Shown here piece after piece: positions 1 to 64,000 of a stretch of 64,000 nt of DNA. The notes below the pieces were generated by a model. It ran no database searches and was not told the origin of the DNA. It saw only the letters and a list, made by a program, of their open reading frames with translations. This stretch comes from an uncultured Candidatus Binatia bacterium (GTDB taxonomy: Bacteria; Desulfobacterota; Binatia; Bin18), in contig OZ243961.1 of assembly GCA_965214605.1 (NCBI GenBank), forward strand, positions 553,917-617,916, given 5' to 3'. How positions within the stretch are numbered: the first letter of the stretch is position 1; the number at the start of each line of letters is the position of its first letter. Position numbers and translations under genes: made by a program.

Positions 1-166
1 ATGCCGGCCGACCGCCTAATACCACCGGACGGTTTTCCCGCCGGACAAACCATACTTTTGCCATCCCGATTTTCCTTGCAGCGTCGCGCCTAAAGCCGTC
101 CTTCAGTTGCCAGCTTCTAGGTAAGGTGATAATGGTGGCCGGACCGAGCAGACGGAGGTTGGTGTC

Positions 167-436
167 ATGAAACAGAATACTCATCCACAAGAATACAGAC
201 CGGTTGTTTTTCAGGACGCATCGGCACGATATGCCTTTCTGACCCGGTCGTGTGTGGAAACACACGATACCATCGAATGGGAAGATGGCAAGAGCTATCC
301 CCTATATAAACTCGATATATCTAGTGCTTCCCATCCTTTCTATACCGGGAAACAGCGTATCGTTGATACCGCCGGGCGGGTCGAACGTTTCCGCCGCCGC
401 TACGGGCTCAAGCATGAAGCCCAGGCCGAAGACTAG
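167..436 (+). CDS. rpmE: 50S ribosomal protein L31
   Basis: 89 aa; HPFYTGKQR...GRVERF C-terminal motif typical of L31. Confidence 0.85.
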
Positions 437-549
437 CTCTCCCTCCGTACTCCTGCCCGACAATACACATAAGGGACCCCTCCTCCCATCACTTGTGTGT
501 ATTGCTCGTGTCCATCCTCCATCGGCCCACTAAAAACCGAGGCGTCGGT

Positions 550-1632
550 ATGAGCGAGGCAAGCAATTTAGGTCACAAATTAATCGAAGTTGAAAAGCGC
601 TATCAAACGCTTGAGCAGCAACTCAGTGCATCTGAGGTTATCGCCAACACGAACAAATACGCCAAGCTGGCCAAGGAACATGCCGACCTGGGACGGGTAG
701 TGACGTGTTTTCGCCAGTGGCGCAAAATAGACCAAGAGATACAAGGTAGCCAAGGCCTGCTCAATGATCCTGATCCAGATGTCCGAGCTCTGGCCAGAGA
801 AGAGCTCGTTACCCTGCACCAGGACTACGCCGCCCTTGAGCAACAGCTGCGCCTCTTGCTGCTTCCCAAAGATCCGCTGGATGAAAAAAATGTGCTGTTA
901 GAAATCCGGGCCGGCACCGGTGGCGAAGAGGCAAGCTTGTTTGCCGCCGACCTATGTCGGATGTATACCCGCTACGCCGAACAAAAAAACTGGCGGATGG
1001 AAGTGATGAGTTCAAACCCAACCGGTCTGGGTGGATTCAAGGAAATCGTCACCCTGATTGAGGGCGACGGAGCCTATAGTCGGCTGAAGTTTGAGGGCGG
1101 GGTCCATCGCGTCCAACGTATTCCAGAAACAGAAGCTTCGGGTCGGATTCATACCTCAGCTGTAACGGTGGCCGTTTTACCCGAGGCCGAGGATGTTGAT
1201 GTCCACATTGATGAGAAAGATTTACGTATCGACGTGTATCGGTCCTCCGGTCCGGGTGGTCAGAGCGTCAACACCACAGACTCGGCCGTCCGTATCACCC
1301 ACCTCCCCACCAACTCGGTGGTGATCTGTCAGGACGAAAAATCCCAACACAAGAACAAAGCCAAAGCGCTCAAAATCCTGCGCTCTCGACTGTTGGAAAA
1401 AGCACGCGAAGAGCAGCACCAAGAGATCGCCGCCTCGCGCCGCAGCATGGTCGGCTCGGGCGATCGCTCAGAACGGATTCGGACGTATAATTTTCCACAG
1501 TCGCGGCTGACCGATCACCGAATTAACCTGACCCTCCATACCCTTGAACGAGTTTTAGAAGGCGAGCTTGATCCGATCGTGAATGCCCTCACGACGTCCT
1601 ATCAGGCGGAGGCGCTCAAAGCCGTCAGCTAA
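550..1632 (+). CDS. prfA: peptide chain release factor 1
   Basis: GGQ-type motif [22 protein letters not shown]; RF1-type PET tripeptide region ([17 protein letters not shown]); start set at MSEASNL inside the longer ORF. Confidence 0.9.
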
Positions 1633-1651
1633 GCCGAAGACGCCCCACCTC

Positions 1652-2527
1652 ATGACAGCAACACCCTTGTGGGATTCTTCACTGGCCGCCCTTCTGTCGC
1701 AAGCGACCGCTTTCCTGGCCGGGCATCACATTCCAACCCCGCGCCTCGACGCCGAGGTGTTGCTCGTCCATGTGATAGGTGGGAGTAAAACGGAGCTGTA
1801 CGGGCGTTTGCGCACCGCGCTCGCTCCTCACCAGTGCAAGGCCTTCTGGCAGACAATCAGACGTCGCGCCCGGCGCGAGCCACTGCCGTATATTACCGGC
1901 GTTCAGGAGTTCTGGTCGCTCGAGTTCAGCGTGAACCACCACGTGCTCATTCCACGTCCCGAAACCGAGTTGGTGGTTGAGGTCGTCCTAGACGTGCTGG
2001 GCTCTTTTGCCGCGCCTCGGATCCTCGACCTGGGCACCGGCAGCGCGTGTCTTGCGGTTGCGCTTGCCACCCAGCGGCCGCAGGCTCGACTGTGGGCTTG
2101 CGATGTGTCTGCCGAGGCGCTGATGATAGCGCGCACCAATGCGCTCCATCATCGGGTGGCCGACCGGATCTCCTTTATGCAGGCTGATATGCGGGAGCGG
2201 CTTGCTAGCCCGTCGAGCTTTGACCTGATTGTCACCAATCCTCCCTATATCGCCGAGCCTGACTTCGCCACCCTCCAGGCCGAAGTCCGCGACTGGGAAC
2301 CACGCCTGGCACTCAATGGGGGGAGGGATGGGCTAGATTTTTACCGCTGCTTGCTGCAAGACTGTCCGGTACAACTGCGGCGTGGGGGATGGCTCGTAAT
2401 GGAGATCGGTGCCAGCCAGAGCGAGGCCGTCATGCATATGGCAAGAAGCCAAGACAGTCTGGGCGGCTGTAAGCTCAGCTACGACTATGCTGGCCGGCCG
2501 CGCGTTGTTACCGTTCGCCGACAATAA
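1652..2527 (+). CDS. prmC: release factor glutamine N5-methyltransferase PrmC/HemK
   Basis: directly downstream of prfA; SAM-MTase fold with NPPY motif (IVTNPPYI); start set at internal Met MTATPLW. Confidence 0.85.
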   Translation: MTATPLWDSSLAALLSQATAFLAGHHIPTPRLDAEVLLVHVIGGSKTELYGRLRTALAPHQCKAFWQTIRRRARREPLPYITGVQEFWSLEFSVNHHVLIPRPETELVVEVVLDVLGSFAAPRILDLGTGSACLAVALATQRPQARLWACDVSAEALMIARTNALHHRVADRISFMQADMRERLASPSSFDLIVTNPPYIAEPDFATLQAEVRDWEPRLALNGGRDGLDFYRCLLQDCPVQLRRGGWLVMEIGASQSEAVMHMARSQDSLGGCKLSYDYAGRPRVVTVRRQ

Positions 2528-2571
2528 GCGCTTAGACGAACCCGGTCGAGAGGCGATGATGGGGGGAGGCG

Positions 2572-3870
2572 ATGGATAAGATGATTATACGCGGAGGTCG
2601 GCCTCTCCACGGAGAGATTGAGGTCAGCGGATCGAAGAACGCAGCCCTGCCCTTTTTATTTGCCAGCCTGCTCACTGAGGAAGAGTGCCGGTTCACCAAC
2701 ATGCCCCGGGTGGTCGATATTCGGACCGCTCTGCACCTCTTGACCGAGATGGGGATCGCGGTGCAGTGGCGAGGCGACAACGAGGTTGCGCTGAGGGCTC
2801 AATCGGTTCAACACCTCGAAGCCCCGTACGAGCTGGTCAAGACTATGCGCGCCTCTTTTCTGGTCTTGGGTCCGATACTGGCGCGTTTTGGCCGGGCCAG
2901 AGTTTCAACACCCGGTGGTTGCGCCATTGGTACCCGGCCGGTTGATGTCCACCTGGCTGGTCTGCAACAGCTCGGAGCCACGATCCGTCTGCAAGAAGGC
3001 TATGTTGAGGCCACGGCCAGCCGCCTGTGTGGCGCCCGGATCAGCCTGGATTTTCCGTCTGTTGGAGCTACTGAAAATCTCATGATGGCGGCCACCCTGG
3101 CCGATGGCCCAAGCCAGATCGAAAACGCCGCCTGCGAGCCCGAAATTGTCGAATTGCAAGCTCTACTGAACGCGATGGGCGCGCGGGTCAGCGGTGCCGG
3201 AGGGCCGGTCATTCAGATTGACGGCGTGGCCTCGCTGCACGGTGCCGAGCGTGAGGTCATTCCAGACCGGGTCGAGGCCGGCACCTTCCTGATCGCTGGG
3301 GCTATGACCTCGGGCCAGGTGTTTGTCCGCGGCGCGCGGACCGATCACCTTGACGCCTTTGTCCAAAAACTCCTGGCGGCAGGGGTCGAGCTGGAGACCC
3401 AGAGGGACGGTATTGCAGTCACCGGAGTCGGCCGGCCGAGCCAGGTCGATGTCATCACCTGGCCCTACCCCGGCTTCCCAACCGACTTGCAGGCCCAGAT
3501 GATGGCCCTGCTCACGCTTGGCGATGGTCGTAGCCTGATTACCGAGACTGTATTTGAAAATCGCTTCATGCACGTCCAGGAGCTGGCCCGTTTAGGGGCG
3601 GATATCCACATTCGCCATAACACCGCGGCGGTCAACGGCGTCGCGTTCCTGAGCGGCGCGCCGGTTATGGCAACCGATCTGCGGGCCAGCGTCTCTCTTA
3701 TTCTGGCCGGCCTGGCGGCCCAGGGAAAGACTGAAGTCTCTCGCGTCTACCACCTGGACCGGGGCTATGAGCGTATTGAAGAAAAACTGTCGCAGCTAGG
3801 GGCGGATATTCGGCGGGTAGCGGCTAAAAAAGACGGGACCACGCAAGAGCTGAGACGCACAGTCCAATGA
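2572..3870 (+). CDS. murA: UDP-N-acetylglucosamine 1-carboxyvinyltransferase
   Basis: 432 aa; N-terminus MDKMIIRGG...GSKNAALP and full-length EPSP-synthase-like fold. Confidence 0.9.
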   Translation: MDKMIIRGGRPLHGEIEVSGSKNAALPFLFASLLTEEECRFTNMPRVVDIRTALHLLTEMGIAVQWRGDNEVALRAQSVQHLEAPYELVKTMRASFLVLGPILARFGRARVSTPGGCAIGTRPVDVHLAGLQQLGATIRLQEGYVEATASRLCGARISLDFPSVGATENLMMAATLADGPSQIENAACEPEIVELQALLNAMGARVSGAGGPVIQIDGVASLHGAEREVIPDRVEAGTFLIAGAMTSGQVFVRGARTDHLDAFVQKLLAAGVELETQRDGIAVTGVGRPSQVDVITWPYPGFPTDLQAQMMALLTLGDGRSLITETVFENRFMHVQELARLGADIHIRHNTAAVNGVAFLSGAPVMATDLRASVSLILAGLAAQGKTEVSRVYHLDRGYERIEEKLSQLGADIRRVAAKKDGTTQELRRTVQ

Positions 3871-5258
3871 CGGTTCCCCTACTCAACACATCTGATCCGG
3901 CCTGCGCACGCCGTCTAGACAGCCTGTTCACCAGGGGTGAACAGGCTAGCGATCGGGTTGAAGCCGAGGTCCGGGCGATTTTACAAGACGTCAAACGCCA
4001 GGGAGACCGGGCACTGATCGCCGCCACCAAAAAGTTCGATCGGGTCCGTCTACGCCGTGACACCTTGCGTGTCACCGATCGGGAACTTGACGCGGCGCTA
4101 GCTGGCCTGCCACGGTCCGAACGGACCGCCCTGCAGACCGCTGCCCGACGGATTGGCGCTTTTCACCGCAAACAGCGCCAATCCTCATGGCACTACACGG
4201 ACCGGCTGGGCGTTGGCCTGGGACAGAAAATTACCCCGCTGGAACGGGTCGGCGTGTATGTTCCGGGCGGCAAAGCCGCCTACCCGTCTTCTGTGCTGAT
4301 GAATATCATTCCGGCCAAAGTCGCTGGAGTAGAAGAAGTCGTGGTGGTCTCCCCGCCCTCAGCAGACGGCGAGCACTCAGGTCCGCAACCAGGCGTGCTG
4401 GCCGCGGCTCGTCTGGCCGGGGCCGATACGGTGTTTCGGCTGGGCGGTGCTCAGGCCATTGCCGCCTTAGCCTACGGAACCCAGAGCGTTCCCCGTGTGG
4501 ATAAGATTGTCGGGCCAGGCAATATTTTTGTCGCCACGGCCAAGCGGCTGGTCTACGGTCAGGTTGATATTGATAGCGTGGCGGGTCCAAGTGAGATTCT
4601 GGTGATTGCCGATAGCACGGCCTCAGCCAGCTATATTGCGGCCGATATGCTGTCCCAGGCCGAGCATGACGAAATGGCAGCCCCGCTGTGTCTGACCACC
4701 TCGACACGGCTAGCTGAAGCTGTCGTCGAGGCGCTGAAAGGCCAATTGGCCACGCTCGCCCGCCGTACGATTGCTGCCGCATCGCTCAAGCGCTATGGAG
4801 CGGTGATCGTCGCTCGCGATCGAGCTGAGGTCGTGCGGCTGGCCAATGCCTTAGCCCCCGAACACGTTGAGCTCTTGGTCAAAAATCCACGTTCGTGGCT
4901 GAAAGATATCCGCCACGCTGGCGCCATCTTTGTGGGTGCCTTGTCTACCGAGCCCTTTGGCGACTATATTGCTGGGCCAAACCACATCCTGCCGACTGGG
5001 GGAACGGCACGGTTTTTCTCCCCGCTCGGCGTGTACGATTTTCTCAAGCGAACCAGTATTATCGAGGCATCGGCTCCGGCGTTGCGTAAGCTTGGTCCGC
5101 ACGTTATGCGTCTGGCCGCCATGGAGGGGCTAGAGGCCCATGCTCGGGCAATTGCCTATCGTCTCAACGGAGGCCACTATGACACGGCCAGCAACACCCT
5201 ACAGCCAAGAAAGAGCACCACGCGCGACAACCCTGCATCGCGAAACAAACGAAACTGA
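3867..5258 (+). CDS. hisD: histidinol dehydrogenase
   Basis: 463 aa; SQAEHDEMAAPL and Zn/NAD-binding regions; ATGA overlap with murA stop; 3' end is ~30 aa longer than typical and overlaps hisB. Confidence 0.85.
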   Translation: MTVPLLNTSDPACARRLDSLFTRGEQASDRVEAEVRAILQDVKRQGDRALIAATKKFDRVRLRRDTLRVTDRELDAALAGLPRSERTALQTAARRIGAFHRKQRQSSWHYTDRLGVGLGQKITPLERVGVYVPGGKAAYPSSVLMNIIPAKVAGVEEVVVVSPPSADGEHSGPQPGVLAAARLAGADTVFRLGGAQAIAALAYGTQSVPRVDKIVGPGNIFVATAKRLVYGQVDIDSVAGPSEILVIADSTASASYIAADMLSQAEHDEMAAPLCLTTSTRLAEAVVEALKGQLATLARRTIAAASLKRYGAVIVARDRAEVVRLANALAPEHVELLVKNPRSWLKDIRHAGAIFVGALSTEPFGDYIAGPNHILPTGGTARFFSPLGVYDFLKRTSIIEASAPALRKLGPHVMRLAAMEGLEAHARAIAYRLNGGHYDTASNTLQPRKSTTRDNPASRNKRN

Positions 5259-5802
5259 CATTCGGCTCAGTCTTGAGCTTGATGGGAGCGGTCAGTACCA
5301 GGTCACTACCGGCGTGCCCTTTCTCAACCATATGCTGGAATTGTTCACCCGGCATGGATTTTTTGATCTCACACTCCAGGCTACGGGCGACGTCGAGATT
5401 GATGACCATCATACGGTTGAGGATATCGGACTAGCGCTAGGCGAAGCCTTTCGCATCGCGCTGGGTGACAAACGCGGTATTCGTCGCTTTGGCGAAGCCA
5501 GCGTGCCACTTGACGAAGCCCTAGTGAACTGTGTCGTCGACCTCAGCGGGCGGCCCTTCTTGGCGTATAATCTGTCCGTCCAGCAGGAACGGATTGGAAC
5601 GTTTGCGACCGAGCTGATCCACGACTTTTTTCTGGCCTTTAGCAACCAACTCGGCATGAATCTGCACTTCAACATGACCCAGGGCCGCAATCCGCACCAT
5701 ATTATCGAAGCCGCCTTTAAGGCGTTTGCGCGAGCGCTAGGCAGTGCGGTCGAGTATGACCAGCGCGTAAAAGGGGTGTTATCAACGAAAGGGGTGTTGT
5801 GA
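5179..5802 (+). CDS. hisB: imidazoleglycerol-phosphate dehydratase
   Basis: RETNETDIRLSLELDG ... LNHMLELF ... DDHHTVEDIGLALGEAF motifs; start at MTRPATPY gives 80-bp overlap with the hisD ORF. Confidence 0.8.
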   Translation: MTRPATPYSQERAPRATTLHRETNETDIRLSLELDGSGQYQVTTGVPFLNHMLELFTRHGFFDLTLQATGDVEIDDHHTVEDIGLALGEAFRIALGDKRGIRRFGEASVPLDEALVNCVVDLSGRPFLAYNLSVQQERIGTFATELIHDFFLAFSNQLGMNLHFNMTQGRNPHHIIEAAFKAFARALGSAVEYDQRVKGVLSTKGVL

Positions 5803-6039
5803 AGCAGAGTTGATGAGGAGGTCTCAGACGCGGGGCCCTAAGACTCTCTCAGCCGTAGCCTTGCTCAATTGAAGGCTGCCCGCTCCACCCTGGACCAACA
5901 GAGCAGCGCGGTTTCATATATTGAGCTGCACCAAACGGCGCGCTCTCGCGCAGAGTGCGACCGGCGGCAACTTGACGTGGGAGAAGCCCGCCGAGCCGAA
6001 CGCTCACAGAGGTCCTAACTGGACTAGTCACGCTCAGGG

Positions 6040-6081
6040 CCTCACGCCTAGGACCGGCCCAGACGTGAGGGATGTGTTTTT
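6040..6081. terminator. hairpin plus T-run between convergent hisB and LLM genes
   Basis: CCTCACG-N17-CGTGAGG followed by GATGTGTTTTT. Confidence 0.4.
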
Positions 6082-6112
6082 AACGCCTTAGAAGAGATTG
6101 CATACCCTAAGT

Positions 6113-7186
6113 TCAATCCGGAAAATTGGACATGACTTCTTCCATCAGCATGCGCTGTGAGTTTTCCCAGCCCTCTCGATTCTCCAGTTGATCAAAGGTC
6201 AGGACCAGCAAACAGCCAAACCCGCCGGTGTCTTCAACCATCGCTCCCAGCTTATCGGTAACCGTTCGGGGGGAACCGACCAGCCATACGTACTCGGCCA
6301 GGTATTCCATAGTAACATCGGAATCCGGCACTTCGGGGTGGTGTTTGAACAGGCTGAGCATGCCAAACGACTTGAAGAGTGGCAGCAAATACTCGCTGTA
6401 GACACGGGCCAGCATGCCGTTGAGGGCCTTGTCCTTGGCTTCTTTGTCGGTTTCGGCGATATACACCTCACGCGACACGCGCCAGTCGCTGCGGGAAGCT
6501 CCCCGCCCAGCAGACTCCGCCCCCTCGACAACCGCTTCCCAGTGGGTTTTGAGATAGCCATTGCTCAGCGCGACGCTCATCGGCATAAAACCGCTCGCAC
6601 CACACATCTTGAGGGTGTCCGAGCCAGGCGTCAGACCGGCAATCCCAATCGGTGGATGGGGCTGTTGAAAGGGCTTGATGTGGAACTTGAGGGTGTCCAA
6701 CATCGTGTCAATCCGGTTGACCGTCCAGTAGTTACCTTTAAATTCAAACGGCTCTTCGCTCTCCCACAGTTTGAGAATAATATCCAAAGCCTCTTTGGTC
6801 ATACGCCGGTTCTCGCCACCTGCCCCATCGACGTTGAATAGCTTCCAGTCGCTGGGCAGCCCACTCGTCCCCACCCCGAACATAAACCGTCCCTGGGCGA
6901 TGTGATCCATAAAGGCGACGCGATGGGCGAGTTCGGCCGGATGGTGATAGGGAAGCAGATGGGCACCTGGACACAGCTTGATATTCTGGGTGCGTTGCAA
7001 GCCTTGCGCAATCAGCAGATCAGGGGCGGGGTTGGGCTCCCACGGAGCAGTAAAATGCTCACCCAGCCAAGCTTCGTGGAAACCTAACTTGTCGACCAGT
7101 TCCAGATGGTCGAGATCCCACTGGTGACCGTCATAGAAACTTCTTTCGGGCGGATGCGAAGGCATCATAAACACGCCAGCTTTCAT
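6113..7186 (-). CDS. LLM-class (luciferase-like) flavin-dependent oxidoreductase
   Basis: 357 aa; TIM-barrel LLM signature regions (GFHEAWLGEHF..., NPxP, GxGxS). Confidence 0.7.
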   Translation of the reverse strand: MKAGVFMMPSHPPERSFYDGHQWDLDHLELVDKLGFHEAWLGEHFTAPWEPNPAPDLLIAQGLQRTQNIKLCPGAHLLPYHHPAELAHRVAFMDHIAQGRFMFGVGTSGLPSDWKLFNVDGAGGENRRMTKEALDIILKLWESEEPFEFKGNYWTVNRIDTMLDTLKFHIKPFQQPHPPIGIAGLTPGSDTLKMCGASGFMPMSVALSNGYLKTHWEAVVEGAESAGRGASRSDWRVSREVYIAETDKEAKDKALNGMLARVYSEYLLPLFKSFGMLSLFKHHPEVPDSDVTMEYLAEYVWLVGSPRTVTDKLGAMVEDTGGFGCLLVLTFDQLENREGWENSQRMLMEEVMSNFPD

Positions 7187-7564
7187 ACGTCCTCCTTAAG
7201 AGACACCTTATTTCTTCCTCATAACTTCATCCTGGGCGTCACGCAAGGCCTACCGGAGCCATGCCAGGAAGCTTGCACGGCGTTTAATGAGGATGCTGCG
7301 GGGGACCGGTCGCTGCTCCCCCGCAGAAGAACAGCCTCGAAGCTCGCGATTCGGAAAACAAGCCGGGGGCGCCGGACGACGAGCATATCCAGGGGTTGTG
7401 TCCGGGGAACCGGGGCGTCAATTGTGCCGGGGCGGAGGAACAGGAACTTTCACTATTACCTGACTCGCCGCTACAAGCTCTACGCTCTTTAAACTCCGCC
7501 GGTTCGCCTGCTGTGTCACTCTAGCCACCTATTGTCTTCACGTCCAAACGGAGGAAACCGTCCC

Positions 7565-8495
7565 ATGCAACGACTCCGCTTCACCATCTTGATCCTGACC
7601 TTGGCCGGGTGGGTCATTCCCCGATCGTATGGCCCGGCGGTTCACCGTGGCTCCCGGCTCCTTCATCCGGAAATATCGCCGTGTCCTACACCTAGACGGC
7701 AGACGACTACCTCCGTAAGACCTCTCCAACCAGCTCGGTCAAGACGGTCTCGACACCGGGGGCAAAAACCTCTAGCAGCACACCATCTGGTTTGATGTCA
7801 ACTATGGCTTGTTTGAGTCGGCCGCTCTTGATACACGCCTAGGATATGCAGAGAGTCATATGGTTGCCGATCCGATCAAAGAACGCAGCCCCAGCGGCCT
7901 GGCCGACGTGAGCTTCGGCGTCACCTACCGCCTGCTTGACGAGATGATTAGCGAGAACGAGCTGCTGCCAAGTGTGGTCCTGCGTCTCGGCGGGCTCATT
8001 GGCGGCGACTACGAAACGGGCGCGATCAATTCGCTTGGCGATGGCGGCGACGGGTTCGAGATTTCGGGCTTGGCCGGAAAGTTTTTCGCCGACTGCTTCG
8101 CCCTGTCCGCCGAGCTCGGTTCCCGTAACCGCAATAATGACATCCCGGACAACCTGTTTTTGAGGCTGTCCGGCGGCGTCCTGTGGAACCGCTTAGGGCT
8201 GAGCATCAACTATGAGCGTATCGACACGCCGTGGGGCAGCCTAGATATTGGCTCGGGCGAGTCCCCCGGCGTCTTTATCCCAGCCCGATTTCCTGAGGTG
8301 AAAGAAGAGCTGCAACTCCTCGGTGGCGGTCTCAGCGTCGCACTCACTGACCAGATTACCCTTGGTCTGGCCTATACTGCCGTCGTTGACGGCCGCACCA
8401 CTGCCGATTCTGACGTGTTCAGCGTGTCGCTCGGTTACTCCGTTCGACACCTTCTGAGCAGGGGTGTAACTTCAACGCTGACGTCGCCCGGATAG
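7565..8495 (+). pseudogene. outer-membrane beta-barrel protein, apparently frameshifted between signal peptide and barrel
   Basis: signal peptide MQRLRFTILILTLAGWVIP at 7565 in frame 2; beta-barrel-like body (alternating G/aromatic strands) at 7809..8495 in frame 0; C-terminus does not end in an aromatic residue. Confidence 0.35.
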
Positions 8496-8516
8496 CGGGG
8501 CTGGGGGAATCACAGG

Positions 8517-10649
8517 GTGAAAGCCACACAAGCCCTCGTATTGATCGTGCTCGTGCTGCTCATTGGCTTGTTCTTTGGCTTTGAGCTCCAGCGATTTCTG
8601 ACCATTGAGTACTTCACCGCCCAGCGGGACGCCATTACCGCCTTCCAGACGCAAGCCCCCCTGATCACCGCTGGGACGTTCTTCATCCTGTATGTTGCGG
8701 TCACAGGTTTGTCCCTGCCCGGTGCAGCCCTACTGACCCTCATCGCCGGGGCGCTCTTCGGCTTCCTGCCGGGTGTAATCCTGGTGTCATTCGCGAGTTC
8801 CTTGGGAGCGACTCTGGCGTTTTCCATGGCCCGTTATCTGTTGCGCGACACCGTACGCTCGCGGTTTGCACGCCAGCTGACCGCCATTAACCGCGGCATC
8901 GAAAAAGACGGCGCCTTCTATCTGTTCGCGCTGCGGCTCGTTCCGGCCTTCCCCTTCTTTGCCATCAACCTGGCCATGTCGGTCACACCGCTGTCAACCT
9001 GGACCTTCTACTGGGTCAGCCAAGTCGGCATGTTGGCCGGAACGGTCGTCTACGTCAACGCTGGCGCACAGCTGAGCAAAATTACATCGCTGACCGGCAT
9101 CCTCTCGCCGACACTAATCGTCTCGTTCGCCCTGCTCGGCCTCTTTCCGCTGATCGCCAAAAAGACTCTAACCGCCACCAAGTCACGCGCGGTATTGCGC
9201 CGCTTCAAGAAACCTCAACATTTCGACACCAACCTTGTCGTCATCGGGGCGGGGTCTGGGGGTTTGGTCTGCGCGCTCATCGCTGCCACGGTCAAGGCCA
9301 AGGTGACGTTGATGGAGCGACACCGCATGGGCGGCGACTGCCTGAATACCGGCTGTGTTCCCAGCAAGTCCTTACTGCGTTCGGCAAAGATATTGAGCTA
9401 TACAACAAGAGCCAGGGCATATGGTTTCAAGAACGCCAGTGTAGAGTTCGACTTTGCCGATGTCATGGAGCGGGTGCAGCGAATCATCACCACAATCGAA
9501 CCCAAGGATTCCACCGAGCGCTATACCAGCCTGGGAGTGGATTGTGTCATGGGTGACGCCACTATTGTTTCGCCTTACCGCGTCCGCGTCAACAACCAGG
9601 AGATCACCACTCGCAGCATTATCATTGCCACCGGCGGCACCCCGTTCGTGCCGCCCATCCCAGGCCTTGAGGAAGCCGGCTATTTCACATCGGACACAAT
9701 CTGGGAGCTGCGCACTCTGCCGCGCCGTCTCGTTATTCTTGGCGGCGGTCCCATCGGCTGTGAGCTGGCACAAGCCTTCTCCCGCTTTGGATCATCGGTG
9801 ACGATGGTGGAACGCAACCCGCATCTGTTGATGCGCGAAGATGCTGAAATAAGCGCCTTCGTGCAGGCCCGGTTTACCGCGGAAGGCATTCGCCTCCTCA
9901 CCAACCACACCGCCCTGCGTGTCGAGACCATGGACGGTCGCAAGCAGCTGGTCTGCGAACGCGACGGACAAGAAACAACCGTAGCGTTCGATGCCATTCT
10001 GGTCGCGGTCGGACGACGACCGACGACCGCCGGCCTCGGCCTTGAAACACTCGGCCTTGCTCTGGATAAACGGGGAGCCATTGAGGTTGACGACTACCTG
10101 CGGACCAATATCCCCACCATCTATGCCTGTGGCGATGTGGTTGGTTCCTACCAATTTACCCATACCGCGTCCCATCAGGCCTGGTACGCCACGGTGAACG
10201 CCTTGTTCAGTCCCTTTCGGCAGTTCAAGGTCGACTATTCAGTGATCCCCTGGACGACCTTCACCGACCCCGAAGTGGCGCGCGTCGGCTTGAATGAACA
10301 GGACGCTGCGCGACAGGGTACGCCGGTCGAGGTGACGCGTTACGATCTTGACGATCTCGATCGCGCTCTGGCCGACGAGGAGGGCCGGGGATTTATCAAA
10401 GTGTTGACGCCCCCGGGCAAGGATCGGATCCTCGGCGTCACTATTGTCGGCCACCACGCTGGCGAGCTTATGGCGGAGTTCATCCTAGCGATGAAGTGGG
10501 GGCTGGGACTGAAGAAGATCCTGAGCACAATCCACATCTATCCGACGCTGAGCGAAGCGAACAAATATGCGGCAGGCGTCTGGCGCAGAAACAACGCTCC
10601 TGGTAGCCTGCTCGACTGGGTGGAGAAGTTCCACCGCCTGCGCCGCTAG
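8517..10649 (+). CDS. DedA/TVP38-family membrane domain fused to class I pyridine nucleotide-disulfide oxidoreductase (mercuric reductase/dihydrolipoamide dehydrogenase-like)
   Basis: N-terminal ~230 aa polytopic membrane DedA-like; C-terminal GAGSGG...GGDCLNTGCVPSK redox-active disulfide and FAD/NAD Rossmann motifs. Confidence 0.8.
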   Translation: MKATQALVLIVLVLLIGLFFGFELQRFLTIEYFTAQRDAITAFQTQAPLITAGTFFILYVAVTGLSLPGAALLTLIAGALFGFLPGVILVSFASSLGATLAFSMARYLLRDTVRSRFARQLTAINRGIEKDGAFYLFALRLVPAFPFFAINLAMSVTPLSTWTFYWVSQVGMLAGTVVYVNAGAQLSKITSLTGILSPTLIVSFALLGLFPLIAKKTLTATKSRAVLRRFKKPQHFDTNLVVIGAGSGGLVCALIAATVKAKVTLMERHRMGGDCLNTGCVPSKSLLRSAKILSYTTRARAYGFKNASVEFDFADVMERVQRIITTIEPKDSTERYTSLGVDCVMGDATIVSPYRVRVNNQEITTRSIIIATGGTPFVPPIPGLEEAGYFTSDTIWELRTLPRRLVILGGGPIGCELAQAFSRFGSSVTMVERNPHLLMREDAEISAFVQARFTAEGIRLLTNHTALRVETMDGRKQLVCERDGQETTVAFDAILVAVGRRPTTAGLGLETLGLALDKRGAIEVDDYLRTNIPTIYACGDVVGSYQFTHTASHQAWYATVNALFSPFRQFKVDYSVIPWTTFTDPEVARVGLNEQDAARQGTPVEVTRYDLDDLDRALADEEGRGFIKVLTPPGKDRILGVTIVGHHAGELMAEFILAMKWGLGLKKILSTIHIYPTLSEANKYAAGVWRRNNAPGSLLDWVEKFHRLRR

Positions 10650-10667
10650 GGCCCGTAAGCCCGAGTC

Positions 10668-11519
10668 TCAGGGCTGGTTGAGGCTCCAGTCGTACTCATA
10701 GTCTATTGACCCGCCAAAGTCCTTGAGACGGGCGGCCAGTTCTGCCTCGGCGTACTGTATGAGGTGTTCAAGCACGCCCTTTTCACTGTCGCCGAAGTCC
10801 TCAACGTACCACTTGTAGATGCTTGATACCAGCAGGAAATCATTGTCCACAAAGTCTACACCTCGGGGATGGTTGACGTAGATGCGGGCCGCGTCCTCAA
10901 GTAGCGTCTCCGTATTGGCTGCAGTAAACGCCGTAGCCGAGAGATTGGGACAGCTATAACTGGCGCAGTTCACGGCATAGTGAATCCGGTTATCACGCCA
11001 GATGGGCCGCAGGATGCCATGCTCGATGTTGTTCAAGGTTAGGGGCTGGTCGGCGACTCTGGCCTGGACGTCATTCCAGGGACCGCTGAAGGGGAGCCAG
11101 CCCTGGTGAATTTCACGGATGGAGTCCACCGGATAAGCATCCACCACAACCTGTACGGTCAGCGCATTATAGAAGTTGATCCAGTACGCCTTCTGCTCTG
11201 CCCGGGAATAGTGTCTGGGATCAAGGGCTTGCAGGGAGGTGAGATAATCGGCCAGCTTGGCTGTATCCTCCGCAGCAGCCTTGAGCGCAGCATAGTCAAA
11301 GCGGTTGACACCCGAGGGATGAGTTTTGAGGTAGGTGTTCAGAAGGTTCTGCCAGGTGCTGTGGTCGATCTGTTCAGCGTTTGTCTCAACACTCACATTC
11401 CAACCTGATATCATCTCTGACTCGGGCGCAGCAGTGGCACTAGCGGCCGTTAGCGCCAGACCGATCAGACCTAGGATCAGCCGAGAATATATTCGTATGA
11501 ACCGGAGCCGCTCCACCAC
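10668..11519 (-). CDS. DUF547 domain protein with signal peptide
   Basis: 283 aa; N-terminal hydrophobic signal; YWINFYNALTVQ and later conserved DUF547-type blocks. Confidence 0.55.
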   Translation of the reverse strand: MVERLRFIRIYSRLILGLIGLALTAASATAAPESEMISGWNVSVETNAEQIDHSTWQNLLNTYLKTHPSGVNRFDYAALKAAAEDTAKLADYLTSLQALDPRHYSRAEQKAYWINFYNALTVQVVVDAYPVDSIREIHQGWLPFSGPWNDVQARVADQPLTLNNIEHGILRPIWRDNRIHYAVNCASYSCPNLSATAFTAANTETLLEDAARIYVNHPRGVDFVDNDFLLVSSIYKWYVEDFGDSEKGVLEHLIQYAEAELAARLKDFGGSIDYEYDWSLNQP

Positions 11520-12023
11520 ATCTCCTTTGTGTCTTATCCATAAATTGGGGAATGTGGGCCGTCAAGTGCCGGTCAGACGTCCACGCGAAGCCAACCGGCA
11601 GCGAGATCGCTGACATACCACGCTGTAACGAAGCGCTGGCCAGACCAAGGCTTGCAGCGGAGTGCTCGTCCAGGTTGTGACATACGCCATAAAGGCGATT
11701 GTGACCACCACGGTCCACTCTCAGAGGACACAGCATGGTACAGGCGAGCAGAGAGACCATAGATCGCTGATCGGTGATAGCGCCCAGCACAGGCCCTATA
11801 GCCAGCTCATCCCTACGCCGCACCTGCGGAAGGAGAGGTAGAGGTCGAACACCGGAAAACCGGTCCAGGCAACCACCATAAAGAGAAGAGGTAGGTTGGG
11901 ATCGCTGGAACGTACCAGCAGAACGAGGACGAGGCATCCCACGGTGCGCGACCGCATCCACCATCCGGCGTACGGCTATGCCGAACCTCTTCTCGGCCAC
12001 ACATAACGCCCTTGTCCGCAAGC

Positions 12024-13424
12024 TTAGCGGGGCGGCCGGCACTTCCAGTAGTAGTGGTGCATGGTCGCGCCTTCTTTGCGCCGTCGTAGGCTGAGGACGA
12101 CGCTGTCGCCGACACGCACGTCCTCGGGATCTACGTCGGTCATTTGGCTATACAGACGGCCGCCCCCGTCAAGATCAACCACACTCATAATCGTCGGAGA
12201 ATCTGCAGTGTGGTACAGATGGTCTCGGGTGAAGGTGAAGATATGGCCACTGCGGGACAGTGGGACTTCTTGTAGAGAGTCGTGATTATGGCAGGCAATG
12301 CAAATGCGAGCGATGGGATACTGCTTGGTGCCGCAGCGCGGACACTGCGAGCCGTACAGGCGGACGTTTTGTTTGTCTTCTTTGGCCAAAAAGACGTTCG
12401 ATAGCTCAGGGCCGTCCTGGTGCTCGGCGTAATACGTCCGCATCTTCTTAAAGATCTGGTAGGAAGGGTAGAGGCGCTTCTCACTCAGATGATCGGAGAC
12501 AGACTGAGCGGAAACACGCATTCTCATGTTCTCGGTCGCCCGTAACACGAAACCGTCCGCTCCGTCACCATACCCCAGTAACACCAGACGGTCTCCGGCC
12601 TGAGCGCTCTCCAGAGCGGCGGCCAACAACAAAAACGGTGCGGCACTGCCGCACGCGCCGACCTGGCTGAACAGCGGGTCTTGGATTTGTGCGTCTTGAA
12701 AGCCTAGCTTTTTAGCCGCGCCAATATGTGCCCGCCCGTCTGGGGAGGGCAGAATCAGCTTGGCACAGTCCTGAGCCTGGATATCAAGAGAGTGCAACAA
12801 CCTTGTGCCAACGGCGACGACACTGGCCTGATAGCCCCGTTCAGAGCTAAAGCGCGATGTCTGGGTTTGGATAAAATCGTCGGTATCACGCCGCCATTCG
12901 TCTAGAAAATCGTCCGACCGTGAAGCCGTGCTAAGAATTTCCGCGATCACACCTTCGCGGCCAAGCGTGACCGCACTGCCCGCGTCACCAAACCAGTCTT
13001 CTTCACCTTCACCGGGCTGTCCGTCGCGGACCTCGCCGGCGGCGATCAAAACCTGCGACAGGCGTCCGCTACCAAGAGCGTCTAGGCCAGCGCGGAGGGC
13101 GGTTGTGGCCGAACGCAGACTAGCGCCAAAATCGGCCGTTTCGCATTCCGGCCGCAGATCGCAGGCCGCGGCCAGAAAGCTGGCCGAAGAACGCTGGCGG
13201 AATGGAGCCGAGCTAGAGGCAAAGTACACTCCGTCGATACCGGTCTTGCCGCTGTCCTCAAGACAACGCTGGGCGGCTTCCACACCCAGCGTTAGCGCGT
13301 CCTCATCAAAATAAATTGCTGCACGCTCACCCCGGCCAGAATGACGCGCCCAGGCGTGGCCGACCTGCTCCCGTTCTAAGCGAAAAAAAGGGACGTGGTA
13401 CCCACAGCTGGTAATGCCGATCAT
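12024..13424 (-). CDS. archaeal-type HMG-CoA synthase-like (thiolase-fold) enzyme fused to a C-terminal DUF35 Zn-ribbon/OB-fold domain
   Basis: N-terminus IGITSCGYHVPFFRLEREQVGHAW resembles the archaeal HMGCS family; C-terminal CPRCGTKQYPIARICIACHN Zn-ribbon followed by OB-fold. Confidence 0.65.
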   Translation of the reverse strand: MIGITSCGYHVPFFRLEREQVGHAWARHSGRGERAAIYFDEDALTLGVEAAQRCLEDSGKTGIDGVYFASSSAPFRQRSSASFLAAACDLRPECETADFGASLRSATTALRAGLDALGSGRLSQVLIAAGEVRDGQPGEGEEDWFGDAGSAVTLGREGVIAEILSTASRSDDFLDEWRRDTDDFIQTQTSRFSSERGYQASVVAVGTRLLHSLDIQAQDCAKLILPSPDGRAHIGAAKKLGFQDAQIQDPLFSQVGACGSAAPFLLLAAALESAQAGDRLVLLGYGDGADGFVLRATENMRMRVSAQSVSDHLSEKRLYPSYQIFKKMRTYYAEHQDGPELSNVFLAKEDKQNVRLYGSQCPRCGTKQYPIARICIACHNHDSLQEVPLSRSGHIFTFTRDHLYHTADSPTIMSVVDLDGGGRLYSQMTDVDPEDVRVGDSVVLSLRRRKEGATMHHYYWKCRPPR

Positions 13425-13528
13425 GATCGTGCCTTACGGCGGCGTGCCATATTTAGCCCCCCGTTGGGCTCAGGTCTCAAAAGATATCGGCGCTCTCTTC
13501 CCTCCTCATGGGGAACGCCCCGATTTCT

Positions 13529-13990
13529 TCAGCTCACAGCCGCCTCTTTTTTACGCAGCATACCAGCCCGCCGACAGCGCATAACCACCTCTCCCCGTTG
13601 GTTGGTAGCCCGGTGCTCGAACATCACAACACCCCACTGCGGGCGTGACTTGGATGCGCGCTTTTCCACTACCTCGGTCTCTGCGTACAGCGTATCGCCG
13701 ATAAAGACCGGCTTGGGAAACTTCACCTCTTCGAAACCAAGATTGCCGACCGTCGTGCCCAGGGTGGTATCTCCGACCGACAGGCCAACCGTGAGGCCAA
13801 GGGTAAACAGGCTGTTGACAAGCCGCTGGCCGAACTCGGCCTTCTTGGAAAATTCCTCGTCGAGGTGCAGGGGCTGAGGGTTCATCGTCATGGTCGTAAA
13901 TAGCAGGTTGTCGGTCTCGGTAATTGTTCGTCCCGGCTGGTGGTGGAAGACATCCCCAACGTTGAGTTCCTCAAAATGTTTGCCTGCCAT
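13529..13990 (-). CDS. MaoC-family (R-specific enoyl-CoA) dehydratase
   Basis: hot-dog fold; [15 protein letters not shown]...[23 protein letters not shown]; start set at MAGKHF. Confidence 0.75.
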
Positions 13991-14046
13991 AGGGTCCTCC
14001 TTACCAGATGTGCTGGGCAATGCGGGGTCCGTGCTTGATCTGCACT

Positions 14047-15201
14047 TCAGTGGACGGACAACCGCTTCTGATACCAAATCCTTCCGTCTTTAACCGTCAG
14101 CTGGTTCACGAGCCGCTGCCGACCGATCATATGGTTTTGGTCGGTATCAACGAAATCAAACTCGCCGTCTTCTAAGCGGAACACCGCAATATCGGCGATG
14201 GCCCCGGGCTTAAGCGTCCCGATACGACCCGCCTCACCGAGCACCCGGGCCGGATTCGCCGTGGTGCGGACAATGACGTCCTCCAAGCTCATGCCCAGAT
14301 TCAAGAGCTTGGACATGGTCGTCGGCAGGTCAAACACCGGCCCTCTGGTCGCGCTGCTCAGGGTCAGGTCGGTCGCGATTGTATCGGGATAAAAGCCGGC
14401 ATCCAACACCTGTTTGACAAACGGAAAGGGAAAATGCATACGACCATGGGCGCAGTCAAAGAGAATCCCCTCTTTTTGCGCATCCCAGACTTCTCTCAAA
14501 ATCGCTTTTTTATCGGCCCCCATAATGCCGTGGGTATAGCGATGAAAACAGTGGGTGACAACATCGCCAGGTTTCATGAACGACAGGATTTGCGGAATTG
14601 GCAACAGGGCATCGGTGATATGGACCATCAGCGGTACCTCAGCCATATCGGCTGCCTGGCGGGCTAGGCGCAGCGGCTCGGTCCCTGCAGAATCGGGGAC
14701 AACGTTGTTGCTAAAGCGCAGCTTAACCCCAATGGCGAGGTCCCGATTGGCGCTGATCGTGCGTGCACAGCCCTCAGGGTCGGCATAGGCCATGTGCATG
14801 AGTTCTCCAACCTGAAGATGAATCAAGCCTAAGGCCGAGAGGTGAACAAAGCACCGCAGCCGCACCTGGCTGCGGTCTGCAACCGATTGACGTAGTCCCG
14901 GAAAAGTCGCTGAACCGGCGCTTCCCGCGTCAATAATCGTCGTCACCCCACTTGCCGAGCAGCGCTGATCAGTTGCGCTCCCCATATCATGAGCGTTGAC
15001 AAAAACGTGGGCGTGCAAATCAATCAGGCCGGGACACACTAGCCCGCCGCTGACGTCTCGAACACGCACCGCTTCGGATTCGGGAATATCCGGCTGAACG
15101 GCGGCAATCCTGCCGTTGTGAATCGCGACGTCGGCTTTCCCCCGAAACGGCCAGCCTGGATCAATGACTTGACCGCCTTTGAGTACCAAGTCGTAGGCCA
15201 T
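14047..15201 (-). CDS. amidohydrolase-family metallohydrolase (D-aminoacylase/dihydroorotase-like)
   Basis: [15 protein letters not shown]...[10 protein letters not shown] metal-binding HxH motif; start set at MAYDLV. Confidence 0.7.
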
Positions 15202-15232
15202 AGCGTCCTCTTTTTTCGGTGCTTGCACGCGG

Positions 15233-15943
15233 TTATTTTGCCTGCCAGGTGTTGTGGTGGACAAGCTTGTGGATGGGGATCTTTGGATTGGACGGTTTGC
15301 TAGGTCGCTGGGCAGGATAGCCAATCGTGATCAGGCCAACCGGCCGCACTTGATCGGGCAGGCCCAAGATTTTTGCCACTTCGACCGGGTTATAGGCTCC
15401 CACAAAACAGGCGCCTAAGCCCTGTTCCACAACGCCCAGCAAAATGAGTAACGAGGCAAACGCGGTATCGACCAGACTATAGAAGTTTCCCCGGCTACCA
15501 TAGCGTTTTCCCATGCGCTGTGTGTCGGCACAGGTCGCAATAATCAGCGGAGCGGTCGCCACCGAGGTCTGGCCGAAAGCCGCGGTAGCCAGCTGAGCAC
15601 GCACCTCGGGATCTTGGACAAGGATGAACTCCCAAGGCTGGAGATTGCCCGCACTTGGCGCCCGAACCGCATACTCAAGCAGGCGTTGTACAAGCTCTTC
15701 TGGAACCGGCTCACCCGTGTAGGCCCGAATCATCGCCCGGCGTGTAACAACCGAGGCGAAGGAGGGCGACTCAGCGGATATAGATTCAGCCGCCTCAGCT
15801 TTGGCCTGGGCCAATACAAGCGCGGCCCCGGTGCTTTGGAGCAGCTTGCGACGGGAGACTTTGAGTGGCACTGAAGCGTCCTTCTCGGGAAAACGCGGCT
15901 CGAGACGGCCGCGATACAATCGGCCTATAAGCCCTAGCGCCAC
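15233..15943 (-). CDS. nitroreductase-family flavoprotein with Tat-type signal
   Basis: SRRKLLQSTGAALVLAQAKA twin-arginine motif; nitroreductase fold; 10-bp overlap with qhpB stop. Confidence 0.6.
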   Translation of the reverse strand: MALGLIGRLYRGRLEPRFPEKDASVPLKVSRRKLLQSTGAALVLAQAKAEAAESISAESPSFASVVTRRAMIRAYTGEPVPEELVQRLLEYAVRAPSAGNLQPWEFILVQDPEVRAQLATAAFGQTSVATAPLIIATCADTQRMGKRYGSRGNFYSLVDTAFASLLILLGVVEQGLGACFVGAYNPVEVAKILGLPDQVRPVGLITIGYPAQRPSKPSNPKIPIHKLVHHNTWQAK

Positions 15944-17010
15944 ACAAATCGTAGGACATTTCCCCCACCGGTCTGGGTGGCGCCAAGCTCAATCTTGGTC
16001 AACAGTTCCAGGCTCTCGGCATCAAAAACAGCGATATCGTGCCAGTTGCTGCCGCAGTATATCTTTGTGCCCTGGGGATGGATAAAGGGCATAAAATACG
16101 TATTCGGCAGCGGGCGGCTCTTTTCGATACGACGCGTCTGGAGATCGACCCGCCACAGAGTGTTGTAGGCAAAATAGGCTTTTCTGGTCGTGGGTGACAG
16201 CGCACCGGTCAGCACGTAGGATTCTGGGCTGAAGGGCTGGAGCTCAACCACCTCGACCTCGGGCTCGTCTTGGTTGAGGTCCAAAGAGGCAATGCCGATC
16301 GTGACCTGTCGGGTAATCGTGTCGGTCACAAACGCCCCAAAAGAGATCAAGTGGCCGTGCTCTTGATACGGGTTGCCCAAGGGCAGCCCGTCAGTCCGCC
16401 CGACCCCGGTAATATTCCGATTCAGCAGCGGTAGGCTATCGACCTGCTCCCCGGTTTCGGTATCGTACACAAAGATATCCTGGCCAACACTGAAGACGTA
16501 CAGCTGTTTGCCGTCTTTGGACGAGGCCAGCGACATCACCTGGCGGGGAGCAGGAAAGGTGCGCAGGGTTTGCTGGGTGTTCAGATCAATGACTCGGATA
16601 CGGTTGTCGAGCGCCGTGTAACTGCCCGGCTCTTTTTTGAGCGGCATCTCGTGAATGAACAGCCGGTCGCCCTGAGCACTGGCGTCAATCGCCATTGTGC
16701 GGACTAGCTCGGTATCGCTAGAGAGCGAGAAGCTCGTGACCTGCTTGCCCTCATCAAGGTCGACCATGGCGACGCTCTGTGACAAATTGTTCACCACATA
16801 GGCGTACTGCGGATGAGCAGGATTGGGCGCGATGTTGAGGGCCGGACCACGGCCTTCGAGGGCAATATTTTGCACCACCTCATCGGTCTCAGTATCAATC
16901 ACAACCAGATTGTTGGGATGGACTGAGGCTAACAGATACCAGTTTGCCTGGGCCATATGGGGAAGGCCGACAAGTATGAGGCACAGCAGCAAAGCCTGAC
17001 AAAAGCGCAT
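15934..17010 (-). CDS. qhpB: quinohemoprotein amine dehydrogenase beta subunit (beta-propeller)
   Basis: signal peptide MRFCQALLLCLILVGLPHMAQA; repeated propeller blades; position directly after the gamma subunit in the qhpADCB order. Confidence 0.65.
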   Translation of the reverse strand: MRFCQALLLCLILVGLPHMAQANWYLLASVHPNNLVVIDTETDEVVQNIALEGRGPALNIAPNPAHPQYAYVVNNLSQSVAMVDLDEGKQVTSFSLSSDTELVRTMAIDASAQGDRLFIHEMPLKKEPGSYTALDNRIRVIDLNTQQTLRTFPAPRQVMSLASSKDGKQLYVFSVGQDIFVYDTETGEQVDSLPLLNRNITGVGRTDGLPLGNPYQEHGHLISFGAFVTDTITRQVTIGIASLDLNQDEPEVEVVELQPFSPESYVLTGALSPTTRKAYFAYNTLWRVDLQTRRIEKSRPLPNTYFMPFIHPQGTKIYCGSNWHDIAVFDAESLELLTKIELGATQTGGGNVLRFVWR

Positions 17011-17051
17011 CCAATTCCTTCTTCGCACGACCTCGCCCTCACCCGACCGGT

Positions 17052-17381
17052 CTAGTCGATTTTCGGAAAGACGACTTCCAGGCTCCTCCAGTCTTCCTGG
17101 GTCGAGCCTGAACAGGCTTTGGCCCACTCCGGGGTATTCTGCAAACTATCCGGCACCTGGGCCGGCCACCAACACACATTGGCACAGCTCAGCAGGTCAG
17201 CCTCAACCGGGGCACACATACTGCTTGTCCCGCCCCAGGGATTGGCCTCCCAGCCGGGGTTAAAGATCGTCGTGCAGCCGACCGGCTGGTTCATCCCAAT
17301 AACATCGTCCTGCTCTTGGGCTTGGACCGCCTCAACCCGTTCAGCCTTTTGGTTGCGTGGCTTAAGGTGTTTCATTGGCAT
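17052..17381 (-). CDS. qhpC: quinohemoprotein amine dehydrogenase gamma subunit (Cys/Trp-rich crosslinked subunit precursor)
   Basis: 109 aa; leader then Cys/Trp-rich core (GCTTIF...SMCAPVEADLLSCANVCWWP); sandwiched between the radical-SAM maturase and the beta subunit. Confidence 0.65.
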   Translation of the reverse strand: MPMKHLKPRNQKAERVEAVQAQEQDDVIGMNQPVGCTTIFNPGWEANPWGGTSSMCAPVEADLLSCANVCWWPAQVPDSLQNTPEWAKACSGSTQEDWRSLEVVFPKID

Positions 17382-17430
17382 CTCCTTACGCTTGCCCCTA
17401 GGCCTTTCCGTTCAGCTTTCAACATTCTCT

Positions 17431-18891
17431 TCACGTCAGCTCCTTAGGCGCGTCTCCCCTCCCCCGCAGCACGTAGTGCTCTACAAAGCCGGGGGTCTTG
17501 CGCTCCAACTCCATATAGACCCTGATGCCGTGCTCTGTCCAGGCTCTCAGAAAGTCACAGTAGTGCAGGTTGGGGTGTAAGGCGTCGCCAAACTGGGTCA
17601 TGGCCTCATGATAACACCCGCCACCACACAGCCCACGCACCCAGCAGGTCTGACACACCGTTTTGTTGCCCAGGTGGGCCTTGTTCACAAAGGCATTCAG
17701 CCGGTCATAGGCCAGCCCGTCTCTCACGTTGCCGTGTTTATGCTCCTCGCTGCCGGGGAAACGATGGCACAGATAGACGTCGCCATTGCCGTCCACATCC
17801 AGCAGTCCCAGCCCAGCACCACACGGGAAAAACTTGTTAGTCCCGACATGGATATCGGTCAACAGGGTGCTCAGATTAGCGAAACCAGTATAGCGGCCCT
17901 GTATGGCTCGCTCGACGTATAGGCCGCTGAGCTGTCGAAAACCGGCCAACACCTCGTGCAAGTCTGCCGGCTCTAAACCGTAGTCCGTGCCATTGGTGGA
18001 CGTAACCGGAGAAAACCCGACCTCAAAAAATCCCAAGCCAGTCAGGTGTTCGTACGTCCGCATAATATCGATCGCGTCTTTCGTCACAGTGACCCGCGCC
18101 ACCACCGGGCGGGCAGTATAGCGCTCGAACAGACGCTCCAAGCGGGGCGCCAGCACCTGGTAGGAGCCTTTGCGTTGTCCCGTGGCGGTCACAAATGAGC
18201 GCCGTTTGTCGTGCAAATCCGGCGGGCCATCAATACTGATTGTGATACCAAAGCGATAATCCTGAAAAAAATCAATGACACCATCGGTCAGCAACGTGCC
18301 GTTGGTGGTAATAGAAAAATCGACCCGTTTGTCTTCGGCCCGGGCTTTTTGCTCGGCATAGGTCACGACTTGACGCATCAGTTTGAAGTTCAGTAGGGCC
18401 TCGCCACCAAAAAAAATCAGGTTGACATCCCGACTCTGGCCCGACTTTTGGAACAGAAAATCGACGCTAGCCTGAGCCGTCGACCAGTTCATCTGGACCG
18501 GTGTGGGGCCGTATTTGGCCTCGTCCGGCTCATAACAGTAGGTACAGTGCAGGTTACATTTATTGGCAACATTGATGACCACCGAGCTGACCGGAAACCG
18601 TTCAACATCTAGCTGGGGAATCGATAGTGGTGAGGTCGGCGGATCGGTCTCAAAGATGTCCAAGCGGATAAACTCCCGGACCGTTTCGGCAATCTCCTCA
18701 GCCGAAAACCGGTCGGCCAGCGCAGCGATCAGCTGCTCAAGGCTGCACGCCGGTCGGACCTGGCCGTAGTGCAGGACTGCCTCACACACCGCATCCATCT
18801 CAAACAGAGCCATGCTCTTGGCCGCAACCAAGACGTCCCCCGACTCCGTAGCGAGGGGATAGGCGTTTTCGGGATGGAATCGCAGCTGCAT
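17431..18891 (-). CDS. qhpD: radical SAM/SPASM maturase for QHNDH gamma subunit
   Basis: CNLHCTYCY radical-SAM CxxxCxxC motif; C-terminal SPASM cysteine clusters (CQTCWVRGLCGGGCYHE); start set at MQLRFHPENAY. Confidence 0.8.
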   Translation of the reverse strand: MQLRFHPENAYPLATESGDVLVAAKSMALFEMDAVCEAVLHYGQVRPACSLEQLIAALADRFSAEEIAETVREFIRLDIFETDPPTSPLSIPQLDVERFPVSSVVINVANKCNLHCTYCYEPDEAKYGPTPVQMNWSTAQASVDFLFQKSGQSRDVNLIFFGGEALLNFKLMRQVVTYAEQKARAEDKRVDFSITTNGTLLTDGVIDFFQDYRFGITISIDGPPDLHDKRRSFVTATGQRKGSYQVLAPRLERLFERYTARPVVARVTVTKDAIDIMRTYEHLTGLGFFEVGFSPVTSTNGTDYGLEPADLHEVLAGFRQLSGLYVERAIQGRYTGFANLSTLLTDIHVGTNKFFPCGAGLGLLDVDGNGDVYLCHRFPGSEEHKHGNVRDGLAYDRLNAFVNKAHLGNKTVCQTCWVRGLCGGGCYHEAMTQFGDALHPNLHYCDFLRAWTEHGIRVYMELERKTPGFVEHYVLRGRGDAPKELT

Positions 18892-18902
18892 ACTATCCGT
18901 CC

Positions 18903-20525
18903 TTACTCGATTGGCGGAAAGAGAAACCGGGGCGGCATGACGAGTAAATGCGCCCGTGCGCCAATTGAGCGTTTTGCGTTGGTGGGCTGATACCAGGCTT
19001 CGACCCACACATCGCCGACGTTACCCTCCAACATGCGCCGATCCGGGTTCGGACCGTCCAAGGCCGGGGTGAACAGCCCGGCTTGATCAAGCGTCCCAAC
19101 AAACTTGACATCGTCGTCATTATTGCGCTTGACGTATTCTTCCAGCTGCCAGGTGACCGGCGTGATGCGGCCTAACTTCACATCATCGGCCGTGCCTTTT
19201 TTGCCATCGGCCCCGTTGGTGTAGCCGTCCACCTCAAACTGCTGGAAAATCTTTGGCGCCCGCCCCCCACCCGGACGGGCAAAGCCATGTTCCGGGGAGA
19301 GCCGAATATAGTCGACCGTCTTATACACCGCCAGCCGGAGTTTGCTGCTCACTCCTCGAACATCGACATCCCTCCGGCCCGGTTCGGCCTGCGGGTCGAC
19401 TGTCAGCTCAAGCACCAGGGTATCATCGGCCTGCTGACTCACAGATTGGACCGACACTCCAGCGCCCAAAGACACATCTTCGGCCCGCAGCCCTGGGGGC
19501 AGCTTGATGCCGAACAGCTTCAGCTTTGGCGCGCTGCCAGCCTGTAAGGCGGTCGGGATGCTCGTCAGCAACCGGGCCGGTCCAAGACTCCGATACCACG
19601 TCTCGGTCAAGGCCAGATCACCATAGGCGGTTAGCAGGCGCCGCCCCTTGATCCGTGTCCCGTCTTCGCTGGCAAAAAATATTTCTCTGTGGCTCGTCTG
19701 CGCCTCGCCTTCGCCCAGCTGAGCGAGACCGCGCCACTGAAAGCCGGTGTAGACAATCGCTGTCGTTCGGCCCGACAGCGTCAGACCGTTCGAGAGTTCA
19801 TAGCGAAAGCTCCCGCTGTACCGATCATCCTCTCCGGCTGTCAGCGTTAAACGACCCACATAAGCCCCGCCCCCGCCAGCATCGTGACCGACCACTTTCC
19901 ACTCACCAGAATAGTCAGCCTTGGGTCGGGATTGCCAGTTGGTCCACGCGTCTGTGCGAAAAGGCAGAGCCTTGACCAAATAGGGCACGGCCTGCTGCTT
20001 GGCGTAATCGTACCAAAAGGTCCGGAGCAGCCCGGCCGAGACTGTTTCGTTTTCGATATTCGGCAGCAGGGCCAGTTTCGCGTCAATCAAGCGCTCCCAC
20101 TCTTGGGCGGTTCGGCCTTGGAGGGCGGTTCGGGCGTAGGAGTGGCACTGCACACAGCCGGCTTGCAGAGCCGCTGGCACGTCCTGGCTGGTAACAGTAT
20201 GATCACGGGCCAGAATAGGCTGAAAAGGCGCGACCTCGGCTGGCGCCAGGCCATACAGATCACTCAGGTATTTGACCAGGGTACGGGCTTCGCCAGCTTG
20301 GAGTTCGACCTGGTGAGTCAACACCATGCGCGAGATGGTCATCTCCCAGCCTTCCGGGGTTTTACGCTGGAACTCAATCGCGTCAAATTTACCGTCGGAT
20401 TGGCGTGGGACATGACAGCCCGAGCAGCGGTCTTCCAAAATCGTCCGTGCAGCGTCCGCTTGACCCCAAGCCTGCAAGGGGGCCAAGAGCAGACAGCACA
20501 TGGTAATGAGGAGCGGTATTTTCAT
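18903..20525 (-). CDS. qhpA: quinohemoprotein amine dehydrogenase alpha subunit (di-haem cytochrome c)
   Basis: signal peptide MKIPLLITMCCLLLAPLQAWG; two CxxCH haem motifs (CSGCHV, CVQCHS); ~540 aa. Confidence 0.75.
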   Translation of the reverse strand: MKIPLLITMCCLLLAPLQAWGQADAARTILEDRCSGCHVPRQSDGKFDAIEFQRKTPEGWEMTISRMVLTHQVELQAGEARTLVKYLSDLYGLAPAEVAPFQPILARDHTVTSQDVPAALQAGCVQCHSYARTALQGRTAQEWERLIDAKLALLPNIENETVSAGLLRTFWYDYAKQQAVPYLVKALPFRTDAWTNWQSRPKADYSGEWKVVGHDAGGGGAYVGRLTLTAGEDDRYSGSFRYELSNGLTLSGRTTAIVYTGFQWRGLAQLGEGEAQTSHREIFFASEDGTRIKGRRLLTAYGDLALTETWYRSLGPARLLTSIPTALQAGSAPKLKLFGIKLPPGLRAEDVSLGAGVSVQSVSQQADDTLVLELTVDPQAEPGRRDVDVRGVSSKLRLAVYKTVDYIRLSPEHGFARPGGGRAPKIFQQFEVDGYTNGADGKKGTADDVKLGRITPVTWQLEEYVKRNNDDDVKFVGTLDQAGLFTPALDGPNPDRRMLEGNVGDVWVEAWYQPTNAKRSIGARAHLLVMPPRFLFPPIE

Positions 20526-20634
20526 GTCGTGAGTCTCTTTGTCACAGTTCGGACTGGTAATCTTACACCCAGCGGCCGAGCTTTGAAAGACTCTAAGACA
20601 AGGGGGGAGCAACGCGTCTTGCCGCCGCTCCGGC

Positions 20635-21390
20635 TTGTTGCTAGGACAGAAGCGACACGACGAGAAGGCGATGGGCGCAGTGGATCACAAACCTGACCTC
20701 AGCCAGGCCACCGGAGCGGGTGTTCGCGTTGCCCTGATCGACAGTGGTATTAACGCTACACACTCCCATGTGGGGTCAGTTGCCGGTGGAGTGGGCTTTT
20801 GGATAGCCGACGACGGAACGGTCCAGGAAAACGATGCCTACCCCGACCAACTTGGCCATGGGACTGCTCTGGCCGGGATTGTACGGGCCAAAGCTCCTCA
20901 GGTTGAGCTGTACGCGGTCAAGATCTTCACCCAGCGGCTTGGCGCATCCATTAGGCTGCTCGAAGCCGGCCTAGGCTGGGCCATTACCCAAAAGATCAAG
21001 ATTATTAATCTGAGCCTAGGCACCAATAATCCGCAGCATCGGGAACGGCTGAGCTCGCTCCTTGGGCTGGCTCGGGCCGCAGGATCCATCCTGGTCGCTG
21101 CCTCTCCACCAGGGCGAACCGACGTGTTGCCGGCCGCGCTGCCAGGGGTAATTGGAGTGGCCGGAGACGAACACTGCGGCTGGAACGACTATCGTTACAC
21201 AAACGACGACCCGATTCCTTTTCGTGCCCACTCCCAGCCTCGTCCGCTGCCTGGCTTACCCCAGGAGCGCAACTTCCAGGGCCATAGCTTTGCCTCCGCC
21301 CATGTTTCGGCTAGGCTGGCTTTATTCGCTCAGACCCGTCCACAGCTCAGCCCGGAGGAGGCCCGCCAGTTCTTAACGCCCAAGGGCTGA
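20635..21390 (+). CDS. qhpE: small subtilisin-like serine protease (QhpE-type)
   Basis: S8 catalytic triad blocks ALIDSGI / GHGTALAG / GHSFASAHVS; ~250 aa. Confidence 0.7.
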   Translation: MLLGQKRHDEKAMGAVDHKPDLSQATGAGVRVALIDSGINATHSHVGSVAGGVGFWIADDGTVQENDAYPDQLGHGTALAGIVRAKAPQVELYAVKIFTQRLGASIRLLEAGLGWAITQKIKIINLSLGTNNPQHRERLSSLLGLARAAGSILVAASPPGRTDVLPAALPGVIGVAGDEHCGWNDYRYTNDDPIPFRAHSQPRPLPGLPQERNFQGHSFASAHVSARLALFAQTRPQLSPEEARQFLTPKG

Positions 21391-21407
21391 GCCCAGACCA
21401 CACCCGC

Positions 21408-23159
21408 TTAGCCATCCGCTTGCAGACCTTCCTCTCGCAGGGTTGTTCGGGTTTGACTCGGCAGGGCCGCCACGTCCGTATAGCGGCCTTTCCACCTCAC
21501 CCGTCCGCGGTCCAAAACGAGCACCGGCTCACCCCGGTGTAAGGAGGATAGACGATGGGTGATACAGATGAGGGTGCGGTCTGACATAAACGCCTCTAAG
21601 GTCTCCCGTACCTCGGCCTCAGCGCTTACATCAAGACCGGACAGAGCTTCGTCCAGAACGAGCACCGTTGGCCGTTTGAGTACCGCCCGGGCCAGACCGA
21701 TGCGCTGTCTTTGTCCGGCCGACAGTCGAGTTCCACGCTCACCAACCGCAGTCTGGTAGCCGTCGGGCAGGGAGACAATGAACTCGTGTAGGCCGAGCAT
21801 AGTCGCGGCATCAACCACGTCTTTCTCCGATGCCTCGGGAGTAGCGTAACGCAAATTGTCTAGCAGCGAAGCATTAAATAACACTGGCTCGTGGTCAACC
21901 ACCAGAATATGTTTGCGCAGCCAGGAGACCTCACACGCCGACAGCGGCTGGCCGTCGAGCAGGATGGTCCCAGCCTGCGGCTCGTATAAGCGCACCAGCA
22001 GGTCGGCCAGGGTCGATTTACCGCTCCCGCTCGGCCCCAGCAGGGTGAGGCGTCCACCGGCTGGGATATGAAAACTGACCTGGTCTAAGACCGGCTCAGA
22101 CAGATTGTAGGCAAACGAGACCCTTCGAAACTCGACCTCTCCCCGCAGCCCGGCGAGCCGCTTGCCGTGTCCAAGCCGCTCGACCTGGTCGACATCCAAG
22201 AACTCAAAAATCCGATCAATCGACACCCCGGTCCGTTCAATCCGTAGATATAAATCCATTAACATCTGGAGCGGACTAAAGGCCCGAGTTTGGTAGGCCG
22301 AGAAGGCGACCAGCCCGCCGATACTCAGCTGCCCATCAATCACCAGGTAGCCGCCATATAAGGTGGTCAACGCACCGCCGAGAAACGTGGTAGCGGTCGA
22401 GGCACTGCTGGCAGCATAGCCCAGCATTTCGTAGCGCGTCACCATACTCACAAATTGTCTACCTAGTGCGCCCAACCGCCCGAGCTGCACCTGCTCGACC
22501 CCGAACAGTTTGATAAAGCGTACCGCGGACAGCGATTCGATCAGAAAGGAAGAGAGCCGGGCGTTCAGCTCCCGCACTCGCCGCGTCTCATCGACTAGCC
22601 GGGGGCGAACCTTGTTGACGCCGTACAGCTGTAGCGGCACAACTAGCAGGGCGACCACACACAGCTTCCAGTTCAGCCACACCAAAAAGCCCATGGTTGC
22701 GATCAGGACAAACACGTTCGACACAAAAGTAAAGGCCGCGTCGGTCAGCACCGCCTGGACTTCGGCAATGTCGGTGTTGAGCCGCGACAGCAGGTCACCG
22801 ACCCGATTATGGGTATGAAAACGCAGCGACAGCGCCTGGAGATGGGCAAACACATGCTGACGTAGGGAGAACAGAATATGGGCGGTTATTTGGGTGTAAT
22901 AGTAGCGGTTACAAGCCCCGATCACATAGCCGGCGGCCGTCACCAAGACCATCACTCCGCTCAACACAAACAGCAAGTGCAGATTCTTGGCTAGCAGCAC
23001 GTCGTCAATCAGAATCTTGGTAAAAATTGGCCACAGCAGACCTAGAACAGTTCCAAACAGAGACAGTCCAAAGACCATAATGAGACGCCGGACAAACGGC
23101 GTGACAAAGGGCAGCAGACGGCGGAAGCGTGATAGGGAAGTGACGACGGACGGTCTCAT
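21408..23159 (-). CDS. qhpF: ABC transporter permease/ATP-binding fusion (exporter type, QhpF-like)
   Basis: 6-TM N-domain; Walker A GPSGSGKST, signature LSAGQRQRIGLARA, Walker B LVLDEALSGLD. Confidence 0.8.
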   Translation of the reverse strand: MRPSVVTSLSRFRRLLPFVTPFVRRLIMVFGLSLFGTVLGLLWPIFTKILIDDVLLAKNLHLLFVLSGVMVLVTAAGYVIGACNRYYYTQITAHILFSLRQHVFAHLQALSLRFHTHNRVGDLLSRLNTDIAEVQAVLTDAAFTFVSNVFVLIATMGFLVWLNWKLCVVALLVVPLQLYGVNKVRPRLVDETRRVRELNARLSSFLIESLSAVRFIKLFGVEQVQLGRLGALGRQFVSMVTRYEMLGYAASSASTATTFLGGALTTLYGGYLVIDGQLSIGGLVAFSAYQTRAFSPLQMLMDLYLRIERTGVSIDRIFEFLDVDQVERLGHGKRLAGLRGEVEFRRVSFAYNLSEPVLDQVSFHIPAGGRLTLLGPSGSGKSTLADLLVRLYEPQAGTILLDGQPLSACEVSWLRKHILVVDHEPVLFNASLLDNLRYATPEASEKDVVDAATMLGLHEFIVSLPDGYQTAVGERGTRLSAGQRQRIGLARAVLKRPTVLVLDEALSGLDVSAEAEVRETLEAFMSDRTLICITHRLSSLHRGEPVLVLDRGRVRWKGRYTDVAALPSQTRTTLREEGLQADG

Positions 23160-23289
23160 AGGCGATCCAGCGCTGGACTACGGGGCATATCCGCCCGTCC
23201 TCGCCTCTGGTAGGATCGGGGGGCGCTTGCCCTGTGGCTTTTCTTAGCCGATCGTAGGCCAGTCTACCAGGGGAAGAGACCTTAAATAG

Positions 23290-24834
23290 GTGCGAGCCAT
23301 GGCTCAAACGGAGGAGTTTGCTGGGCTGCCGACGCACAGCGATGTTATCGTGGCCGGCGGCGGACCGGCCGGAGCGACGATCGCCCGCCTGTTATCGGGC
23401 TATGGCCTGCGGGTTGTGGTGCTGGAAAGACACACGTTGCCCCGTTATCAGATCGGCGAATCGCTTACCCCGCGTATTCTGCCCATTTTTGACTTTCTCA
23501 ACATTCGTGCCGAGGTTGAGCGGGCCGGCTTTTTGCCCATTGCCGGCCACACGGTGTGCTGGGGGGAGGCTCAGCCACGCACGACGTATTACAGCCCGGA
23601 CCATAGCCGGCGCGGCTTGCAGGTCTGGCGAGCGGATTTTGATGTCCTGCTCCTAGATCAGGCCCGGCAGGCCGGGGTGCAGGTCTTTGAAGGCCAGGCG
23701 GTTGAGGCGGTCAGCCTGGCCCAGGACAGCGCCGCGGTGCAGGTGCGGACCGCGTCCCAACACCGCATCATGGCAGACTTCTTTATTGACGCGACCGGTC
23801 GCAGCGGGCTGCTGGCACGCCAAGGCTTACGCCGGCGTAATCGTCGCTTTCAGACCCTGGCCCTGACCGCCTATTGGCAAAACGTGGCCGAGCCCGCAGG
23901 CATTGATCGCGGCAACACGCTGATTGAAGCCTACGCCAACGGCATGGTGTGGTCTCTAGCCTTGCATACTGGGCTGAGGAACGTCACGCTGCTGGTCGAC
24001 TGGCGGGCGGGGTCTGACATCCGACGGACTAGCGTGGCCGATTGCTACTACGCGGAGCTTGGGAAAGCCCCCTACATCTCCGGCCTGTTGGCAGGGGCCC
24101 AGATTGCCACCCCACCCCGTGCCACCGACGCCACCCTGTACACCGCGACGCAGTTTGGTGACCCTCGCTTTTTACTCGTGGGAGATGCCGGGCTGTTTAT
24201 CGATCCGCTGTCCTCTGAAGGTGTCCACAAAGCCATGGCCTCAGCCATGACCGGGGCGGTGGTGGCCAACACTCTTCTTCGGCGACCGGCCATGCGGTCC
24301 CATGCGCTCAGCTTTTACGAACGGCGTCAGCGCCAAACCTATATCTCGCACTACCATCAGTCGCTCGCCTATTATCGGCAGGAACAACGCTGGCCCAAGT
24401 CTGCCTTTTGGCGCGCCCGAGCGAGCGAAACTCCCGCCCAGGAGTTCTCGTCCCCTCCACCTGTCTCCCGTCCCCCCGCCTCCCGCAAACTGTCGCACCT
24501 CCAATGGGCACCCGGCGTGTCTGTCCAGCAGCGACCAACAATCGCGGGGACCTATGTCAGCCTGCAGGACACGGTTATCGCCCCCCACTATCCCGATGGC
24601 GTCCGCTTTCTGGATCGGTTATGCCTGCCGACCGTACTCAAAATCATGGCCCAACAGCCCGCTATCGGCGATATTATCTCCGCCTATCTGCACCATCCGG
24701 ATGGACGGGGCTGTCCGCCCGAAGCGGTTCGACAGGGTTTAGCCCGCTGCTTTCAGGAAGGGATTGTGGTCGAGGCGGGGCACGCGGCGGTTCAGCGGGC
24801 TTCGGTCGATGCTTCGGCATTCACCAAACGATAA
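23290..24834 (+). CDS. qhpG: FAD-dependent monooxygenase (QhpG-type)
   Basis: N-terminal FAD dinucleotide motif IVAGGGPAGATIARLL...VLERH; GD motif LVGDAGLFIDPLSSEG. Confidence 0.7.
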   Translation: MRAMAQTEEFAGLPTHSDVIVAGGGPAGATIARLLSGYGLRVVVLERHTLPRYQIGESLTPRILPIFDFLNIRAEVERAGFLPIAGHTVCWGEAQPRTTYYSPDHSRRGLQVWRADFDVLLLDQARQAGVQVFEGQAVEAVSLAQDSAAVQVRTASQHRIMADFFIDATGRSGLLARQGLRRRNRRFQTLALTAYWQNVAEPAGIDRGNTLIEAYANGMVWSLALHTGLRNVTLLVDWRAGSDIRRTSVADCYYAELGKAPYISGLLAGAQIATPPRATDATLYTATQFGDPRFLLVGDAGLFIDPLSSEGVHKAMASAMTGAVVANTLLRRPAMRSHALSFYERRQRQTYISHYHQSLAYYRQEQRWPKSAFWRARASETPAQEFSSPPPVSRPPASRKLSHLQWAPGVSVQQRPTIAGTYVSLQDTVIAPHYPDGVRFLDRLCLPTVLKIMAQQPAIGDIISAYLHHPDGRGCPPEAVRQGLARCFQEGIVVEAGHAAVQRASVDASAFTKR

Positions 24835-25352
24835 TCGCGGACCAAATCGTCCAACAGCACGCCCAAGGCGTCTTCAACGCTGTGGACAAAACTGTTCCGC
24901 AAGGTCAGGGCTAGTTTTCCCTCGGCCCAGGTTGGCGCCAGCATCGTCATCTGCTCGGTCCGGGTCAGGCGGACAATCTGGCGGACTTCCACATCTAGAC
25001 AGTAGGCCAATACCCTGCTCGAATGCTCAACACTGTGCAGTGACACGACCAGCACGGTCGGAAAATCACCTACCTGAAAAGCCGCCCGACGCAGCCGCTT
25101 GTTGGCGACGCCTCGGAGTCGGACACGGTCCATGCCCAGGGCGCGGGCCGTCCGACTCACCGAGCCGATCTCAAGCTGAAAGCCCCTCACGCCATACAGG
25201 GTTGTTGCGTCCGCCCCGGCGTTCAGTCCCAGGGCCGGGGACAGCACCAGCAGCAGGCTTAGTCCCAGACCCAGCACCCACAGGCCCGCCCGGTCAGGAT
25301 GGGCGGGTTCCGAGTGCGCTTCCTCAGATCGCTTCGCTCCACCCTTTTCCAT
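24792..25352 (-). CDS. hypothetical membrane-anchored protein (weak MlaD/MCE-like resemblance)
   Basis: N-terminal TM helix then ~140 aa soluble domain; no confident family assignment. Confidence 0.3.
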   Translation of the reverse strand: MEKGGAKRSEEAHSEPAHPDRAGLWVLGLGLSLLLVLSPALGLNAGADATTLYGVRGFQLEIGSVSRTARALGMDRVRLRGVANKRLRRAAFQVGDFPTVLVVSLHSVEHSSRVLAYCLDVEVRQIVRLTRTEQMTMLAPTWAEGKLALTLRNSFVHSVEDALGVLLDDLVRDYRLVNAEASTEAR

Positions 25353-25373
25353 ACTCGGCCCTCGGCCACGTCC

Positions 25374-25823
25374 TCATCTCTGTCCCCCCTGTTCCTTCTC
25401 ATACTGCAGTCGGACCGCCTTCTCAATCAAACCGAACAGCCGGTCTTGTTTTTCAGCGGAGAGAGAATGGATCGATTTTTGGATTAATTCAGCGCTCTGC
25501 TGCAAATCGCGCGCGCTCGCCTCAGCCCCTTTTTGGGAGAGAACGACAAAGGCATGGCGCTCGTGTTCGGGCAACCCCTGCAGGGCCTCGTCGTACAAAC
25601 GAGCCATCTCTTGTTGTTCGGGTGGGGACAGCAGCTGGCGGCCGAGGCGGGACAGCTCAATGCCCCGGCGGGCGGCGGGCACGCCGGGTTCTTCCAGGAT
25701 CTTGCGCCAGCCCTCTCTGGGGACCGGGCGAGAGTTCCAGGCAAAAATTATCAAGACGCTCGCCACGGCCACAAAAGCCAACACTAACCAAGAGCCGCGT
25801 TTGGATGCAGACGTGCCTGCCAT
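25374..25823 (-). CDS. hypothetical membrane-anchored protein
   Basis: single N-terminal TM (WLVLAFVAVASVLIIFAW) followed by helical soluble region. Confidence 0.35.
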   Translation of the reverse strand: MAGTSASKRGSWLVLAFVAVASVLIIFAWNSRPVPREGWRKILEEPGVPAARRGIELSRLGRQLLSPPEQQEMARLYDEALQGLPEHERHAFVVLSQKGAEASARDLQQSAELIQKSIHSLSAEKQDRLFGLIEKAVRLQYEKEQGGQR

Positions 25824-25903
25824 GACTGTTCATTAAAGGACTTTCAGCCGACCGACAAGGGCGGCTGGCCGTTCCCGAACACCCAGGCTATGCTCTCAAC
25901 ACC

Positions 25904-26524
25904 ATGACCAACCACAATGCCGATCAGCCTATTGCGCTGCCCAAGTTGCTCGGACGGGTTGGTATTTTAGGCGGGACAGAGCAGGACAAGACAAATCTGT
26001 GCCTCGCTCTGGCCCACCAGCACGCCCAGCAACACCGTCCGGTTGTATGTGTCGATGCCCGACGGTACAGGGCCACGGAAATCCAGTTTCGCCTCCTGAT
26101 GCGAGACAAGGCTTGCTATCTTCCCCTCGCCTCTCCAACCCAGCTGCCTCAAGAGGTGCTACGCAGCGTTCTGGGCGCGGTTGCTCAAGGCTTGCGACAC
26201 GGACAGCCCCCTCCCTCCCCCGCCCTCATCCTGATCGATGGTGTAGACGCCGGGGACGGCTGGGAGCGCAGCCTGGCTTTTGTTCTCAGGGCCGGAGCAA
26301 TTGTGGTGTCGTTTCTGAACTCGGCCCTAAAGGCCACCCTTGGTCGCTATGACACGCTCCTTGTCCTGCGCACAGAAGCAGAAGCTGAGGCGGTCAGCCG
26401 GGCGGTAGGTCGCAAAGTGAGCCCAGAGGCAATTGTCAGCCTGCCGTCGGGCCAGGCGTGGCTGATCCATTTGACGCGGGCCTATCGGGTCAGGCTGCCG
26501 GCCGGGCTGATGGACGAAGCCTGA
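25904..26524 (+). CDS. hypothetical protein
   Basis: 206 aa ORF with codon usage like neighbours; degenerate P-loop-like GILGGTEQDKT. Confidence 0.35.
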   Translation: MTNHNADQPIALPKLLGRVGILGGTEQDKTNLCLALAHQHAQQHRPVVCVDARRYRATEIQFRLLMRDKACYLPLASPTQLPQEVLRSVLGAVAQGLRHGQPPPSPALILIDGVDAGDGWERSLAFVLRAGAIVVSFLNSALKATLGRYDTLLVLRTEAEAEAVSRAVGRKVSPEAIVSLPSGQAWLIHLTRAYRVRLPAGLMDEA

Positions 26525-26593
26525 ACCGGGGCCTTTTCCGTTGACAAGGGTGCGCAGAGCAGGGAATAATTCTGAGGGGCAGGGAGCGAGCAT

Positions 26594-27577
26594 ATGCGCA
26601 TTGTCATACTCGGAGCAGGCGGTGTGGGTTCAGTTATCGGCGGCTATTTGGCCCGTAACGGGGCCGATGTCATTATGCTTGCCCGGCCGGGCCATGCGGC
26701 GGCGGTGCAACAGCACGGCTTGCAGGTCAGCGGCCTCGTCAACTTTCGGACTCCGGTCGCCAGCTTTGCCCAGGCCAAGCATATTCAGGAAGCCGATATC
26801 CTTCTCATTACGGTGAAAACCAAGGATATGCAGTCGGCCCTCGCCGGGGTTGCCCATATGCAGATTGGTGGAGCTGCCTCGCTCCAAAACGGCATGATCA
26901 AAAACGACCAGATTGCCCAGGTGTTCGGTCAGGAAAAAGTCATTGGAGCAACCACCATGCTTGGAGCGGCTCTGCGCCGAGACGGTGAGGTCGAATACAC
27001 CCTGGACGGTATCACCTTTTTTGGTGAACTCGACGGGCGCCTCTCAGACCGGGTCAACACGATTGTCCGGGCTTTTGTGGACGCCGAGCTTAAAGCCGGC
27101 GGAGTCACCGACATCATTGCCGTTGAGTGGACCAAACAAGCCTTTCAGAATCCGTTCGCCACGATTTCAGCCATGACCCGCCTGCCCATGCATCGGGTGT
27201 GGGCCAGCCCACAGCTGGCGACGCTGTCGGTCCACATGTTTCGCGAGGTTGCCGCGATTGCCAAGGCCAAGGACGTTGTCCTGTCCGAACAGCCGAGCTG
27301 GAGCCTGTTTAACCTTGAGGTCATGTGTCACGCTCCGTTTGACGAGGCCGTCAAACGGCTGGTCGAGGTCGGCAGGGGGATTGAGGCCGGCGGCCGGACC
27401 CGCATTATTCCGTCCATGCTCCAAGATGTCCGGGCCGGCAAAAAAACCGAGATTGATGAAACCGTCGGCTATGTGTACCAAGAAGGCCGGCGGCTCGGCA
27501 TCCCGGTCCCCTACACCGAGTTCGCCTATCGCAGCGTCAAGGCGATCGAAGAGAATTTTGACGCCCAGGTCGGCTGA
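26594..27577 (+). CDS. panE: 2-dehydropantoate 2-reductase
   Basis: MRIVILGAGGVGSVIGGYLARNGADV Rossmann N-terminus; ApbA/PanE C-domain. Confidence 0.8.
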   Translation: MRIVILGAGGVGSVIGGYLARNGADVIMLARPGHAAAVQQHGLQVSGLVNFRTPVASFAQAKHIQEADILLITVKTKDMQSALAGVAHMQIGGAASLQNGMIKNDQIAQVFGQEKVIGATTMLGAALRRDGEVEYTLDGITFFGELDGRLSDRVNTIVRAFVDAELKAGGVTDIIAVEWTKQAFQNPFATISAMTRLPMHRVWASPQLATLSVHMFREVAAIAKAKDVVLSEQPSWSLFNLEVMCHAPFDEAVKRLVEVGRGIEAGGRTRIIPSMLQDVRAGKKTEIDETVGYVYQEGRRLGIPVPYTEFAYRSVKAIEENFDAQVG

Positions 27578-27583
27578 GACGCT

Positions 27584-28840
27584 CTATGCCTGGTCTGGAA
27601 TCCGCAGAGTCCTGCCAATTCGCAGCCGCGAGTTGCCCAGTTGATTGATCTGCATCAGCGCCCGGACCGAGGTTCCATAGCGGCGAGCGAGGTGTGACAG
27701 AGTATCGCCCCGGCGGATGGTATGCAGACGCGGCTGCCGGACCACGCGCGGCTGCGTCCGGTGGTCTGGAATCCAGAGTTCCTGGCCAACCGCAATGCGC
27801 GAGGTACGCAGTCCATTGGTCCGCATCAGCGTTCGGACCGAGGTGTCGTAGCGGCGGGCGAGATGGCTCAAGGTGTCTCCAGCCCGGACCGTATAGAGTC
27901 GGCTCTTGGCCGAGTCCGCGTTCGGCCTAGGAGCAGATCGGGACCGGGAAGGCGTCCGCGCGGCAAGCTGAACGGGCGACCCCGGAGAGGAGTTCGACGG
28001 TAAAGGGATGCTGAGCCGGTGACCCGCGACAAGTTGCTGCAAATACCACAGGTCGTTGTCCTGACGCAGAGCGTCACGATCAACGCCAAAAGCGCGGGCC
28101 AGATTCAGGGTCGAGTCGCCAATCCGTGAGGTATAGGACAGCGTTGTCCCGTCCAGCTCAAAAACGGCCGGCGAATACGGATCGGGAGAGGCAAGCAGCA
28201 TACCGGCGTGCAGCTGATGGGCGGCAAGTACGGGGTTGTACAGGCGCAGCAGGATCTCTGGGACGCCTGTTGTGCGTGCTGCCGAGGGCCAGTCCTCACC
28301 CGGCCGCACCCGCCGCAGTCGCAGACGTTCGGCCTGACGCCGGATTGCGGGTTCATGCAGGCGCAACACCGATTTATACTGCTCAATCTGTATTACATCA
28401 TGGAGGACGGATAGCGGCAGAGCTGGCCGAGAGGTGAGTACCTGAGGGCCGCCGACATAGGCAGCCAACACATAGTCGTGGCGCTTCAAGCGCTCGGTAA
28501 GCTCGGCAAACCTCCGTATTCCGACTTCAAGATTGGCCTCGGCAGTATTTGCAGTTGCCTCCTCGGGGCCAGTCCGTAAATAGACGTTGCGCTGCAGTTC
28601 GCCCGAGGCGGACACAAAAGAGTCATTCCCTCCAGACTGGTACAGCATCAACGCCCGGGCCAGACGCGGATCAACCCCGTAACGGTCCGCAGCATTAAAC
28701 AGCAGGGCCTCAATCTGCATGCTTTTGCGGTACATACCGACAAAAGACGGGGACAGATCAGGTTTGGCCGACACCGCCTGAGTCCATAGCAACACGGCCA
28801 TGCTCAAAATAAGCTGGCTTCCTAGGCTGCGCTTGCCCAT
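27584..28840 (-). CDS. lytic transglycosylase-like protein with two C-terminal LysM domains
   Basis: signal peptide; SLT-like block; two LysM repeats (YTVRAGDTLSHLARRY... and HTIRRGDTLSHLARRY...). Confidence 0.65.
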   Translation of the reverse strand: MGKRSLGSQLILSMAVLLWTQAVSAKPDLSPSFVGMYRKSMQIEALLFNAADRYGVDPRLARALMLYQSGGNDSFVSASGELQRNVYLRTGPEEATANTAEANLEVGIRRFAELTERLKRHDYVLAAYVGGPQVLTSRPALPLSVLHDVIQIEQYKSVLRLHEPAIRRQAERLRLRRVRPGEDWPSAARTTGVPEILLRLYNPVLAAHQLHAGMLLASPDPYSPAVFELDGTTLSYTSRIGDSTLNLARAFGVDRDALRQDNDLWYLQQLVAGHRLSIPLPSNSSPGSPVQLAARTPSRSRSAPRPNADSAKSRLYTVRAGDTLSHLARRYDTSVRTLMRTNGLRTSRIAVGQELWIPDHRTQPRVVRQPRLHTIRRGDTLSHLARRYGTSVRALMQINQLGNSRLRIGRTLRIPDQA

Positions 28841-29085
28841 TGTCCACCTTTCCTCTCCTCAACAGCTTACGAGCTAGCGTCTGCAAAAACCCTCTGCAAA
28901 AGCTTCAATTGTCGAACTGGGGACTCCTATTATTGCTGTCAAAAGCACAGATCTCAAGCCGGACGAAGAATTTTCTTGCTCCTGCCCTTGGTCAGGTTCC
29001 ATCCACCGCCCCCCGCCATTGAGAAACCCAACTATTTTGCCTATGGTGTGCTAAAGCTGCGTCAACGCCTGTGCGAGGAGGGACA

Positions 29086-29187
29086 ATGGACAGGAGTCAA
29101 GGACAGGGACCGGCCTGGATTGTGTTTTTAGTCTGGATGCTCATTCCGCTCTTGGTTTTCTTTTTGATCGTTACGTTTACCGGCTAA
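29086..29187 (+). CDS. small hydrophobic peptide (33 aa)
   Basis: MDRSQGQGPAWIVFLVWMLIPLLVFFLIVTFTG; strong Shine-Dalgarno GAGGAGGG 5 nt upstream; below the ORF-track size cutoff. Confidence 0.3.
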   Translation: MDRSQGQGPAWIVFLVWMLIPLLVFFLIVTFTG

Positions 29188-29206
29188 GCCGGTTTCAGTA
29201 AGGAAA

Positions 29207-30238
29207 GTGGCTATGAAAACAGGCCGGTTCGTCGCTGGAGCCGTGCTCGGTTGGTTGCTGGGCTTCCCCTTCCTGGTGTTTTGCCAACAGACCGAGCCGG
29301 TCGCAAAAGCCAACGCTGTTCTGGCCACAATCGAAGGCTATTCCATCACCCAATCCGATATTGAGGAACGTACCAAGAGCGACATGCTCCGCCTCAATAA
29401 TCAGATTTACGCGGTCAAGAAACGGGCCGTTAACGCCCTGATTGATGAGCGACTGATGGAGATCGAAGCCGGCAAACATGGCCTCTCGCTCCAGGAGCTG
29501 TTAGAGCGCGAGGTCACAGACAAGGCGAAGGCGGTCACTGAAGAAGAAATCGAGGCATTCTACAAGGCCAACAAAACTCGTCTGGGCAATAAGCCACTGG
29601 ACGAGCTGAGAGACCGTATTGCCCGGCAGTTGCAGGGGGCCGCCCAGCGCGGGCGTCGACAGGCGTTCGTTCAGGAGTTGCGTAAAGCGGCCGCCATCAC
29701 CATGAACCTCAAGCCGCCAATTGTTGAGGTGGCAATTGATGGTGCCCCGACCCTGGGTCCGGCCGAGGCTCCGGTCACCGTGGTCGAGTTTGGCGACTAC
29801 GAATGCCCATACTGCGCCCGAGTTCAGCCCACCCTTCATAAAATCCGAGAGACCTATAAAGGTCAGGTCAAGTTCGTGTTTAAAGACTTCCCGCTATCCA
29901 TTCACCCCCAAGCCCAAAAAGCGGCCGAAGCAGCCCGGTGTGCGGGACAGCAGGACAAGTACTGGGACTATCACGACGTGTTGTTCCGTAATACCAAGGC
30001 CCTGCAAGTTGACAAGCTCAAACAATACGCGGCCGACCTGCAGCTCGACACGACGCGCTTCGACACCTGTTTGGACAGTGGCCAACAGGCGGACGCAGTC
30101 CGCAGGGATCTCGCCCAGGGCTCACAGCTTGGGGTCAGCGGAACCCCCACCTTTTTTATCAACGGCCGCTTTTTTTCCGGGGCACGACAGTTATCGGCCT
30201 TTCAGACAGTGATTGATGAGGTGCTAGCCGCAGACTGA
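29207..30238 (+). CDS. periplasmic thiol:disulfide oxidoreductase, DsbA-family thioredoxin domain with N-terminal helical (SurA-N-like) region
   Basis: signal peptide; VVEFGDYECPYCARV CxxC active site. Confidence 0.75.
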   Translation: MAMKTGRFVAGAVLGWLLGFPFLVFCQQTEPVAKANAVLATIEGYSITQSDIEERTKSDMLRLNNQIYAVKKRAVNALIDERLMEIEAGKHGLSLQELLEREVTDKAKAVTEEEIEAFYKANKTRLGNKPLDELRDRIARQLQGAAQRGRRQAFVQELRKAAAITMNLKPPIVEVAIDGAPTLGPAEAPVTVVEFGDYECPYCARVQPTLHKIRETYKGQVKFVFKDFPLSIHPQAQKAAEAARCAGQQDKYWDYHDVLFRNTKALQVDKLKQYAADLQLDTTRFDTCLDSGQQADAVRRDLAQGSQLGVSGTPTFFINGRFFSGARQLSAFQTVIDEVLAAD

Positions 30239-30261
30239 GTGAGGGGCGGGGAAGCGGCTCA

Positions 30262-31326
30262 TCAGGTTTGCAGCGCAGGCATGACCTGCTCGACAAACCG
30301 CCGCATGCTAGCCAAAACCTGGTTGTGGGGCACCAAGCCGCCTGGGTTAAACCAGCAGATGAGCTGATCCATCTTACACTGCCGGTGGACGGCGCGGATC
30401 TTTTCGACGCACTGCTCGGGCGGACCGTACAGCGCCATAGTATCGTCGATCAGCTCCCAGGTCACGGACTTCTGTCTCTGTCGGACTTCCTGCAAATAGT
30501 CGTAGGATGCCGCCCGACTTTGACCCCGCTCCCCAAGCTCTGCCTGGGTCGTCACCGTCCGAAAATAGTGCATGATACTCGGCTCAACCTGTTGGCGTAC
30601 CTGCAGCTGGCTATCGGCAACATACACGGGAAACAGTACTGCGCTGTCGGCCCGCTTATCCCGATGGCCGGCAGCCCGAAACGCCTGGTGGTAGCCGCCT
30701 AGATGCTGGGCGAGTTTGGGCATGGGATTAATCGGAGAGGCAACAAAGACGGGATAGCCGCGCTGGCCGGCAAAGGCGGCTGTTTCTGGGCTATTGGCCG
30801 CAATCCGCAGCGGCGGGTGCGGTTTTTGGAGCGGCTTGGGCACGACCGAGGTAGAGGGAATCTGGAAATAGCGGCCCTCAAATGCACAGGTGTCCTGGCT
30901 CCAGGCTTGCTCGATAATGGTCAGGGCTTCTTCAAAACGCTCTCGGCTCTCGTCCCTTGACACTCCCAGCCCCTGAAAATGAATGGCGATTGTGCCGCGC
31001 CCCACCCCCAATTCAAGCCGTCCGTTGCTGAGGAGATCAACGGTCGCCGCGTCCTCGGCAGTCCGTAGCGGGTGCTGCAGTGACAGCAGTGCCACGGCCA
31101 ACCCCAAGCGAATGCGCCGCGTCCGCTCGGCCAGGGCCGCCGCAACGATTAATGGCGAGGGCATAATCGAAAACGGTCGGTTAAAGTGCAACTCAGCCAG
31201 CCAGGCCGTATCGAAACCTAGTTCATCCGCGTATTGGATCTGTTCGAGTGTCTCCTGGTATCGGCTGACCTCGTTTTGACCAGGAGCGCAGGGCAGCTGG
31301 TAAAAAAGACCGAATTTCATGGGCAA
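30262..31326 (-). CDS. LLM-class flavin-dependent oxidoreductase (paralog A)
   Basis: MKFGLFYQLP...ETLEQIQYADELGFDTAWLAELHF; ~70% identical to the 47419..48474 product. Confidence 0.75.
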   Translation of the reverse strand: MPMKFGLFYQLPCAPGQNEVSRYQETLEQIQYADELGFDTAWLAELHFNRPFSIMPSPLIVAAALAERTRRIRLGLAVALLSLQHPLRTAEDAATVDLLSNGRLELGVGRGTIAIHFQGLGVSRDESRERFEEALTIIEQAWSQDTCAFEGRYFQIPSTSVVPKPLQKPHPPLRIAANSPETAAFAGQRGYPVFVASPINPMPKLAQHLGGYHQAFRAAGHRDKRADSAVLFPVYVADSQLQVRQQVEPSIMHYFRTVTTQAELGERGQSRAASYDYLQEVRQRQKSVTWELIDDTMALYGPPEQCVEKIRAVHRQCKMDQLICWFNPGGLVPHNQVLASMRRFVEQVMPALQT

Positions 31327-31404
31327 GTCCTTCCGGGCGATGCACTGCGTTTCGGCGTACCCCTCTTGGCCACTCCAAAACGACTATGGTAATTACCTCA
31401 TACT

Positions 31405-32610
31405 ATGTCAGGAAAGAAAAACAAGGCGGGACGCCGCAAGAGTGCACAAGCGGCGATCAGCCCAGCAGCCCTGCCCTTAGCAACCGGTCCGCTGATGCTG
31501 ACACGTATCCTAGCCCTTCTGGGCCTGGGGGTCAGTGCCTATCTGTCTGTGGTGCATTATCAGGCCGAGGCCGAGGATTTAGTGACCTCCCATTTTTGCC
31601 AGGCTGGGTCGGTCATCGACTGTACCTCGGTGCTCAACAGCTCATATGCCACCTTATTTGATCTCCCGGTGGCCCTCTGGGCTATTGGAGCCTACATTAT
31701 CACGCTCGTCCTGACTTTTACCCCCCAGGCGCTCGCCCTGCTTTTTGTGTGTTCATGGCTGTTTGTGTTTGGCCTGTACATGGCCGCTGTCTCGTTCTTC
31801 GCCCTCCAGTCGGTGTGTCTGTTCTGCACGGCACTGTATCTGATCAATATCGGGCTGTTTGTCAGCGCCATCATCTTGGTGCGCTCCTCTGCCGACTTCG
31901 AGCTGAGTCGGTTTGCCTTTGGCCTGCTCGGCTGCGTCATTGTAACCGCTGGGATTGGCTTGTGGCAAAACCAACAAGCTCACCTCACGCCGCTCGATTT
32001 TAGGGCGCCGAGCGCCGAACGCATGGATAGGAGTTTTGTGCAGTTTTACAACGAACAACGCGAGGTGGCGGTCCAAAACCAAGAGCGCTATGTCAAGGGC
32101 GCTCAGGACGCGTCGCTGCGCATTACCGAGTTTGTCGATTTCCGGTGCCCCAGCTGCGCCGTGGCCCATGACTACCTGACCTATCTGCGTGCGGCCAACA
32201 AGGGCGAGGTCCGCGTGGTCTTTCACCACTACCCGCTCGACCAGGCCTGTAACCCTATTGCTCAACAAGTCCATCCCTCGTCTTGCGCTGCAGCCATTGC
32301 CTCGGAGTGCGCCGGCGACCAAGACGCGTTTTGGGCCTATGCCGATCGCCTGTTCGCCAACCAAAAACGCTTCAGTCGCGCGGAGCTAGTCGATCACGCC
32401 GAGGCGCTGGATCTGGACCGTGAGCGGTTCGAGTCCTGCCTCGGAGACACTCGTATGGCAGATCGGGTGCGCCGAGATGTTGAAGAGGGACAGCGGCTTG
32501 GAATCAGCGCCACGCCGACCCTCATCATCAACGGGCGCGTGATCGAGGGACTGCCGCCGCCGAAAAAGCTGGCGACCCTGGTAACGCTGCAGCAGCAGCA
32601 GAATCGGTAA
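31405..32610 (+). CDS. vitamin K epoxide reductase (VKOR) domain fused to thioredoxin/DsbA-like domain
   Basis: VKOR 4-TM core with CxxC-loop Cys (HFCQAGSVIDCTS) and C-terminal EFVDFRCPSCAV thioredoxin CxxC. Confidence 0.75.
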   Translation: MSGKKNKAGRRKSAQAAISPAALPLATGPLMLTRILALLGLGVSAYLSVVHYQAEAEDLVTSHFCQAGSVIDCTSVLNSSYATLFDLPVALWAIGAYIITLVLTFTPQALALLFVCSWLFVFGLYMAAVSFFALQSVCLFCTALYLINIGLFVSAIILVRSSADFELSRFAFGLLGCVIVTAGIGLWQNQQAHLTPLDFRAPSAERMDRSFVQFYNEQREVAVQNQERYVKGAQDASLRITEFVDFRCPSCAVAHDYLTYLRAANKGEVRVVFHHYPLDQACNPIAQQVHPSSCAAAIASECAGDQDAFWAYADRLFANQKRFSRAELVDHAEALDLDRERFESCLGDTRMADRVRRDVEEGQRLGISATPTLIINGRVIEGLPPPKKLATLVTLQQQQNR

Positions 32611-32675
32611 AGGCAGACCTGAGTCCCTGAGTTCAGCCGCAGAGCTTATGCACTGCCCATCAGACTCTGACTCGT

Positions 32676-33350
32676 TTAGCCAACGATAATATGCTCCTTA
32701 GTAATAATCACCGGCAGCTTGCCGGCCGCGATAAAATTCGGCTCGTCAGCCCGGGTTCGCTCGTATTCGGGGGTCGTGGCCGAGAGGCGCATCGCTTGAG
32801 TGCTGTCAAACCAAGTGAGGGCCACGCCGTCGTAGATCGGCGTTTTCCCGCTCTTATAAATTGACGGCCGGGTATGACTCTGAACGTAGCGTCTAATCAC
32901 CGGAATGGCAGCCCCAAGCGGACCATGAATCTCGCGCCAGTGGGTCTGAAAGTCCTCAATCGGCATCCCCGGTTTATGGTTCACAAACTCGACGTTTTTG
33001 ACCCCATCGGCCGGAACCGGGCCGTCTTTGATGAGGTGCTCTTCGGTAATAATCGAGCCTTGGCTGTCTCCGTCCATGAAGTTCGCCTCGTCGCTCTGGA
33101 CTGCGGCAAGCTCTGATGTACCGACCTGGCGACGCATGACCTCGGTATTGTCGAACCACAGCTCGGCCATGCCGTCGTACACGGGTTCTCTCTCACGACG
33201 GTAGCCGGACAGAATGGTGTGGGACTGAACGTAACGACGAATGCCCGGCAGTTTGACCACGATATCGGCGTGGGTGGTTCGCCAGTAGGCCTGAAAGTCC
33301 TCGACCGGCATACCGGCTTTCCGTTTAAAAAAAGCGATCAGTTTGATCAT
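32676..33350 (-). CDS. tandem EthD-domain (dimeric alpha/beta barrel) protein (paralog A)
   Basis: two EthD-like halves (IAFFKRKAGMPVEDFQAYWRTTH... and VNHKPGMPIEDFQTHWREIHG...); start set at MIKLIAFF. Confidence 0.6.
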   Translation of the reverse strand: MIKLIAFFKRKAGMPVEDFQAYWRTTHADIVVKLPGIRRYVQSHTILSGYRREREPVYDGMAELWFDNTEVMRRQVGTSELAAVQSDEANFMDGDSQGSIITEEHLIKDGPVPADGVKNVEFVNHKPGMPIEDFQTHWREIHGPLGAAIPVIRRYVQSHTRPSIYKSGKTPIYDGVALTWFDSTQAMRLSATTPEYERTRADEPNFIAAGKLPVIITKEHIIVG

Positions 33351-33433
33351 ACGTCTTTTCCTCCTACGTCTAGCTATGGCATGCTGTTGGCCTGGGTCAA
33401 GGCACGCGGCGATCCCAAACAGAAGGATACGGC

Positions 33434-34624
33434 ATGGATTTTCAATATTCGTCCGAGCAAGAAGCGTTTCGGAGCGAACTGCGCGGCTGGCTAGAGGCAC
33501 ACCTCCCCAAAGAGCTGTGCGTTGAGGACGCTATGGATGAGCGGGTCGCGCCCGATCGCCCGACGTTTGAGAAACGCCGGGCCTGGCAGCGTACGATGTA
33601 TGAAGCCGGTTGGGTCGGTATTCCGTGGCCCAAAGAGTACGGAGGACGGGGGGCTGGGCTGATGGAGCAAATTGTGTTTGAGGAGGAGTATACGCGGGCC
33701 CAGGCCCCAATCCTGCCCGGTTTCTCGGGGATTGCGCTATGCGGTCCGACCCTTATGCAGTGGGGGACCGAGGCACAGAAAGAGAAGTTTTTAGCCCGTA
33801 TCCTGCGCGGTGACGACATCTGGTGTCAGGGATACTCTGAACCCGGGGCTGGTTCCGACCTGGCCAGTCTCCAGACCCGGGCGGTTGAGGACGGTGATGA
33901 GTTTGTGGTCAACGGTCAGAAGGTCTGGACCTCGGGCGCCCAGTATGCAGATTGGATCTTTATGCTGGTCCGAACCAACCCCGACGCGCCCAAACATCGG
34001 GGCATCAGCTATCTGCTGGTGAATATGAAAACCCCAGGAGTGACGGTTCGGCCCCTGGTGCTGATCAACGGTCATGCCCATTTTAACGAGATCTTTTTTG
34101 AAGACGTGCGGGTGCCCAAAGAAAACCTGGTCGGTCCGCTGAACGAGGGCTGGAAGGTGACCATCACCACCCTGATGTTTGAGCGCGGTATTGCCGGCGG
34201 CGGAAACCAGGGTGACCAGATCAACCGTTTGGCTCAGCTGTCCCGCCGCGTTGACCTCAACGGCCGGCCAGCCTGGGAGCAATCCTGGGTCCGTGACAAA
34301 CTGGTCCAGCTCCACATTGAAAATGAGAGCCTCAAATACACCCGTCTGCGCAGTCTGACCAAACAGCTCAAGGGTCAGCCACCCGGCCCCGAAGGCTCAA
34401 TGCTCAAGCTATGCAGCTCTGAGCTGGGCGTCAGAATCGCCGAGTTTGCCAGTGAATTATTGGGCCACAACGCGATTGTCGATCTGCCGTCCAAAGCCGT
34501 ACCCGATGCACCGCGTTGGGTGAATCGGGTGCTCAGCGCCCGCCAATATACAATTTCGGGCGGGACCAGCGAGATTCAGCGAAATATTATGGGAGAACGC
34601 GTCTTGGGTCTGCCCAAAGGCTAG
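33434..34624 (+). CDS. acyl-CoA dehydrogenase
   Basis: 396 aa; ACAD N/M/C domain pattern (YGGRGAG..., CQGYSEPGAGSDLASLQT). Confidence 0.8.
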   Translation: MDFQYSSEQEAFRSELRGWLEAHLPKELCVEDAMDERVAPDRPTFEKRRAWQRTMYEAGWVGIPWPKEYGGRGAGLMEQIVFEEEYTRAQAPILPGFSGIALCGPTLMQWGTEAQKEKFLARILRGDDIWCQGYSEPGAGSDLASLQTRAVEDGDEFVVNGQKVWTSGAQYADWIFMLVRTNPDAPKHRGISYLLVNMKTPGVTVRPLVLINGHAHFNEIFFEDVRVPKENLVGPLNEGWKVTITTLMFERGIAGGGNQGDQINRLAQLSRRVDLNGRPAWEQSWVRDKLVQLHIENESLKYTRLRSLTKQLKGQPPGPEGSMLKLCSSELGVRIAEFASELLGHNAIVDLPSKAVPDAPRWVNRVLSARQYTISGGTSEIQRNIMGERVLGLPKG

Positions 34625-35163
34625 CCACGTTTGCGCACCTGCCACTCGCTGCGGAGTACGGCCATCAGCAGCGTGTTATAGTAGCGGCCCTCAGCACGGC
34701 GATTTTCGCGCAGCAGCCCCTCGCGGCGGAAACCCGCCTTTTGATAGGCCCGGATACCGCGCGTGTTACGCTCGTCCACATGCAGCCAAACTCGGTTCAG
34801 GTCCAACTGACCAAAAGCATAGTCAAGCATCAGACCGCTCACCTCTACGCCGTAGCCCTTGCCCATCTCGCCGATGAGCAGGCCAAAGCTAGCTTTGCGG
34901 TTGTCCAAATCGAGTTGATGTAACTCAGTGATGCCGATTAGGCCATCGGTATCGCGGCGCACGACGCCGAGCAGCAGGTCGTGCCCAGTGCGGTATAGCC
35001 GCTCAATACCGTCGGCCACAGCCCTGATATCAACCGCTGGGAAAAAGTCGCCCAGGTGTCGGGTCAGATCCCGGCTCTGCAGCCAGGGCACGATTTGCTC
35101 AGCATCACTGCGCTCCAAAGGACGCAGATACACGCGCCCACCCGTTAGCACGGTTTCCTGCAT
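34621..35163 (-). CDS. GNAT-family N-acetyltransferase (RimJ/RimL-like)
   Basis: acetyl-CoA binding block; YLRPLERSDAEQI N-terminus; start set at internal Met. Confidence 0.65.
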   Translation of the reverse strand: MQETVLTGGRVYLRPLERSDAEQIVPWLQSRDLTRHLGDFFPAVDIRAVADGIERLYRTGHDLLLGVVRRDTDGLIGITELHQLDLDNRKASFGLLIGEMGKGYGVEVSGLMLDYAFGQLDLNRVWLHVDERNTRGIRAYQKAGFRREGLLRENRRAEGRYYNTLLMAVLRSEWQVRKRG

Positions 35164-35289
35164 CCATCCTCCATCAACGCCATTGGTGATCTCTTCCCAA
35201 CGTGGTGATCGACTATCAGCGATACTTTTTTGAACCGTCCACATCCTAGCACCGCACCGCTCTTGACGCGAAACCTGAGACCTGCCAGC

Positions 35290-35349
35290 ATGTGGAGTAT
35301 GCGTCTACAGTATTCTCTCAATCGACAGGACTGGTGGTGGCTGCCTTAG
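35290..35349 (+). CDS. trpL: trp operon leader peptide
   Basis: 19-aa ORF MWSMRLQYSLNRQDWWWLP with three consecutive Trp codons, immediately upstream of tandem terminator hairpins and trpE(G). Confidence 0.6.
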   Translation: MWSMRLQYSLNRQDWWWLP

Positions 35350-35384
35350 CAGGTGGCCCGAACCTTATAGTACTGTCTCTATAC

Positions 35385-35462
35385 GGAGCCGCCTTGACCA
35401 ACGAGGCGGCTTTTCTTTTTTCAAAGACCGTCGCCTCGGGGTTGGGTGACGGTCTTTTTTTG
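35385..35462 (+). promoter_or_regulatory. trp attenuator: two consecutive intrinsic-terminator hairpins with U-runs
   Basis: GCCGCCTTG-ACCAA-CGAGGCGGC TTTTCTTTTTT then GACCGTCgcctcggggttgggtGACGGTC TTTTTTT. Confidence 0.6.
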
Positions 35463-35506
35463 GGTCAAGACCCGGCCAACGGGGTAGGACGAAGGAGGAA
35501 GGATTC

Positions 35507-37687
35507 ATGGCCGACGTAGCTGCTCACATCCCCAGCGTGCACACCTACCGCACCCAGGGTGGGATTGATATTCGTCGCAGCATTGAAAGTATCCCACTTC
35601 AGGACGCTATCGAGCCAATCATTGACGGTCTCAATAGTCAGCGCGGCGTCCTTTTGGCGTCAAGCTATGAGTATCCGGGCCGCTATACACGCTGGGACAT
35701 CGGCTTTGTCAATCCCCCCCTATCCCTGAGCTGTCGACAACGAAAATTTCGGCTGTCGGCCCTAAACGAACGCGGCCAGATTCTCCTGCCAGGGCTAGCG
35801 CGGGCATTTGAGGCCCTGCCCGTACTCGCCTCGTCTGAGCGTAACGAGAGTCACATATCAGGCACGGTTCGGGAGGTGGAGAGCCGTTTTGCCGAAGAGC
35901 AACGCAGCAAACAGCCCTCGATCTTTTCGCTGCTCCGAGCGCTCATTGAGCTGTTTGCGTCGGATGAGGACGCCAATCTTGGGCTGTATGGCGCCTTTGG
36001 CTATGATCTGGCCTTTCAGTTCGAACCCCTGCGCCTTCACCTCACCCGCCCCGAAGAGCAACGCGACCTGGTGTTGTATATTCCCGATGAACTAATCGTG
36101 GTTGACCACCGCCGCGAACAGGCGCTGCGCTATCGCTACGATTTCGAGCTTGACGGGCGCTCCACCTACAATTTGCCCCGGGTTGGAACGAGCCAACCCT
36201 ACCAGGGAACAGGTACCGTTGCTCAGGCCTGCGACCATCAACCGGGTGAATACGCCGAAGGCGTTCGGGTGGCCCGCCAAGCATTCCAGCGCGGCGACCT
36301 GTTTGAGGTCGTGCCGGGTCAGACCTTTTTTGAGGTCTGTCCTACGCCGCCCTCAGAACTGTTTCGACGTCTGCGTGAGCGCAATCCATCCCCGTACGGA
36401 TTTCTGATCAACCTCGGCCAAGCCGAATACCTAGTTGGCGCGTCCCCCGAGATGTACGTCCGGGTGGAGGGCGACCGGGTGGAGACCTGCCCGATTTCCG
36501 GCACAATCGCCCGCGGTCGGGATCCGATCAACGATGCCAGCCAAATCTTGCGGCTGCTCAACTCCCGCAAAGACGAGTCTGAGCTGACCATGTGTACAGA
36601 TGTTGACCGCAACGATAAATCCCGGATCTGTCAACCGGGTAGCGTACGGGTGATTGGGCGGCGACAGATTGAGATGTATTCGCGACTGATTCACACGGTC
36701 GATCATGTTGAGGGTCGCCTACGGCCCGAGTTTGATGCCCTGGATGCGTTTTTGGCCCACACCTGGGCGGTGACGGTCACCGGTGCGCCAAAAGCGTGGG
36801 CCATGCAGTTTATTGAGGAGCACGAAAAATCACCCCGCGCCTGGTACGGCGGGGCCGTCGGTCTGCTCGGCTTTAATGGCAATATGAATACAGGGCTCAC
36901 CCTGCGTACGATTCGGCTCAAAGACGGCGTGGCCCAAGTCCGAGCCGGGGCCACCCTGTTATACGACTCCAACCCGGACGATGAAGAACGCGAAACCCAT
37001 ATCAAAGCGTCTGCCTTCTTGGATGCTATTCGTCGCCCGAGTGAAAGCCAAGGCGAGCGGTCGTTGGAAGTCGCTAGCCCAGGCCGGGGTAAACGGATTC
37101 TGCTAGTCGATCATCAAGACTCTTTTGTGCATACCTTGGCCAACTATTTGCGTCAGACCGGGGCCGAGGTCTTGACCCTCCGAGCCGGTTTTTCGCACCA
37201 TGAATTTGAGGCCCGGCAACCTGACCTCGTCGTCCTGTCGCCCGGTCCAGGCCAACCGTCGGATTTTGATGTTTCCGGCACTTTGGCGGCCGTACTTGAA
37301 CGCCAGCTGCCCGTTTTTGGCGTGTGTCTCGGTTTACAGGGTATTGTCGAGCACTTCGGCGGCGAACTGTCCGTGCTGCCTTACCCAATGCATGGCAAAG
37401 CGTCAGCCGTGCGGGTGGTGGGCGGACGGATTTTTGAGGGCCTCCCGCGCGAGCTCACGGCAGGCCGCTATCACTCTCTGTTCGCCCGCAAAGACCGGCT
37501 GCCCTCCCAACTCCACATCACCGCGGAGAGCGATGATGGTGTGATCATGGCGGTTGAGCACCGTGAGCTGCCGATTGCCGCTGTCCAGTTTCATCCCGAG
37601 TCTATTTTGACTCTGGATGAAGACTATGGCCTGCGCCTGATGTATAACGTGGTAGTCAGCCTATGCGCCGACGCAGGCCTTCCCTAG
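35507..37687 (+). CDS. trpE: anthranilate synthase, fused component I/II TrpE(G)
   Basis: 726 aa; N-terminus matches rhizobial-type TrpE(G) (GGIDIRRS...SYEYPGRYTRWDIGFVNPPL); C-terminal class-I glutamine amidotransferase (GVCLGLQG). Confidence 0.85.
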   Translation: MADVAAHIPSVHTYRTQGGIDIRRSIESIPLQDAIEPIIDGLNSQRGVLLASSYEYPGRYTRWDIGFVNPPLSLSCRQRKFRLSALNERGQILLPGLARAFEALPVLASSERNESHISGTVREVESRFAEEQRSKQPSIFSLLRALIELFASDEDANLGLYGAFGYDLAFQFEPLRLHLTRPEEQRDLVLYIPDELIVVDHRREQALRYRYDFELDGRSTYNLPRVGTSQPYQGTGTVAQACDHQPGEYAEGVRVARQAFQRGDLFEVVPGQTFFEVCPTPPSELFRRLRERNPSPYGFLINLGQAEYLVGASPEMYVRVEGDRVETCPISGTIARGRDPINDASQILRLLNSRKDESELTMCTDVDRNDKSRICQPGSVRVIGRRQIEMYSRLIHTVDHVEGRLRPEFDALDAFLAHTWAVTVTGAPKAWAMQFIEEHEKSPRAWYGGAVGLLGFNGNMNTGLTLRTIRLKDGVAQVRAGATLLYDSNPDDEERETHIKASAFLDAIRRPSESQGERSLEVASPGRGKRILLVDHQDSFVHTLANYLRQTGAEVLTLRAGFSHHEFEARQPDLVVLSPGPGQPSDFDVSGTLAAVLERQLPVFGVCLGLQGIVEHFGGELSVLPYPMHGKASAVRVVGGRIFEGLPRELTAGRYHSLFARKDRLPSQLHITAESDDGVIMAVEHRELPIAAVQFHPESILTLDEDYGLRLMYNVVVSLCADAGLP

Positions 37688-37808
37688 CAGACGCCCCACA
37701 GTCGCGTCGCTGGGCAGAGGCAGGCCGCACGGATTGCCAGGCGACCCGACTCACTCCGGCTCGGTCACCGGGGTCCAGGCAGCCACTCCCGGCACCGCAA
37801 CGAGCAGG
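37599..37808. repeat. direct repeat copy A (3' end of trpE(G) plus 3' end of an MFS-like frame), ~85% identical to 41678..41886
   Basis: direct sequence comparison in this window. Confidence 0.8.
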
Positions 37809-38300
37809 TCCCAGAATGCGGCTGGTTCGTCGAGGTCGAAAATCAGTGGGGGAATGCTGGGGCCGTGGCGGTGGATGTGCCACTCCAAACCGGTGGTAAA
37901 AGCGATACGGGCATCGAACCCGGTGGTTTCCCTGATGATTTGAGCCGCGTGTTTCGTGTCGCTGAGGTTGCCTGACGGCTGACACCTCAGCAGTATGGCC
38001 GGTGTGCCGCCGGAGTATAGTGTGTAACTTCCCGGGTGCTCTGGCGACGGTTCGCGATGCGCAGCGGTGAATCCAATGGCGTCCAGTATGGGATTGATGA
38101 CGGCTTCTTGGGTGATGCCTGTCGAACGTTGCAGGTTGATGTCGCGCTGAGCGGCGGCGTTCTGGGCGTCGGCGATGGTCTGAGTCAGTGCCGCGCGGTG
38201 CGCTTCGGCGCGATGCTTCGCATCGTCTTGATGGTGTGATCTTCGTGCATTGTCCCTTTTGCTCCTTCGCTTCCAGTGGACTCGTGATGTAGTAGTGACG
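37753..38300 (-). pseudogene. restriction-endonuclease-like (HsdR N-terminal/Mrr-like) domain ORF lacking a canonical start
   Basis: frame with no ATG reads ...INPILDAIGF...AILLRCQPSGNLSD...IAFTTGLEWHIH..., resembling the type I R-subunit N-terminal domain family; C-terminally in-frame with the MFS-tail copy VAVPGVAAWTPVTEPE. Confidence 0.3.
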
Positions 38301-38764
38301 CCGGCAGTCCTGCCGTATCACAGGCGCATAACGATTCGCAAAAATCCCAGGCGCCGATTCTGTGCTTGCGCTCCGATCGGCGCCGGCTTGATACCTTCCC
38401 TTGGGGTCGGCGACTCTTTGCCTTCGTCTTGCTCTTGTGCTGTTCTGAGCAGCGGAATCGCCTGATTCTATGGTTGCCGGTACCGGGGGATGGTACAGTT
38501 TTGGCCGCGGCAGGACGGGCAAGTCGAAGGCTGGGGCGGTCTGTCTGTCCTGCCGGGTCTGTCGGTTGCGCTCTCTTTGCCAATATCCGTAGCAGATCCG
38601 TCGTTGGCAGACTGCGCAGCGTGGGCCGGCTGGGTCGGCATGGTCGGCTATTGGGGCAGGTGTGGCAGATGATGATGTCGTCGGCTATATGTCCTCTCTG
38701 GTAGGGCTGTGCAAAGGCTATCCGGGTCATGCAGTGTGTGGACGAATTGAGTGCGAGCTTCGGA

Positions 38765-39935
38765 AACGGTTTTCGTTTGGCTCGCGGCGGCACGGCAGTT
38801 GCTCTGGTTTACGGAGGGCGGGATTGCGTGCTCCCGGGATGGCGTCACGCGGGGATTGCATCCCCCTCTCATCTCCAGCTAGTATCCGCAACAGGGGGGC
38901 ATCGCCCATGCCCAAGAGGTTTGAGGACACGACGAGATCCATGATCCGCCCCGTGCAGACGTCAAAATCAATGAACCTGAACTTGGTGCGCCGGCCTGTT
39001 CCGGCAACTCAACGCGCAGCAACCGCTCAGCGTTTCGCACGGCAAACAGCGCAGCAACCTGCGCGCTAGGACGGAGAGAACGACCATGAGCGCTACACTG
39101 AGCCCCGCAGAACGCGCCCGCTTTCTCCAGGCGCTGAAGGAGGACTCCGACTTCCGCGAGGCGGTACGCCAGCACCTCCTGAGCGACGCACTGCTGGAAC
39201 TGCCGGAAAAATTCGCCCAGTTCGCCGCCTACGTCAACGAATTTATCGCCAACACCAACGAATTTATCGCCAACACCAACAAATTTATCGCCGACCAAAA
39301 GGCATTCAATACCCGCACCGAAGAACGCCTGGACCGGATTGACGACCGTCTGGACCGTGTTGAAGGCCGTCTGGACCGTGTTGAAGGCCGTCTGGACCGT
39401 GTTGAAGGCCGTCTGGACCGTGTTGAAGGCCGTCTGGACCGGATTGACAACCATCTGGACCGGATTGACAACCGGCTGGACCGGATTGACGACAGCATCG
39501 GCATCCTGAAAGGCAACGCAGCGCGACGTCTGCTCAGAGATCACCTCGAAGGCGTCCTAGAACTCGTAGGCGTAGAGGATTTCGTAAGAATCCTGTCCAG
39601 CAGCGACCTGATTCGCCTGATGCGCACCTCAGGCATGGCTCGCGAGATACCCTACGGAGAACGGCGGAGTTTCTATGCCGCCGATCTGGTCATCGAAGCC
39701 GCCGACGCAACGGGTGCCCCCTGTTATATCACGGCCGAGGGGTCCTTCACCGCGGATAAGCGGGACAGCAGCCGGGCGATTCGGAATGCCGCATTCCTGA
39801 CCCGGCTTACCGGCCACCCGGCCTCCCCTGTCGTTGCCAGCATGAGGAACGACTACGAAGTGCAAGAGCTGGTCAATCAGGAAACCATCCGCTGGTTCCA
39901 GCTGGACGAGCGGGACCTCGAAGCGGATTAGGACG
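38765..39935. repeat. tandem duplication unit 1 (~1.2 kb: 320-bp leader plus repeat-protein gene)
   Basis: near-identical to 39995..41095 apart from internal 21-bp repeat copy number. Confidence 0.8.
39086..39931 (+). CDS. hypothetical protein with variable heptad (21-bp) tandem repeats and conserved C-terminal domain, copy 1
   Basis: 281 aa; (FIANTNE/K)x2 ... (RLDRVEG)x4 (RLDRIDN)x2 coiled-coil repeats; C-terminal ~150 aa identical to copy 2. Confidence 0.6.
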   Translation: MSATLSPAERARFLQALKEDSDFREAVRQHLLSDALLELPEKFAQFAAYVNEFIANTNEFIANTNKFIADQKAFNTRTEERLDRIDDRLDRVEGRLDRVEGRLDRVEGRLDRVEGRLDRIDNHLDRIDNRLDRIDDSIGILKGNAARRLLRDHLEGVLELVGVEDFVRILSSSDLIRLMRTSGMAREIPYGERRSFYAADLVIEAADATGAPCYITAEGSFTADKRDSSRAIRNAAFLTRLTGHPASPVVASMRNDYEVQELVNQETIRWFQLDERDLEAD

Positions 39936-39994
39936 TGATACGATCGCCGTGCCGCGGCCAGCCAAATTCCAGCAAGTGCTTATAGCACCGGTTC

Positions 39995-41095
39995 GCTTTG
40001 GCCAGCGGTTTTCGTTTGGCTCGCGGCGGCACGGCAGTTGCTCTGGTTTACGGAGGGCGGGATTGCGTGCTCCCGGGATGGCGTCACGCGGGGATTGCAT
40101 CCCCCTCTCATCTCCAGCTAGTATCCGCAACAGGGGGGCATCGCCCATGCCCAAGAGGTTTGAGGACACGACGAGATCCATGATCCGCCCCGTGCAGACG
40201 TCAAAATCAATGAACCTGAACTTGGTGCGCCGGCCTGTTCCGGCAACTCAACGCGCAGCAACCGCTCAGCGTTTCGCACGGCAAACAGCGCAGCAACCTG
40301 CGCGCTAGGACGGAGAGAACGACCATGAGCGCTACACTGAGCCCCGCAGAACGCGCCCGCTTTCTCCAGGCGCTGAAGGAGGACTCCGACTTCCGCGAGG
40401 CGGTACGCCAGCACCTCCTGAGCGACGCACTGCTGGAACTGCCGGAAAAATTCGCCCAGTTCGCCGCCTACGTCAACGAATTTATCGCCAACACCAACGA
40501 ATTTATCGCCAACACCAACAAATTTATCGCCAACACCAACAAATTTATCGCCAACACCAACAAATTTATCGCCAACACCAACGAATTTATCGCCGACCAA
40601 AAGGTCTTCAATGCCCGCACCGAAGAACGCCTAGACCGGATTGACGACAACATCGGCATCCTGAAAGGCAACGCAGCGCGACGTCTGCTCAGAGATCACC
40701 TCGAAGGCGTCCTAGAACTCGTAGGCGTAGAGGATTTCGTAAGAATCCTGTCCAGCAGCGACCTGATTCGCCTGATGCGCACCTCAGGCATGGCTCGCGA
40801 GATACCCTACGGAGAACGGCGGAGTTTCTATGCCGCCGATCTGGTCATCGAAGCCGCCGACGCAACGGGTGCCCCCTGTTATATCACGGCCGAGGGGTCC
40901 TTCACCGCGGATAAGCGGGACAGCAGCCGGGCGATTCGGAATGCCGCATTCCTGACCCGGCTTACCGGCCACCCGGCCTCCCCTGTCGTTGCCAGCATGA
41001 GGAACGACTACGAAGTGCAAGAGCTGGTCAATCAGGAAACCATCCGCTGGTTCCAGCTGGACGAGCGGGACCTCGAAGCGGATTAGGACGTGATA
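39995..41095. repeat. tandem duplication unit 2
   Basis: see unit 1. Confidence 0.8.
40325..41086 (+). CDS. hypothetical protein with variable heptad tandem repeats, copy 2
   Basis: 253 aa; (FIANTNE/K)x5 and no RLDRVEG block; otherwise identical to copy 1. Confidence 0.6.
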   Translation: MSATLSPAERARFLQALKEDSDFREAVRQHLLSDALLELPEKFAQFAAYVNEFIANTNEFIANTNKFIANTNKFIANTNKFIANTNEFIADQKVFNARTEERLDRIDDNIGILKGNAARRLLRDHLEGVLELVGVEDFVRILSSSDLIRLMRTSGMAREIPYGERRSFYAADLVIEAADATGAPCYITAEGSFTADKRDSSRAIRNAAFLTRLTGHPASPVVASMRNDYEVQELVNQETIRWFQLDERDLEAD

Positions 41096-41677
41096 CGACC
41101 GCCGTGCCACCGCATATTTGCCGGCTGGCGCCACCACCGGACAAGTGAGCGGTGCCAGCCGTTCCCGAAACGGCCGCGCAGTTGCCGGAACCACCCCTGC
41201 GATTTCGCGGGTGTCTCAAATAATCAGACTGAATTTCAGGAGACATCACTATTCAGCGCTGAGTCGCGAGGTCTAGCCCGTAGCGTTCCGCTGATTGTGC
41301 CGTCGGGAGACTGCTCGGCCGGGGAGGCGCTGGCGAGCTGTGGTTCGGGGAGGCTGTCGCCATCGGCGAACATCCAGACCACATCAATGGGGTAGGCGTT
41401 GTTGGTGAGTACCACGTTGCGCAACGCCGTCTTGAGGTCCTCGGGCACCATATCGCGGCGTCCGTGCTGATAGGGGCGCCGGGATGAGAGCCGGGGCCGC
41501 CTACTGTGGCGTGTGTCCTTGTTTGGGGACGACGAGGAGTGTCGGGGGGAGAGGCGTGGAGTGCCTGTGGGCAAAATCTCTCGCTTTGATGCCGGGGGGG
41601 CCGGCGGGCTGCCCCGTTTGGGTGGCTGGGGACTGCCCGCGGACTGCCGGGCCGGCGATTAGGTGATGAGCCCGCCG

Positions 41678-41886
41678 AGTCTATTGTGACTCTGGATGAA
41701 GACGATGGCCTGCGCCTGAGGTATAACGGGAGCGCTGGCCGAGGCGCCGCCGCCGGCCTTCCCCGGCAGACGGCCCCCAGGCGCATCGCCGGGCAGAGAC
41801 AGGCCACACGGATTGCCCGGCGCCCCGCCTCACTCCAACTCGGTCACCGGGGTCCAGGCAGCCACTCCCAACACCGCAACGATCAT
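41678..41886. repeat. direct repeat copy B (degraded trpE(G) 3'-end copy plus the authentic MFS 3' end)
   Basis: aligns to 37599..37808; trpE tail reads VTLDEDDGLRLRYNGSAG... instead of LTLDEDYGLRLMYNVVVSLCADAGLP*. Confidence 0.8.
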
Positions 41887-43107
41887 CAGCCCGCTGGTGG
41901 CCGCGCAGGTGAGAAGAGGGCCGAGCCAATCGACCAGGACCCCAGCCAGCGGCGCCCCGATCAGGCCGGTCGTTCCCATAAACCCGAGGGTGTAGACCGA
42001 CAGGATCCGAGCCCGGTGGGAGGGCCGCGCCTGCTCTTGGAACACCGTCCGGCCGGCGCTCATAAAAATAGAGGCGCTCGTCCCCCATACCCCCACCACT
42101 AGCAAGGCTCCCCAGAAGGGCAGGCCAAACGACAGACTGCCAATGCAGCCGGCCCCGACGACCAGTGCCGTCACTTGGGCTCGTCCCTTACGCCGGATCC
42201 CACCGCGCCACAGGATGGTCCCTGCGCCAAAGATCGTGCCTAGTGGAAAGGCCATATTGAGCGTGGCGAGCTGAGCCACGTCGCCGCCATAGAAGTCCCG
42301 GACCAGCAACGGCAGGACGACCAGATAGGGACCGATAAAGCCGACCCCGACCACCATCACCAGTAACTGGAGTGGACGTAGGACCGGCGACCCAAAGACC
42401 TCCCGAACGCCCGCAACAAGGTCGCTCAGGCGAGCCCGCGTCTGCCCTGCTGTACTGCGTAACGATGGGGGGGGAAGTTTGCGCAACGTGGGCGCTCCAG
42501 CCAGCAAAACGAGCCCATGCATACACAGGGCCGGGACAATCCCCAGCCAACGCGCGCTGCCGGCCAAGAGCGCCCCCAGTGCTTGCGATGCCCACTGCGT
42601 CAGCGTCATACCAGCAACCGCCCGGAGCATGTTCGGTCCGGCAACTTCTGACAGCAGGGCGTCACGTGCCGGCATGGCAAACGCCTGCACCGTGCCCATA
42701 CCCAGGGCATAGCCAATCAGCAGGCTCATCGACAGCCAGCCCTTGGCCACAACGGCCACCAAACACCCGGACAGGGTGGCGGCGACGAGGTGTAGCCCAA
42801 TCAATAGCGTCCGACGATCGTTGCGGTCGGCCACCATCCCGCCGAGCAGAACCAGCAGGGTCGAGGGCAGCATGAGCGCGCTCTGGGCAATACCGACCCA
42901 ATCGGCATCGGCCTGCAAAACGCCGACAACCAACCATGAAAACAACACGCCCTGCATGCCAAAGGCGGTAAACCACGAGCCAAGGCCGGCCACGAACCAC
43001 AGGTAGAAGACCGGTTGCGAAGATGAGGAGGTTATGACCCGCCGCCCGGCGAGGGCGGGATGTGCTTGTTCATCGACCGTGAGTTTAACCGGGGGTGAGC
43101 TTGGCAC
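41830..43107 (-). CDS. MFS transporter
   Basis: 12-TM pattern, 425 aa. Confidence 0.75.
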   Translation of the reverse strand: MPSSPPVKLTVDEQAHPALAGRRVITSSSSQPVFYLWFVAGLGSWFTAFGMQGVLFSWLVVGVLQADADWVGIAQSALMLPSTLLVLLGGMVADRNDRRTLLIGLHLVAATLSGCLVAVVAKGWLSMSLLIGYALGMGTVQAFAMPARDALLSEVAGPNMLRAVAGMTLTQWASQALGALLAGSARWLGIVPALCMHGLVLLAGAPTLRKLPPPSLRSTAGQTRARLSDLVAGVREVFGSPVLRPLQLLVMVVGVGFIGPYLVVLPLLVRDFYGGDVAQLATLNMAFPLGTIFGAGTILWRGGIRRKGRAQVTALVVGAGCIGSLSFGLPFWGALLVVGVWGTSASIFMSAGRTVFQEQARPSHRARILSVYTLGFMGTTGLIGAPLAGVLVDWLGPLLTCAATSGLMIVAVLGVAAWTPVTELE

Positions 43108-43128
43108 GTATCATCCTCATTCAGGGGC

Positions 43129-43914
43129 TTATTGCTCTTCGTACCACTGGATTGCGCCCCGCAGCCCACGCTCTTTTCTGACGCGCCGAATCTCGTCATT
43201 GCCCGAGCCAAAGTGAAAAATGGCATCATATTCGGCGCCCGCCAGAACCGTGCTCCGAAAGCCTTGCAGATCCATGGCGCGGTTGATCGCCAATTTCTCC
43301 AACCGCAGCTTTTCCGCCGGCACCTTGGCCACCCGCCGGGCGTACCGATAGGTTTCGGCCTCCAGAGCGTCGGCCGGAAAGGTCCGGGTGGCAAAACCCA
43401 TGGCCTCGGCCTCTTTACCGCTGATCTGACTGCCTGGCAAAAACGCCATATATTTGGTCCGGTGCGGCCCGACCATCCAGTTCCACATTGAGCTCACAAA
43501 GCCCGCCCCGGCGGGGAGCGAGGGAAAGCCGAGTCGGGCATCGTCGGCCATGAAAATGACATCCGAGCAGGCACAGATCTGACTCGCCCCGGCCAGGCAG
43601 TAGCCATGGACCATGGCAATCACCGGCTTGGGCAACTCGCGCAGGCTGAGCCAACGTTCAATCATTGTTTGGAGTTCGGTTCGGTCGCCATCAACGGTTT
43701 TCGCTCCCCCGCCGCCGGCCAGGTCATAGCCGGCCGAAAACGCCCGTCCAGCGCCCCGAATGATAAGGACTTTGATCTCCTCATCGCAACCAGCCAAGGC
43801 AATTGCCTGAGAAAATTCGTCTAACAACGCCGGGTTCATGGCGTTCAGCTTCTCGGGTCGATTGAGCGTCAGCGTTCCGATCCGGTCCTGTTTGTCCAAG
43901 AGTACCAGGTCCAT
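43129..43914 (-). CDS. enoyl-CoA hydratase/isomerase (crotonase family)
   Basis: MDLVLLDKQDRIGTLTLNRPEKLNAMN; oxyanion-hole blocks. Confidence 0.8.
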   Translation of the reverse strand: MDLVLLDKQDRIGTLTLNRPEKLNAMNPALLDEFSQAIALAGCDEEIKVLIIRGAGRAFSAGYDLAGGGGAKTVDGDRTELQTMIERWLSLRELPKPVIAMVHGYCLAGASQICACSDVIFMADDARLGFPSLPAGAGFVSSMWNWMVGPHRTKYMAFLPGSQISGKEAEAMGFATRTFPADALEAETYRYARRVAKVPAEKLRLEKLAINRAMDLQGFRSTVLAGAEYDAIFHFGSGNDEIRRVRKERGLRGAIQWYEEQ

Positions 43915-44082
43915 AAGCCCCTCCCGTGCAGACCGTCCTTTGGCTTTTCCCCGCTCTGCACTTGTCCAGCCAAGCATTCAGAACCGTCTGAGTCTAGAGG
44001 CCCCGAGGCCGGACACGCCTAGCGCGCTTGCATAACACACAAAAAACCGGACATAATCCGCCGCCAAACAGGAGGAAACACG

Positions 44083-44700
44083 ATGAGCGAATCTACACTT
44101 CCCGAAGCCTGGGTCCGTATCCCGACCGAAGCCCAAGTTCGAGCAAAACTTCCGACAGGGACAAAGACAGGGCCGTACGATTTTGGCTTTGTGCCGGCCA
44201 TGGGGCGCCTGCTGAGTAGCCACAGCCGGATCGGTCCGCACTTCATCAATCTGTACAGAGAAATTATGTTCGCACCAGGCCAGCTCAGTCGCCAGGAACG
44301 CGAGATGATTGCCGCCGTCACTGCCGTAAGCCAAGACTGCTCCTATTGAACCAACTCTCACGTAGAGTTTCTGCGTGTGGAAACCGGGAATAGTCATTTG
44401 GTTGAGGCGATTCGCGCCAAGCAATGGCGTGAGCTGTCAAGCCTAACGGCCCGGCAGCGAGCCCTGTGTAGCCTAGCCGAGAAACTGAGCGCCAGCCCGA
44501 CCCGTATGATCGAGGCAGACTGGCAGCCGCTCCGCGAGCTAGGCTTCGACGATGAGGCGTGTTTGGAAGTCGCCCATATTGTCGGCATTTTTAATTATCT
44601 GACTCGCTTAGCCGACGGTTTTGGCCTACAGCTCGACGCCAAGATCCAGCAGGCCGCGGCAACAGGCGTGGCGCTTGGCCCCCCATCCCAATCAGTCTGA
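44083..44700 (+). CDS. AhpD-like/carboxymuconolactone-decarboxylase-family protein with in-frame TGA (candidate selenocysteine) at 44347
   Basis: ORFs 44083..44349 and 44377..44700 are one reading frame; junction reads VSQDCSY-TGA-TNSHVEFL, i.e. the family's C-x-x-C-x-x-x-H core with TGA at the second Cys. Confidence 0.55.
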
Positions 44701-44721
44701 GTAGGGGACGCGAAAAAATCT

Positions 44722-45433
44722 ATGGCGGCCTATGCAATTGGCGATGCCCAGGGCTGCTTTGCCGGTCCGATGGCGCTGTCAGAGGCGATTTGTTTCAATC
44801 GGAGGCGCCATACTCTGTGGTTTACGGGCGACCTAGTCAATCGGAGGCCTGACTCGCTTGGGATCGTGCGCTTTGTCCCCGACCCCGTCCCACGGACGGG
44901 ATGGAGCCTGAGGGACCATGGCCTCCATCTGCTAGCCGTTGCCCACGGTCAGCGCAAACTGCATCCTAAGGATACGCTGAGGGATATCCTCGAAACGCCC
45001 GACCGTGATATACTGCTTGACTGGCTCCGACACAGTCCTCTGCTACACCACGACGAGGTTACCCCTGATGACCACCGATCATAGTTCACTCTGCGAAAAT
45101 CGGCGCGTCAGTCTAATCCACGCTGGTCTGCCACCGCGTTGGCCCCTAGCCGGGGTCCAACGCCACGCCCGAGCGGTCGAAACCGGTCTACAGGGACCCG
45201 ACTTGGCCGCTTGCCTGGTCGGGATCACCCACAAAACGTGCCGGACAACGCCTAGCGCTGTCCCCCCCTCGCCTTCCCCTACCACCACCTGCTTGACCCG
45301 AAGCTGCTCCTATAGTGCCGAGGGGGTGCTTGACGTAGTGTACAAGGGTCCGTTGGGGACGCAGCCCTGCCTGCCGTGGTTTGCCGCGCCATACCAGGCC
45401 CACGCCGGCCAAGAGATTATCTTTGGCCACTAG
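44722..45433 (+). pseudogene. apaH: bis(5'-nucleosyl)-tetraphosphatase (symmetrical) ApaH, frameshifted and C-terminally truncated
   Basis: N-terminal 120 aa (AIGDAQGC...LWFTGDLVNRRPDSL...LLDWLRHSPLLHHDE) in one frame, C-terminal ApaH blocks (LIHAGLPPRW..., LPWFAAP...EIIFGH) in another (45005..45433), ending prematurely. Confidence 0.6.
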
Positions 45434-45607
45434 GCCACTTTGGATGGGGAATTTATGGTCTGGACACGGCCGGTGTGTAGGACGGCCGGCTAACCGCGAT
45501 GAGTCTAGAAACCAAACGTCGAACCAGCGTTGCCTGCCGAGATATAGTGGCGTGTGGAGCCTTAGAATCCGGCTCTCCCTCGTCTCTCAGGCGTTCAGAG
45601 ATCGCAT

Positions 45608-47386
45608 ATGCCTACTGAGCTGAGCAAGGTCCTTCTCCATCGAGGGGTACTCCAACGGCTGCGTCTGGCATCCGGGAGCGTCCTGTTTTGCTATGTCGGC
45701 CTGCACCTGCTCAACCATGCGCTAGGCTTGGTTTCCCTAGCGGCAATGGAGGCCGGCCGCACCTGGTTTCTCTTTGTGTGGCGCAGCCCGGTCGGCTCGC
45801 TGCTCTTATACAGCTCGCTGAGTGCACATGTAGCTCTGGCCCTGGTCTCAGTCTACCACTACCGCCACTCCCGTCTTTCACCCCGCGAGCGGTTTCAGTT
45901 TGTGTTCGGCTTTCTCATCCCCCCGCTATTGATCCCCCATATCGTTGGTACCCGTCTGGCTCACGACTGGTACCAGATGAACGATTCATACACCTTTCTC
46001 GTTCTGCGCTACTCGGTGCTGAGCCCCGGGCTCGGCATTATGCAGTCTCTCCAACTCGTCTTGACCTGGCTACACGGCTGCATGGGTCTTTACTCCTGGC
46101 TGCGCCTCAAGCCTTGGTACCCGCGCGCGGCCATGACCCTCTACAGCCTAGCCCTACTGCTGCCGGTGCTGGCCGTGCTCGGCTTCAGTCAGGCTGGACA
46201 GGAAGTTGCCCGCCTAGCCCAGCAGCCGGGCTGGACCGAACAGCTGTTCCAGACCGTCAATACGCTAAGCCCAGCCCAAGAGGCGCTGCTGCAGCAAACC
46301 GGTTTATTGATGATCGGCGGCTATGCGCTCAGTGTGGCCGGGGTGTATCTCATCCGGGTCGTCCAGCGGCGCTATCTTCGGTCTCAGCGGGCGATCCAGA
46401 TTACCTATCCCCACGGTCAAACCCTGACCGCTCCCCAGGGTGCCAGCGTGCTGCAAATCAGCCGCCGGGCCGGCATCCAGCACGCCTCGGTCTGTGGTGG
46501 ACGCGGCCGGTGTTCAACCTGTCGGGTGCGGATCGTGCAGGGCCTTGAGTTGCTGCCAACCAGCAACGAAGCAGAGCGGCGCGTGCTGAGACGGGTCGGC
46601 GCCCCGCCAAACGTCCGCTTGGCCTGCCAGCTACGGCCGACCCACGACCTGACCGTTATTCCGCTCCTACCCGCCAGAGCCCAGGCCAGAGAGGGTTTTG
46701 CTCAGGCTGGCTATTTGGCCGGCCAGGAGAGAGAGATTGCCGTTTTATTTGCCGATTTACGCGGTTTTACCCGCATCTCCGAACATAAGCTGCCCTACGA
46801 TGTGGTGTTTCTGCTAAACCGATATTTCGAGGTCGTCGGCAATGCCATTGAGCGGGCAGGCGGTATTGCCAATCAGTTCACCGGCGACGGCGTGATGGCC
46901 CTATTCGGGGTGCAGAGCACCCCCCGAACGGCCAGCCGCCAGGCCCTAGCCGCGGCCGTGGCGATGGTCCAGGGTCTGGCCGAGCTCAGTCTGCTCCTAG
47001 CCGAGGAACTCGATGCGCCGCTCAGGCTAGGTATCGGGATTCATACCGGACCGGCCGTTGTCGGTCGTATGGGCCGGGGGGTGGCCTCGTACCTGACCGC
47101 GGTCGGTGATACCGTGCATGTTGCCAGCCGCCTCCAAGACCTGACCAAGGAGTATCAGTGTCAGATGGTGATTTCCGAACAGCTAGCCGCCTATGCCGGC
47201 CTTGATGCGACCCCCTTCCTCCGCCATGAATTGACGGTCCGTAACCGTGGCGAGCCGATTGTGATTCGGGTCATCAAAGACGTCCGTGCGGTGGAGATTC
47301 AGACGCTGGCCGACAAGATGGACGAGACAAGCGAGATGAGCAGGACAGGCAAGACCGTTCGGCCAGATCAGCATCAGGCCTCCTAG
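45608..47386 (+). CDS. membrane-anchored adenylate/guanylate cyclase with plant-type 2Fe-2S ferredoxin domain
   Basis: N-terminal 5-6 TM segments; CGGRGRCSTCRV ferredoxin cysteines; class III cyclase domain (IAVLFADLRGFT...). Confidence 0.7.
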   Translation: MPTELSKVLLHRGVLQRLRLASGSVLFCYVGLHLLNHALGLVSLAAMEAGRTWFLFVWRSPVGSLLLYSSLSAHVALALVSVYHYRHSRLSPRERFQFVFGFLIPPLLIPHIVGTRLAHDWYQMNDSYTFLVLRYSVLSPGLGIMQSLQLVLTWLHGCMGLYSWLRLKPWYPRAAMTLYSLALLLPVLAVLGFSQAGQEVARLAQQPGWTEQLFQTVNTLSPAQEALLQQTGLLMIGGYALSVAGVYLIRVVQRRYLRSQRAIQITYPHGQTLTAPQGASVLQISRRAGIQHASVCGGRGRCSTCRVRIVQGLELLPTSNEAERRVLRRVGAPPNVRLACQLRPTHDLTVIPLLPARAQAREGFAQAGYLAGQEREIAVLFADLRGFTRISEHKLPYDVVFLLNRYFEVVGNAIERAGGIANQFTGDGVMALFGVQSTPRTASRQALAAAVAMVQGLAELSLLLAEELDAPLRLGIGIHTGPAVVGRMGRGVASYLTAVGDTVHVASRLQDLTKEYQCQMVISEQLAAYAGLDATPFLRHELTVRNRGEPIVIRVIKDVRAVEIQTLADKMDETSEMSRTGKTVRPDQHQAS

Positions 47387-47418
47387 CGGTCTAACCCAAC
47401 GGGAAGGAACGTCCAAGC

Positions 47419-48474
47419 GTGAAATTTGGTCTGTTCTATCAACTGCCCTGCGCGCCTGAGCAAGACCCGTCGACCCGTTATCAGGAAACGCTCGAACAGA
47501 TTCAATACGCTGACGAACTCGGCTTTGATACGGCTTGGCTGGCAGAGCTGCATTTTAATCCTCATTTCTCGGTCATGCCCGCACCACTAGTCTTTGCCGC
47601 GGTCATTGCTCAGCATACCAAACGCATTCGTCTCGGCACAGCAGTCGCCCTGCTGCCCCTCCAGCACCCGCTACGAACCGCCGAGGAAGCGGCGGTGGTC
47701 GATGTCTTGAGCCACGGCCGCCTGGAACTCGGCGTCGGTCGGGGGGAGATTGCGATTCACTTTCAGGGCTTTGATGTGCCGCGCGAACAAGGTCGGGAGC
47801 GCTTTATCGAAGCCCTGTCGCTTATCCACCACGCCTGGACGCACGAGACGTGCAGCTTTGACGGCAAATACTTCCATGTTCCAGAGACGACCATCGTGCC
47901 TAAACCCGTCCAACATCCCCATCCGCCTATGCGGATTGCGGCCAACAGTCCTGAGACGGCCATGTTTGCCGGTCAGCAGGGCTATCCGGTGTTTGTTGCC
48001 TCTCCGATCAACCGCCACAACAAATTATCTGAACATATCGGTCGCTACCAAACAGCCCTTCGTGATGCGGGCCACGACGTGAGCAAACAAGACGTGGCGA
48101 TTACCTTCCCGGTTTTTGTGGCTGACAGTTTGGAGCAGGTCCGCCGTTGCGTCGAGCCGAGTTTCCTCAACTACTTTCGGGCCATCGGTATCCAAGCACG
48201 CCTCGGGGCACGCGACGATTCGGCCAAATATGACTACCTGCGCGCCATCGTCAAACGGACCGAATCCATGACTTGGGAGCGCATCGAGGCCAGCATGGGG
48301 CTGTACGGACCGTCGAGACGGTGTATCGACAAGATTCAGGATATCGCCACCAACTGCCGCATGGACCAGCTCATCTGTTGGTTTAATCCGGGTGGCTTAG
48401 TGCCCCATCATGAGGTCTTGACCAGCATGCGGCGGTTTGCCGAAGAGGTCATGCCCGCAGTGCGCCACCTTTAG
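47419..48474 (+). CDS. LLM-class flavin-dependent oxidoreductase (paralog B)
   Basis: MKFGLFYQLPCAPEQDP...; ~70% identical to the 30262..31326 product. Confidence 0.75.
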   Translation: MKFGLFYQLPCAPEQDPSTRYQETLEQIQYADELGFDTAWLAELHFNPHFSVMPAPLVFAAVIAQHTKRIRLGTAVALLPLQHPLRTAEEAAVVDVLSHGRLELGVGRGEIAIHFQGFDVPREQGRERFIEALSLIHHAWTHETCSFDGKYFHVPETTIVPKPVQHPHPPMRIAANSPETAMFAGQQGYPVFVASPINRHNKLSEHIGRYQTALRDAGHDVSKQDVAITFPVFVADSLEQVRRCVEPSFLNYFRAIGIQARLGARDDSAKYDYLRAIVKRTESMTWERIEASMGLYGPSRRCIDKIQDIATNCRMDQLICWFNPGGLVPHHEVLTSMRRFAEEVMPAVRHL

Positions 48475-48566
48475 GATCTTCTGCTTGCCGTGCCACCGAA
48501 ACATTCGTAGACTCTGCTCCCTTCGGGAGTTGCCCTGGGAGGAGCCTGAAACGAGGAGAGGGCGCT

Positions 48567-49250
48567 ATGCTACACCTACATTTTCTGATTCAACGCAAAG
48601 ATGGGATCAGTCGTCAGGACTTTTCAGCTCACTGGCGGAATATCCACGCTCCCCTGGCCGTCAAAATACCCGGCATCCACCGTTATGTTCAAAACCACAC
48701 CCCACCGTTTCTCAGTAGAAACCCGGCCTATGACGGGATTGTTGAAATCTGGATGGACGATGAGGCAGCGGTCAAAGCGGCGTTTGACAGTCTGGAGTAT
48801 CGCAATGGTGCCTATGTTGACGAACCCAACTTTGTTGACCTCAAGCAAGTGATCCGTCTCCGCACTCACGACGAGGTGATACTGCCCGGCGACCCGATCG
48901 GTAAAGACGCAGACCTCATCAAACGCGTCTCCTTTATCAAGCGTAAACCAGGTATGAGTCCTGAAGAGTTTTCGCGCTACTGGCGTAAGGTGCACGGCCC
49001 GCTAGCCCTAGCTCTGCCCGGTCTACGTCGCTACGTACAGTGCCACGTTGTCCCGTCGACGTATGAAAAAGGCGAGCCGGCCTATGACGGAGTGGCCCAG
49101 ATTTGGTTTGAGACGCTGGCCGACCTGCAGTACGCCATGGACTCATCAGAGTACAAACGGAGTGCTCAGGCTGACGGCCTCAAGTTTGTTGACCCCGAGC
49201 GGATCATGCATGTGCTGAGCGAAGAAAATCGGGTGATATGGCCGGAATAA
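48567..49250 (+). CDS. tandem EthD-domain protein (paralog B)
   Basis: two EthD-like halves (LIQRKDGISRQDFSAHWRNIHAP... / IKRKPGMSPEEFSRYWRKVHGP...). Confidence 0.6.
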   Translation: MLHLHFLIQRKDGISRQDFSAHWRNIHAPLAVKIPGIHRYVQNHTPPFLSRNPAYDGIVEIWMDDEAAVKAAFDSLEYRNGAYVDEPNFVDLKQVIRLRTHDEVILPGDPIGKDADLIKRVSFIKRKPGMSPEEFSRYWRKVHGPLALALPGLRRYVQCHVVPSTYEKGEPAYDGVAQIWFETLADLQYAMDSSEYKRSAQADGLKFVDPERIMHVLSEENRVIWPE

Positions 49251-49289
49251 GCAGGGAGATGCCCGTTCTCTGCCTTCGATCTCTTCCGC

Positions 49290-49795
49290 TCACGCTTGCT
49301 GCCGAACAGTCGGTGAGGCTTCTGACCTTTGCAGGGATGGCTGAGCAAACAACGCGAAAAACCGCTCCCACGTCCGCGGTCGCCCAACGGCGCTGTCCGG
49401 CCAGAGCAGCGCCGTAGCCACCCCTATCGCACAGTTCAGTCCCAATCCGCACAGCCCCGAATCAAACACCCAGATGTGGCCGACGCCGCCGAGCGTCAGT
49501 CCCCCCACTGTCAGGACTCCGACGCCAAGATCGGCCAGGGTCGCGCGGCCTGAAAACCGCGGCCAGTAGAGGCCCAGGATCAAGGGCGGATAGAGCTGCA
49601 TAACGTATTGCCGCTAAACTTGGTGGCCAACATAGCAAAAAAGAGCACGACTGGCCCGGTTGTCTTACCGCCCAGAAAATAGTCTCTGGCACTCCAGGTG
49701 CGGCCGGACCGAAAGGCCCAATAGCCGATCAGGATGTGGCTCAGCAGATACAGGCTGAGAATCAGTAACGCCTCAAACCCCAGCCCGTCGGTCAT
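49290..49795 (-). pseudogene. remnant of a sodium:solute symporter (SSF) gene
   Basis: 70-aa N-terminal SSF fragment (49580..49795) and a C-terminal TM fragment (49290..49601) in different frames; ~0.5 kb total versus ~1.5 kb expected. Confidence 0.4.
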
Positions 49796-50013
49796 GCGTC
49801 TTCCTCGCCGTCAAGGACGGAGGAGGCCAGACGCCAGTGACGTGCGCTCACACAGCCAGCAAAAATCACGACCAGGGCGGAGGCAGCCAGACAGACAAGA
49901 AACCACAGGCCCCCCCACCAGCGGTTCGTGCCTCCCGGCAAAGAAATACGGCACCGTGAAAAAGAGCAGAACGCCGGAGATCATCCAGATCTAGGCTTGC
50001 AACGGCTCTCTCA

Positions 50014-50805
50014 TCAATCCAGCCCGGTATAATCAAACTCCATCGGCGTGATATCCCCCGCCGTGATCGCTCGAATCCGCTCAGCCGACAGCGGATAGCT
50101 GAACTGCTCGTTGCGCATATGGAGGCGCTGGAGCAGGATTTTGCCGACCATGTCGACAATCTCTTGCCATTCGGTCGGAGATAGCTGCTGCTGAGCCAGG
50201 CCCACATAGCCGGCCCGCATATGTCCAATCTCGTCGTTGTAGACCTGCTCGCAGGCCCTGGCGATACGGTTATTGAGCTGGCCCGAGCCGGCCAGCCGCA
50301 TACCGGCCGAGTACATACTACAGTAGCCGCCCTCAGTAAAACGCACGGCAAAATAGCCCAAGCGACCCCGCTGCTCGCGATATTCATAGCGCAGACGGGC
50401 CAGTTCGTCGTCAGACTGCCAGCCAACCAACGCGTGCGGGTTCAGCTTCTCCCCACTCAGCCAGTCATAGATATCGGCAAACAGGCAGTAATGGGCAAAC
50501 TCCGTGCGCAGATCGTCAATAACGTCAAGCACGGTGTGGCGATCAACCTGGAGGTCGATTTTATCAAAGACCTCGCTCAGATAGGCAACCGGTCCCTGAA
50601 ACAGCCCTTTTTTCTTATCCCCAACCCCAGAGCCCCAAATCTCCTTAAAACACTGGCGGCGTAGCCACACCAGATCAGTATCGGGCGTCCGCATTGGGCT
50701 CTGAAAATACGTCCACACCACCTCGGCCTCACCCGCCCAGTAGGGCGCGGCGAGATCGACCAAACGTTTGAGCTGAGGATTAATCTGCCGTTTGGCATTC
50801 ATCAT
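50014..50805 (-). CDS. hypothetical ferritin-like/diiron-type protein with two ExxH motifs
   Basis: EFAH...EIGH spacing typical of diiron carboxylate proteins; last gene of the thiolase operon; start uncertain (50805 or 50859). Confidence 0.4.
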   Translation of the reverse strand: MMNAKRQINPQLKRLVDLAAPYWAGEAEVVWTYFQSPMRTPDTDLVWLRRQCFKEIWGSGVGDKKKGLFQGPVAYLSEVFDKIDLQVDRHTVLDVIDDLRTEFAHYCLFADIYDWLSGEKLNPHALVGWQSDDELARLRYEYREQRGRLGYFAVRFTEGGYCSMYSAGMRLAGSGQLNNRIARACEQVYNDEIGHMRAGYVGLAQQQLSPTEWQEIVDMVGKILLQRLHMRNEQFSYPLSAERIRAITAGDITPMEFDYTGLD

Positions 50806-50818
50806 TTTCTTCCGTCGT

Positions 50819-51517
50819 TCATGGCTCGGCATTCCGATCAATCTCATCTCCCAGCTCACAAATCCCCTGATAGAATAGCTTGCAGCCCGTCAGCGCCAGT
50901 TCCATCCCGTCCAGCACTTCCTGACGTTCATGCTCCGTGGCGACATGCCGGGAGATTGGCTCCCAGACCTTCCGTCCGGCGTGATCGTCATCGGCCTTGG
51001 TGTGGTAGGTAAAGAAGAACACCTGCTCATCGTTCAGATCATAGGTCTGCTTCCAGGCCTCGGCCCGAAAATTATGCGCGCCCTGCATAGCGGTGAGGAT
51101 AAACTCATCGACTGAGGTGGCTAACCAGCCAGCCACCCAGTGCCGCGTGCGGGCAAGGTGCTCCCACACACTCAGGGCCACATTGACCAGGGGAACGGGC
51201 CGGGTGGTGTCCATCTGTTCGTTGGTGAGACCGACGTTGCGGCCCATCTCCCACAGCAGTGTGGTGTGGGGCTGGGCAATCTGATCGTCATACACCAGCT
51301 CTTCACGCATCTGACCGATGGTTTTACGGACAACGGCCAGGTCTGGACAGCGACTGATCCAGGCTGGTCGAATGACTGCGCTAAACAGCCGATTGCGCAG
51401 AATATGCTGTAGGATGAAGGCCTGCCCGCGCCCGGGTGTCAAAGGCTCGACCAACCACGGGACTTGGGGAGCGGTTTCAAGGGCACGTTTGCAGATTTCG
51501 TCAACAATAGTGTTCAT
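50819..51517 (-). CDS. heme-oxygenase-like fold protein (TenA/PqqC/CADD family)
   Basis: 232 aa all-helical; conserved YHTKADDDHAG block of the TenA/PqqC-like iron-containing redox enzyme family. Confidence 0.5.
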   Translation of the reverse strand: MNTIVDEICKRALETAPQVPWLVEPLTPGRGQAFILQHILRNRLFSAVIRPAWISRCPDLAVVRKTIGQMREELVYDDQIAQPHTTLLWEMGRNVGLTNEQMDTTRPVPLVNVALSVWEHLARTRHWVAGWLATSVDEFILTAMQGAHNFRAEAWKQTYDLNDEQVFFFTYHTKADDDHAGRKVWEPISRHVATEHERQEVLDGMELALTGCKLFYQGICELGDEIDRNAEP

Positions 51518-51529
51518 ATCTCATCCTCA

Positions 51530-52696
51530 TTACGGCTGCCCCAACACCGCGACACACGACACCGCACCCGGCCCGCCAACGTTGTGGACCAAACCCAGCC
51601 TGGAATTTTGGATCTGACGCGGGCCGGCTTGGCCACGCAGCTGAGTCACAATCTCATACACCATACGGACTCCGCTAGCCCCGATGGGATGCCCAAAAGA
51701 CTTGAGGCCACCGCTTGGATTAACCGGGATATCGCCGTCCAGAGCGGTCCGCCCTTCTTCAATCAGGGTAGCCCCCCGGCCTTTGGGGACAAAACCCAAG
51801 TCTTCATAATTGGTGATTTCGGTCCAGCTAAAACAGTCGTGGACCTCGGCCACGTCGATCTCCATGAGCGGGTCGGTAATGCCGGCCATGGCGTAGGCCT
51901 GGGCCGAGGCGTGCTCAGTAGCCTGAAAGCCGAGGTAGTCATAGCTCGGGTCCATAAAGGGCCGACCGCTGCTCACCGCTAGGCCCACCCCTTTTACCAA
52001 AATATAGTCATCGCGGTATTCTTTGGCCAGATCCGACCGACACACCACAACCGCGGCCGCCCCATCGGTCGTCGGACAGCAGTCATACAGGCCGAACGGA
52101 TAGGCCACGATGGGCGCGGTCAGGACTTCTTCGGCAGAGACGGTCTTTTGCAGATGAGCCTTGGGATTCAACGAGCCGTTGTAGTGATTTTTGACCGACA
52201 CCTTGGCCAGGCTCTCACGGGTCAGTCCATAGGTGTGCATATAGCGGGTAGCAGCCAGGGCAAACAGACCCGGCGCGGTTGACCCGTCATTATAGTAGGG
52301 ATGCACGCCCTCACGCGCCAAGCCACGCCCCGGACGGTCTTTGTACTTCTCCACCCCGAGCACCAAGGCCATATCGTACAGCCCGGCCGCCACGGCTATG
52401 ACCGCGTGACGGAAGGCATCGGTTCCGGTCGCGCAAAAATTCTCGACCCGGGAGATTGGTTTATTGTACAGACGCAGCGCATCGCCCAAGGAGACCGCGG
52501 CCTTACCGTGTCCCTGGGCGGGTGAATAGGTGCCAAGCCAGGCCGCGTCAATCTCGTCAGGGGCAATCTTAGCGTCGTGAAAAGCGGCAAACGCCGCCTC
52601 AACCGCCATTTCTTCGTAACCCTGATCAACATTGTCCCCAAACTTAATGCAGCCTGCCCCAATGACAGCAACCTGATCTTTGATGGAAGCGGACAT
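51530..52696 (-). CDS. thiolase-family protein (SCP-x/archaeal-type acetyl-CoA acetyltransferase-like)
   Basis: VAVIGAGCIKFGDN N-terminal active-site Cys region; C-terminal GHPIGASGVRMVYE block. Confidence 0.75.
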   Translation of the reverse strand: MSASIKDQVAVIGAGCIKFGDNVDQGYEEMAVEAAFAAFHDAKIAPDEIDAAWLGTYSPAQGHGKAAVSLGDALRLYNKPISRVENFCATGTDAFRHAVIAVAAGLYDMALVLGVEKYKDRPGRGLAREGVHPYYNDGSTAPGLFALAATRYMHTYGLTRESLAKVSVKNHYNGSLNPKAHLQKTVSAEEVLTAPIVAYPFGLYDCCPTTDGAAAVVVCRSDLAKEYRDDYILVKGVGLAVSSGRPFMDPSYDYLGFQATEHASAQAYAMAGITDPLMEIDVAEVHDCFSWTEITNYEDLGFVPKGRGATLIEEGRTALDGDIPVNPSGGLKSFGHPIGASGVRMVYEIVTQLRGQAGPRQIQNSRLGLVHNVGGPGAVSCVAVLGQP

Positions 52697-53948
52697 GACT
52701 TCTCCCTTCTGCAACAGCTGTCGTGTTCCCCCCTACTAGCAGCTTGGACAAGAGCCATGACCAACGTCGCAATCCCTGCCCCTTGCAGCCGCAAAGCCCG
52801 CTACCACTGCGCCTTTGTGGCCGGGTGGTCATCGTCTGTCTGAGACGCTTCTCCGATAGCTCTGGCTCTGGCTTCGGCCTGACACTAGTCCATCCCGGTC
52901 TTTTACAACTCTTTGGCTCTAGTCCGTGTGTCAAAAGCCATGACTTGGCTCTCCCCTTTCCTGCCCAATATACCCCCTATTAAGGAAGAAAACAGCGGGG
53001 AAAACTTTGCTATCTCACCTTAAACACCTATAGGGAGGTATTGTCTGATTGCCAGGCATGTCAAGCCGCGGCCTGCTTGCCTCGCCCCCAGCCTCTCCCG
53101 CGCCGGGAGGGGGGAAAGCCTCCGCCTACAGCAGGTGAAATTGGCACAGTACTCTGGCCACCTCCGGATCGCTACGCTGTTCTAACGCCCAGAACACCTC
53201 TCTCAGCTCCTCCAACCGCAGGCGGTTGCCGCTGAGGTCATCTTCCAGGCTCCCCACCTGCCTGCGCAAAGGTCCAACTCATCGTTCGTCGGTTCCGCAG
53301 CACAAAGCCTCTGCTAAGCCGCCACGAGTGTGCTACAGGCACTCTAGTAGCCTCAGGGTCAACTGAAATTGGCGGGCAAACCGTGCGGCCATGTCCTCCC
53401 GCAGTTGGTGAGAACGCCTAGCCGTATCGGTCCAGAGTTGCTCATTCTGTTGGGCCCGCAGCTGGCCCATCTCCGCCGGCAACCGACCGATGTCTCCACG
53501 CAATTGCTGGGACCGCGTCCGCCAACCCCGCTTGTCGGGCTTCGAGTCGTATCAGACGCCTCGGTCAAGGTCGGGGATAGCTCTCCGGGGCGGGCAAGAA
53601 CACTATGACCAAAACCCCCGGGAGGAAGGATTAACTCATGGCGGCATTCAAGGTCGGATGCCGGAAATGTCAAGTCATGTGGAAAAGGGGATCAGCCTGA
53701 CTCGACTGACGGGGCCGTTATGGCATCCACAGCTTCTCCTCAGCAGGGGTAAGCCAAGGCGGCATAATATCGAAAGGGGCGAGCCAGCAACCGCAGCGGC
53801 TCGGTCCCCCCTCCCCTCCTCTCTCCAAGGGGAGGAAAGTGCAGACGGAGACACGACTCGCCAGCGGCTCAATTCCTGGTCTTGCTTGTTTCAAATCCCA
53901 TGTCTAGGCTGTGTTGGGAAAGCTCTTCAGCAGACGAATAGGAGAGAT

Positions 53949-56900
53949 ATGAGACGACAACATCACAGTGGTCAGAACGCTCGTGACTGGCGGCGCCAAA
54001 TAGCAGCCTCTGCGGAGAAACAACAAGAAAGCGTCTTCACATATAAGTTTGGACTGAGCATACAAGAGGGAGATTTAGACTTTGCCGCGGCCACTCGAAC
54101 CTACGACATCACCGAAGGGATTTTATGCGGGAGCTTAATCGGCTTGATATGCGCTGTGCATCTGTCCGGGTTTCGCCTATTTTCCAAGAGCGGGGAGACA
54201 CGCCAGTTCCGAAATCGAAGTCGATATCCCGAAGACGCATTCACCAAGGCGTTCCGCGCTCATACGGAAATCATAAACCCTGACATTACGATTCAGTCAA
54301 TTGAGGCTGTCTTCGCCGCACCTCCGCGAAAGAAAATAGCCTGGTCAGCGGACACCCTTGGGAAGCGGCTGTTTCAAACCTGGAACAATCGCTCCCCAAA
54401 AGACGCAGAGAGAGAGCACCCAGAATTTTTACTGGCCCAGGGAATCGCTTGCGAAGTCGCCAAACAGTTCTCCGGATGGAAGGAACTCGCCGACAATGTA
54501 AGCGGTGCACTGGCCTGCGCTGACAGATATCTGGCGACCCTGGGAGACTCCTTTCCAAAACTCAGTAACCTGCCACCCGGAACCACGATCAATCCAGACT
54601 CTTGTACGCTTGCCTACGATCCCGAATCGCCCTTCGTTGAGATGGTTGGTAACGAAGAAAACTGGCTCCATCAGGTAGTGGCGGTTTGTGCTGGCAGGCT
54701 GAAACGAGACATGCCCGATCGTGACCTATCCTCGTCTGATTTTGCAAAGCGTCTGAACGACGCTGTTGTTACTAGTCAGCACAATGGACTGTCTTGGTTA
54801 TTCGGCAACGGCCTACGCTACCTTCGGAAATCAAGCATTGAGCGGATTACCGAAAACCTTGATGTTCCACACGGGAAGCGCCAACGAGTTGAACAACTCA
54901 AAGCCTTTGCCGACGCGCTTCCTGACAATCCATTTTTCGACACCAATGGCTATGCCGAGTTTCGTACCTCCGTCGGTGGCAAGATCGCCTCATGGGTCTC
55001 GAACTACTGGAAGCGCATTTGCGAACTTGCGACGTTGCATTCTCAGCCGCCGGATATCGCTATTCCCGAAACGCTGCAAGATCCCGATAACGCCTTTCTG
55101 TTTTCTGGTCAGCACACCAACGCTGCCGGCCTCATAGACCTCTCTAATCGCATCCCTGAGCGGGTCAAAAAAGCCGGCAATGCGCTTGTTGTTCTGCGTG
55201 GAAGTTGTATTCCTGGACCGGAAGATATCGCCGTCGTTGAATCCGTTGCCGATGAGATGACCGAACTCACTGGGCAACTCTCCATGCTCGACAACCGCAT
55301 TCGGCAGGAAACCGAACGCGCCAAAGACGCCGAAAACGAAAAACGTGCCAAGGTCCTAGAATCCCTCAGGCCAAACATTCCCAAAGGTCTCAAGGATCTG
55401 CCCAAACTAAACAGCATATCAGGCGGCACCGTGGACGCTACCGGTGAGATCAAACGGCTGGAAGCCGACCTGAACTCCGTCATACGAGCACGCCGTGAGC
55501 ACTTCCGGCAACTCTCTGAATGGGCGGACAGTAACGCAGGCGGCCTTGATCCCCTGCCCATCCTTAAAGAACGCGAACAAGAGGCGCTTTCCGACCGAAA
55601 CATGGACCTCGATTGTGCAGCTGAATACGCTATCCGGCGTCTGCTTGATCGCATCGGCGTCATGTCGCATCGACTGTCGCCAAGTGTAGCCGAGCAAATC
55701 CGGACCGCCATGACGCCGCTTTTTCGCAGGAAAAAAGAGGCAAACCGCTACTTCTACAATCGCAACGGCAGGATCTATCGGCATCCCTTCAGCACCTCAC
55801 GTCACCAGGCTTATGCCATAGACGTAGAGCGTGCCCACGCAACCGATTGGCTCTTGTGGTTGGAGGAGCGGACGACAGAAATCCGTAACGCTCTGCGCGC
55901 GGATCAGACACGCCTACGCGATCTTCTGTTGATGGAAGCTTTTGTCCTGACGACACGGCTCGGCGGTCTCTCTGATCGTGTACCGGGGGATCTGGCGAAA
56001 CCGGAAAACGACTGTCTCAACATTCCTCCCCTGCTCAAAGCGCAGCTCGAGGCTAGGGAGGTTTCGCGCGATGTGGCCGTGCGCGCCTTCAATCTGTTCA
56101 ATAGTGCTATCAATGGTCTGTCGTTTCGCGCCTTCCGTGATAGTTTCATTGTTCGCGTTAAGTTTCAGCGCCAAGATCGCGAAGAAGTATTTTATGTCCC
56201 GAAGGAACGCCCCTGGCAGGCACCAGCTGACTATGATTCAGCCAAGGGTGAGATATCTAAGGGCTTGAAGCTCTCCGCAGTCGTGCGTGACCAAACCGGG
56301 GCTGTTCTGCCGCGTGAGACAGCCAAGGGCTTGAGTAAGGCGAAGTTTCCCGAGCCGGGTACGCGTGCCCTGCTGCGTCAATCGCCTCATGACTGGTTCG
56401 TCGAACTCGATGTCCGCTCTACCCAGGCTTCGGAGTTGGCAGGGCTGCCCGTCAAGAAGAACAAAGACGGACTCAAGCGCTGGAAAGTCCTGAAAAAGCC
56501 GGCCTTTCGACTAGTCGGGCCGCCCTCGTTCAAGACGCAGCTCGACCGCGCTCTGACAAGCGGAGAGGTGAAGCTCGGCGACTACACGCTCATCATTGAC
56601 CAGCTCTTCAAACAGTCCTTGTACGTCGAAGGTGAGGAGATACACCTTTTGGCTGAACCGGTAAAGATTCGGGCAGAACTGGCGGTTCCAGTAATAGACA
56701 ACCGGCCGTATCCCAAGTCTGAAACCGACTTGATATTTAACAAGATCGTTGCCATAGACCTTGGCGAGCGACGGGTCGGCTACGCGGTCTTCTCGCTCAT
56801 AGACTTCGTGGAAAACGGTTGCCAAAATCCGATCAAGGTGGGGAGCGTCGCCATTCCCGCTTTCAGGAAACTGATGGCCGCGGTCCGCCGCCACCGCGGG

Positions 56901-57734
56901 TCGCGGCAGCCCAACCAGAAGGTCGACCAAACCTACTCGAGAGCGCTGATGCAGTTCCGAGAAAACGTGGTGGGAGACGTCTGCTCTCGCATTGAGACCT
57001 TGTGCGAATACTTCGGCGGATTTCCCGTACTCGAAAGTTCGGTGGGAAATTTCGAGACAGGGGGCCGCCAGCTGGAGATGATCTATGGTTCAGTCCTGCG
57101 CCGCTACACTTTCTCCGAAGTGAAAGCCCATAAAGCCACCCGTAGCCATCATTGGTTCACAGCGGACACCTGGAAGCATCCCTACGTCTACACCTACACC
57201 TACACCTGGAATAAGAGAGAAAAGCAATATTCCGGCCCATCCAAGCCGCTGAAGATATTCCCCGGCGTCACGATCAACCCGGCCGGCACCAGCCAGACTT
57301 GCCAGCATTGTAAGCGGAATGCCCTTCAGGCGCTGCGTAACATGACGGACAAGGTCGAAGTGGGAGAAGACGGCCGCGTAGTCCTCGGAAACGGGACGAT
57401 ACGGCTTCTCGAACGAGCCGATTATCTTCCTTCCGAACGAAGAAAATTTCGTCACAACAAAGCAAGGCCGCCGCTAAACGTGCCTGCCCAGAAAGGATCC
57501 CGGCTAAGCCGCGACATCACGCGTATCGCCAGACGAAACATGCGGCAACCCCCATCTTCCACAATGTCACCCGATACCACACAGTCTCGCTTCAAATGCG
57601 TGTACGTTGACTGCGGCTATGAGGGGCATGCCGACGAAAATGCCGCAATTAACATCGGCCGGCGTTTTTTGGAACGGATCGATATGGAAACGTCGAGAGG
57701 GACGTGCCGGGACTTGACCGGGCAGCGAGAATGA
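53949..57734 (+). CDS. cas12: Cas12-family (type V) CRISPR effector, ~1261 aa
   Basis: C-terminal TnpB-like core: RuvC-I IVAIDLGERRVGYAV, RuvC-II VLESSVGNFE, Zn-finger CQHCKRN...CVYVDCGY, RuvC-III GHADENAAINIGRRF; large N-terminal REC-like region; SD GGAGAG before the ATG at 53949; upstream part of the 53490 ORF looks non-coding. Confidence 0.75.
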   Translation: MRRQHHSGQNARDWRRQIAASAEKQQESVFTYKFGLSIQEGDLDFAAATRTYDITEGILCGSLIGLICAVHLSGFRLFSKSGETRQFRNRSRYPEDAFTKAFRAHTEIINPDITIQSIEAVFAAPPRKKIAWSADTLGKRLFQTWNNRSPKDAEREHPEFLLAQGIACEVAKQFSGWKELADNVSGALACADRYLATLGDSFPKLSNLPPGTTINPDSCTLAYDPESPFVEMVGNEENWLHQVVAVCAGRLKRDMPDRDLSSSDFAKRLNDAVVTSQHNGLSWLFGNGLRYLRKSSIERITENLDVPHGKRQRVEQLKAFADALPDNPFFDTNGYAEFRTSVGGKIASWVSNYWKRICELATLHSQPPDIAIPETLQDPDNAFLFSGQHTNAAGLIDLSNRIPERVKKAGNALVVLRGSCIPGPEDIAVVESVADEMTELTGQLSMLDNRIRQETERAKDAENEKRAKVLESLRPNIPKGLKDLPKLNSISGGTVDATGEIKRLEADLNSVIRARREHFRQLSEWADSNAGGLDPLPILKEREQEALSDRNMDLDCAAEYAIRRLLDRIGVMSHRLSPSVAEQIRTAMTPLFRRKKEANRYFYNRNGRIYRHPFSTSRHQAYAIDVERAHATDWLLWLEERTTEIRNALRADQTRLRDLLLMEAFVLTTRLGGLSDRVPGDLAKPENDCLNIPPLLKAQLEAREVSRDVAVRAFNLFNSAINGLSFRAFRDSFIVRVKFQRQDREEVFYVPKERPWQAPADYDSAKGEISKGLKLSAVVRDQTGAVLPRETAKGLSKAKFPEPGTRALLRQSPHDWFVELDVRSTQASELAGLPVKKNKDGLKRWKVLKKPAFRLVGPPSFKTQLDRALTSGEVKLGDYTLIIDQLFKQSLYVEGEEIHLLAEPVKIRAELAVPVIDNRPYPKSETDLIFNKIVAIDLGERRVGYAVFSLIDFVENGCQNPIKVGSVAIPAFRKLMAAVRRHRGSRQPNQKVDQTYSRALMQFRENVVGDVCSRIETLCEYFGGFPVLESSVGNFETGGRQLEMIYGSVLRRYTFSEVKAHKATRSHHWFTADTWKHPYVYTYTYTWNKREKQYSGPSKPLKIFPGVTINPAGTSQTCQHCKRNALQALRNMTDKVEVGEDGRVVLGNGTIRLLERADYLPSERRKFRHNKARPPLNVPAQKGSRLSRDITRIARRNMRQPPSSTMSPDTTQSRFKCVYVDCGYEGHADENAAINIGRRFLERIDMETSRGTCRDLTGQRE

Positions 57735-57841
57735 GCCACCATCGTTCCTATTCTCTTCCAGGCCCAAGGACTTATCATCCATACCTCAACCTGGAAGACG
57801 TCCCCGCCTCCCCGGACGCCCTTCAAAGAGGGGAGGCATCA

Positions 57842-58897
57842 TCACCTTACCAGCTTTGAAGAGGAATGGGAGGTAAGGGGAATATCGCCTGGCAGCCGAT
57901 AGGAGACCTTTGGCGGACGCCCGCCTTTACGTTCACCCGCGGCGGGAACGATAAACCGGCGCATGTCGCCGGCCAGGTAAGCCCGCAGCGCCAACACGCT
58001 TCCATGCAACAGATTTTTACGGCGCACAAACTGGTGGGTAGCGGGAACGTAGACAACCTTCTCCATATCGTTCTTCAGCCCGGACAAAGTGGCTTTGGTC
58101 AGCGAGTCAGAGGCATTGTCCGGGGGATGGGTCCGGCAGGCCCCGGCAACGGCCTCTTCAATCATGTACCGGGCTGGCTCCATGAGATCGTAGACAAGTC
58201 CCATGTAGTCGGTCCCTTCATGCAGGAATCCGTGACTGGGCGAAAGCCGGTGGATTAACAACCAGCGCAAGAGTACCCCAGACAGGAACATGGACCCTGC
58301 ATCAAGGGCGGCTGGTAAAGGCCCCTCCCCTCTGCGAGTGATATCAGGGTATCCCATCCGAGTGAAATATCTCCGCCAATATCTGCGTGATTGCTCGGCT
58401 TCCCAGGCCCGTATCTGTCCAAGATTCCGTGTACGCGCCAGCCGTTTGTAGACAGCGCTTGGCATGGGCAGTGTGTTCTCTACCGCCCGAAAACGTTCAC
58501 GTACTAGAGTCCGCGCAATATAGGCACGTTTAGATTTATTTGTCCGGGTAACGATCTGTCTGGTCAAAATATCGTCGGCATCGACTCTGGGAGCTGGCAA
58601 GAAAATCGCTGGGCGGCTGATGTTGCGGCGGTGAACAAGGAGGGGCACTCGGCGAAAGGCAAGTTCGTCAATGAGAGCGACCGGAATCTGGCCAGTCGCG
58701 CCGTAGAACATGATGCAATCAAGCTGCGACAGCTCAGTATCGACCTCGCCTCCGTTATATGTGAACCGCCATAAGTTCTTTTTGAGCCTTGCTACCTGAG
58801 AGACGTATGGTAGCCACAAGGTCGTCTTGCTTCTCCGCTTGGTTGATTTCCATGTCCAAAGAGAATTTGGATGTTGAAATTGATCAATTTTAACCAT
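57842..58897 (-). CDS. cas1: CRISPR-associated endonuclease Cas1
   Basis: Cas1 blocks LDCIMFYGATGQIPVALIDELAFRRVPLLV and HGFLHEGTDYMGLVYDLMEPARYMIEEAV; no cas2 or cas4 adjacent. Confidence 0.85.
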   Translation of the reverse strand: MVKIDQFQHPNSLWTWKSTKRRSKTTLWLPYVSQVARLKKNLWRFTYNGGEVDTELSQLDCIMFYGATGQIPVALIDELAFRRVPLLVHRRNISRPAIFLPAPRVDADDILTRQIVTRTNKSKRAYIARTLVRERFRAVENTLPMPSAVYKRLARTRNLGQIRAWEAEQSRRYWRRYFTRMGYPDITRRGEGPLPAALDAGSMFLSGVLLRWLLIHRLSPSHGFLHEGTDYMGLVYDLMEPARYMIEEAVAGACRTHPPDNASDSLTKATLSGLKNDMEKVVYVPATHQFVRRKNLLHGSVLALRAYLAGDMRRFIVPAAGERKGGRPPKVSYRLPGDIPLTSHSSSKLVR

Positions 58898-58958
58898 ATA
58901 TGTCCTCAGTAAGAAAATCGAAAAATCATTGTAATATAAATATTTATCTGGTATACCT

Positions 58959-59623
58959 CCAGTTCTGAAGGGGAATTAGAGGCCGAAAAATATGAGTTCT
59001 GAAGGGGAATTAGAGGGTGTGGAGCATGACGCAATCCAGTTCTGAAGGGGAATTAGAGGCTGAAATACGGGCGTTCCTCCAGTTCTGAAGGGGAATTAGA
59101 GGTTCTCAACAGCATGAGGAGTCCAGTTCTGAAGGGGAATTAGAGGTTCTCAACAGCATGAGGAGTCCAGTTCTGAAGGGGAATTAGAGGTTCTCAACAG
59201 CATGAGGAGTCCAGTTCTGAAGGGGAATTAGAGGTTCTCAACAGCATGAGGAGTCCAGTTCTGAAGGGGAATTAGAGGTTCTCAACAGCATGAGGAGTCC
59301 AGTTCTGAAGGGGAATTAGAGGTTCTCAACAGCATGAGGAGTCCAGTTCTGAAGGGGAATTAGAGGTTCTCAACAGCATGAGGAGTCCAGTTCTGAAGGG
59401 GAATTAGAGGTTCTCAACAGCATGAGGAGTCCAGTTCTGAAGGGGAATTAGAGGTTCTCAACAGCATGAGGAGTCCAGCAGGGGAATTAGAGGTTCTCAA
59501 CAGCATGAGGAGTCCAGTTCTGAAGGGGAATTAGAGGCACGCGCATGACGCACCCCCCAGTTCTGAAGGGGAATTAGAGGATGGAAGGCTTCGGGCTGCC
59601 CAGTTCTGAAGGGGAATTAGAGG
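58959..59623 (+). CRISPR. CRISPR array, 16 repeats of 24 nt (CCAGTTCTGAAGGGGAATTAGAGG) with 18-20 nt spacers; AT-rich leader at 58898..58958
   Basis: period 43-44 bp; 6 distinct spacers, one present in 10 tandem copies; second repeat lacks 5' CCA; one repeat is truncated (59475..59493). Confidence 0.85.
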
Positions 59624-59644
59624 CAGGGAGGGAGGGCTGGAATC

Positions 59645-60370
59645 TCATCGCTGTCCAAGTCGAATCGCCTCGGCCAGGTCTACCGCGCCGGTGTAGAGGG
59701 CGCGGCCGATAATCAGGCCGTGTATACCGTCCGCTTTACATGGCCGCAGCCGCTCAATGTCTTCAAGACTGGCCACGCCACCAGAGGCAATAACAGGAAT
59801 CTGAATTGCCCGAGCCAAGAGCCGGGTGGCTTCGATATTCACCCCTAGGGATGTACCGTCACGGATAATATCGGTGTAGACAATCTCACCAACGCCCATA
59901 TCTTGGCACTGTTCGGCAAGTTGCGTCGCCTCAAGCTCAGTCGCTTCAGTCCAGCCTTGGACAGCGACTTTCCCGTCCCGGGCATCAATGCCAACCGTAA
60001 TCCGGCCCAAAAAGCGTCTACATGCCTCAGCTACAATCTGAGGCTGCCGATAGGCTACTGTGCCCAGAATTGCACGCTGTACCCCGAGTGAGAACATCTG
60101 CTCAATCGCCGCTAGGCTGCGCAGTCCACCGCCGAGCTGAACCGGAATATGTAAGGATTGGCAGATTTTTTCTATAGCGTCAGTGTTCACGCCTGCGCCT
60201 GACATGGCGCCGTCAAGATCAACTAGGTGGAGCCGAGCGGCTCCGGCGTCTTGCCAGCGCTGTGCCACGGCGACCGGATCGTCGGAGTAGATGGTCGCCT
60301 GAGCCATATCACCTTGGTAGAGACGCACACACTGACCGGCCTTGAGGTCGATGGCGGGGATAATCTCCAT
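59645..60370 (-). CDS. hisA: 1-(5-phosphoribosyl)-5-[(5-phosphoribosylamino)methylideneamino]imidazole-4-carboxamide isomerase
   Basis: MEIIPAIDLKAGQCVRLYQGDM...; TIM-barrel HisA blocks; start set at MEIIPAID. Confidence 0.85.
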   Translation of the reverse strand: MEIIPAIDLKAGQCVRLYQGDMAQATIYSDDPVAVAQRWQDAGAARLHLVDLDGAMSGAGVNTDAIEKICQSLHIPVQLGGGLRSLAAIEQMFSLGVQRAILGTVAYRQPQIVAEACRRFLGRITVGIDARDGKVAVQGWTEATELEATQLAEQCQDMGVGEIVYTDIIRDGTSLGVNIEATRLLARAIQIPVIASGGVASLEDIERLRPCKADGIHGLIIGRALYTGAVDLAEAIRLGQR

Positions 60371-60375
60371 AGGAA

Positions 60376-61038
60376 TCACAGAGGAGGGTGGTGGTCGGTC
60401 ACAAATTTGCCGAAGTTGGCCAAGATTTGTAGGCCGACGGCCTGGCTTTTTTCTGGGTGAAATTGGGTAGCGAAGATATTGCCTGACCAAACACTCGACG
60501 CAAAATGGATGCCGTACTCGGTGGTGGTGGCCACGATGGCCGGGTCTGTTGGGATCGGATAATAGGAGTGAACAAAATACACCGCCGCGCCCTCGGGTAT
60601 CTTGGCCAAATGGGGGGCTGGTCGCTCAATGTGGAGCTGGTTCCAGCCCATATGGGGGATTTTTTGTGGACCGTTGTCGGTTGTCAGCAGAGCAGGATCA
60701 AAGCGCTCGACCGTGCCTTTAAGGATGTCCAAACCTTGCTCCCGGCCAAACTCGTAACTTTCTGAAAACAGGATCTGCATACCGACACAAATCCCAAGCA
60801 GCGGCGTGCCGCTGTTGGCCACCCGATGGACGGTTTCGATAAGCCTACATTTAGCCAGCCCGTCCATACACGCGCTAAACGCGCCCACGCCCGGCAGTAC
60901 TACTCCCGCGGCAGCCTCAATGCGGGCAGCGTCCCTGGTGATTTCAGCCGGGTAGCCCATCTTCTCGCAGGCTTTTTGGACACTCCGCAGATTGCCCATA
61001 CCATAGTCAATAATCGCAATTGTGCCGAGAGGCATTCT
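60376..61038 (-). CDS. hisH: imidazole glycerol phosphate synthase, glutamine amidotransferase subunit
   Basis: MPLGTIAIIDYGMGNLRSV...GICVGMQ; start set at MPLGTIAI. Confidence 0.85.
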   Translation of the reverse strand, partial: RMPLGTIAIIDYGMGNLRSVQKACEKMGYPAEITRDAARIEAAAGVVLPGVGAFSACMDGLAKCRLIETVHRVANSGTPLLGICVGMQILFSESYEFGREQGLDILKGTVERFDPALLTTDNGPQKIPHMGWNQLHIERPAPHLAKIPEGAAVYFVHSYYPIPTDPAIVATTTEYGIHFASSVWSGNIFATQFHPEKSQAVGLQILANFGKFVTDHHPPL

Positions 61039-61051
61039 CTCTCCTCCGCTC

Positions 61052-61135
61052 CCTCCCTCTCCCTCTAATTCCCCTTCGGAGCTGGCCAGAGATATAGGTA
61101 TAGGGCATAGGACATCGGCTATTTCACAATCACAC
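61052..61135 (+). ncRNA. candidate tracrRNA-like element: 24-nt anti-repeat followed by an 8-bp hairpin
   Basis: CCTCTAATTCCCCTTCGGAGCTGG is the reverse complement of the CRISPR repeat except two A-to-G changes that give G-U pairs with a plus-strand crRNA; followed by GGCTATTT-N15-AAATAGCC. Confidence 0.35.
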
Positions 61136-61169
61136 TGCAAAATAGCCGTGTATTAAAGTGGCGTGTTGT

Positions 61170-61892
61170 CTATTCCGGAACCGGCCGCGCCCGCTGGTTG
61201 TAGAGCATCTTGCGCAGGCGGTCTTTCTCTTCCTGCGACAGCTTGGAGAAGTCCATGGACAGCTCGCTGCCAACGGCCATGCCTTTTTTCACCCCGTCCC
61301 GTTCCGAGAGTTCCTCAAACCAGCGTTTGAAATATTTAAACTCGTTGATGTCCTGTCCCTGGGCCTCCCAGCTGACCGTCCAGGGATAACAAATCATATC
61401 GGCGATCGTATACTCATCACCGGCCAGATAAGGCTGCCGATAGAGCTGATTATTTAAGACGCCAAACAGACGGTTGACCTCATCTGTGAAACGCCGCACT
61501 GCATATGTCTGATCACCCTGTTCATCGCCCAAGCGCCGAAAATGACCACACTCTCCGCTTTTGGGGCCTTGGTTGGCCATCTGCCACATGACCCACTGGT
61601 TGACGACGTAACGCCCCCGCACGTCTTGGGGATAGAACTTGCCGGCCTTCTCGGCAATATACATCATCATTGCTCCAGATTCAAAAATACTGATCGGCTC
61701 GCCCCCGCCCAAGGGATCGTGGTCGACCATGGCGGGCATCCGGTTGTTAGGACAGATCTGTAGAAATTCGTCCGTGAACTGATCTCCACGGCCAATGTTG
61801 CAGGGGATCATATTGTAGGCTATGTCACACTCTTCGAGCAGAATAGTCACCTTTTTGCCGTTTGGCGTGGGCCAATAGTGTAAGTCAATCAT
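61170..61892 (-). CDS. glutathione S-transferase family protein (Nu-class/YghU-like)
   Basis: 240 aa; GST N- and C-domains (MIDLHYWPTPNGKK...). Confidence 0.75.
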   Translation of the reverse strand: MIDLHYWPTPNGKKVTILLEECDIAYNMIPCNIGRGDQFTDEFLQICPNNRMPAMVDHDPLGGGEPISIFESGAMMMYIAEKAGKFYPQDVRGRYVVNQWVMWQMANQGPKSGECGHFRRLGDEQGDQTYAVRRFTDEVNRLFGVLNNQLYRQPYLAGDEYTIADMICYPWTVSWEAQGQDINEFKYFKRWFEELSERDGVKKGMAVGSELSMDFSKLSQEEKDRLRKMLYNQRARPVPE

Positions 61893-62021
61893 GCTGCGTA
61901 CCTCCTTTTTTCCGATATCGACCGACCGGACGTTATGCCACCCTACACCGATTCGACTGACTGGAACAAGCAGGTCTGGATGCGCAAGCGCCGGGATCTT
62001 GCCTGTCGCCGAGCGAACGGC

Positions 62022-62624
62022 TTACGCATCTGTCCACTCGGTATTCCAGCGTGGAAAAAAACGCGGCACCCGCCGGCAGTATGCAGCATAGGCCTGGCCA
62101 AAACGCTGGTGTAATTCCCGCTCTTCAAACACGACAATCACATACAACAGGGGCAGACTCAGTGCCGCCCATACGTATAAGATCAGATAATTGGCCACAA
62201 AGGCGAAGCCTAGCACTGATAGAAACACTTCTAGATAGCGCGGGTGTCGTATCCGGGCATAAATCCCCTCCTGTAACAAGCTGGACGGTTGGCTCTGAGA
62301 GCGCAGTTCGGGGAGACCGATCATGATACGCAGGGTCAAATATTTGCGGTGCTGGAGTGCAAGCGCGCCTGCTCCGCTCAGACACACTACGGCCAGTCCC
62401 AGACAGACGGCGTTTGTCTCGTACTTGGTGGCCAACAGCGCACCGCGAACTACAAACAGGCCTCCGCCAAGCATGCTCAGCTCGGCTCCCACCAGACCAT
62501 ACGTCCAGCCCACCCCCCGTTTACGCCAAAATTCGGCAAAAGGGTGGATGCACAGCCAGAACAACAGCCCCGGCGGGAGGCCGATCAGAAACGCGAACGC
62601 AATCCCGTAGCGCAACTCATCCAT
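62022..62624 (-). CDS. isoprenylcysteine carboxyl methyltransferase (ICMT/phospholipid methyltransferase) family membrane protein
   Basis: multi-TM; C-terminal RHPRY...VFEERELHQRFG motif; start set at MDELRYG. Confidence 0.6.
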   Translation of the reverse strand: MDELRYGIAFAFLIGLPPGLLFWLCIHPFAEFWRKRGVGWTYGLVGAELSMLGGGLFVVRGALLATKYETNAVCLGLAVVCLSGAGALALQHRKYLTLRIMIGLPELRSQSQPSSLLQEGIYARIRHPRYLEVFLSVLGFAFVANYLILYVWAALSLPLLYVIVVFEERELHQRFGQAYAAYCRRVPRFFPRWNTEWTDA

Positions 62625-62822
62625 TAGGTGCACGCCGACCCTCCGCTCCCAACCGACCGCAAGGTCCCCAACTCCATAACAGCCGATATCACCATTCCTA
62701 GGTATGAAGCACCCCCCAATCAGCCCGAGACACCAGGCGGCCTGCCTCCCTCCCCTTGTCTCTTCCCAGATCAGAATAGTACAACCGCTTAGAAGACAAC
62801 ATCTTGTTGCGGACATCCGAGA

Positions 62823-63887
62823 TTGGAGGATATGATGCTGAGGGCACTTGCAGTGTGTAGCGGAAAAGGTGGTGTAGGCAAAACGCTGTTATCGGCCAGT
62901 CTGGCCCGGATTATTCAGCAAGCAGAAAACTGCAACGTCTTGGCAGTCGATTTAGACCTAACAGTCAGTGGGCTAACCCTCTTGTCGTTTCACAATAAAC
63001 TTGAGCTTGATCAAGTCCCAATCTCACTCTTTGACTACCTGACCGGTGATGACAATGCCCAAAGTGCGCTGTTCGGAGCCTTACAGGCCGCCGTCACATC
63101 AAGGGGCGAATATCCTTCGGCCGTGCTCTACCAGCGTCTAGATCACGTTTTTGTCCTGCCCGCCTCCACAGAAAGTGAGCGTCCGGACTGGAGCCGGTCT
63201 GCCCAGATTGAACTCGACCTGGCGATTGAAAAAATTGCCCAGCTGCGACATTTTGCCGCTGAGTCGCTGGACATCGACTATCTGATTTTTGATACTCAAG
63301 CTGGCTTGGGCAGCCTCAGTCTGGCCGCGGCAACGCTCAGCGATATGACCCTTATCGTGATGGAAGAAGACGATATCAGCTGGTTCACCGCGCTGCGCAT
63401 GTTCACCGAAATTACCGAGTTGAACAGACGCCTCAAAAACCGCTCGCGCAGCTACTTCCTGGCCAACAAAGTCCAAGCTGGGCTGATGGATATGGCCAGC
63501 AAACTGAAAGCCTTTTCCTTTCTGCCACCGATCCCGTTCGATAGCTGGATGCAGCGTCTGGTGTCGAACTCGACCGCCGTTGTCCTTGAAAAAGAGTTTG
63601 AAGACAGCGACTTCTTTCGTCGTTTACAAACCCGGGTGTGGCGAGAAATGGCCAGCCTTTTTGGACTCAGCCAGAGTCCCCAAAAAAATGCCTCGTTTAG
63701 CTGGTGGCGGCAGCTCAAGGGACCGGTCGAGCCAATGCCGAAAGCCAAGCCCACAGCGTCGTCCCCCCCTCCCCGCCTCAGCCCGAATTTCCAGAACAGT
63801 CAGCCAGAAAAAACCACGCCCTCCGCCGCCAAAGCCCAGCCTGCTGACCAACCTCACCGGTTAGACGTCAAAAGTGAAGTCCGTTGA
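62823..63887 (+). CDS. ParA/MinD-family P-loop ATPase with Pro/Ser-rich C-terminal tail
   Basis: deviant Walker A AVCSGKGGVGKT; 354 aa. Confidence 0.6.
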   Translation: MEDMMLRALAVCSGKGGVGKTLLSASLARIIQQAENCNVLAVDLDLTVSGLTLLSFHNKLELDQVPISLFDYLTGDDNAQSALFGALQAAVTSRGEYPSAVLYQRLDHVFVLPASTESERPDWSRSAQIELDLAIEKIAQLRHFAAESLDIDYLIFDTQAGLGSLSLAAATLSDMTLIVMEEDDISWFTALRMFTEITELNRRLKNRSRSYFLANKVQAGLMDMASKLKAFSFLPPIPFDSWMQRLVSNSTAVVLEKEFEDSDFFRRLQTRVWREMASLFGLSQSPQKNASFSWWRQLKGPVEPMPKAKPTASSPPPRLSPNFQNSQPEKTTPSAAKAQPADQPHRLDVKSEVR

Positions 63888-63897
63888 TCTAATGTGA

Positions 63898-64000
63898 CGG
63901 AATCAGGACGACTTTCCCCGTCGTACGTCGGGCGGCCAGATAGCGATGGGCATCGGCCGCGTGGGCAAGGGGAAACGTCCGGTCCATAACAGGCCGCAGG
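63898..64000 (-). CDS. C-terminal fragment of a zinc-type alcohol dehydrogenase/quinone oxidoreductase (MDR family); gene continues beyond the window
   Basis: minus-strand frame reads ...[25 protein letters not shown]. Confidence 0.4.

What the first reader, a model, noticed from the sequence alone, without database searches (positions are those of the whole stretch)
38765..41095. Tandem 1.2-kb duplication of a gene whose internal 21-bp (heptad) repeats differ in copy number between the two copies
Two head-to-tail units share an identical 320-bp leader, N-terminus and 150-aa C-terminal domain. The coding repeats differ between the copies. Copy 1 has (FIANTNE/K)x2 followed by (RLDRVEG)x4 and (RLDRIDN)x2. 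Copy 2 has (FIANTNE/K)x5 and no RLDRVEG block. The C-terminal domain (YAADLVIEAADATGAPCYITAEGSFTADKRD) has spacing reminiscent of PD-(D/E)XK nuclease folds. The result is a pair of paralogues with length-variable coiled-coil stalks, as seen in phase- or antigenic-variation or defence-specificity systems. The repeats could equally be a recent slippage artefact.
Basis: seen in the sequence. Interest (0 to 1): 0.65.

Follow-up and report, generated by a model that had tools for sequence, protein, structure and literature searches.

The report
Tandem coiled-coil nuclease-fold genes, variable stalks
Two freshly duplicated neighbouring genes encode a rod-shaped protein with a nuclease-like head, and they belong to a large unnamed bacterial family whose rod length changes quickly but only in whole seven-residue steps; what the protein does is still unknown.

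Summary
Two head-to-tail units (38767-40005 and 40006-41108) carry ORFs of 281 aa and 253 aa. They are 100% identical over 526 nt (leader plus N-terminus) and over 448 nt (the whole C-terminal domain). They differ only in two in-frame 21-nt repeat arrays, giving 13 versus 9 heptads.

This is a local case of a family-wide rule. The genes belong to a family of at least 1,700 clusters at 50% identity, with no Pfam, NCBIfam, PADLOC or PHROG model, seen here mostly in Chloroflexota. Each member has a conserved ~43-aa N-terminal cap, one continuous coiled coil and a ~143-aa C-terminal domain.

Stalk length fell in one residue class modulo 7 in 191 of 203 proteins (18-249 aa). It varies even within 90%-identity clusters. 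Repeat periods in nine loci are all multiples of 21 nt.

The mechanism of variation (slippage filtered for heptad phase) is well supported. The function is inferred only, probably an oligomeric nucleic-acid-targeting protein. ON/OFF phase variation and antigenic variation are not supported.

The parts
37596..37806 (+). Direct repeat, copy A. It holds the last 92 nt of the trpE/G fusion gene (35507-37687), the downstream spacer, and a dead copy of the 3' end of the convergent MFS gene. It marks the left border of the ~3.9-kb inserted segment.
   Evidence: It is 85% identical over 211 nt to 41675-41885. The trpE/G and MFS identities come from Pfam.
38767..39085 (+). Leader of unit 1, 319 nt. It is duplicated with the gene and has a GGAGAG Shine-Dalgarno-like site 8-9 nt before the ATG.
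   Evidence: It is 100% identical to 40006-40324. No Rfam family matched. It is not conserved at nucleotide level upstream of homologues in other loci.
39086..39931 (+). Gene copy 1, 281 aa. It has an N-terminal cap (aa 1-43), a 95-aa coiled-coil linker (13 heptads + 4) and a C-terminal PD-(D/E)XK-fold domain (aa 139-281, nt 39500-39928).
   Evidence: ORF. It equals database protein P0001. Heptad parse. Fold assignment.
39235..39292 (+). Array A in copy 1: 21-nt units encoding FIANTNE/K, 2.8 copies.
   Evidence: TRF result.
39320..39493 (+). Array B in copy 1: 21-nt units encoding RLDR(V/I)(E/D)x, 8.3 copies. Four units (CGTCTGGACCGTGTTGAAGGC) are identical at DNA level.
   Evidence: TRF result, repeat listing, sequence.
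39946..39966 (-). Inverted copy (19 of 21 nt) of the first bases of the leader (TTTGGCTCGCGGCGGCACGGC). It pairs with 40015-40035 in a long hairpin across the junction.
   Evidence: One search found 3 matches in the window against 0.02 expected. RNA fold of 39932-40050 gives -53.2 kcal/mol, z = -3.5.
39954..40005 (+). A 52-nt junction segment that matches neither the sequence upstream of unit 1 nor the sequence downstream of unit 2.
   Evidence: Alignment of the three borders and boundary check.
40006..40324 (+). Leader of unit 2.
   Evidence: It is 100% identical to 38767-39085.
40325..41086 (+). Gene copy 2, 253 aa. It has the same cap, a 67-aa linker (9 heptads + 4) and the same C-terminal domain (aa 111-253, nt 40655-41083). 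The conserved site residues are D172 (40838-40840), E190 (40892-40894) and S192 (40898-40900).
   Evidence: ORF. It equals database protein P0002. AF2 model has pLDDT 93.1. Invariant columns.
40474..40594 (+). Array A in copy 2: FIANTNE/K units, 5.8 copies. Array B is reduced to a single unit.
   Evidence: TRF result and heptad parse.
41087..41191 (+). 3' flank of copy 2, about 80% conserved with the flank of the closest homologue (P0003, Caldilineaceae MAG). It contains stem-loops.
   Evidence: blastn results. Fold is weak (z = -1.6).
41675..41885 (+). Direct repeat, copy B. It holds a displaced, decayed trpE/G 3' end plus the true 3' end of the MFS gene (41830-43107, minus strand). It marks the right border of the inserted segment.

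Best explanation
**What is shown**

The locus is a very recent tandem duplication, or a pair kept identical by gene conversion. The duplicated unit is a stand-alone gene from a large, unnamed protein family. Each protein has three parts:

- a small conserved helical N-terminal cap;
- one continuous alpha-helical coiled-coil stalk;
- a conserved C-terminal domain with the PD-(D/E)XK restriction-endonuclease fold.

The stalk is encoded by near-perfect tandem DNA repeats whose periods are multiples of 21 nt. Repeat number differs between the two copies, between close relatives and across the family.

**What I infer about the variation**

The arrays expand and contract by replication slippage or unequal recombination. 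This happens much faster than point mutation. The two copies show 0 substitutions in 974 nt of non-repeat sequence, yet differ by about 10 repeat units spread over two arrays.

Selection removes every product that breaks the heptad register between cap and head. The stalk therefore changes length only in steps of 7 residues, about 1 nm per step.

**What I infer about function**

The protein is a cytoplasmic homo-oligomeric rod. Its nuclease-fold heads bind a metal through the invariant Asp and Glu and act on, or bind, nucleic acid. The stalk sets the reach or spacing of the heads. The most likely role is in genome conflict (defence or mobile-element biology), not housekeeping.

Whether length variation is itself adaptive is open. 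The two copies differ by 4 heptads, about 4 nm of stalk.
For: **Duplication and arrays**

- establish the two units, the identical blocks and the repeat arrays.

**Family size and lack of any model**

- 1,501 clusters at 90% identity with E <= 0.01.
- 1,725 clusters at 50% identity with E <= 0.001.
- Only coiled-coil noise in Pfam, NCBIfam, PADLOC and PHROGs.

**Fold**

- AF2 pLDDT is 93.1 for the full protein and 95.6 (pTM 0.89) for the domain alone.
- Foldseek ranks NucS/EndoMS first.

**Conserved site**

- D172, E190 and S192 are invariant in 121 diverse representatives.
- S167, F168, R198, D199, R202, R205 and N206 are at least 90% conserved.

**Heptad quantisation**

- The linker is congruent to 4 mod 7 in 68 of 68 proteins and in 191 of 203. 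Lengths run from 18 to 249 aa.
- The hydrophobic register is the same in both halves of 202 distinct linkers.

**Fast, independent expansions**

- TRF periods in the nine homologous genes that gave arrays (eight loci, counting the window once) are 21, 42, 63, 84 and 147 nt.
- Unit identity reaches 100%.
- Unit sequences differ between lineages.

**Polymorphism among close relatives**

- 9 of 11 clusters at 90% identity hold members that differ by whole heptads. Examples are 88/95/102/109 and 25/32/60.

**Genomic behaviour**

- The gene stands alone in variable contexts. Neighbours include Druantia-like genes, SIR2, Fic, HEPN-MNT, methyltransferase plus UvrD, CRISPR and transposases. In other loci the neighbours are housekeeping genes.
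- Several genomes carry more than one paralogue, and clustered or tandem paralogues occur elsewhere.
Against: - The canonical catalytic lysine is missing. The motif is ExS, invariant across the family, so nuclease activity is not assured.
- No sequence-profile link to any characterised nuclease was found. hhalign against the NucS C-terminal domain gave 1.2% probability.
- No conserved partner gene was seen.
- No relative was found in 50,697 GenBank phage records. A scan of 2.9 million viral contigs with a single signature-motif pattern also found none.
- The defence-island association rests on about 15 loci and has no statistics. Three loci, including this window, sit among metabolic genes.
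- The oligomeric state and the orientation of the chains were not modelled.
- Because the DNA unit is itself 21 nt, slippage alone yields whole heptads. The family-wide mod-7 rule therefore shows selection on register, but says nothing about selection on length.
Confidence: 0.55

Rival explanations
1. Neutral spacer drift. The protein works the same at any stalk length. Repeat-number differences, including those between the two copies, are mutational noise from slippage-prone DNA, filtered only for heptad phase. The tandem pair has no functional meaning.
For: - The length distribution is broad and continuous, from 18 to 249 aa.
- Variation occurs within 90%-identity clusters.
- The 21-nt DNA unit makes whole-heptad changes the default outcome.
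- No partner or target was found whose geometry the length could match.
Against: - Arrays are repeatedly rebuilt from different unit sequences in different lineages, instead of decaying to a minimal stalk.
- The two copies expanded different arrays in opposite directions while the remaining 974 nt stayed identical.
- A diverged tandem pair is retained in another lineage (L020).
- None of these points is decisive.
Confidence: 0.3
2. Catalytically dead scaffold. The nuclease fold has lost its lysine and serves only as a binding or oligomerisation module. The protein would then be a structural rod, such as a tether or cytoskeletal element, and not an enzyme.
For: - ExS replaces ExK in all 121 representatives.
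- No profile similarity to active nucleases was found.
- A very long continuous helix dominates the model.
Against: - The two metal-ligand positions (D172, E190) are invariant.
- A set of charged residues on the following helix (R198, D199, R202, R205, N206) is at least 90% conserved over a family with 17% mean column identity. This pattern is typical of a working site.
- Active PD-(D/E)XK enzymes with a substituted lysine exist, for example BamHI (ExE) and BglII (ExQ). This point is from my own knowledge and was not tested here.
Confidence: 0.25
3. Assembly artefact. Two strain alleles that differ in repeat number were stitched head-to-tail by the metagenome assembler.
For: - The flanks are 100% identical and only the arrays differ. 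This is exactly how alleles in this family differ.
- The source appears to be a 4.31-Mb metagenome-assembled chromosome.
Against: - The junction carries a unique 52-nt segment containing an inverted copy of the leader start. That is not what a collapsed or expanded repeat looks like.
- Each unit has a complete leader.
- Clustered and tandem paralogues occur in independent assemblies.
Confidence: 0.08
4. Selfish mobile gene. The unit, or the 3.9-kb segment between the 211-nt direct repeats, is a small mobile element, and the nuclease-fold protein promotes its own spread or duplication.
For: - The segment is bracketed by 211-nt direct repeats that duplicate the trpE/G-MFS junction.
- A 21-nt inverted repeat sits at the unit borders.
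- The gene occurs in unrelated contexts in related genomes, with no synteny.
Against: - No integrase or transposase ORF or remnant lies in the segment.
- No leader, terminal repeat or flank is shared between loci.
- Unit 2 lacks the right-hand inverted repeat.
- The direct repeats are only 85% identical while the gene copies are identical. Insertion and duplication were therefore separate events.
Confidence: 0.1

Closest known systems
Prokaryotic PD-(D/E)XK endonucleases with N-terminal coiled-coil stalks, whose stalks Pfam groups as DUF3782 (noted in Hartmann et al., eLife 2016, PMC4786415)
   Same: The overall architecture is the same: an N-terminal coiled-coil stalk followed by a C-terminal PD-(D/E)XK-fold domain. 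Both are prokaryotic, and both are functionally uncharacterised.
   Different: - No DUF3782 hit appears in the Pfam output. Copy 2 gave a complete list at E <= 1 with no such hit. The lists for the other scanned members are truncated to the best 25 families.
- The C-terminal domain matches no Pfam family, even at E <= 10.
- The motif is ExS, not ExK.
- The conserved N-terminal cap and the heptad-quantised, polymorphic stalk are not described in that paper.
NucS/EndoMS mismatch endonuclease (PDB 2vld, 5gke)
   Different: - The N-terminal half differs completely. NucS has a beta-barrel dimerisation and DNA-binding domain where this family has a cap plus coiled coil.
- K is replaced by S.
- By manual alignment, the QxxxY positions on the next helix read RxxxN.
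- There is no profile similarity (hhalign 1.2%).
In-frame tandem-repeat length polymorphism in coiled-coil proteins (streptococcal M proteins, trimeric autotransporter stalks, chicken BG cytoplasmic tails built from 21-nt heptad exons, PMC5938342)
   Same: Heptad-encoding DNA repeats expand and contract and give alleles of different rod length.
   Different: Those examples are surface or membrane proteins under immune or adhesion selection. This family is cytoplasmic, by my inspection of the sequence, and carries a nuclease-fold head.
Coiled-coil 'rulers' in nucleic-acid enzymes: the Type I restriction HsdS central repeats (EcoR124I versus EcoR124/3) and SMC/Rad50 arms with tuned lengths (my own knowledge, not tested here)
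   Same: In these systems the number of helical repeats sets the distance between two DNA-contacting modules.
   Different: This family has no target-recognition domains, no HsdM or HsdR neighbours and no ATPase heads. The ruler idea is only a hypothesis here.

Membership tests
PD-(D/E)XK (restriction-endonuclease-like) superfamily | alpha-beta-beta-beta-alpha-beta core fold | tested here: met
PD-(D/E)XK (restriction-endonuclease-like) superfamily | Catalytic signature: Asp at the start of strand 2 and (D/E)xK in strand 3 | tested here: not met
   D172 and E190 are present and invariant. The Lys position is an invariant Ser (S192) in 121 representatives. The motif is therefore a variant, D...ExS.
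PD-(D/E)XK (restriction-endonuclease-like) superfamily | Sequence-profile match to a described family of the clan | tested here: not met
   Pfam gave no match for the isolated domain at E <= 10. None appeared in the reported hit lists (best 25 families) for the 170 members scanned. NCBIfam, PADLOC and PHROGs gave none.
PD-(D/E)XK (restriction-endonuclease-like) superfamily | Metal-dependent phosphodiester cleavage | not testable with these tools
   This needs biochemistry.
NucS/EndoMS | N-terminal beta-barrel dimerisation and DNA-binding domain | tested here: not met
   Residues 1-133 are all helical in the model.
NucS/EndoMS | Sequence homology of the RecB-like C-terminal domain (D, ExK, QxxxY) | tested here: not met
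   hhalign of the domain alignment A2 against the NucS alignment A6 gave probability 1.2%. The motif residues differ (NucS sequences).
DUF3782-type coiled-coil endonucleases (PMC4786415) | Coiled-coil stalk N-terminal to a PD-(D/E)XK domain | tested here: met
DUF3782-type coiled-coil endonucleases (PMC4786415) | Match of the stalk to Pfam DUF3782 (PF12644) | tested here: inconclusive
   Copy 2 gave a complete hit list at E <= 1 with no DUF3782. For the other members only the best 25 families are printed, and DUF3782 is not among them. No reference DUF3782 nuclease sequence was available for a direct comparison.
Contingency (ON/OFF phase-variable) loci | Repeat-unit changes that shift the reading frame or alter promoter spacing | tested here: not met
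   All arrays in this window and in the eight other homologous genes that gave arrays have periods that are multiples of 21 nt and lie inside the ORF.
Known anti-phage defence systems (PADLOC-DB v2) | Profile match of the non-coiled-coil domains to a system component | tested here: not met
   Only the coiled-coil segments matched, to LmuB, JetC, PbeC and DruC. Short-stalk members gave no match.

The most novel reading that the evidence does not exclude
The family may be an undescribed class of single-gene, rod-shaped nucleic-acid-targeting proteins in which the coiled-coil stalk acts as a rapidly evolving, heptad-quantised molecular ruler. Repeat slippage would retune the spacing or reach of two or more nuclease-fold heads. 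That would change what the protein can bind or cut, for example the distance between two half-sites or the separation of two DNA segments. Tandem paralogues of different length, as in this window, would give one cell two 'settings'. This would be a new way of diversifying specificity in genome-conflict systems. The variant D...ExS active site would be a new catalytic flavour of the PD-(D/E)XK fold.
Probability: 0.18. Interest if true: 0.8.

Novelty: new variant of a known kind. Interest (0 to 1): 0.55.

Why it matters
- **An unnamed, well-defined family.** More than 1,700 sequence clusters share a confident fold and an invariant but non-canonical active-site motif. No database model or experimental study covers them. 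The family can now be defined, and at least one member is in a cultured organism (Thermomicrobium roseum DSM 5159).
- **An unusually clean natural experiment on coiled coils.** Stalks from about 3 to 35 heptads, built from unrelated repeat units, all keep one register between two conserved end domains. This shows that register is strongly constrained in nature while length is free or tunable.
- **A possible new specificity mechanism.** If stalk length proves functional, the family would be a new example of repeat-driven specificity tuning in an intracellular nuclease-like protein.
- **If length is neutral.** The finding is then an ordinary though striking case of repeat instability.

Tried and rejected
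**Searches that gave nothing useful**

It returned one true relative (L001) and five spurious coiled-coil matches (L002-L006).
- The exact look-up of P0001 returned no contig.
- The afdb50 fold library was unavailable.
- Rfam, the tRNA scan and the promoter scan of 37500-42000 found nothing credible. The two weak 'MIAT' hits and the one weak snoRNA hit are chance.
- The ORFs in 37688-39085 and 41087-41830 have no Pfam match and non-coding-like codon statistics. tblastx of these flanks against all loci gave only noise.
- PADLOC and PHROGs gave only coiled-coil matches.
- Phage GenBank records and IMG/VR viral contigs held no relatives.
- Four literature searches found no description of the family beyond the DUF3782 remark.
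- The listing of cluster members gave no organism names.

**Ideas considered and dropped**

- NucS membership, because hhalign gave 1.2% probability.
- Phase variation, because all repeats are in frame.
- A third paralogue at 50014-50859, which has the same length of 281 aa, because tblastn found no similarity.
- A tRNA-like T-arm at 37908-37922, because no tRNA was found.
Full report
**1.

Self-comparison of the region gives two head-to-tail units. Positions 38767-39295 match 40006-40534 over 529 nt with one mismatch. Positions 39473-39953 match 40628-41108 over 481 nt with four mismatches.

A base-by-base check places every mismatch but one at the edges of the repeat arrays. The exception is 39944, downstream of the stop codon. 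As a result, 526 nt (38767-39292, the 319-nt leader plus codons 1-69) are identical, and so are 448 nt (39496-39943, the whole C-terminal domain).

The ORFs are 39086-39931 (281 aa) and 40325-41086 (253 aa). Tandem Repeats Finder reports 21-nt arrays at 39235-39292 (2.8 units) and 39320-39493 (8.3 units) in copy 1, and at 40474-40594 (5.8 units) in copy 2.

Written in heptads, copy 1 has 13 heptads + 4 residues between the N-terminal anchor and the GILKG motif. Copy 2 has 9 heptads + 4. Copy 1 expanded the RLDRxxx array and copy 2 expanded the FIANTNx array.

One detail was missed. The units do not abut exactly. A 52-nt segment (39954-40005) matches neither flank. It contains an inverted 19-of-21 copy of the first bases of the leader (3 matches against 0.02 expected). 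The junction can therefore fold into a hairpin of -53 kcal/mol (z = -3.5). I read this as filler from a template-switch type of duplication. That is an inference.

**2. The protein family**

Both proteins are already in the public protein collection as P0001 and P0002, from one 4.31-Mb contig. They have hundreds of full-length relatives, none with a domain annotation or any name other than 'hypothetical protein'.

A profile of the C-terminal 147 residues finds 1,501 clusters at 90% identity. It finds 1,725 clusters at 50% identity with E <= 0.001, of which 305 are below 1e-30. The domain is always at the C-terminus.

The few named sources are Chloroflexi MAGs, a Caldilineaceae MAG and the megaplasmid of the cultured Thermomicrobium roseum DSM 5159. 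The last carries WP_012642843.1, a 429-aa 'hypothetical protein' with thirteen 14-residue RMERVEAQIEALTA units.

No library has a model for either conserved end. Pfam, NCBIfam, PADLOC and PHROGs return only generic coiled-coil matches on the stalk. The isolated C-terminal domain matches nothing in Pfam even at E <= 10.

**3. Architecture and fold**

AlphaFold2 with a 49-sequence alignment gives a confident model (pLDDT 93.1). It shows three short helices (residues 7-37), a single helix from 39 to 124, and then an alpha/beta domain. The domain modelled alone reaches pLDDT 95.6 and pTM 0.89.

At the level of sequence it is not a NucS. Profile-profile comparison with NucS C-terminal domains gives 1.2% probability.

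In 121 diverse representatives the only invariant residues are D172, E190 and S192 (copy 2 numbering). S167, F168, A171, Y186, T194, R198, D199, R202, A203, R205, N206 and A207 are at least 90% conserved.

D172 lies immediately before strand 173-178 and E190-x-S192 at the end of strand 184-191. These are the canonical positions of D...(D/E)xK, with Ser in place of Lys. By manual alignment to the NucS sequences printed, R202 and N206 fall where NucS has the Q and Y of its QxxxY motif. This is my inference, not a structural superposition.

The pattern looks like a working but non-canonical site. Activity is unproven.

**4. The stalk behaves the same way across the whole family**

I measured the distance between the N-terminal anchor (ELLxLPxxF) and the GxLKG motif. 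It is congruent to 4 modulo 7 in 68 of 68 close relatives and in 191 of 203 proteins of the wider set. Lengths run from 18 to 249 residues. Several of the 12 exceptions are anchor mis-assignments or +4 'stutters'.

Over 202 distinct linkers the hydrophobic positions keep one register in both the N-terminal and the C-terminal half. Position a is N/I/L/V, d is Q/V/L, and g is Phe in 50% of cases. The stalk is therefore one continuous coiled coil.

The repeat units differ between lineages:

- FIANTNE
- RLDRVEG
- EEQRAFN
- ERQEKFN
- a 21-residue FMARTEQFMADQQAINARFEQ unit
- a 14-residue unit in T. roseum

At DNA level the periods are 21, 42, 63, 84 and 147 nt in the nine genes (eight loci) where TRF found arrays. 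Unit identity reaches 100%. These are recent, independent expansions.

Members of single 90%-identity clusters differ by whole heptads in 9 of 11 clusters examined. Examples are linkers of 88/95/102/109, 88/95/102 and 25/32/60 residues. Repeat number is thus polymorphic between very close relatives.

In the window the contrast in rates is extreme. There are zero substitutions in 974 nt of unique sequence. Against that, one array differs by three units and the other by seven, in opposite directions.

**5. Genomic setting**

The window around the pair is metabolic. It holds VKOR-DsbA, EthD, an acyl-CoA dehydrogenase, a GNAT, the trpE/G fusion, an MFS transporter and an enoyl-CoA hydratase.

The pair lies in a 3.9-kb segment bracketed by 211-nt direct repeats of 85% identity (37596-37806 and 41675-41885). 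These repeats duplicate the junction of the convergent trpE/G and MFS genes. This is the footprint of a Campbell-type or segmental insertion that predates the tandem duplication. The segment contains no recombinase gene or remnant.

In other genomes the gene stands alone, with no conserved neighbour and no conserved leader. The contexts seen were:

- between ilv and other metabolic genes (L023);
- beside cytochrome oxidase and histidinol phosphatase genes (T. roseum);
- next to a Druantia-like helicase and DruA (L025);
- among SIR2, Fic, HigB and transposases (L024);
- among methyltransferases, UvrD and a Rep gene (L009);
- next to an Eco57I-type methylase and type I-C cas genes (L029);
- next to a DUF1156 methylase (L028);
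- near type III CRISPR genes and a TnpB fragment (L007);
- near Fic (L013) and near HEPN-MNT (L017).

This suggests variable, conflict-rich regions, but the sample is small and uncontrolled.

Several genomes carry two or more paralogues. Second copies within 6 kb occur in L009 and L014/L015. L020 holds a diverged tandem pair. No relative was found in GenBank phages, and a single-motif scan of IMG/VR viral contigs found none.

**6. Most likely explanation**

The following is shown:

- a very recent tandem duplication (or gene-conversion-homogenised pair) of a stand-alone gene;
- a stalk built of heptad-encoding DNA repeats, whose number differs between the copies, between close relatives and across the family;
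- a family-wide constraint that keeps the cap, the coiled coil and the head in one heptad register;
- a PD-(D/E)XK-fold head with an invariant Asp/Glu pair.

The following is inferred:

- the arrays change by replication slippage or unequal recombination;
- the protein is a cytoplasmic homo-oligomeric rod whose heads bind metal and nucleic acid;
- stalk length sets the reach or spacing of those heads;
- its biology is genome conflict, not housekeeping.

The four-heptad difference between the two copies corresponds to about 4 nm of coiled coil.

Three rivals remain open. First, length variation may be neutral. Second, the head may be catalytically dead. Third, and less likely, the tandem may be an assembly artefact, or the unit may be a mobile element.

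**7. Comparison with what is known**

The nearest described thing is a remark by Hartmann et al. (eLife 2016, PMC4786415). They note that a family of prokaryotic PD-(D/E)XK endonucleases carries N-terminal coiled-coil stalks, which Pfam groups as DUF3782.

The architecture is the same. However, no DUF3782 or nuclease-family profile match was seen here. The catalytic motif also differs. The conserved cap and the quantised, polymorphic stalk are not described in that paper.

NucS is the closest structure but fails the membership tests. In-frame heptad-repeat polymorphism is well known in surface proteins such as M proteins and autotransporter stalks, and in the cytoplasmic tails of chicken BG proteins. 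As far as my searches reached, it is not known for an intracellular nuclease-fold protein.

I therefore rate this a new variant of a known kind. It is of moderate interest as it stands. It would be of high interest if stalk length proved to tune specificity.

Noticed in passing
window 53490-57734 (+): A 1,414-aa ORF is a full-length Cas12c type V-C CRISPR effector (NCBIfam NF033950, 1,074 bits over model positions 1-1244 of 1246). In Pfam it shows only the C-terminal TNB zinc ribbon. It lies about 12 kb downstream of the finding.
   Followed up: partly
window 58958-59640: A CRISPR-like array has a ~25-nt repeat (CCAGTTCTGAAGGGGAATTAGAGG), a period of 43-44 nt and about 15 units. Nine consecutive units (59078-59473) carry the same 19-nt spacer, TTCTCAACAGCATGAGGAG, at 100% identity. 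Repeated identical spacers are unusual and may reflect repeat-spacer unit duplication.
   Followed up: no
window 37596-37806 and 41675-41885: A 211-nt direct repeat (85% identity) duplicates the end of the trpE/G fusion gene, the spacer, and the end of the convergent MFS gene. It brackets a 3.9-kb insert that carries no recombinase. About 960 nt (37807-38766) and 566 nt (41109-41674) of the insert have no credible ORF. In addition, 37750-39000 shows strong G/T skew on the + strand.
   Followed up: partly
window 39932-40050: The junction between the two units holds an inverted copy of the leader start. It can form a long hairpin of -53.2 kcal/mol (z = -3.5). This could be a footprint of a template-switch duplication, or an intergenic terminator or processing structure.
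   Followed up: partly
L020 8070-8819 and 9039-9872: A distant subfamily (about 24% identity) occurs as a diverged tandem pair on the same strand, 220 nt apart. Both copies keep the cap, the coiled coil and the D...ExS motif. Retained tandem pairs hint at possible hetero-oligomers.
   Followed up: no
L025 5339-5509 and L029 5548-5700: A ~50-aa DUF5679 gene lies within 0.3-2.5 kb upstream of the family gene in two unrelated loci. This may be coincidence.
   Followed up: no
L009 3567-4028: A 153-aa gene consists of the C-terminal nuclease-fold domain alone, with no cap or stalk. It lies 6 kb upstream of a full-length paralogue. Many short, domain-only entries also appear in the family list. They may be fragments or a stalk-less form.
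   Followed up: no
family-wide (202 distinct linkers): The coiled-coil core is unusual. Phe occupies position g in 50% of heptads, Asn is the commonest residue at a (28%) and Gln the commonest at d (31%). A g-a-d seam with polar a/d layers may indicate an oligomer higher than a dimer, or an antiparallel bundle.
   Followed up: no

Follow-up and report, generated by a model that had tools for sequence, protein, structure and literature searches.

A predicted AhpD-like selenoprotein gene with an in-frame UGA and a conserved SECIS-type hairpin in a Candidatus Binatia-like genome

Two open reading frames of an uncultured Candidatus Binatia bacterium stand in the same frame and are split by an in-frame TGA at 44347-44349. 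We asked whether this codon inserts selenocysteine (Sec) into a single protein or marks the end of a broken one. Positions are those of the window, by which we mean the whole 64,000-nucleotide stretch of DNA that was analysed. The earlier note on this DNA had claimed that the two frames are parted only by the TGA and that translation through it gives ...VSQDCSY-U-TNSHVEFL...; direct reading bears out the arrangement, and we obtained the same translation (conceptual read-through ...AVSQDCSY*TNSHVEFLRVE...). The upstream frame (44083..44349, + strand) begins with ATG and encodes 88 aa, the downstream frame stops at a TGA at 44698-44700, and the product of reading through has 205 residues. The features on which the argument turns are these:

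44070..44075, + strand: Shine-Dalgarno-like AGGAGG, 7 nt 5' of the ATG (direct sequence reading)
44083..44700, + strand: full coding sequence of the predicted AhpD-like selenoprotein, with Sec at residue 89 and a terminal TGA at 44698-44700 (translation, TIGR01926, PF02627, ortholog L001)
44302..44304, + strand: Glu74 codon, 12 residues ahead of Cys86; Glu of the proton relay (invariant alignment column; relay as in PMC3141380)
44338..44340, + strand: Cys86 codon TGC, first (resolving) Cys of C-x-x-U (invariant in alignment A1 and in all 79 homologous loci)
44347..44349, + strand: UGA, predicted Sec codon, residue 89, at the second (nucleophilic) Cys position of the AhpD CxxC (TGA in 78/79 loci; aligned with Cys)
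44359..44361, + strand: His93 codon CAC, the proton-relay His and first codon of the predicted SECIS stem (invariant; CAC in 100% of Sec-type sequences)

Our answer, which we hold with high confidence, is that 44083-44700 would encode one AhpD-like thiol/selenol oxidoreductase of the TIGR01926 type in which the UGA is decoded as Sec. A scan of the whole window for other same-frame ORF pairs joined by TGA returned only shadow frames and adjacent genes, and a candidate second selenoprotein gene at 25829..24792 (minus strand) was rejected because it consists of two neighbouring genes. When the surroundings of the gene were scanned for promoters and terminators, no sigma-70-like promoter turned up, and the one terminator-like site lies on the minus strand and is at chance level.

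Family, active site and possible function

Profile searches were run with Cys substituted for U at residue 89. Under these conditions, the product matches TIGR01926 ('peroxidase-related enzyme', NCBIfam) with 126.9 bits against a cutoff of 81.8, over residues 9-181 and profile positions 1-172 of 178. It also scores above the cutoff of TIGR00778 (ahpD_dom, the AhpD core domain; 30.9 against 27.8) and matches the Pfam family CMD, PF02627, within residues 54-102. A further profile, NF041238 (AhpD_rel_CFYUT, 'alkylhydroperoxidase-related (seleno)protein'), corresponds to the Sargasso 'hypothetical protein 1' and has a related CxYUT-type Sec motif within an AhpD-like domain; here the product reaches 65.6 bits (cutoff 175) and covers only profile positions 215-343 of 357, so that it is not a member of that family.

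The AhpD core motif E-x11-C-x-x-C/U-x3-H is present as Glu74, Cys86, Tyr88, UGA89 and His93, all of which are invariant in alignment A1. Together, these residues correspond to the proton relay described for AhpD of M. tuberculosis (MtAhpD, Rv2429; Glu118/Cys130/His132/Cys133/His137) and for PA0269 of P. aeruginosa (Glu36/Cys48/Tyr50/Cys51/His55) (PMC3141380). Glu74 is the counterpart of Glu118 and of Glu36, and the relay spacing in the window protein is identical to that of PA0269. Both of these proteins carry E-x11-C-x-[H/Y]-C-x3-H on a two-helix hairpin; they differ from the window protein in being Cys enzymes, whereas the latter has a predicted Sec at the second Cys. The earlier note had recognised an AhpD-like protein whose CxxC has UGA in place of its second Cys, and had proposed an alignment to Cys-containing homologues. 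Such an alignment, like the TIGR01926 score, agrees with it: the UGA falls on the second Cys, the column being Cys in P0001, P0002, P0003, P0008, P0016, 6K40 and 2OYO. We rejected an assignment to gamma-carboxymuconolactone decarboxylase (PcaC) sensu stricto, because the CxxC/U relay is present and the CMD match is restricted to the segment given above; gamma-CMD enzymes are without the CxxC proton relay (PMC3141380).

The closest solved structures are 6K40 (D. radiodurans) and 2OYO (D. geothermalis), which belong to the same class of ~190-200 aa and carry C-x-Y-C-x-x-S-H, but have Cys rather than Sec and are ~29-30% identical to the window protein. The sequence match to 6K40 (E = 2.6e-23) extends over residues 10-182 and aligns this motif to C-S-Y-U-T-N-S-H; 2OYO, 2PFX, 3C1L and 2PRR are further sequence matches among PDB structures. 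MtAhpD differs in chain topology and size, the TIGR01926 type being nearer to 6K40 and 2OYO. As a structural proxy we used the AlphaFold model of P0001, a 61%-identical Cys homologue (pLDDT 93.8), which compares with 6K40, 2OYO, 2PRR and 3C1L at TM 0.78-0.81. Judged by the sequence match and this proxy model, the window protein would adopt the all-helical AhpD/CMD fold.

Of the two Cys residues of MtAhpD, Cys130 is partly buried, while Cys133, the second, lies exposed and carries out the attack on Cys61 of AhpC (PMC6626918). Because Cys133 is the nucleophile of that enzyme, Sec89 would stand at the nucleophile position of the window protein. The selenolate may then attack either a peroxide or a partner's sulfenic acid or disulfide; the adduct would be resolved by Cys86, giving an intramolecular selenenylsulfide, and an upstream reductant would then recycle the enzyme. 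The nucleophile position is the usual place of Sec in redox selenoproteins. Sec insertion itself we infer, and likewise the partner or substrate.

An alternative that concerns function, and that is compatible with Sec, is that the protein does not recycle AhpC and acts instead as a selenol peroxidase on its own or as some other redox enzyme, such as a Bmp8-like reductive dehalogenase or a reductase with some other partner. We think this possible, though on the unlikely side. The M. tuberculosis ahpD gene lies in an operon with ahpC, whereas no ahpC was found among the immediate neighbours of the window gene, and the linkage that marks a canonical AhpC partner of the M. tuberculosis type is thus missing at that range. 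Further, the debrominase Bmp8 shares the fold (TM 0.77), AhpD-like proteins have weak intrinsic peroxidase activity (PMC3141380), and the name of TIGR01926 says merely 'peroxidase-related enzyme'. By contrast, Bmp8 is only ~17% identical, the full AhpD proton relay is conserved, and the nearest solved relative, from D. radiodurans, is annotated as AhpD.

Conservation of the UGA and of a hairpin behind it

Homologues in protein databases come in three types. Some are full-length with Cys at the site (for example P0001, DCFYCTQSH), others are full-length with W or G at the site (P0004, P0007, P0005), and many are fragments of 112-120 residues that start just past the site, with still others ending in ...QDCHY. 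The W and G entries are TGA codons translated by gene callers under code 4 or 25, and the half-length annotations are the expected artefact of code-11 gene finders.

To read the codon itself, we scanned genomes, one per species, with an alignment of full-length homologues; this yielded 171 relatives, and 79 loci were retained. Retrieval relied on two peptide patterns: a TGA-capable one, ERE[MI][VI]A..., sits upstream of the codon, and a second one needs a C, W or G codon at the site, so that TGA-bearing loci cannot match it. Of the 79 closest homologous loci, 78 have TGA as the site codon and the remaining one (L061) has TGC, a count that covers the closest relatives of this protein rather than the whole superfamily; in the GOS data, 902 Cys homologues stand against 299 Sec forms (PMC2398784). 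The loci come from independent assemblies, and the 78 represent at least seven phylum-level lineages. Record titles on the Chloroflexota side name Dehalococcoidia, other Chloroflexota and SAR202; those of the Acidobacteriota name Terriglobia, Thermoanaerobaculia and Holophagales; and the others name Ca. Binatia, 'Deltaproteobacteria', SAR324, Gemmatimonadota, Vulcanimicrobiota/Ca. Elarobacter and Thermoleophilaceae. Because 78 of 79 loci carry TGA at the same codon, the in-frame TGA is no chance event. The earlier note had named relatives with a different residue and no TGA as the finding that would speak against its proposal, and what the relatives carry, in 78 of the 79 loci, is the TGA.

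We then folded the 60 nt that follow the UGA in each locus. In the window, this region holds the following element:

44359..44377, + strand: predicted bacterial SECIS hairpin, with 5' arm 44359-44366 CACGUAGA, loop 44367-44369 GUU and 3' arm 44370-44377 UCUGCGUG

The hairpin codes for His93-Val-Glu-Phe-Leu-Arg98 and contributes the first base of the Val99 codon. Its family form, CACGCAGA-GUU-UCUGCGUG, was found in every locus, with its arms at columns 13-20 and 24-31 when the U of UGA is column 1. Set beside the published bacterial SECIS criteria (PMC13188914), the window element reads as follows:

Apical loop: published 3-9 nt; window GUU (or A-GUU-U with the closing A-U), within the range
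Upper stem: published 4-16 bp; window 8 bp, within the range
G in the first two loop positions: required; present in the window
Distance from UGA to loop: published 16-37 nt; window 17 nt, within the range
MFE: published <= -7.5 kcal/mol; window -11.3 kcal/mol (columns 10-36), below the limit

Folded as a single sequence, the wider region shows no unusual stability (z = -0.85). Rfam gave no match, either for the whole window at gathering thresholds or for 44250-44500 at E <= 10; Rfam may hold no such model. The archetypal bacterial SECIS is that of E. coli fdhF, with an essential loop G-U at G23-U24 (G21-U22 in the window). The predicted element resembles it in being a hairpin that immediately follows the UGA, within the coding region, and that has an apical-loop G-U at nearly the same distance, and differs in having no sequence similarity to it, a tri- or pentaloop, a perfect stem of 7-8 bp and no bulged U.

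Across 72 distinct sequences, 97.2% of stem cells are paired, as against 14-75% in slid registers. Stem substitutions that are compatible with pairing are wobble changes only: a C->U change in the window makes a U.G pair, and in 6 sequences an A->G change makes G.U. The U.G pair of the window arises from an Ala-to-Val change, in which Val (GUA) replaces the Ala (GCA) of the SECIS-encoding H-A-E-F-L-R. No compensatory double substitutions were found in the hairpin among the 72 distinct sequences. Because the hairpin is too conserved to covary, its support comes from the freezing of synonymous sites and from the contrast with Cys forms, not from covariation.

The freezing is pronounced. The six stem-loop codons (His-Ala-Glu-Phe-Leu-Arg) have a normalised mean synonymous entropy of 0.074, whereas the figure for the alignment's 79 other codons of equal conservation is 0.71 (Mann-Whitney p = 2.9e-5). 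The codons fixed in the stem-loop are unusual in GC-rich genomes such as these: TTT at 99% (elsewhere in the gene TTC is used at ~85%), CGT at 97% and GCA at 92%. Of the 79 TGA-type sequences (the window and the 78 loci), 55 agree in all 19 nt of the hairpin; they come from Chloroflexota, Binatia, Acidobacteriota, SAR324, Gemmatimonadota, Vulcanimicrobiota and Actinomycetota. By contrast, five of six TGC homologues that served as Cys-form controls break the hairpin, with 4-6 of the 8 pairs left, and use the ordinary codons GCC, TTC, CTC and CGG. One Cys form, L084, keeps the exact hairpin, and is probably a recent Sec-to-Cys conversion with a leftover SECIS.

The earlier note had pointed to another hairpin, formed by GTTTC at 44367-44371 and GAAAC at 44380-44384. 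These repeats are in the sequence and start 17 nt after the TGA, but they are not the conserved SECIS: the closing G-C pair of GUUUC-N8-GAAAC (44367-44384) is absent in 66 of the 72 distinct sequences, and its paired fraction is 78.9%, as against 73.9% when it is slid by one base. The conserved SECIS-type element is the predicted hairpin at 44359-44377, which overlaps those repeats and extends further 5'. We also rejected a lower-stem extension (columns 10-12 with 33-35), since pair 12/33 is unpaired in 52 of 72 sequences and there is no covariation.

Bacterial SECIS elements are mostly described as sharing no sequence. The near-identity of this hairpin across phyla might mean that a single Sec-gene cassette, which in Dehalococcoidia lies in physical linkage with tRNA-Sec, has passed horizontally more than once between bacteria of the soil and the subsurface, or that the hairpin has a function beyond the recruitment of SelB. 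As a separate matter, the enzyme might be selenol-dependent and serve a substrate other than AhpC, for example in Bmp8-like dehalogenation. We offer these readings as a speculation with little probability behind it.

Predicted Sec decoding and its alternatives

By the standard bacterial mechanism, from which this step is taken, the hairpin at 44359-44377, which lies 9 nt after the UGA and has its apical-loop G-U 17 nt from it, would recruit SelB-GTP-Sec-tRNA(Sec) to the ribosome, which would place Sec at residue 89 rather than allow termination. ARAGORN found no tRNA genes, tRNA-Sec included, in the 64-kb window, and tblastn with E. coli SelA, SelB and SelD as queries found no matches there. 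The absence of Sec genes from 64 kb of a genome of several Mb says little, and we infer that selABCD lie elsewhere in it. Indirect support for the machinery is nevertheless good: in ~20 loci of Dehalococcoidia, which BSepDB places among the bacteria richest in selenoproteins, ARAGORN finds a tRNA-Sec gene (anticodon UCA) at 7-9 kb on the upstream side of the ortholog, and three further Binatia-labelled genomes, named below, keep both the TGA and the SECIS. A weak SelB match in L016 covers the GTPase N-terminus only (30% over 173 aa). A SelD-like match in L003 was discarded, being a ThiL-type kinase by sequence.

The closest ortholog, in a Ca. Binatia MAG (L001), has 83% aa identity, the same length, no indels and the same terminal stop. 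The window and L001 are collinear over the whole compared stretch, with neighbouring proteins mostly 80-93% identical and a shared gene order of MFS transporter, enoyl-CoA hydratase (ECH), AhpD-like gene, apaH, ferredoxin/cyclase, luciferase-like monooxygenase and EthD. This collinearity indicates that the source organism of the window is closely related to that of L001. The neighbouring apaH, intact in L001, is broken across two frames in the window, which looks like some local decay or an assembly error.

Comparison of the two orthologs gives dN/dS values of 0.145 for the part before the UGA and 0.195 for the part after it, at dS of about 0.5-0.7. The value of 0.195, together with the lack of indels and the shared stop, indicates that the part after the UGA is maintained as protein, which excludes a pseudogene as well as a sequencing error.

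It might be supposed that the gene is a relic, in a lineage that recently lost Sec decoding, and that it now yields an 88-residue fragment, or two polypeptides through a restart at GTG 44377. That GTG does open a 107-aa ORF, and in homologues many gene callers annotate only the C-terminal half. We consider a relic very unlikely, however, since the nine codons between the UGA and the GTG, including that of the catalytic His93, are conserved like the rest, no Shine-Dalgarno-like sequence is evident just 5' of 44377, and the SECIS is intact, its single substitution being wobble-compatible. Further, the Sec form, with TGA and SECIS, is kept in four Binatia-type genomes, namely the window and three others labelled as Binatia (L001, L007 and L046).

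The earlier note had itself raised a nonsense-inactivated gene, that is, a pseudogene in which TGC or TGT mutated to TGA in an ordinary Cys-type AhpD-like gene. The disrupted apaH next door and the lack of visible Sec machinery in the 64-kb window would suit such a history. Against it stand the same TGA in nearly all homologous loci across phyla, an open frame that remains under purifying selection past the TGA at dS ~0.5, and a SECIS-type hairpin under selection at synonymous sites. On these grounds we reject it as exceedingly improbable.

A reading of UGA as a standard amino acid, either Trp or Gly by reassignment or Cys or Trp by near-cognate read-through, might draw on the W and G of the database entries, but has next to no likelihood: those residues are gene-caller code choices, the gene's own terminator at 44698-44700 is TGA, which implies that UGA is not reassigned genome-wide, the upstream ECH and MFS genes also stop at TGA (reverse-complement tca at 43129-43131; 41832), the site aligns with a catalytic Cys rather than with Trp or Gly, the neighbouring conserved hairpin fits a SelB-dependent mechanism, and tRNA-Sec genes lie near many orthologs.

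Place among known selenoproteins

Decoding of the UGA as Sec, the reading we prefer, places the gene in a family that has been described before. The AhpD-like (COG2128) CxxU proteins entered the literature in 2005, when the Sargasso Sea study described 27 of them, with a predicted SECIS, as a bacterial selenoprotein family that was new at the time (PMC1088965). In the GOS survey of 2008, 'AhpD-like 1' ranked fourth in abundance among selenoprotein families, with 299 sequences (PMC2398784), and a 2026 review has the entry 'AhpD-like protein, TIGR01926, CxxU' (PMC13188914). This literature supports the statement in the earlier note that AhpD-like proteins are a recognised Sec family with Sec at the second Cys; its selenoprotein call is almost certainly right, for a family already known since 2005.

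At the level of sequence, the window gene has every defining feature of the AhpD-like CxxU family and is an ordinary member. It shares with that family the same HMM family, the CxxU position of Sec, coexisting Cys-form homologues and, immediately after the UGA, a SECIS-type hairpin whose small apical loop contains G. The copy in the window comes from a Ca. Binatia-like genome, and nothing of substance differs. A literature search on Binatia or Binatota together with selenoproteins found no relevant report in the library that was searched.

The finding does not change existing knowledge of selenoproteins or of AhpD enzymes, and its main value lies in annotation. Standard gene callers split or truncate the gene, and most database homologues are half-length or have W or G at the Sec site. 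The signature of UGA plus CACGCAGAGUUUCUGCGUG allows correct annotation of what is a widespread redox selenoprotein, and the gene itself is indirect evidence for Sec decoding in this Ca. Binatia-like organism.

Genes and repeats around the selenoprotein gene

An apaH gene begins 21 nt 3' of the AhpD-like selenoprotein gene, and the neighborhood has the following features, some of them in comparison with the syntenic Ca. Binatia locus (L001):

44722-45433, + strand: apaH, split between two frames, from ApaH profile matches of two ORFs
37596-41885: ~4.1-kb stretch missing from L001
44048-44060, − strand: terminator-like hairpin and T-run in the divergent intergenic region 5' of the selenoprotein gene

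The first apaH ORF (44722..45084, +) covers ApaH profile positions 1-112 and the second (45005..45433, +) positions 112-227, with RDHG at the metal-binding GNHD region. The syntenic apaH at L001 10633..11463 is a complete 276-aa reading frame; near 45057-45095, the window carries ~40 nt more than L001. The split gene is either a pseudogene or a product of assembly indel errors.

The ~4.1-kb stretch is flanked by 211-nt direct repeats (37596-37806 and 41675-41885; 85% identical) and contains two duplicate units in tandem, each of ~1.2 kb: 38767-39066 is 100% identical to 40006-40305, and 39460-39759 is 97% identical to 40615-40914. Each unit holds one ORF (39086..39931 and 40325..41086) composed of 21-nt heptad repeats, GAAGGCCGTCTGGACCGTGTT, that encode (E-G-R-L-D-R-V)n. 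The first ORF has weak, coiled-coil-only Pfam matches (DUF7310, XhlA); the second has no Pfam match. The MFS transporter gene (41830..43107) is contiguous in the window, and the matching part of L001 includes ~2.3 kb of extra sequence (L001 5251-7595), possibly an insertion in L001. The terminator-like hairpin occurs at a frequency expected by chance for the region.

tRNA-Sec genes linked to Dehalococcoidia orthologs

The AhpD-like selenoprotein gene is preceded, at a distance of 7-9 kb, by a tRNA-Sec (UCA) gene in ~20 genomes of Dehalococcoidia (loci L004, L005, L014, L015, L026, L027, L030, L032, L033, L035, L036, L038, L044, L045, L048, L049, L050 and L053). In locus coordinates:

~150-3700: tRNA-Sec
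~10001: selenoprotein gene

Within these 20-kb loci, tblastn found no SelA, SelB or SelD.

Probable tandem copies and a Cys form that keeps the SECIS

Some metagenomic gene calls (P0011, P0013, P0021 and P0026) join the C-terminal half of one AhpD-like gene to the N-terminal half of another copy that follows it, and end at ...QDCHY. Their layout implies tandem AhpD-like paralogues, with a separate in-frame TGA in every copy.

The homologue P0008 (L084 1241-1285) is a Cys form with TGC that still contains the exact SECIS hairpin, CACGCAGAGTTTCTGCGTG, unlike the other five Cys forms, from which the hairpin is gone. L084 looks like a recent Sec-to-Cys conversion, in which the SECIS would now be a fossil.

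What the first reader, a model, noticed from the sequence alone, without database searches (positions are those of the whole stretch)
53949..59623. Compact type V CRISPR-Cas locus: large Cas12-family effector plus a lone Cas1 and a short-repeat/short-spacer array (V-C/V-D-like)
The 1261-aa protein has a complete RuvC-I/II/III and Zn-finger core confined to its last ~350 residues, as expected for Cas12/TnpB. It converges on a gene with clear Cas1 signature blocks. The array lies 60 bp from the cas1 start. No cas2 or cas4 is present, and the spacers are only 18-20 nt. A Cas1-only adaptation module with unusually short spacers is characteristic of subtypes V-C (Cas12c) and V-D (Cas12d). The N-terminal 900 aa show nothing I can align from memory, so the effector may be a divergent or new Cas12 lineage. 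The locus sits between a thiolase operon and hisA, consistent with an accessory insertion.
Basis: partly seen in the sequence, partly recalled or inferred. Interest (0 to 1): 0.8.

Follow-up and report, generated by a model that had tools for sequence, protein, structure and literature searches.

The report
Ordinary type V-C CRISPR-Cas12c locus
This is a complete but ordinary type V-C CRISPR immune locus (Cas12c effector, its helper tracrRNA, a lone Cas1 integrase and a short-spacer array) in a Binatia-like bacterial chromosome; it belongs to a family that is already structurally and biochemically characterised, not to a new Cas12 lineage.

Summary
cas12c lies at 53949-57734 (+), convergent cas1 at 57842-58897 (-), then a 60-bp leader and a 16-repeat array at 58958-59623.

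The 1261-aa protein is a full-length Cas12c, not a new lineage. It scores 1075 bits on the NCBIfam Cas12c equivalog (cutoff 250) and matches the solved Cas12c2 and Cas12c1 structures end to end. Its closest public relatives are 72% identical. The Cas12d/CasY and TnpB models fail their cutoffs.

Its stems and its three contacts with the CRISPR repeat are supported by compensatory changes across 13 related loci. The layout matches the published Cas12c2 tracrRNA.

No cas2 or cas4 is present anywhere in the 64 kb. Repeats are 25 nt and spacers 18-19 nt, as known for type V-C. Cas1 groups with the cas1 genes of other Cas12c loci.

The oddities are minor:
- One spacer is present in 10 tandem copies.
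- The leader-proximal unit carries a deletion.
- A 1.15-kb insert of unknown nature lies upstream.
- The neighbouring hisH-hisA block is inverted relative to syntenic genomes.

Verdict: a new member of a known kind, of low-to-moderate interest.

The parts
53860..53948 (+). Conserved upstream region of cas12c (putative promoter and 5' UTR)
   Evidence: This is the only part of the 1.2-kb upstream gap that is conserved with the syntenic loci L001 and L009 (75-80% nt identity). That it acts as a promoter is inferred.
53949..57734 (+). cas12c, 1261 aa, the type V-C effector
   Evidence: NCBIfam NF033950 Cas12c scores 1075.3 bits (cutoff 250) over residues 11-1245. PDB matches are 7v93 Cas12c2 (E 1.3e-152) and 7vyx Cas12c1 (E 1.7e-122). 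RuvC residues D937, E1029 and D1229 and zinc-finger cysteines C1118, C1121, C1217 and C1222 are invariant.
57714..57742 (+). Putative tracrRNA promoter: TTGACC, 17 nt, CACCAT, overlapping the last cas12c codons
   Evidence: TTGAC is nearly invariant at the nucleotide level in 12 loci, although the protein C-terminus is variable. The position would put the transcript start at the first anti-repeat. This is inference only; the consensus promoter scan did not call it.
57749..57841 (+). tracrRNA (scoutRNA), about 90 nt. AR-1 AUUC at 57750-57753; stem 1 at 57755-57762 with 57790-57797; stem 2 at 57768-57770 with 57778-57780; dock CCUC at 57784-57787; stem 3 at 57799-57803 with 57814-57818; AR-3 CCCUUCA at 57819-57825; extra helix at 57806-57813 with 57830-57837
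   Evidence: The intergenic region is 77-85% identical at the nucleotide level across all relatives. In the covariation count, 98.3% of cells are paired, 10 pairs show compensatory change, and 0 of 500 shuffles reach this. Both variable tracr:repeat helices are 100% paired with compensatory changes. RNAalifold independently recovers stems 1 and 3. MFE is -32.9 kcal/mol with z = -3.2. The layout equals the Cas12c2 tracrRNA (PMC9522604). The ends are approximate.
57842..58897 (-). cas1, 351 aa, the lone adaptation gene
   Evidence: Pfam Cas_Cas1 at E 7.9e-14 and PADLOC Cas1 at E 1.6e-23. It is 44-87% identical to the cas1 gene that is present in most of the Cas12c loci fetched. Active-site residues E166, H226, D237 and E240 are invariant.
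58898..58957 (+). Leader with a conserved extended -10 element (TGTAATAT at 58930-58937)
   Evidence: An AT-rich 60-bp leader with the motif TTGTAATATAA or close variants is conserved upstream of the first repeat in the closer relatives (L001-L003, L006, L009-L011; less clear in L004, L005, L007). Promoter function is inferred.
58958..59623 (+). CRISPR array: 16 repeats of 25 nt (NCCAGTTCTGAAGGGGAATTAGAGG) and 15 spacers, of which only 5 are intact and distinct
   Evidence: The + orientation is supported by four observations: the leader position; repeat variants (TCCA proximal, CCCA distal); degenerate distal repeats in relatives; and G-U pairs in the tracrRNA helices that would be C-A mismatches on the other strand.
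58983..59016 (+). Damaged leader-proximal unit: 13-nt spacer CCGAAAAATATGA followed by a repeat lacking its first 4 nt
   Evidence: It is best explained by a deletion of about 9-10 bp across the spacer 1/repeat 2 junction. No relative has such a unit.
59078..59537 (+). Block of 10 tandem copies of the spacer TTCTCAACAGCATGAGGAG; the repeat at 59474-59493 is shortened (TCCAGCAGGGGAATTAGAGG)
   Evidence: The shortened repeat lacks the UGAAGGG segment that pairs with tracrRNA AR-3. Smaller spacer duplications occur in L001, L004, L005 and L009.

Best explanation
This is a chromosomal type V-C CRISPR-Cas system with all known components: cas12c, a tracrRNA gene, cas1, a leader and a CRISPR array.

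**Shown here.** The effector is a full-length Cas12c orthologue with an intact RuvC site and zinc finger. The tracrRNA lies immediately 3' of cas12c on the same strand. It contacts the repeat through three short helices: AUUC with GAAU, CCUC with the terminal GAGG, and CCCUUCA with UGAAGGG. Cas1 is the only adaptation gene and belongs to the Cas1 lineage that accompanies Cas12c. Repeats are 25 nt and spacers 18-19 nt.

**Inferred from characterised orthologues.**
- Cas1 alone acts as a 'mini-integrase' and inserts prespacers of about 18 bp at the leader-proximal repeat.
- The array is transcribed from the leader on the + strand.
- Cas12c with the tracrRNA binds each repeat, and its RuvC site cuts the pre-crRNA at the 3' end of the spacer.
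- The complex binds double-stranded DNA next to a 5'-TN PAM.
- It then protects either by blocking transcription without cutting (as shown for Cas12c2-type enzymes) or by cutting (as reported for Cas12c1). Which applies to this orthologue is not known.

The array looks worn. It has only five intact distinct spacers, one of them amplified ten-fold by repeat-mediated duplication, and a deletion in the newest unit.
For: - **Effector family.** NF033950 Cas12c scores 1075 bits (cutoff 250), end to end. PDB Cas12c2 and Cas12c1 match at E 1e-152 and 1e-122 over residues 5-1244. Catalytic and zinc residues are invariant, and D937 aligns with Cas12c1 D969.
- **Conserved architecture.** Nine related loci (L001-L005, L007, L009-L011) share the full cas12c / tracr / cas1 / leader / array order, with repeats GCCAGTTYTGAAGGGGAATTRGAGG and 18-19-nt spacers; L006 and L008 have decayed versions.
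- **tracrRNA.** The intergenic region is 77-85% identical at the nucleotide level. In 31 pairs, 98.3% of cells are paired and 10 pairs show compensatory changes, which 0 of 500 shuffles reach; partners slid by 1-3 columns drop to 42-58% paired. Examples of co-variation with the repeat are tracr CCCUACA with repeat UGUAGGG, ACUC with GAGU, and CUCUUCA with UGAAGAG. RNAalifold agrees for stems 1 and 3. The dock motif UCCnUACCUCA lies just after cas12c even in the clades at 45% and 30% identity. The layout matches the published Cas12c2 tracrRNA (PMC9522604).
- **Adaptation module.** Cas1 lineage and active site are. No cas2 or cas4 was found.
- **Literature.** V-C lacks cas2, its Cas1 integrates alone, spacers are about 18 bp and repeats about 25 bp (PMC6977970; PMC8464041). 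RuvC processes the pre-crRNA and silences without DNase activity (bioRxiv 10.1101/2021.12.06.471469). Cas12c1 is described as a DNase (PMC9723637).
Against: - Nothing contradicts the classification.
- No expression data exist. The tracrRNA ends and both promoters are inferred, and the consensus promoter scan did not call them.
- No convincing protospacer was found, so neither PAM nor targets are established. The 18-mers hit 0-3 viral contigs each, which I judge to be roughly chance level for 18-mers in a collection of that size (no expectation was computed).
- The array is partly degenerate, so current activity, especially acquisition, is uncertain.
- Rfam holds no matching family, so the RNA call rests on my own comparative analysis.
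Confidence: 0.95

Rival explanations
1. The locus is a type V-D (Cas12d/CasY) system or an intermediate between V-C and V-D. V-D also has a Cas1-only module, short spacers and a scoutRNA.
For: V-D shares Cas1-only adaptation and short repeats and spacers (PMC6977970; PMC8464041). The Cas12d model gives a sub-threshold hit of 99.8 bits on residues 931-1237.
Against: The Cas12d hit is below its cutoff (250) and confined to the RuvC region. The Cas12c model matches end to end at 1075 bits. The best PDB matches are Cas12c2 and Cas12c1 over the full length. The tracrRNA layout matches Cas12c2.
Confidence: 0.01
2. The large protein is an IS-encoded TnpB-like nuclease that merely lies next to a CRISPR array, not a CRISPR effector.
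For: The Pfam TNB-domain hit (PF07282) and a weak TnpB-family hit of 24.8 bits both fall in the last 30 residues.
Against: The TnpB hit is far below its cutoff (100). The protein is three times the size of TnpB and matches Cas12c throughout. The cas1, tracrRNA and array are co-conserved with it in most of the related loci. No inverted repeats or IS ends flank it.
Confidence: 0.005
3. The locus is a genuine V-C system in decay. Acquisition is no longer active, and the array is being reshaped only by recombination, so it contributes little immunity today.
For: Only 5 intact distinct spacers remain, against 9-55 repeats in most relatives. One spacer is duplicated ten times. The leader-proximal unit carries a deletion that removes the first 4 nt of the downstream repeat, a segment shown to be needed for processing in Cas12c2. 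One internal repeat has lost its AR-3 pairing segment. Relatives show real decay: L006 keeps only 84 codons of cas1, and L008 has a frameshifted cas1 and no array.
Against: cas12c and cas1 are intact, with all catalytic residues. The tracrRNA keeps every helix. The leader and the first repeat are intact. The array's repeats are otherwise identical.
Confidence: 0.25
4. The ten-fold spacer block is an assembly artefact of a 44-bp tandem repeat and not the true genome sequence.
For: Perfect tandem units of 44 bp are difficult for assemblers. I have no reads to check.
Against: Assemblers usually collapse such repeats rather than expand them. The block contains one distinct variant unit (59474-59493). 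Smaller spacer duplications are seen in independent long-read MAGs of the same clade (L001 in an ABAB pattern, and L004, L005, L009).
Confidence: 0.15

Closest known systems
Cas12c2 (type V-C effector; PDB 7V93/7V94; Kurihara et al. 2022, PMC9522604)
   Same: Homology is full-length (E 1.3e-152, residues 5-1244). RuvC D/E/D is the same, corresponding to D928/E1014/D1201 in Cas12c2. The tracrRNA plan is the same: a 4-bp 5' anti-repeat, stem 1 enclosing stem 2 and a 4-bp dock for the last four repeat nucleotides, stem 3, then a 7-bp anti-repeat. Spacer length of 17-19 nt is also shared.
   Different: It is a different clade, whose closest relatives come from Binatia, Nitrospirales, Alphaproteobacteria and Bryobacterales MAGs. 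Repeat and tracrRNA sequences differ. The native tracrRNA here has an additional conserved 6-8-bp helix between the stem-3 loop and the 3' tail, which I did not find described for the engineered Cas12c2 sgRNA. Its DNase status is unknown.
Cas12c1 (PDB 7VYX; Zhang et al. 2022, PMC9723637)
   Same: Homology is full-length (E 1.7e-122). The catalytic Asp aligns with D969. It is also guided by two RNAs.
   Different: It is more distant than Cas12c2. Cas12c1 is reported to cleave DNA, whereas Cas12c2-type enzymes do not. Which behaviour this orthologue has cannot be read from sequence.
Type V-C Cas1 'mini-integrase' (Wright et al. 2019, cited in PMC6977970 and PMC8464041)
   Same: It is a lone Cas1 without Cas2, associated with repeats of about 25 bp and spacers of about 18 bp. 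The Cas1 here is 44-87% identical to the cas1 present in most Cas12c loci fetched and keeps the catalytic Glu, His and Asp/Glu residues.
   Different: It has not been tested biochemically. I could not read the primary paper, which is not held in the library.
Type V-D (Cas12d/CasY)
   Same: It also has Cas1-only adaptation, short repeats and spacers, and a short-complementarity scoutRNA.
   Different: The effector fails the Cas12d model: 99.8 bits against a cutoff of 250, in the C-terminal region only.

Membership tests
Type V-C CRISPR-Cas (Cas12c) | The effector is a full-length Cas12c homologue | tested here: met
   NF033950 scores 1075.3 bits (cutoff 250), residues 11-1245 on model positions 1-1244 of 1246. 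PDB Cas12c2 and Cas12c1 match at E 1e-152 and 1e-122.
Type V-C CRISPR-Cas (Cas12c) | Intact RuvC D/E/D triad and a C-terminal zinc-finger (TNB) domain | tested here: met
   D937, E1029 and D1229, plus C1118, C1121, C1217 and C1222, are invariant in 21 homologues. D937 aligns with Cas12c1 D969. PF07282 matches at E 4e-8.
Type V-C CRISPR-Cas (Cas12c) | A tracrRNA (scoutRNA) with short docks complementary to the repeat, encoded in the locus | tested here: met
   Window 57749-57841 (+). Covariation across 13 loci includes both variable tracr:repeat helices. RNAalifold agrees for stems 1 and 3. The layout matches Cas12c2. Expression was not tested.
Type V-C CRISPR-Cas (Cas12c) | Adaptation module of Cas1 only (no Cas2, no Cas4) | tested here: met
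   PADLOC scans of ORFs >=60 aa in 46-64 kb and >=80 aa in 1-46 kb found only Cas1. The rest of the genome could not be tested.
Type V-C CRISPR-Cas (Cas12c) | Short repeats (about 25 bp) and short spacers (about 17-19 bp) | tested here: met
   Repeats are 25 nt and spacers 18-19 nt.
Type V-C CRISPR-Cas (Cas12c) | Cas1 belongs to the lineage that accompanies Cas12c | tested here: met
   It is 44-87% identical to the cas1 present in most Cas12c loci fetched, which is more conserved than the effector itself. E166, H226, D237 and E240 are invariant. No formal tree against other subtypes was built.
Type V-C CRISPR-Cas (Cas12c) | 5'-TN PAM on double-stranded DNA targets | tested here: inconclusive
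   Only a handful of protospacer hits were found, which I judge to be chance level. One spacer hits three related viral contigs with a 5' TC or TG flank, and three other hits lack a T.
Type V-C CRISPR-Cas (Cas12c) | RuvC-catalysed pre-crRNA processing, and DNA binding with or without cleavage | not testable with these tools
   This needs biochemistry.
Type V-D CRISPR-Cas (Cas12d/CasY) | The effector matches the Cas12d family model | tested here: not met
   NF033951 scores 99.8 bits (cutoff 250), on residues 931-1237 only.
IS200/IS605 TnpB | A TnpB-size protein that matches the TnpB model, within an IS element | tested here: not met
   NF040570 scores 24.8 bits (cutoff 100) on 26 residues. The protein is 1261 aa. 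No inverted repeats were found in the upstream flank examined, 52600-54000.

The most novel reading that the evidence does not exclude
The ten-fold tandem amplification of one spacer could be a selected increase in crRNA dosage rather than neutral recombination debris. If this Cas12c acts by binding without cutting, like Cas12c2, protection or regulation would depend on occupancy of the target. Copy number of a crRNA could then matter in a way it does not for cutting enzymes. The target might even be a resident element or host gene that is being silenced.
Probability: 0.06. Interest if true: 0.55.

Novelty: new member of a known kind. Interest (0 to 1): 0.25.

Why it matters
The scientific value is modest. 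The locus adds a well-resolved natural example of a complete V-C system from a poorly studied clade of Cas12c. That clade is only distantly related to the characterised Cas12c2 by sequence, yet it is spread across several phyla of uncultured bacteria.

The comparative set assembled here gives a covariation-supported native tracrRNA, including a 3' helix absent from the engineered guides. It also gives natural repeat/anti-repeat co-variants. Both could help in designing guides for orthologues of this minimal-PAM enzyme, which may bind DNA without cutting it.

It does not open a new question. The subtype, its Cas1-only integrase, its tracrRNA and its structures are all published, and NCBI's annotation pipeline already has a model that would name this gene.

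Tried and rejected
- **Rfam.** A gathering-threshold search of the whole window, and E-value searches on 52600-54000 and 57600-59700, gave nothing meaningful. No curated family covers this tracrRNA or repeat.
- **Exact-sequence look-up.** The Cas1 sequence is not in the collection, so the source contig could not be identified directly. The host was inferred from synteny with Binatia MAGs.
- **Self-targeting.** No spacer matches the 64-kb window at up to 3 mismatches. No spacer from 12 arrays of the clade matches the window or any other locus, apart from one single-mismatch hit that I take to be chance.
- **Viral targets.** The five distinct spacers gave 0, 1, 2, 0 and 3 exact hits in IMG/VR, which I judge to be about what chance gives for 18-mers in a collection of that size. 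Only the three related contigs hit by spacer ATGGAAGGCTTCGGGCTG have a TN-compatible flank. I do not count these as established targets.
- **Promoter and terminator scan.** It did not call the leader or the tracrRNA promoter at its thresholds, so those remain inferences from conservation.
- **Other defence genes.** PADLOC hits to mad3/mad8, pVip and PycC elsewhere in the window turned out to be a generic ABC transporter, a radical-SAM protein and a class III cyclase.
- **The 1.15-kb window-specific insert (52708-53860).** It has no repeats, no Rfam hit, no similarity to the window or to any fetched locus, and no family hit for its small ORFs. It is left unexplained.
- **First 13-nt spacer as a regulator.** I considered whether it is a regulatory cr-like guide, because it shares CGAAAAAT with the leader. 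I rejected this as unsupported: it is an 8-mer in AT-rich DNA, the first position mismatches, and no relative has such a unit.
- **Structure prediction.** It was not run, because direct full-length sequence matches to two solved Cas12c structures make it unnecessary.

Full report
**1. The observation**

- A long ORF ends at 57734 on the + strand. The first in-frame ATG is at 53490, but all homologues begin at the Met at 53949 (consensus MRRxxHGGxNARxWRR). The 1261-aa reading is therefore correct.
- A 351-aa ORF on the - strand (57842-58897) converges on it. It matches Pfam Cas_Cas1 (E 7.9e-14) and PADLOC Cas1 (E 1.6e-23).
- Sixty base pairs from its start codon an array begins. Tandem Repeats Finder gives period 44 and score 893. 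I count 16 repeats from 58958 to 59623.
- Relatives define the repeat as 25 nt (GCCAGTTYTGAAGGGGAATTRGAGG). In the window the first base varies: T in the 13 full-length leader-proximal repeats and C in the two distal ones. Spacers are 18-19 nt.
- The flanking genes are a thiolase (51530-52714, -) and hisA then hisH (59645-61140, -).

**2. What the large protein is**

It is a Cas12c, over its whole length.

- The NCBIfam equivalog model for Cas12c (NF033950) scores 1075.3 bits against a cutoff of 250. It aligns residues 11-1245 to model positions 1-1244 of 1246.
- The Cas12d/CasY model reaches 99.8 bits (cutoff 250) on residues 931-1237 only. Cas12e, Cas12b, Cas12f2 and TnpB give only short C-terminal hits.
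- Against solved structures, the best matches are Cas12c2 (7V93; E 1.3e-152; residues 5-1244) and Cas12c1 (7VYX; E 1.7e-122).

In an alignment of 21 homologues spanning 28-73% identity, the RuvC carboxylates D937, E1029 and D1229 are invariant. So are the four zinc-finger cysteines C1118, C1121, C1217 and C1222. D937 aligns with the alanine of the Cas12c1 D969A crystal construct.

The large protein database holds 74 homologues. About 45 are 54-72% identical to the window protein, and one at 66% is already named 'type V CRISPR-associated protein Cas12c' by NCBI.

**3. Relatives and host**

A scan of species-representative genomes returned 11 loci with Cas12c at 61-74% identity. They come from MAGs titled Candidatus Binatia (five), Nitrospirales (two), Alphaproteobacteria, Bryobacterales (two) and one unclassified bacterium. 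More distant Cas12c loci at about 33% identity were also found. A metagenome scan added 45 more, mostly distant.

Nine of the eleven close loci (L001-L005, L007, L009-L011) have the window's full architecture: cas12c, a short conserved spacer region, antisense cas1, an AT-rich leader, then an array on the cas12c strand with near-identical repeats and 18-19-nt spacers. L006 and L008 have decayed versions.

The window is syntenic with two Binatia MAGs, L001 and L009. Nucleotide identity is 84-86% for the thiolase, 77% for the CRISPR locus and 79-87% for the GST and following genes. The host is therefore a related Binatia-like bacterium, and the locus is an old resident of that chromosomal site. 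The presence of the same clade in several phyla implies horizontal transfer on a longer time scale.

**4. The missing component: a tracrRNA**

The 107 bp between the cas12c stop (57734) and the cas1 stop (57842) are 77-85% identical at the nucleotide level in all relatives. That is more conserved than the genes themselves.

Read on the + strand, the region contains the following elements in order (coordinates):

| Element | Sequence | Window coordinates | Partner |
|---|---|---|---|
| AR-1 | AUUC | 57750-57753 | repeat positions -10 to -7 (GAAU) |
| Stem 1 | CUUCCAGG / CCUGGAAG | 57755-57762 / 57790-57797 | intramolecular |
| Stem 2 | GGA / UCC | 57768-57770 / 57778-57780 | intramolecular |
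| Dock | CCUC (invariant) | 57784-57787 | last four repeat nucleotides (GAGG) |
| Stem 3 | CGUCC / GGACG | 57799-57803 / 57814-57818 | intramolecular |
| AR-3 | CCCUUCA | 57819-57825 | repeat positions -17 to -11 (UGAAGGG) |

I joined each locus's tracr region to its own repeat and counted pairs across 13 loci.

- 98.3% of 401 cells are standard pairs.
- 10 of 31 pairs show changes on both sides that keep the pair.
- No shuffle out of 500 reaches these values.
- Sliding the 3' partners by 1-3 columns drops pairing to 42-58%.

The intermolecular helices are the most telling, because repeat and tracrRNA are separate genes. Loci whose repeat reads UGUAGGG have tracr CCCUACA. Loci with GAGU have ACUC. 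Loci with AAGU have ACUU. The locus with UGAAGAG has CUCUUCA. All such cells are paired.

RNAalifold, run without my structure, recovers stems 1 and 3 with six compensatory pairs. The window sequence alone folds at -32.9 kcal/mol, z = -3.2.

G-U pairs in several helices would be C-A mismatches on the other strand, which fixes the strand as +.

This layout is the one seen in the Cas12c2 cryo-EM structure. There, crRNA -11 to -8 pairs with the tracrRNA 5' end, crRNA -4 to -1 pairs with the dock enclosed by stem 1, and crRNA -18 to -12 pairs after stem 3 (PMC9522604).

The motif UCCnUACCUCA just downstream of cas12c persists even in the clades at 45% and 30% identity.

There is one extra feature. 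A 6-8-bp G+C-rich helix joins the stem-3 loop (GCCUCCCC, 57806-57813) to the 3' tail (GGGGAGGC, 57830-57837). It is present in all 14 loci examined (weakly supported in L009), with compensatory variants such as GCCGCCCC/GGGGCGGC, GGCUGCC/GGCAGCC and GGCUCCC/GGGAGCC. It could form a pseudoknot with stem 3, or act as a terminator hairpin that presents AR-3 in its loop. In many relatives it is followed by a U-rich stretch. I cannot decide between these readings.

A TTGACC at 57714-57719, followed 17 nt later by CACCAT, would start the RNA at AR-1. TTGAC is nearly invariant although the protein C-terminus it encodes is variable. This promoter is an inference, and the consensus scan did not call it.

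**5. Adaptation module**

PADLOC scans found no cas2, no cas4 and no other cas gene. They covered every ORF of 60 aa or more between 46 and 64 kb, the locus ORFs at a permissive threshold, and every ORF of 80 aa or more in the rest of the window.

The Cas1 is 44-87% identical to the cas1 found in most of the Cas12c loci fetched. It is thus more conserved than the effector itself. E166, H226, D237 and E240 are invariant in an alignment of 16 of them, consistent with the Cas1 active site.

Published work states that types V-C and V-D lack cas2. It also states that a V-C Cas1 integrates spacers alone as a tetramer, and that it prefers prespacers of about 18 bp and repeats of about 25 bp (PMC6977970; PMC8464041). 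The primary paper, Wright et al. 2019, is not held in the library. The window matches these numbers exactly.

**6. The array in detail**

Orientation is + and the leader is on the cas1 side. Four observations support this:

- the conserved leader with an extended -10-like TGTAATAT (58930-58937);
- the polarity of repeat variants in the window;
- degenerate repeats at the far end in relatives;
- the strand of the tracrRNA.

Only five intact distinct spacers are present. The spacer TTCTCAACAGCATGAGGAG occurs ten times in tandem (59103-59512). The repeat before the tenth copy is shortened to TCCAGCAGGGGAATTAGAGG (59474-59493), which removes the AR-3 pairing segment.

The leader-proximal unit has a 13-nt spacer followed by a repeat that lacks its first four bases. 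A single deletion of about 9-10 bp is the most likely cause. [quoted passage not shown]

Smaller spacer duplications occur in L001 (an ABAB pattern), L004, L005 and L009. Repeat-mediated duplication therefore seems common in this clade, but ten copies is extreme.

I found no target.

- There is no match in the window at up to 3 mismatches.
- There are no matches between any spacer of 12 arrays and any fetched locus.
- Viral hits number 0-3 per 18-mer, which I judge to be about chance level.
- The three hits of spacer ATGGAAGGCTTCGGGCTG fall in related viral contigs with a 5' TC or TG flank. That is compatible with a TN PAM but not significant.

**7. Mechanism**

*Shown here:* the parts list, the RNA-RNA contacts, and the integrity of the catalytic residues.

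*Inferred from characterised orthologues:*

- Cas1 alone integrates prespacers of about 18 bp at the leader-proximal repeat.
- Cas12c bound to the tracrRNA recognises the repeat.
- The RuvC site trims the pre-crRNA at the spacer 3' end.
- The mature complex binds double-stranded DNA next to a 5'-TN PAM.

Whether it then only blocks transcription, as shown for Cas12c2-type enzymes (bioRxiv 10.1101/2021.12.06.471469), or cleaves, as reported for Cas12c1 (PMC9723637), cannot be read from the sequence.

**8. Comparison, novelty and score**

Every defining feature of type V-C that sequence analysis can test is met. V-D and TnpB membership tests fail. This is a new member of a known kind.

The clade is under-studied and distant from the characterised enzymes, and the native tracrRNA model with its extra helix may be useful. 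However, nothing here would surprise a CRISPR specialist. I score interest at 0.25.

The least ordinary element is the ten-fold spacer amplification. A reading in which crRNA dosage matters for a binding-only effector is not excluded, but I give it about 6%.

**9. Limits**

- There are no expression data and no reads.
- The rest of the genome is not available, so a distant cas2 or a chromosomal target of the amplified spacer cannot be excluded.
- The tracrRNA ends are approximate.
- No formal Cas1 tree was built.
- The alignment used for the pair counts was made by MAFFT on tracr-plus-repeat concatenates. One locus (L005) was left out because an extra hairpin misaligned its 5' end. By eye its stem 1 co-varies fully (UGCCGUG/CACGGCA).

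Noticed in passing
window 52708-53860: A 1.15-kb stretch lies between the thiolase gene and the conserved cas12c upstream region. It is absent from the syntenic loci L001 and L009, where the gap is about 130 bp. It has no long intact ORF; a - strand frame with coiled-coil-like fragments is broken by stops. It has no repeats, no Rfam hit and no similarity to anything fetched. It also happens to keep the cas12c frame open for 153 codons upstream of the true start. Its origin is unknown; it may be a decayed gene or a mobile-element remnant.
   Followed up: partly
window 59638-61020: The hisH-hisA block directly downstream of the array is inverted relative to the syntenic Binatia loci L001 and L009 (83% nt identity, opposite orientation), while the genes on both sides keep their orientation. 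In L001 and L009 hisH starts within about 20-40 bp of the last repeat. In the window hisA ends 21 bp after it.
   Followed up: partly
window 59078-59537: There are ten tandem copies of one repeat-spacer unit (spacer TTCTCAACAGCATGAGGAG), one with a shortened repeat. The spacer has no exact hit in IMG/VR and no match in the window.
   Followed up: yes
window 58983-58995 and 58918-58926: The truncated 13-nt first spacer CCGAAAAATATGA shares the 8-mer CGAAAAAT with the leader and cas1-promoter region 60 bp upstream. This is probably chance in AT-rich DNA, and no relative has such a unit.
   Followed up: partly
window 57806-57813 with 57830-57837 (and the equivalent positions in L001-L025): A conserved, co-varying 6-8-bp helix joins the loop of tracrRNA stem 3 to the 3' tail. 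It is either a pseudoknot or a terminator hairpin that displays the AR-3 anti-repeat in its loop.
   Followed up: partly
L006 13956-14207; L008 13953-14973: The same locus is decaying in other Binatia MAGs. L006 keeps only the first 84 codons of cas1 next to a 5-repeat array. L008 has a cas1 split into two frames and no detectable array.
   Followed up: partly
L001-L011, L020: One Cas12c clade (61-74% identity, near-identical repeats and tracrRNA) is found in MAGs assigned to Binatia, Nitrospirales, Alphaproteobacteria and Bryobacterales. This suggests horizontal exchange within a shared habitat. From memory, unverified, these long-read MAG series and the 'Desulfurellaceae' MAG may come from marine sponge microbiomes.
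   Followed up: no
L068 3739-3756, L069 7274-7291, L070 5440-5457: The distal spacer ATGGAAGGCTTCGGGCTG matches three related IMG/VR contigs (64% G+C) exactly. The 5' flank is TC or TG, which is compatible with the Cas12c TN PAM. The number of hits is within what I would expect by chance for an 18-mer.
   Followed up: partly
window 45608-47386, 21408-23159, 17431-19008: PADLOC hits to Pycsar cyclase, MADS mad3/mad8 and prokaryotic viperin are generic domain matches. Pfam shows a ferredoxin-fused class III nucleotidyl cyclase, an ABC transporter and a radical-SAM protein. There is no second defence system in the window.
   Followed up: yes

What the first reader, a model, noticed from the sequence alone, without database searches (positions are those of the whole stretch)
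59103..59537. One spacer-repeat unit present in 10 tandem copies, with one internally deleted repeat
Spacer TTCTCAACAGCATGAGGAGT plus the repeat is reiterated 10 times at a 44-bp period. One repeat in the run carries an internal deletion of 5 bp (59475..59493). Flanking spacers are unique. Identical multi-copy spacers are rare and suggest replication slippage or unequal recombination inside the array, possibly dosage amplification of one crRNA, or an assembly collapse/expansion artefact.
Basis: seen in the sequence. Interest (0 to 1): 0.55.

Follow-up and report, generated by a model that had tools for sequence, protein, structure and literature searches.

The report
Ten-fold amplified spacer in Cas12c array
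A genuine CRISPR array next to a Cas12c gene carries the same short spacer ten times in a row. This is most likely an unusually large replication-slippage expansion of a kind already known at low copy number, so it is a curiosity rather than a new mechanism.

Summary
Spacer TTCTCAACAGCATGAGGAG(T) occurs 10 times (59103 to 59494). There are eight identical 44-bp units, then a 39-bp unit whose repeat is CCAGCAGGGGAATTAGAGG (59475-59493), then a tenth copy.

The array (58958-59623, + strand, 16 repeats) belongs to a complete type V-C locus:
- cas12c, 53949-57734, catalytic triad intact
- a tracrRNA/scoutRNA, 57750-57837, whose pairing with the repeat shows compensatory changes across 11 loci
- cas1 alone, 57842-58897 on the minus strand
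- a conserved AT-rich leader

I surveyed 19 related type V-C arrays (about 285 spacers). The sister species has the identical repeat and Cas1 86% identical. Duplicated spacers occur in only 3 of these arrays and never exceed 2 copies, so 10 copies is an outlier in degree, not in kind.

Best explanation: adaptation-independent replication misalignment or unequal recombination, which accelerates once two copies exist, followed by a complex indel in one repeat. That indel removes bases that pair with the tracrRNA.

No convincing target was found. The 20-mer is absent from viral and JGI metagenome contigs. The one 18/19 viral match is at chance level and lacks a PAM. There is no self-match in the window.

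Copy number cannot be verified without reads, so an assembly error remains possible. Selection for crRNA dosage is untested.

The parts
53949..57734 (+). cas12c (type V-C effector, 1261 aa). The mechanical ORF starts at 53490, but the family model and the relatives start at the ATG at 53949, which follows AGGAG.
   Evidence: NCBIfam Cas12c equivalog, 1074 bits, model positions 1-1244 of 1246. PDB 7v93 Cas12c2 E=1.4e-152 and 7vyx Cas12c1 E=1.4e-122. The RuvC motifs AIDLGE, FPVLE and ADENAA align with Cas12c1. Relatives are 1256-1267 aa.
57750..57837 (+). tracrRNA/scoutRNA. It contains the PK1 anti-repeat AUUCU, stem 1, stem 2, the dock CCUC, stem 3, the anti-repeat CCCUUCA and a 3' GC-rich hairpin.
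   Evidence: Resembles the Cas12c2 tracrRNA printed in PMC9522604 Table S1. Conserved in 11 loci. The proposed structure, including the three trans helices with the repeat, is 99.4% paired. Five pairs show compensatory changes, two of them tracr:repeat pairs.
57842..58897 (-). cas1, the only adaptation gene (no cas2 or cas4)
   Evidence: Pfam Cas_Cas1 E=8e-14. TIGR00287 match at 55.5 bits, below its 71.7-bit cut-off. 86% identical to P0001, which sits in the same gene order. No Cas2/Cas4 match in neighbouring ORFs.
58898..58957 (+). AT-rich leader containing the conserved TTGTAATATAAAT...CTG.TATA motif
   Evidence: Leaders from 12 loci, printed in register with the first repeat, share this motif. 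Degenerate terminal repeats lie at the opposite end of the array in relatives.
58958..59623 (+). CRISPR array: 16 repeats of (T/C)CCAGTTCTGAAGGGGAATTAGAGG, 15 spacers, 6 distinct spacer sequences
   Evidence: The repeat's 3' end ...UUAGAGG matches the Cas12c2 crRNA handle ...UUUGAGG.
58983..59016 (+). Irregular first unit: a short spacer (CCGAAAAAT, followed by ATG where the next repeat should begin TCC), so that repeat lacks its normal 5' TCC
   Evidence: Comparable aberrant units occur in relatives L003, L008 and L010.
59103..59537 (+). Amplified block: 10 copies of spacer TTCTCAACAGCATGAGGAG, each followed by a repeat
59475..59493 (+). Variant repeat CCAGCAGGGGAATTAGAGG between spacer copies 9 and 10. 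It lacks the UGAA segment that pairs with the tracrRNA anti-repeat.
   Evidence: Sequence. The lost bases are alignment columns 109-112 of the R:AR-3 helix, which covaries with the tracrRNA.
59538..59598 (+). The two oldest unique spacers (CACGCGCATGACGCACCC and ATGGAAGGCTTCGGGCTG). Their downstream repeats begin with C instead of T.

Best explanation
This is a bona fide type V-C (Cas12c, Cas1-only, tracrRNA-dependent) CRISPR array, transcribed left to right from the leader next to cas1.

[quoted passage not shown] The most likely cause is adaptation-independent replication misalignment or unequal recombination between the 25-nt repeats. After the first duplication, the stretch of perfect homology grows from 25 nt to 69 nt or more. 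Further gains then become easier, as in any minisatellite.

A later complex 5-bp indel damaged the repeat between copies 9 and 10. Transcription and Cas12c/tracrRNA processing should yield about nine identical, normal crRNAs. A tenth would carry a handle that has lost most of one tracrRNA-pairing helix.

Shown here: the sequence facts, the system type, the orientation, the tracrRNA pairing, and the rarity of such runs among relatives. Inferred: the slippage mechanism, the order of events, and the processing consequences.
For: - Exact 10-fold reiteration, same orientation and same length, and not at the leader end.
- Complete type V-C locus with a covarying tracrRNA and a conserved leader.
- The sister species has the identical repeat. 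Its arrays show 2-copy duplications in patterns A-B-A and A-B-A-B in 3 arrays, so repeat-mediated rearrangement does occur in this lineage.
- None of 19 related arrays (about 285 spacers) has more than 2 copies.
- Published work: duplications persist in cas1/cas2 deletion strains and keep their orientation (PMC8860593). About 3% of spacers in CRISPRCasdb are duplication candidates, attributed to misalignment (PMC11472070; PMC8047081). Consecutive identical spacers occur in 2391 of 39,378 arrays, mostly with fewer than 3 copies (PMC7913763).
- The same window holds two paralogous genes that differ only in the copy number of 21-bp repeats. Tandem-repeat length change is therefore active in this genome.
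- The variant repeat is a complex indel rather than the homopolymer-type errors seen in one low-coverage relative, L014.
Against: - No reads are available, so the copy number rests on one assembly of unknown type. The organism is absent from the collections searched: the best Cas1 match is 86%, and there is no exact protein record or repeat match.
- Nine perfect units (about 400 bp) exceed short-read length.
- No relative shows a single-unit A-A tandem or any intermediate copy number.
- The unit has no hairpin potential that would favour slippage (z = 0.8 and 1.8).
Confidence: 0.68

Rival explanations
1. Assembly artefact. The true array holds fewer (or a different number of) copies, and the assembler traversed a 44-bp loop an arbitrary number of times or mis-polished a tandem region.
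For: The perfect run of about 400 bp is longer than Illumina reads, so a short-read assembly could not fix the copy number. No independent assembly of this organism was found. Ten copies is far outside the 0-2 seen in 19 related arrays.
Against: De Bruijn assemblers usually collapse such loops rather than expand them (my own knowledge). The window has no N and its long genes are unbroken: Cas12c is 1261 aa and matches the model end to end. The unique, complex variant repeat near one end gives the run an internal landmark. The close relatives in the genome collection are chromosome-level MAG records, a type of data that would span 440 bp, but the window's own source is unknown.
Confidence: 0.17
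2. Selected dosage amplification. The expansion arose by slippage but is maintained because more copies of this crRNA are beneficial. This could apply because some Cas12c enzymes bind their DNA targets without detectable cleavage in vitro, so the effect may depend on occupancy.
For: Ten of 15 spacers, roughly two thirds of the array's output, are this one guide. Cas12c2 and OspCas12c bind but do not cleave DNA in vitro (PMC9522604). [quoted passage not shown]
Against: No target was found. The 20-mer is absent from IMG/VR and JGI metagenome contigs. There is no match with 3 or fewer mismatches elsewhere in the window or in related loci. No relative shows amplification. One copy already carries a damaged repeat, which looks like neutral decay.
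Confidence: 0.1
3. Ten independent acquisitions of the same prespacer by the Cas1-only integrase, for example from a very abundant DNA fragment.
For: Type V-C adaptation is unusual in being Cas1-only. This array and those of relatives contain aberrant integration-like units: 3-12 nt spacers and truncated repeats.
Against: All ten copies have identical boundaries and orientation. The block is internal, with three newer units between it and the leader. Published reconstructions classify only about 1% of duplicate events as re-acquisitions, against 86% duplications. Duplications also occur without cas1 or cas2.
Confidence: 0.04

Closest known systems
Type V-C CRISPR-Cas loci (Cas12c1, Cas12c2, OspCas12c; PDB 7vyx, 7v93)
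   Same: - Cas12c effector with a RuvC triad.
- cas1 as the only adaptation gene.
- Short-complementarity tracrRNA/scoutRNA with a CCUC dock pairing to the GAGG anchor at the repeat's 3' end.
- An 18-nt repeat-derived handle ending ...UU(A/U)GAGG.
- Spacers of about 18 nt.
   Different: This is a divergent orthologue: phmmer E=1e-152 to Cas12c2, and 62-74% identity to the nearest relatives found in the genome collection. It comes from an uncultured lineage whose closest relatives are in sponge-associated and soil or sediment MAGs. Two thirds of its array is one spacer.
Adaptation-independent spacer-repeat duplications in CRISPR arrays (S. thermophilus II-A and III-A; CRISPRCasdb survey)
   Same: Whole spacer-plus-repeat units are copied in the same orientation in the interior of the array, with boundaries at the repeats.
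   Different: Reported cases are mostly 2 copies. Arrays with more than 5 identical consecutive spacers were treated as spurious by CRISPRidentify. Here a 10-copy run sits in an array whose authenticity is supported by cas genes, tracrRNA, leader and orthologous arrays.
Minisatellite/VNTR expansion by slipped-strand mispairing (general bacterial phenomenon; own knowledge)
   Same: A head-to-tail identical unit of tens of bp, with perfect copies and one degenerate copy near an end. The same window has a coding 21-bp VNTR that differs between paralogues.
   Different: Here the unit is a functional guide-RNA cassette, so copy number translates into crRNA stoichiometry.

Membership tests
Type V-C CRISPR-Cas | Cas12c effector with a C-terminal RuvC domain | tested here: met
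   NCBIfam NF033950 Cas12c, 1074 bits against a cut-off of 250, full model length. PDB Cas12c2/Cas12c1 E=1e-152 and 1e-122. The D, E and D motifs are conserved.
Type V-C CRISPR-Cas | Adaptation module of cas1 alone (no cas2, no cas4) | tested here: met
   Cas1 by Pfam above its cut-off; the NCBIfam cas1 match is below its cut-off. Flanking genes are thiolase and hisF/hisH. ORFs of at least 40 aa in the 1.2-kb upstream gap have no Cas2 or Cas4 match. The same two-gene layout is seen in all relatives.
Type V-C CRISPR-Cas | tracrRNA/scoutRNA with short docks complementary to the crRNA repeat | tested here: met
   Candidate at 57750-57837. 30 pairs, 99.4% paired across 11 loci. Compensatory changes occur in tracr:repeat pairs 2-118 (UA to CG) and 94-111 (UA to AU). 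Slid controls give 39-58% paired. Expression was not tested.
Type V-C CRISPR-Cas | Short repeats and spacers of about 17-19 nt | tested here: met
   25-nt repeat. Spacers are 18 nt, or 19 nt for the amplified one. The period is 43-44 here and mostly 43-44 (42-44 overall) in the 19 related arrays.
Type V-C CRISPR-Cas | RNA-guided DNA binding or interference with a 5'-TN/TG PAM | not testable with these tools
   No verified protospacer. One older spacer has an 18/18 viral match preceded by TG or TC, but the number of hits is at chance level.
Spacer-repeat duplication by replication misalignment | Identical spacer-plus-repeat units, same orientation, contiguous, with junctions at the repeats | tested here: met
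   Eight identical 44-mers plus two further copies.
Spacer-repeat duplication by replication misalignment | Independence from the adaptation machinery, and copy-number polymorphism in the population | not testable with these tools
   Needs reads, isolates or a cas1 mutant. Only literature precedent is available.

The most novel reading that the evidence does not exclude
The ten-fold amplification is maintained by selection as a way to raise the dose of one guide. Some Cas12c effectors act by binding rather than cutting, which would make array copy number a tunable gain control for silencing one specific, still unidentified target, possibly a host or symbiosis-related one.
Probability: 0.1. Interest if true: 0.55.

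Novelty: new member of a known kind. Interest (0 to 1): 0.3.

Why it matters
- It shows that a run of many identical spacers, which array-finding software tends to discard as non-CRISPR, can sit inside an authentic and apparently functional array.
- It gives a natural test case for how crRNA stoichiometry affects a binding-type Cas12c.
- As a by-product, the comparison defines the tracrRNA, the true 25-nt repeat and the leader for a little-studied environmental clade of type V-C systems.
- Beyond that it is an extreme example of an already described process, not a new mechanism.

Tried and rejected
- Exact-protein look-up of Cas1: not on record.
- Rfam scan of 52.5-60 kb at E<=1: no family, since no Rfam family matched the Cas12c tracrRNA.
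- Amplified spacer as a 20-mer: no hit in IMG/VR or JGI metagenome contigs.
- Degenerate repeat pattern in JGI metagenome contigs: no hit.
- Amplified spacer as an 18-mer in IMG/VR: 4 hits, all one homologous glycosyltransferase-like gene. Position 19 mismatches, the upstream bases are CT or CC rather than a TN PAM, and contig GC is 43-47% against 58% for the window. The other spacers gave 1, 2, 0 and 3 hits, so this is chance level. Rejected as a target.
- None of 231 spacers from relatives hits those viral contigs.
- Self-targeting: no match with 3 or fewer mismatches in the window or in 366 kb of related loci.
- Hairpin-promoted slippage: the unit folds no better than shuffles.
- Hidden cas2/cas4 or another gene in the 1.2-kb gap upstream of cas12c: nothing found.
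- A non-CRISPR minisatellite: rejected, because the repeat is identical to that of orthologous arrays with unique spacers.

Full report
**Observation.** The 20-mer TTCTCAACAGCATGAGGAGT starts at 59103, 59147, 59191, 59235, 59279, 59323, 59367, 59411, 59455 and 59494, always on the + strand. Units 1-8 are identical 44-mers. The ninth unit is 39 bp because its repeat reads CCAGCAGGGGAATTAGAGG (59475-59493). The tenth spacer is followed by a normal repeat, 59514-59537. TRF reports period 44, 12.5 copies, score 893. Allowing 3 mismatches there are 10 matches against 0.01 expected from shuffles. The flanking spacers are unique.

There are two refinements. First, the shortened repeat is a net 5-bp loss but a complex event: a clean deletion would give CCAGAAGGGG, not the observed CCAGCAGGGG. 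Second, the base before CCAG belongs to the repeat (see the comparison section). The repeat is therefore 25 nt and the amplified spacer 19 nt.

**What the array belongs to.** The locus is a complete type V-C system.
- The 1414-aa mechanical ORF at 53490-57734 matches the NCBIfam Cas12c equivalog over its whole length, at 1074 bits against a cut-off of 250. It also matches the solved Cas12c2 and Cas12c1 structures, with E=1e-152 and 1e-122.
- The real start of cas12c is the ATG at 53949 (1261 aa), as in relatives of 1256-1267 aa.
- The RuvC motifs are intact.
- cas1 lies convergently at 57842-58897.
- No cas2 or cas4 is present.
- A 60-bp AT-rich leader separates the cas1 start from the first repeat.
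- hisF and hisH follow the array.

**Orientation and tracrRNA.** The repeat's 3' end (...AAUUAGAGG) resembles the 18-nt Cas12c2 crRNA handle UUCAGGUUGGGUUUGAGG printed in Table S1 of PMC9522604.

The 107-bp gap between cas12c and cas1 contains, on the + strand, a sequence that resembles the Cas12c2 tracrRNA around its dock: GGACTTATCATCCATACCTCAACCTGG against GGAUCAUAGAUCCGUACCUCAAUGUCC. I aligned this region joined to the cognate repeat from 11 loci (alignment A1). I then imposed a structure by analogy with the published Cas12c2 scaffold: stems 1-3, PK1, the PK2 dock and R:AR-3.

The result was 99.4% of cells paired, against 39-58% when partners were slid. Five pairs carry compensatory changes. 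Two of these are intermolecular:
- Repeat GGGGAAUU becomes GGGGAGUU together with tracr AUUCC becoming ACUCC.
- Repeat UGAAGGG becomes UGUAGGG together with tracr CCCUUCA becoming CCCUACA.

This fixes the transcribed strand as + and the leader at the left. It also shows that the segment missing from the variant repeat (UGAA of R:AR-3) is under pairing constraint. In relatives the degenerate terminal repeat is at the far end from cas1, which is consistent with this polarity.

**Comparison with relatives.** The source organism is not in the collections searched. There is no exact Cas1 record, the best Cas1 homologue is 86% identical, and there is no repeat or spacer hit in JGI metagenome contigs.
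- Five chromosome-level MAG records (Nitrospirales, two Binatia, two Bryobacterales) carry Cas12c at 62-74% identity with the same locus layout. Their arrays have period 43 and no repeated spacer.
- The sister species (P0001, Cas1 86% identical) is found in eight contigs, seven from 'PANK22-1' ENA metagenome assemblies and one Logan assembly. It has exactly the same 24-nt repeat core and shares the thiolase and haem-oxygenase-like neighbours.
- The sister species' arrays differ almost completely between samples (12-42 repeats). They end in a common trailer, GCCTTGATG plus a degenerate repeat.
- Three of those arrays contain duplicated spacers, always two copies, in patterns A-B-A (L006, L008) or A-B-A-B (L010).
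- Further lineages have small or frozen arrays without duplicates.

In total I examined 19 distinct arrays with roughly 285 spacers. Four spacers were duplicated, and the maximum was 2 copies. The window's 10 copies are an outlier in degree.

The base 5' of CCAG is constant within each array and equals the last 'leader' base. It is G in most arrays, A in L015, L024 and L025, and T in the window, except that the two oldest units in the window have C. It therefore behaves as repeat position 1, copied from the leader-proximal repeat at each integration. The C-to-T switch marks the array's polarity. It also shows that the amplified block belongs to the younger, T-type part but is not at the leader end.

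**Mechanism.** Ten copies with identical boundaries and orientation, located inside the array, fit duplication of existing units rather than re-acquisition.
- Duplications in S. thermophilus persist in cas1 and cas2 deletion strains and keep their orientation (PMC8860593).
- Reviews and the SpacerPlacer survey attribute them to replication misalignment. About 3% of spacers are duplication candidates, of which 86% are simple duplications and 1% re-acquisitions.
- CRISPRidentify found consecutive identical spacers in 2391 of 39,378 arrays, mostly fewer than three copies. It regarded clusters of more than five as spurious.

I infer a first slippage between 25-nt repeats, followed by easier further gains once the perfect homology reached 69 nt or more, and finally a complex indel in one repeat.

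The unit has no unusual hairpin potential. The same window contains two adjacent paralogous coiled-coil genes that differ only in the copy numbers of 21-bp repeats, so tandem-repeat length change is active in this genome.

Cas12c2 recognises both the upstream repeat and the first nucleotides of the downstream repeat when it cuts pre-crRNA (PMC9522604). On that basis I expect copies 1-8 to be processed normally. Copy 9 has an altered downstream repeat, and copy 10 has a handle lacking most of R:AR-3. These consequences are inferred, not shown.

**Targets.**
- The 20-mer is absent from IMG/VR and JGI metagenome contigs.
- The 18-mer hits one gene family in four related viral contigs. Position 19 mismatches, the upstream bases are CT or CC rather than TN, contig GC is 43-47% against 58% for the window, and the gene is glycosyltransferase-like.
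- The other four spacers gave 1, 2, 0 and 3 18-mer hits, so one independent hit is what chance gives.
- The oldest spacer's three hits are one family at GC 64% with TG or TC upstream. This is a possible true protospacer but is not statistically distinguishable from chance.
- No self-match exists in the window or in related loci, and spacers from relatives do not hit these viral contigs.

**Artefact question.** Without reads the copy number cannot be verified. A perfect run of about 400 bp cannot be resolved by short reads. On the other hand, the window has no N and its long genes are intact. The run also carries a unique, non-homopolymer variant. I put misassembly at about 0.17.

**Verdict.** This is an ordinary type V-C array with an extraordinary degree of a known rearrangement. 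Selection for dosage is possible but has no evidence behind it. Interest is modest.

Noticed in passing
window 57750-57837 (+): A Cas12c tracrRNA/scoutRNA lies in the 107-bp gap between cas12c and cas1. Its three contacts with the repeat (AUUCU, CCUC, CCCUUCA) are supported by compensatory changes across 11 loci. In relatives a 3' GC hairpin is followed by a U-run, which the window copy lacks (CATCATCACC).
   Followed up: yes
window 58958-59623; L001-L016, L024-L025: The base 5' of CCAG is array-specific and identical to the last leader base: G in most arrays, A in some, T in the window and C in the window's two oldest units. The repeat is therefore 25 nt, and a mutation in the leader-proximal repeat has been propagated to all later units, giving a built-in polarity marker.
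   Followed up: partly
window 58983-59016; L003 13196-13234; L008; L010: Aberrant units occur in several type V-C arrays: spacers of 3-12 nt and repeats missing their 5' or 3' part. These may be faulty integrations by the Cas1-only integrase, or small deletions.
   Followed up: no
window 52715-53948: About 1.2 kb with no recognisable gene lies between the thiolase gene and cas12c, where the sister species has only 230 bp. ORFs of at least 40 aa have no significant Pfam match. It may be a remnant of an insertion.
   Followed up: partly
window 39086-39931 and 40325-41086 (+): Two adjacent, nearly identical coiled-coil genes (281 and 253 aa) differ only in the copy numbers of two 21-bp (7-aa) repeats: NEFIANT-like x3 against x6, and GRLDRV-like x8 against x1. 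This is a second example of tandem-repeat length change in this window.
   Followed up: partly
window 59581-59598; L033 3739-3756, L034 7274-7291, L035 5440-5457: The oldest spacer, ATGGAAGGCTTCGGGCTG, matches 18/18 in three related IMG/VR contigs of 64% GC, preceded by TG or TC, which fits the Cas12c TN PAM. The hit count is within chance expectation, so this is only a lead.
   Followed up: partly
L006-L013 (sister species, PANK22-1 and Logan metagenome contigs): Contigs encoding an identical Cas1 carry arrays that share only the trailer end and otherwise have entirely different spacers (12-42 repeats). This implies very fast spacer turnover. In contrast, the P0005 lineage shows the same 4-spacer array in six assemblies (L025-L030).
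   Followed up: partly
L031, L032: In a relative with Cas1 77% identical, cas12c is split into two ORFs (1020 and 272 aa) and there is no array next to cas1. This is apparently a decaying type V-C locus.
   Followed up: no
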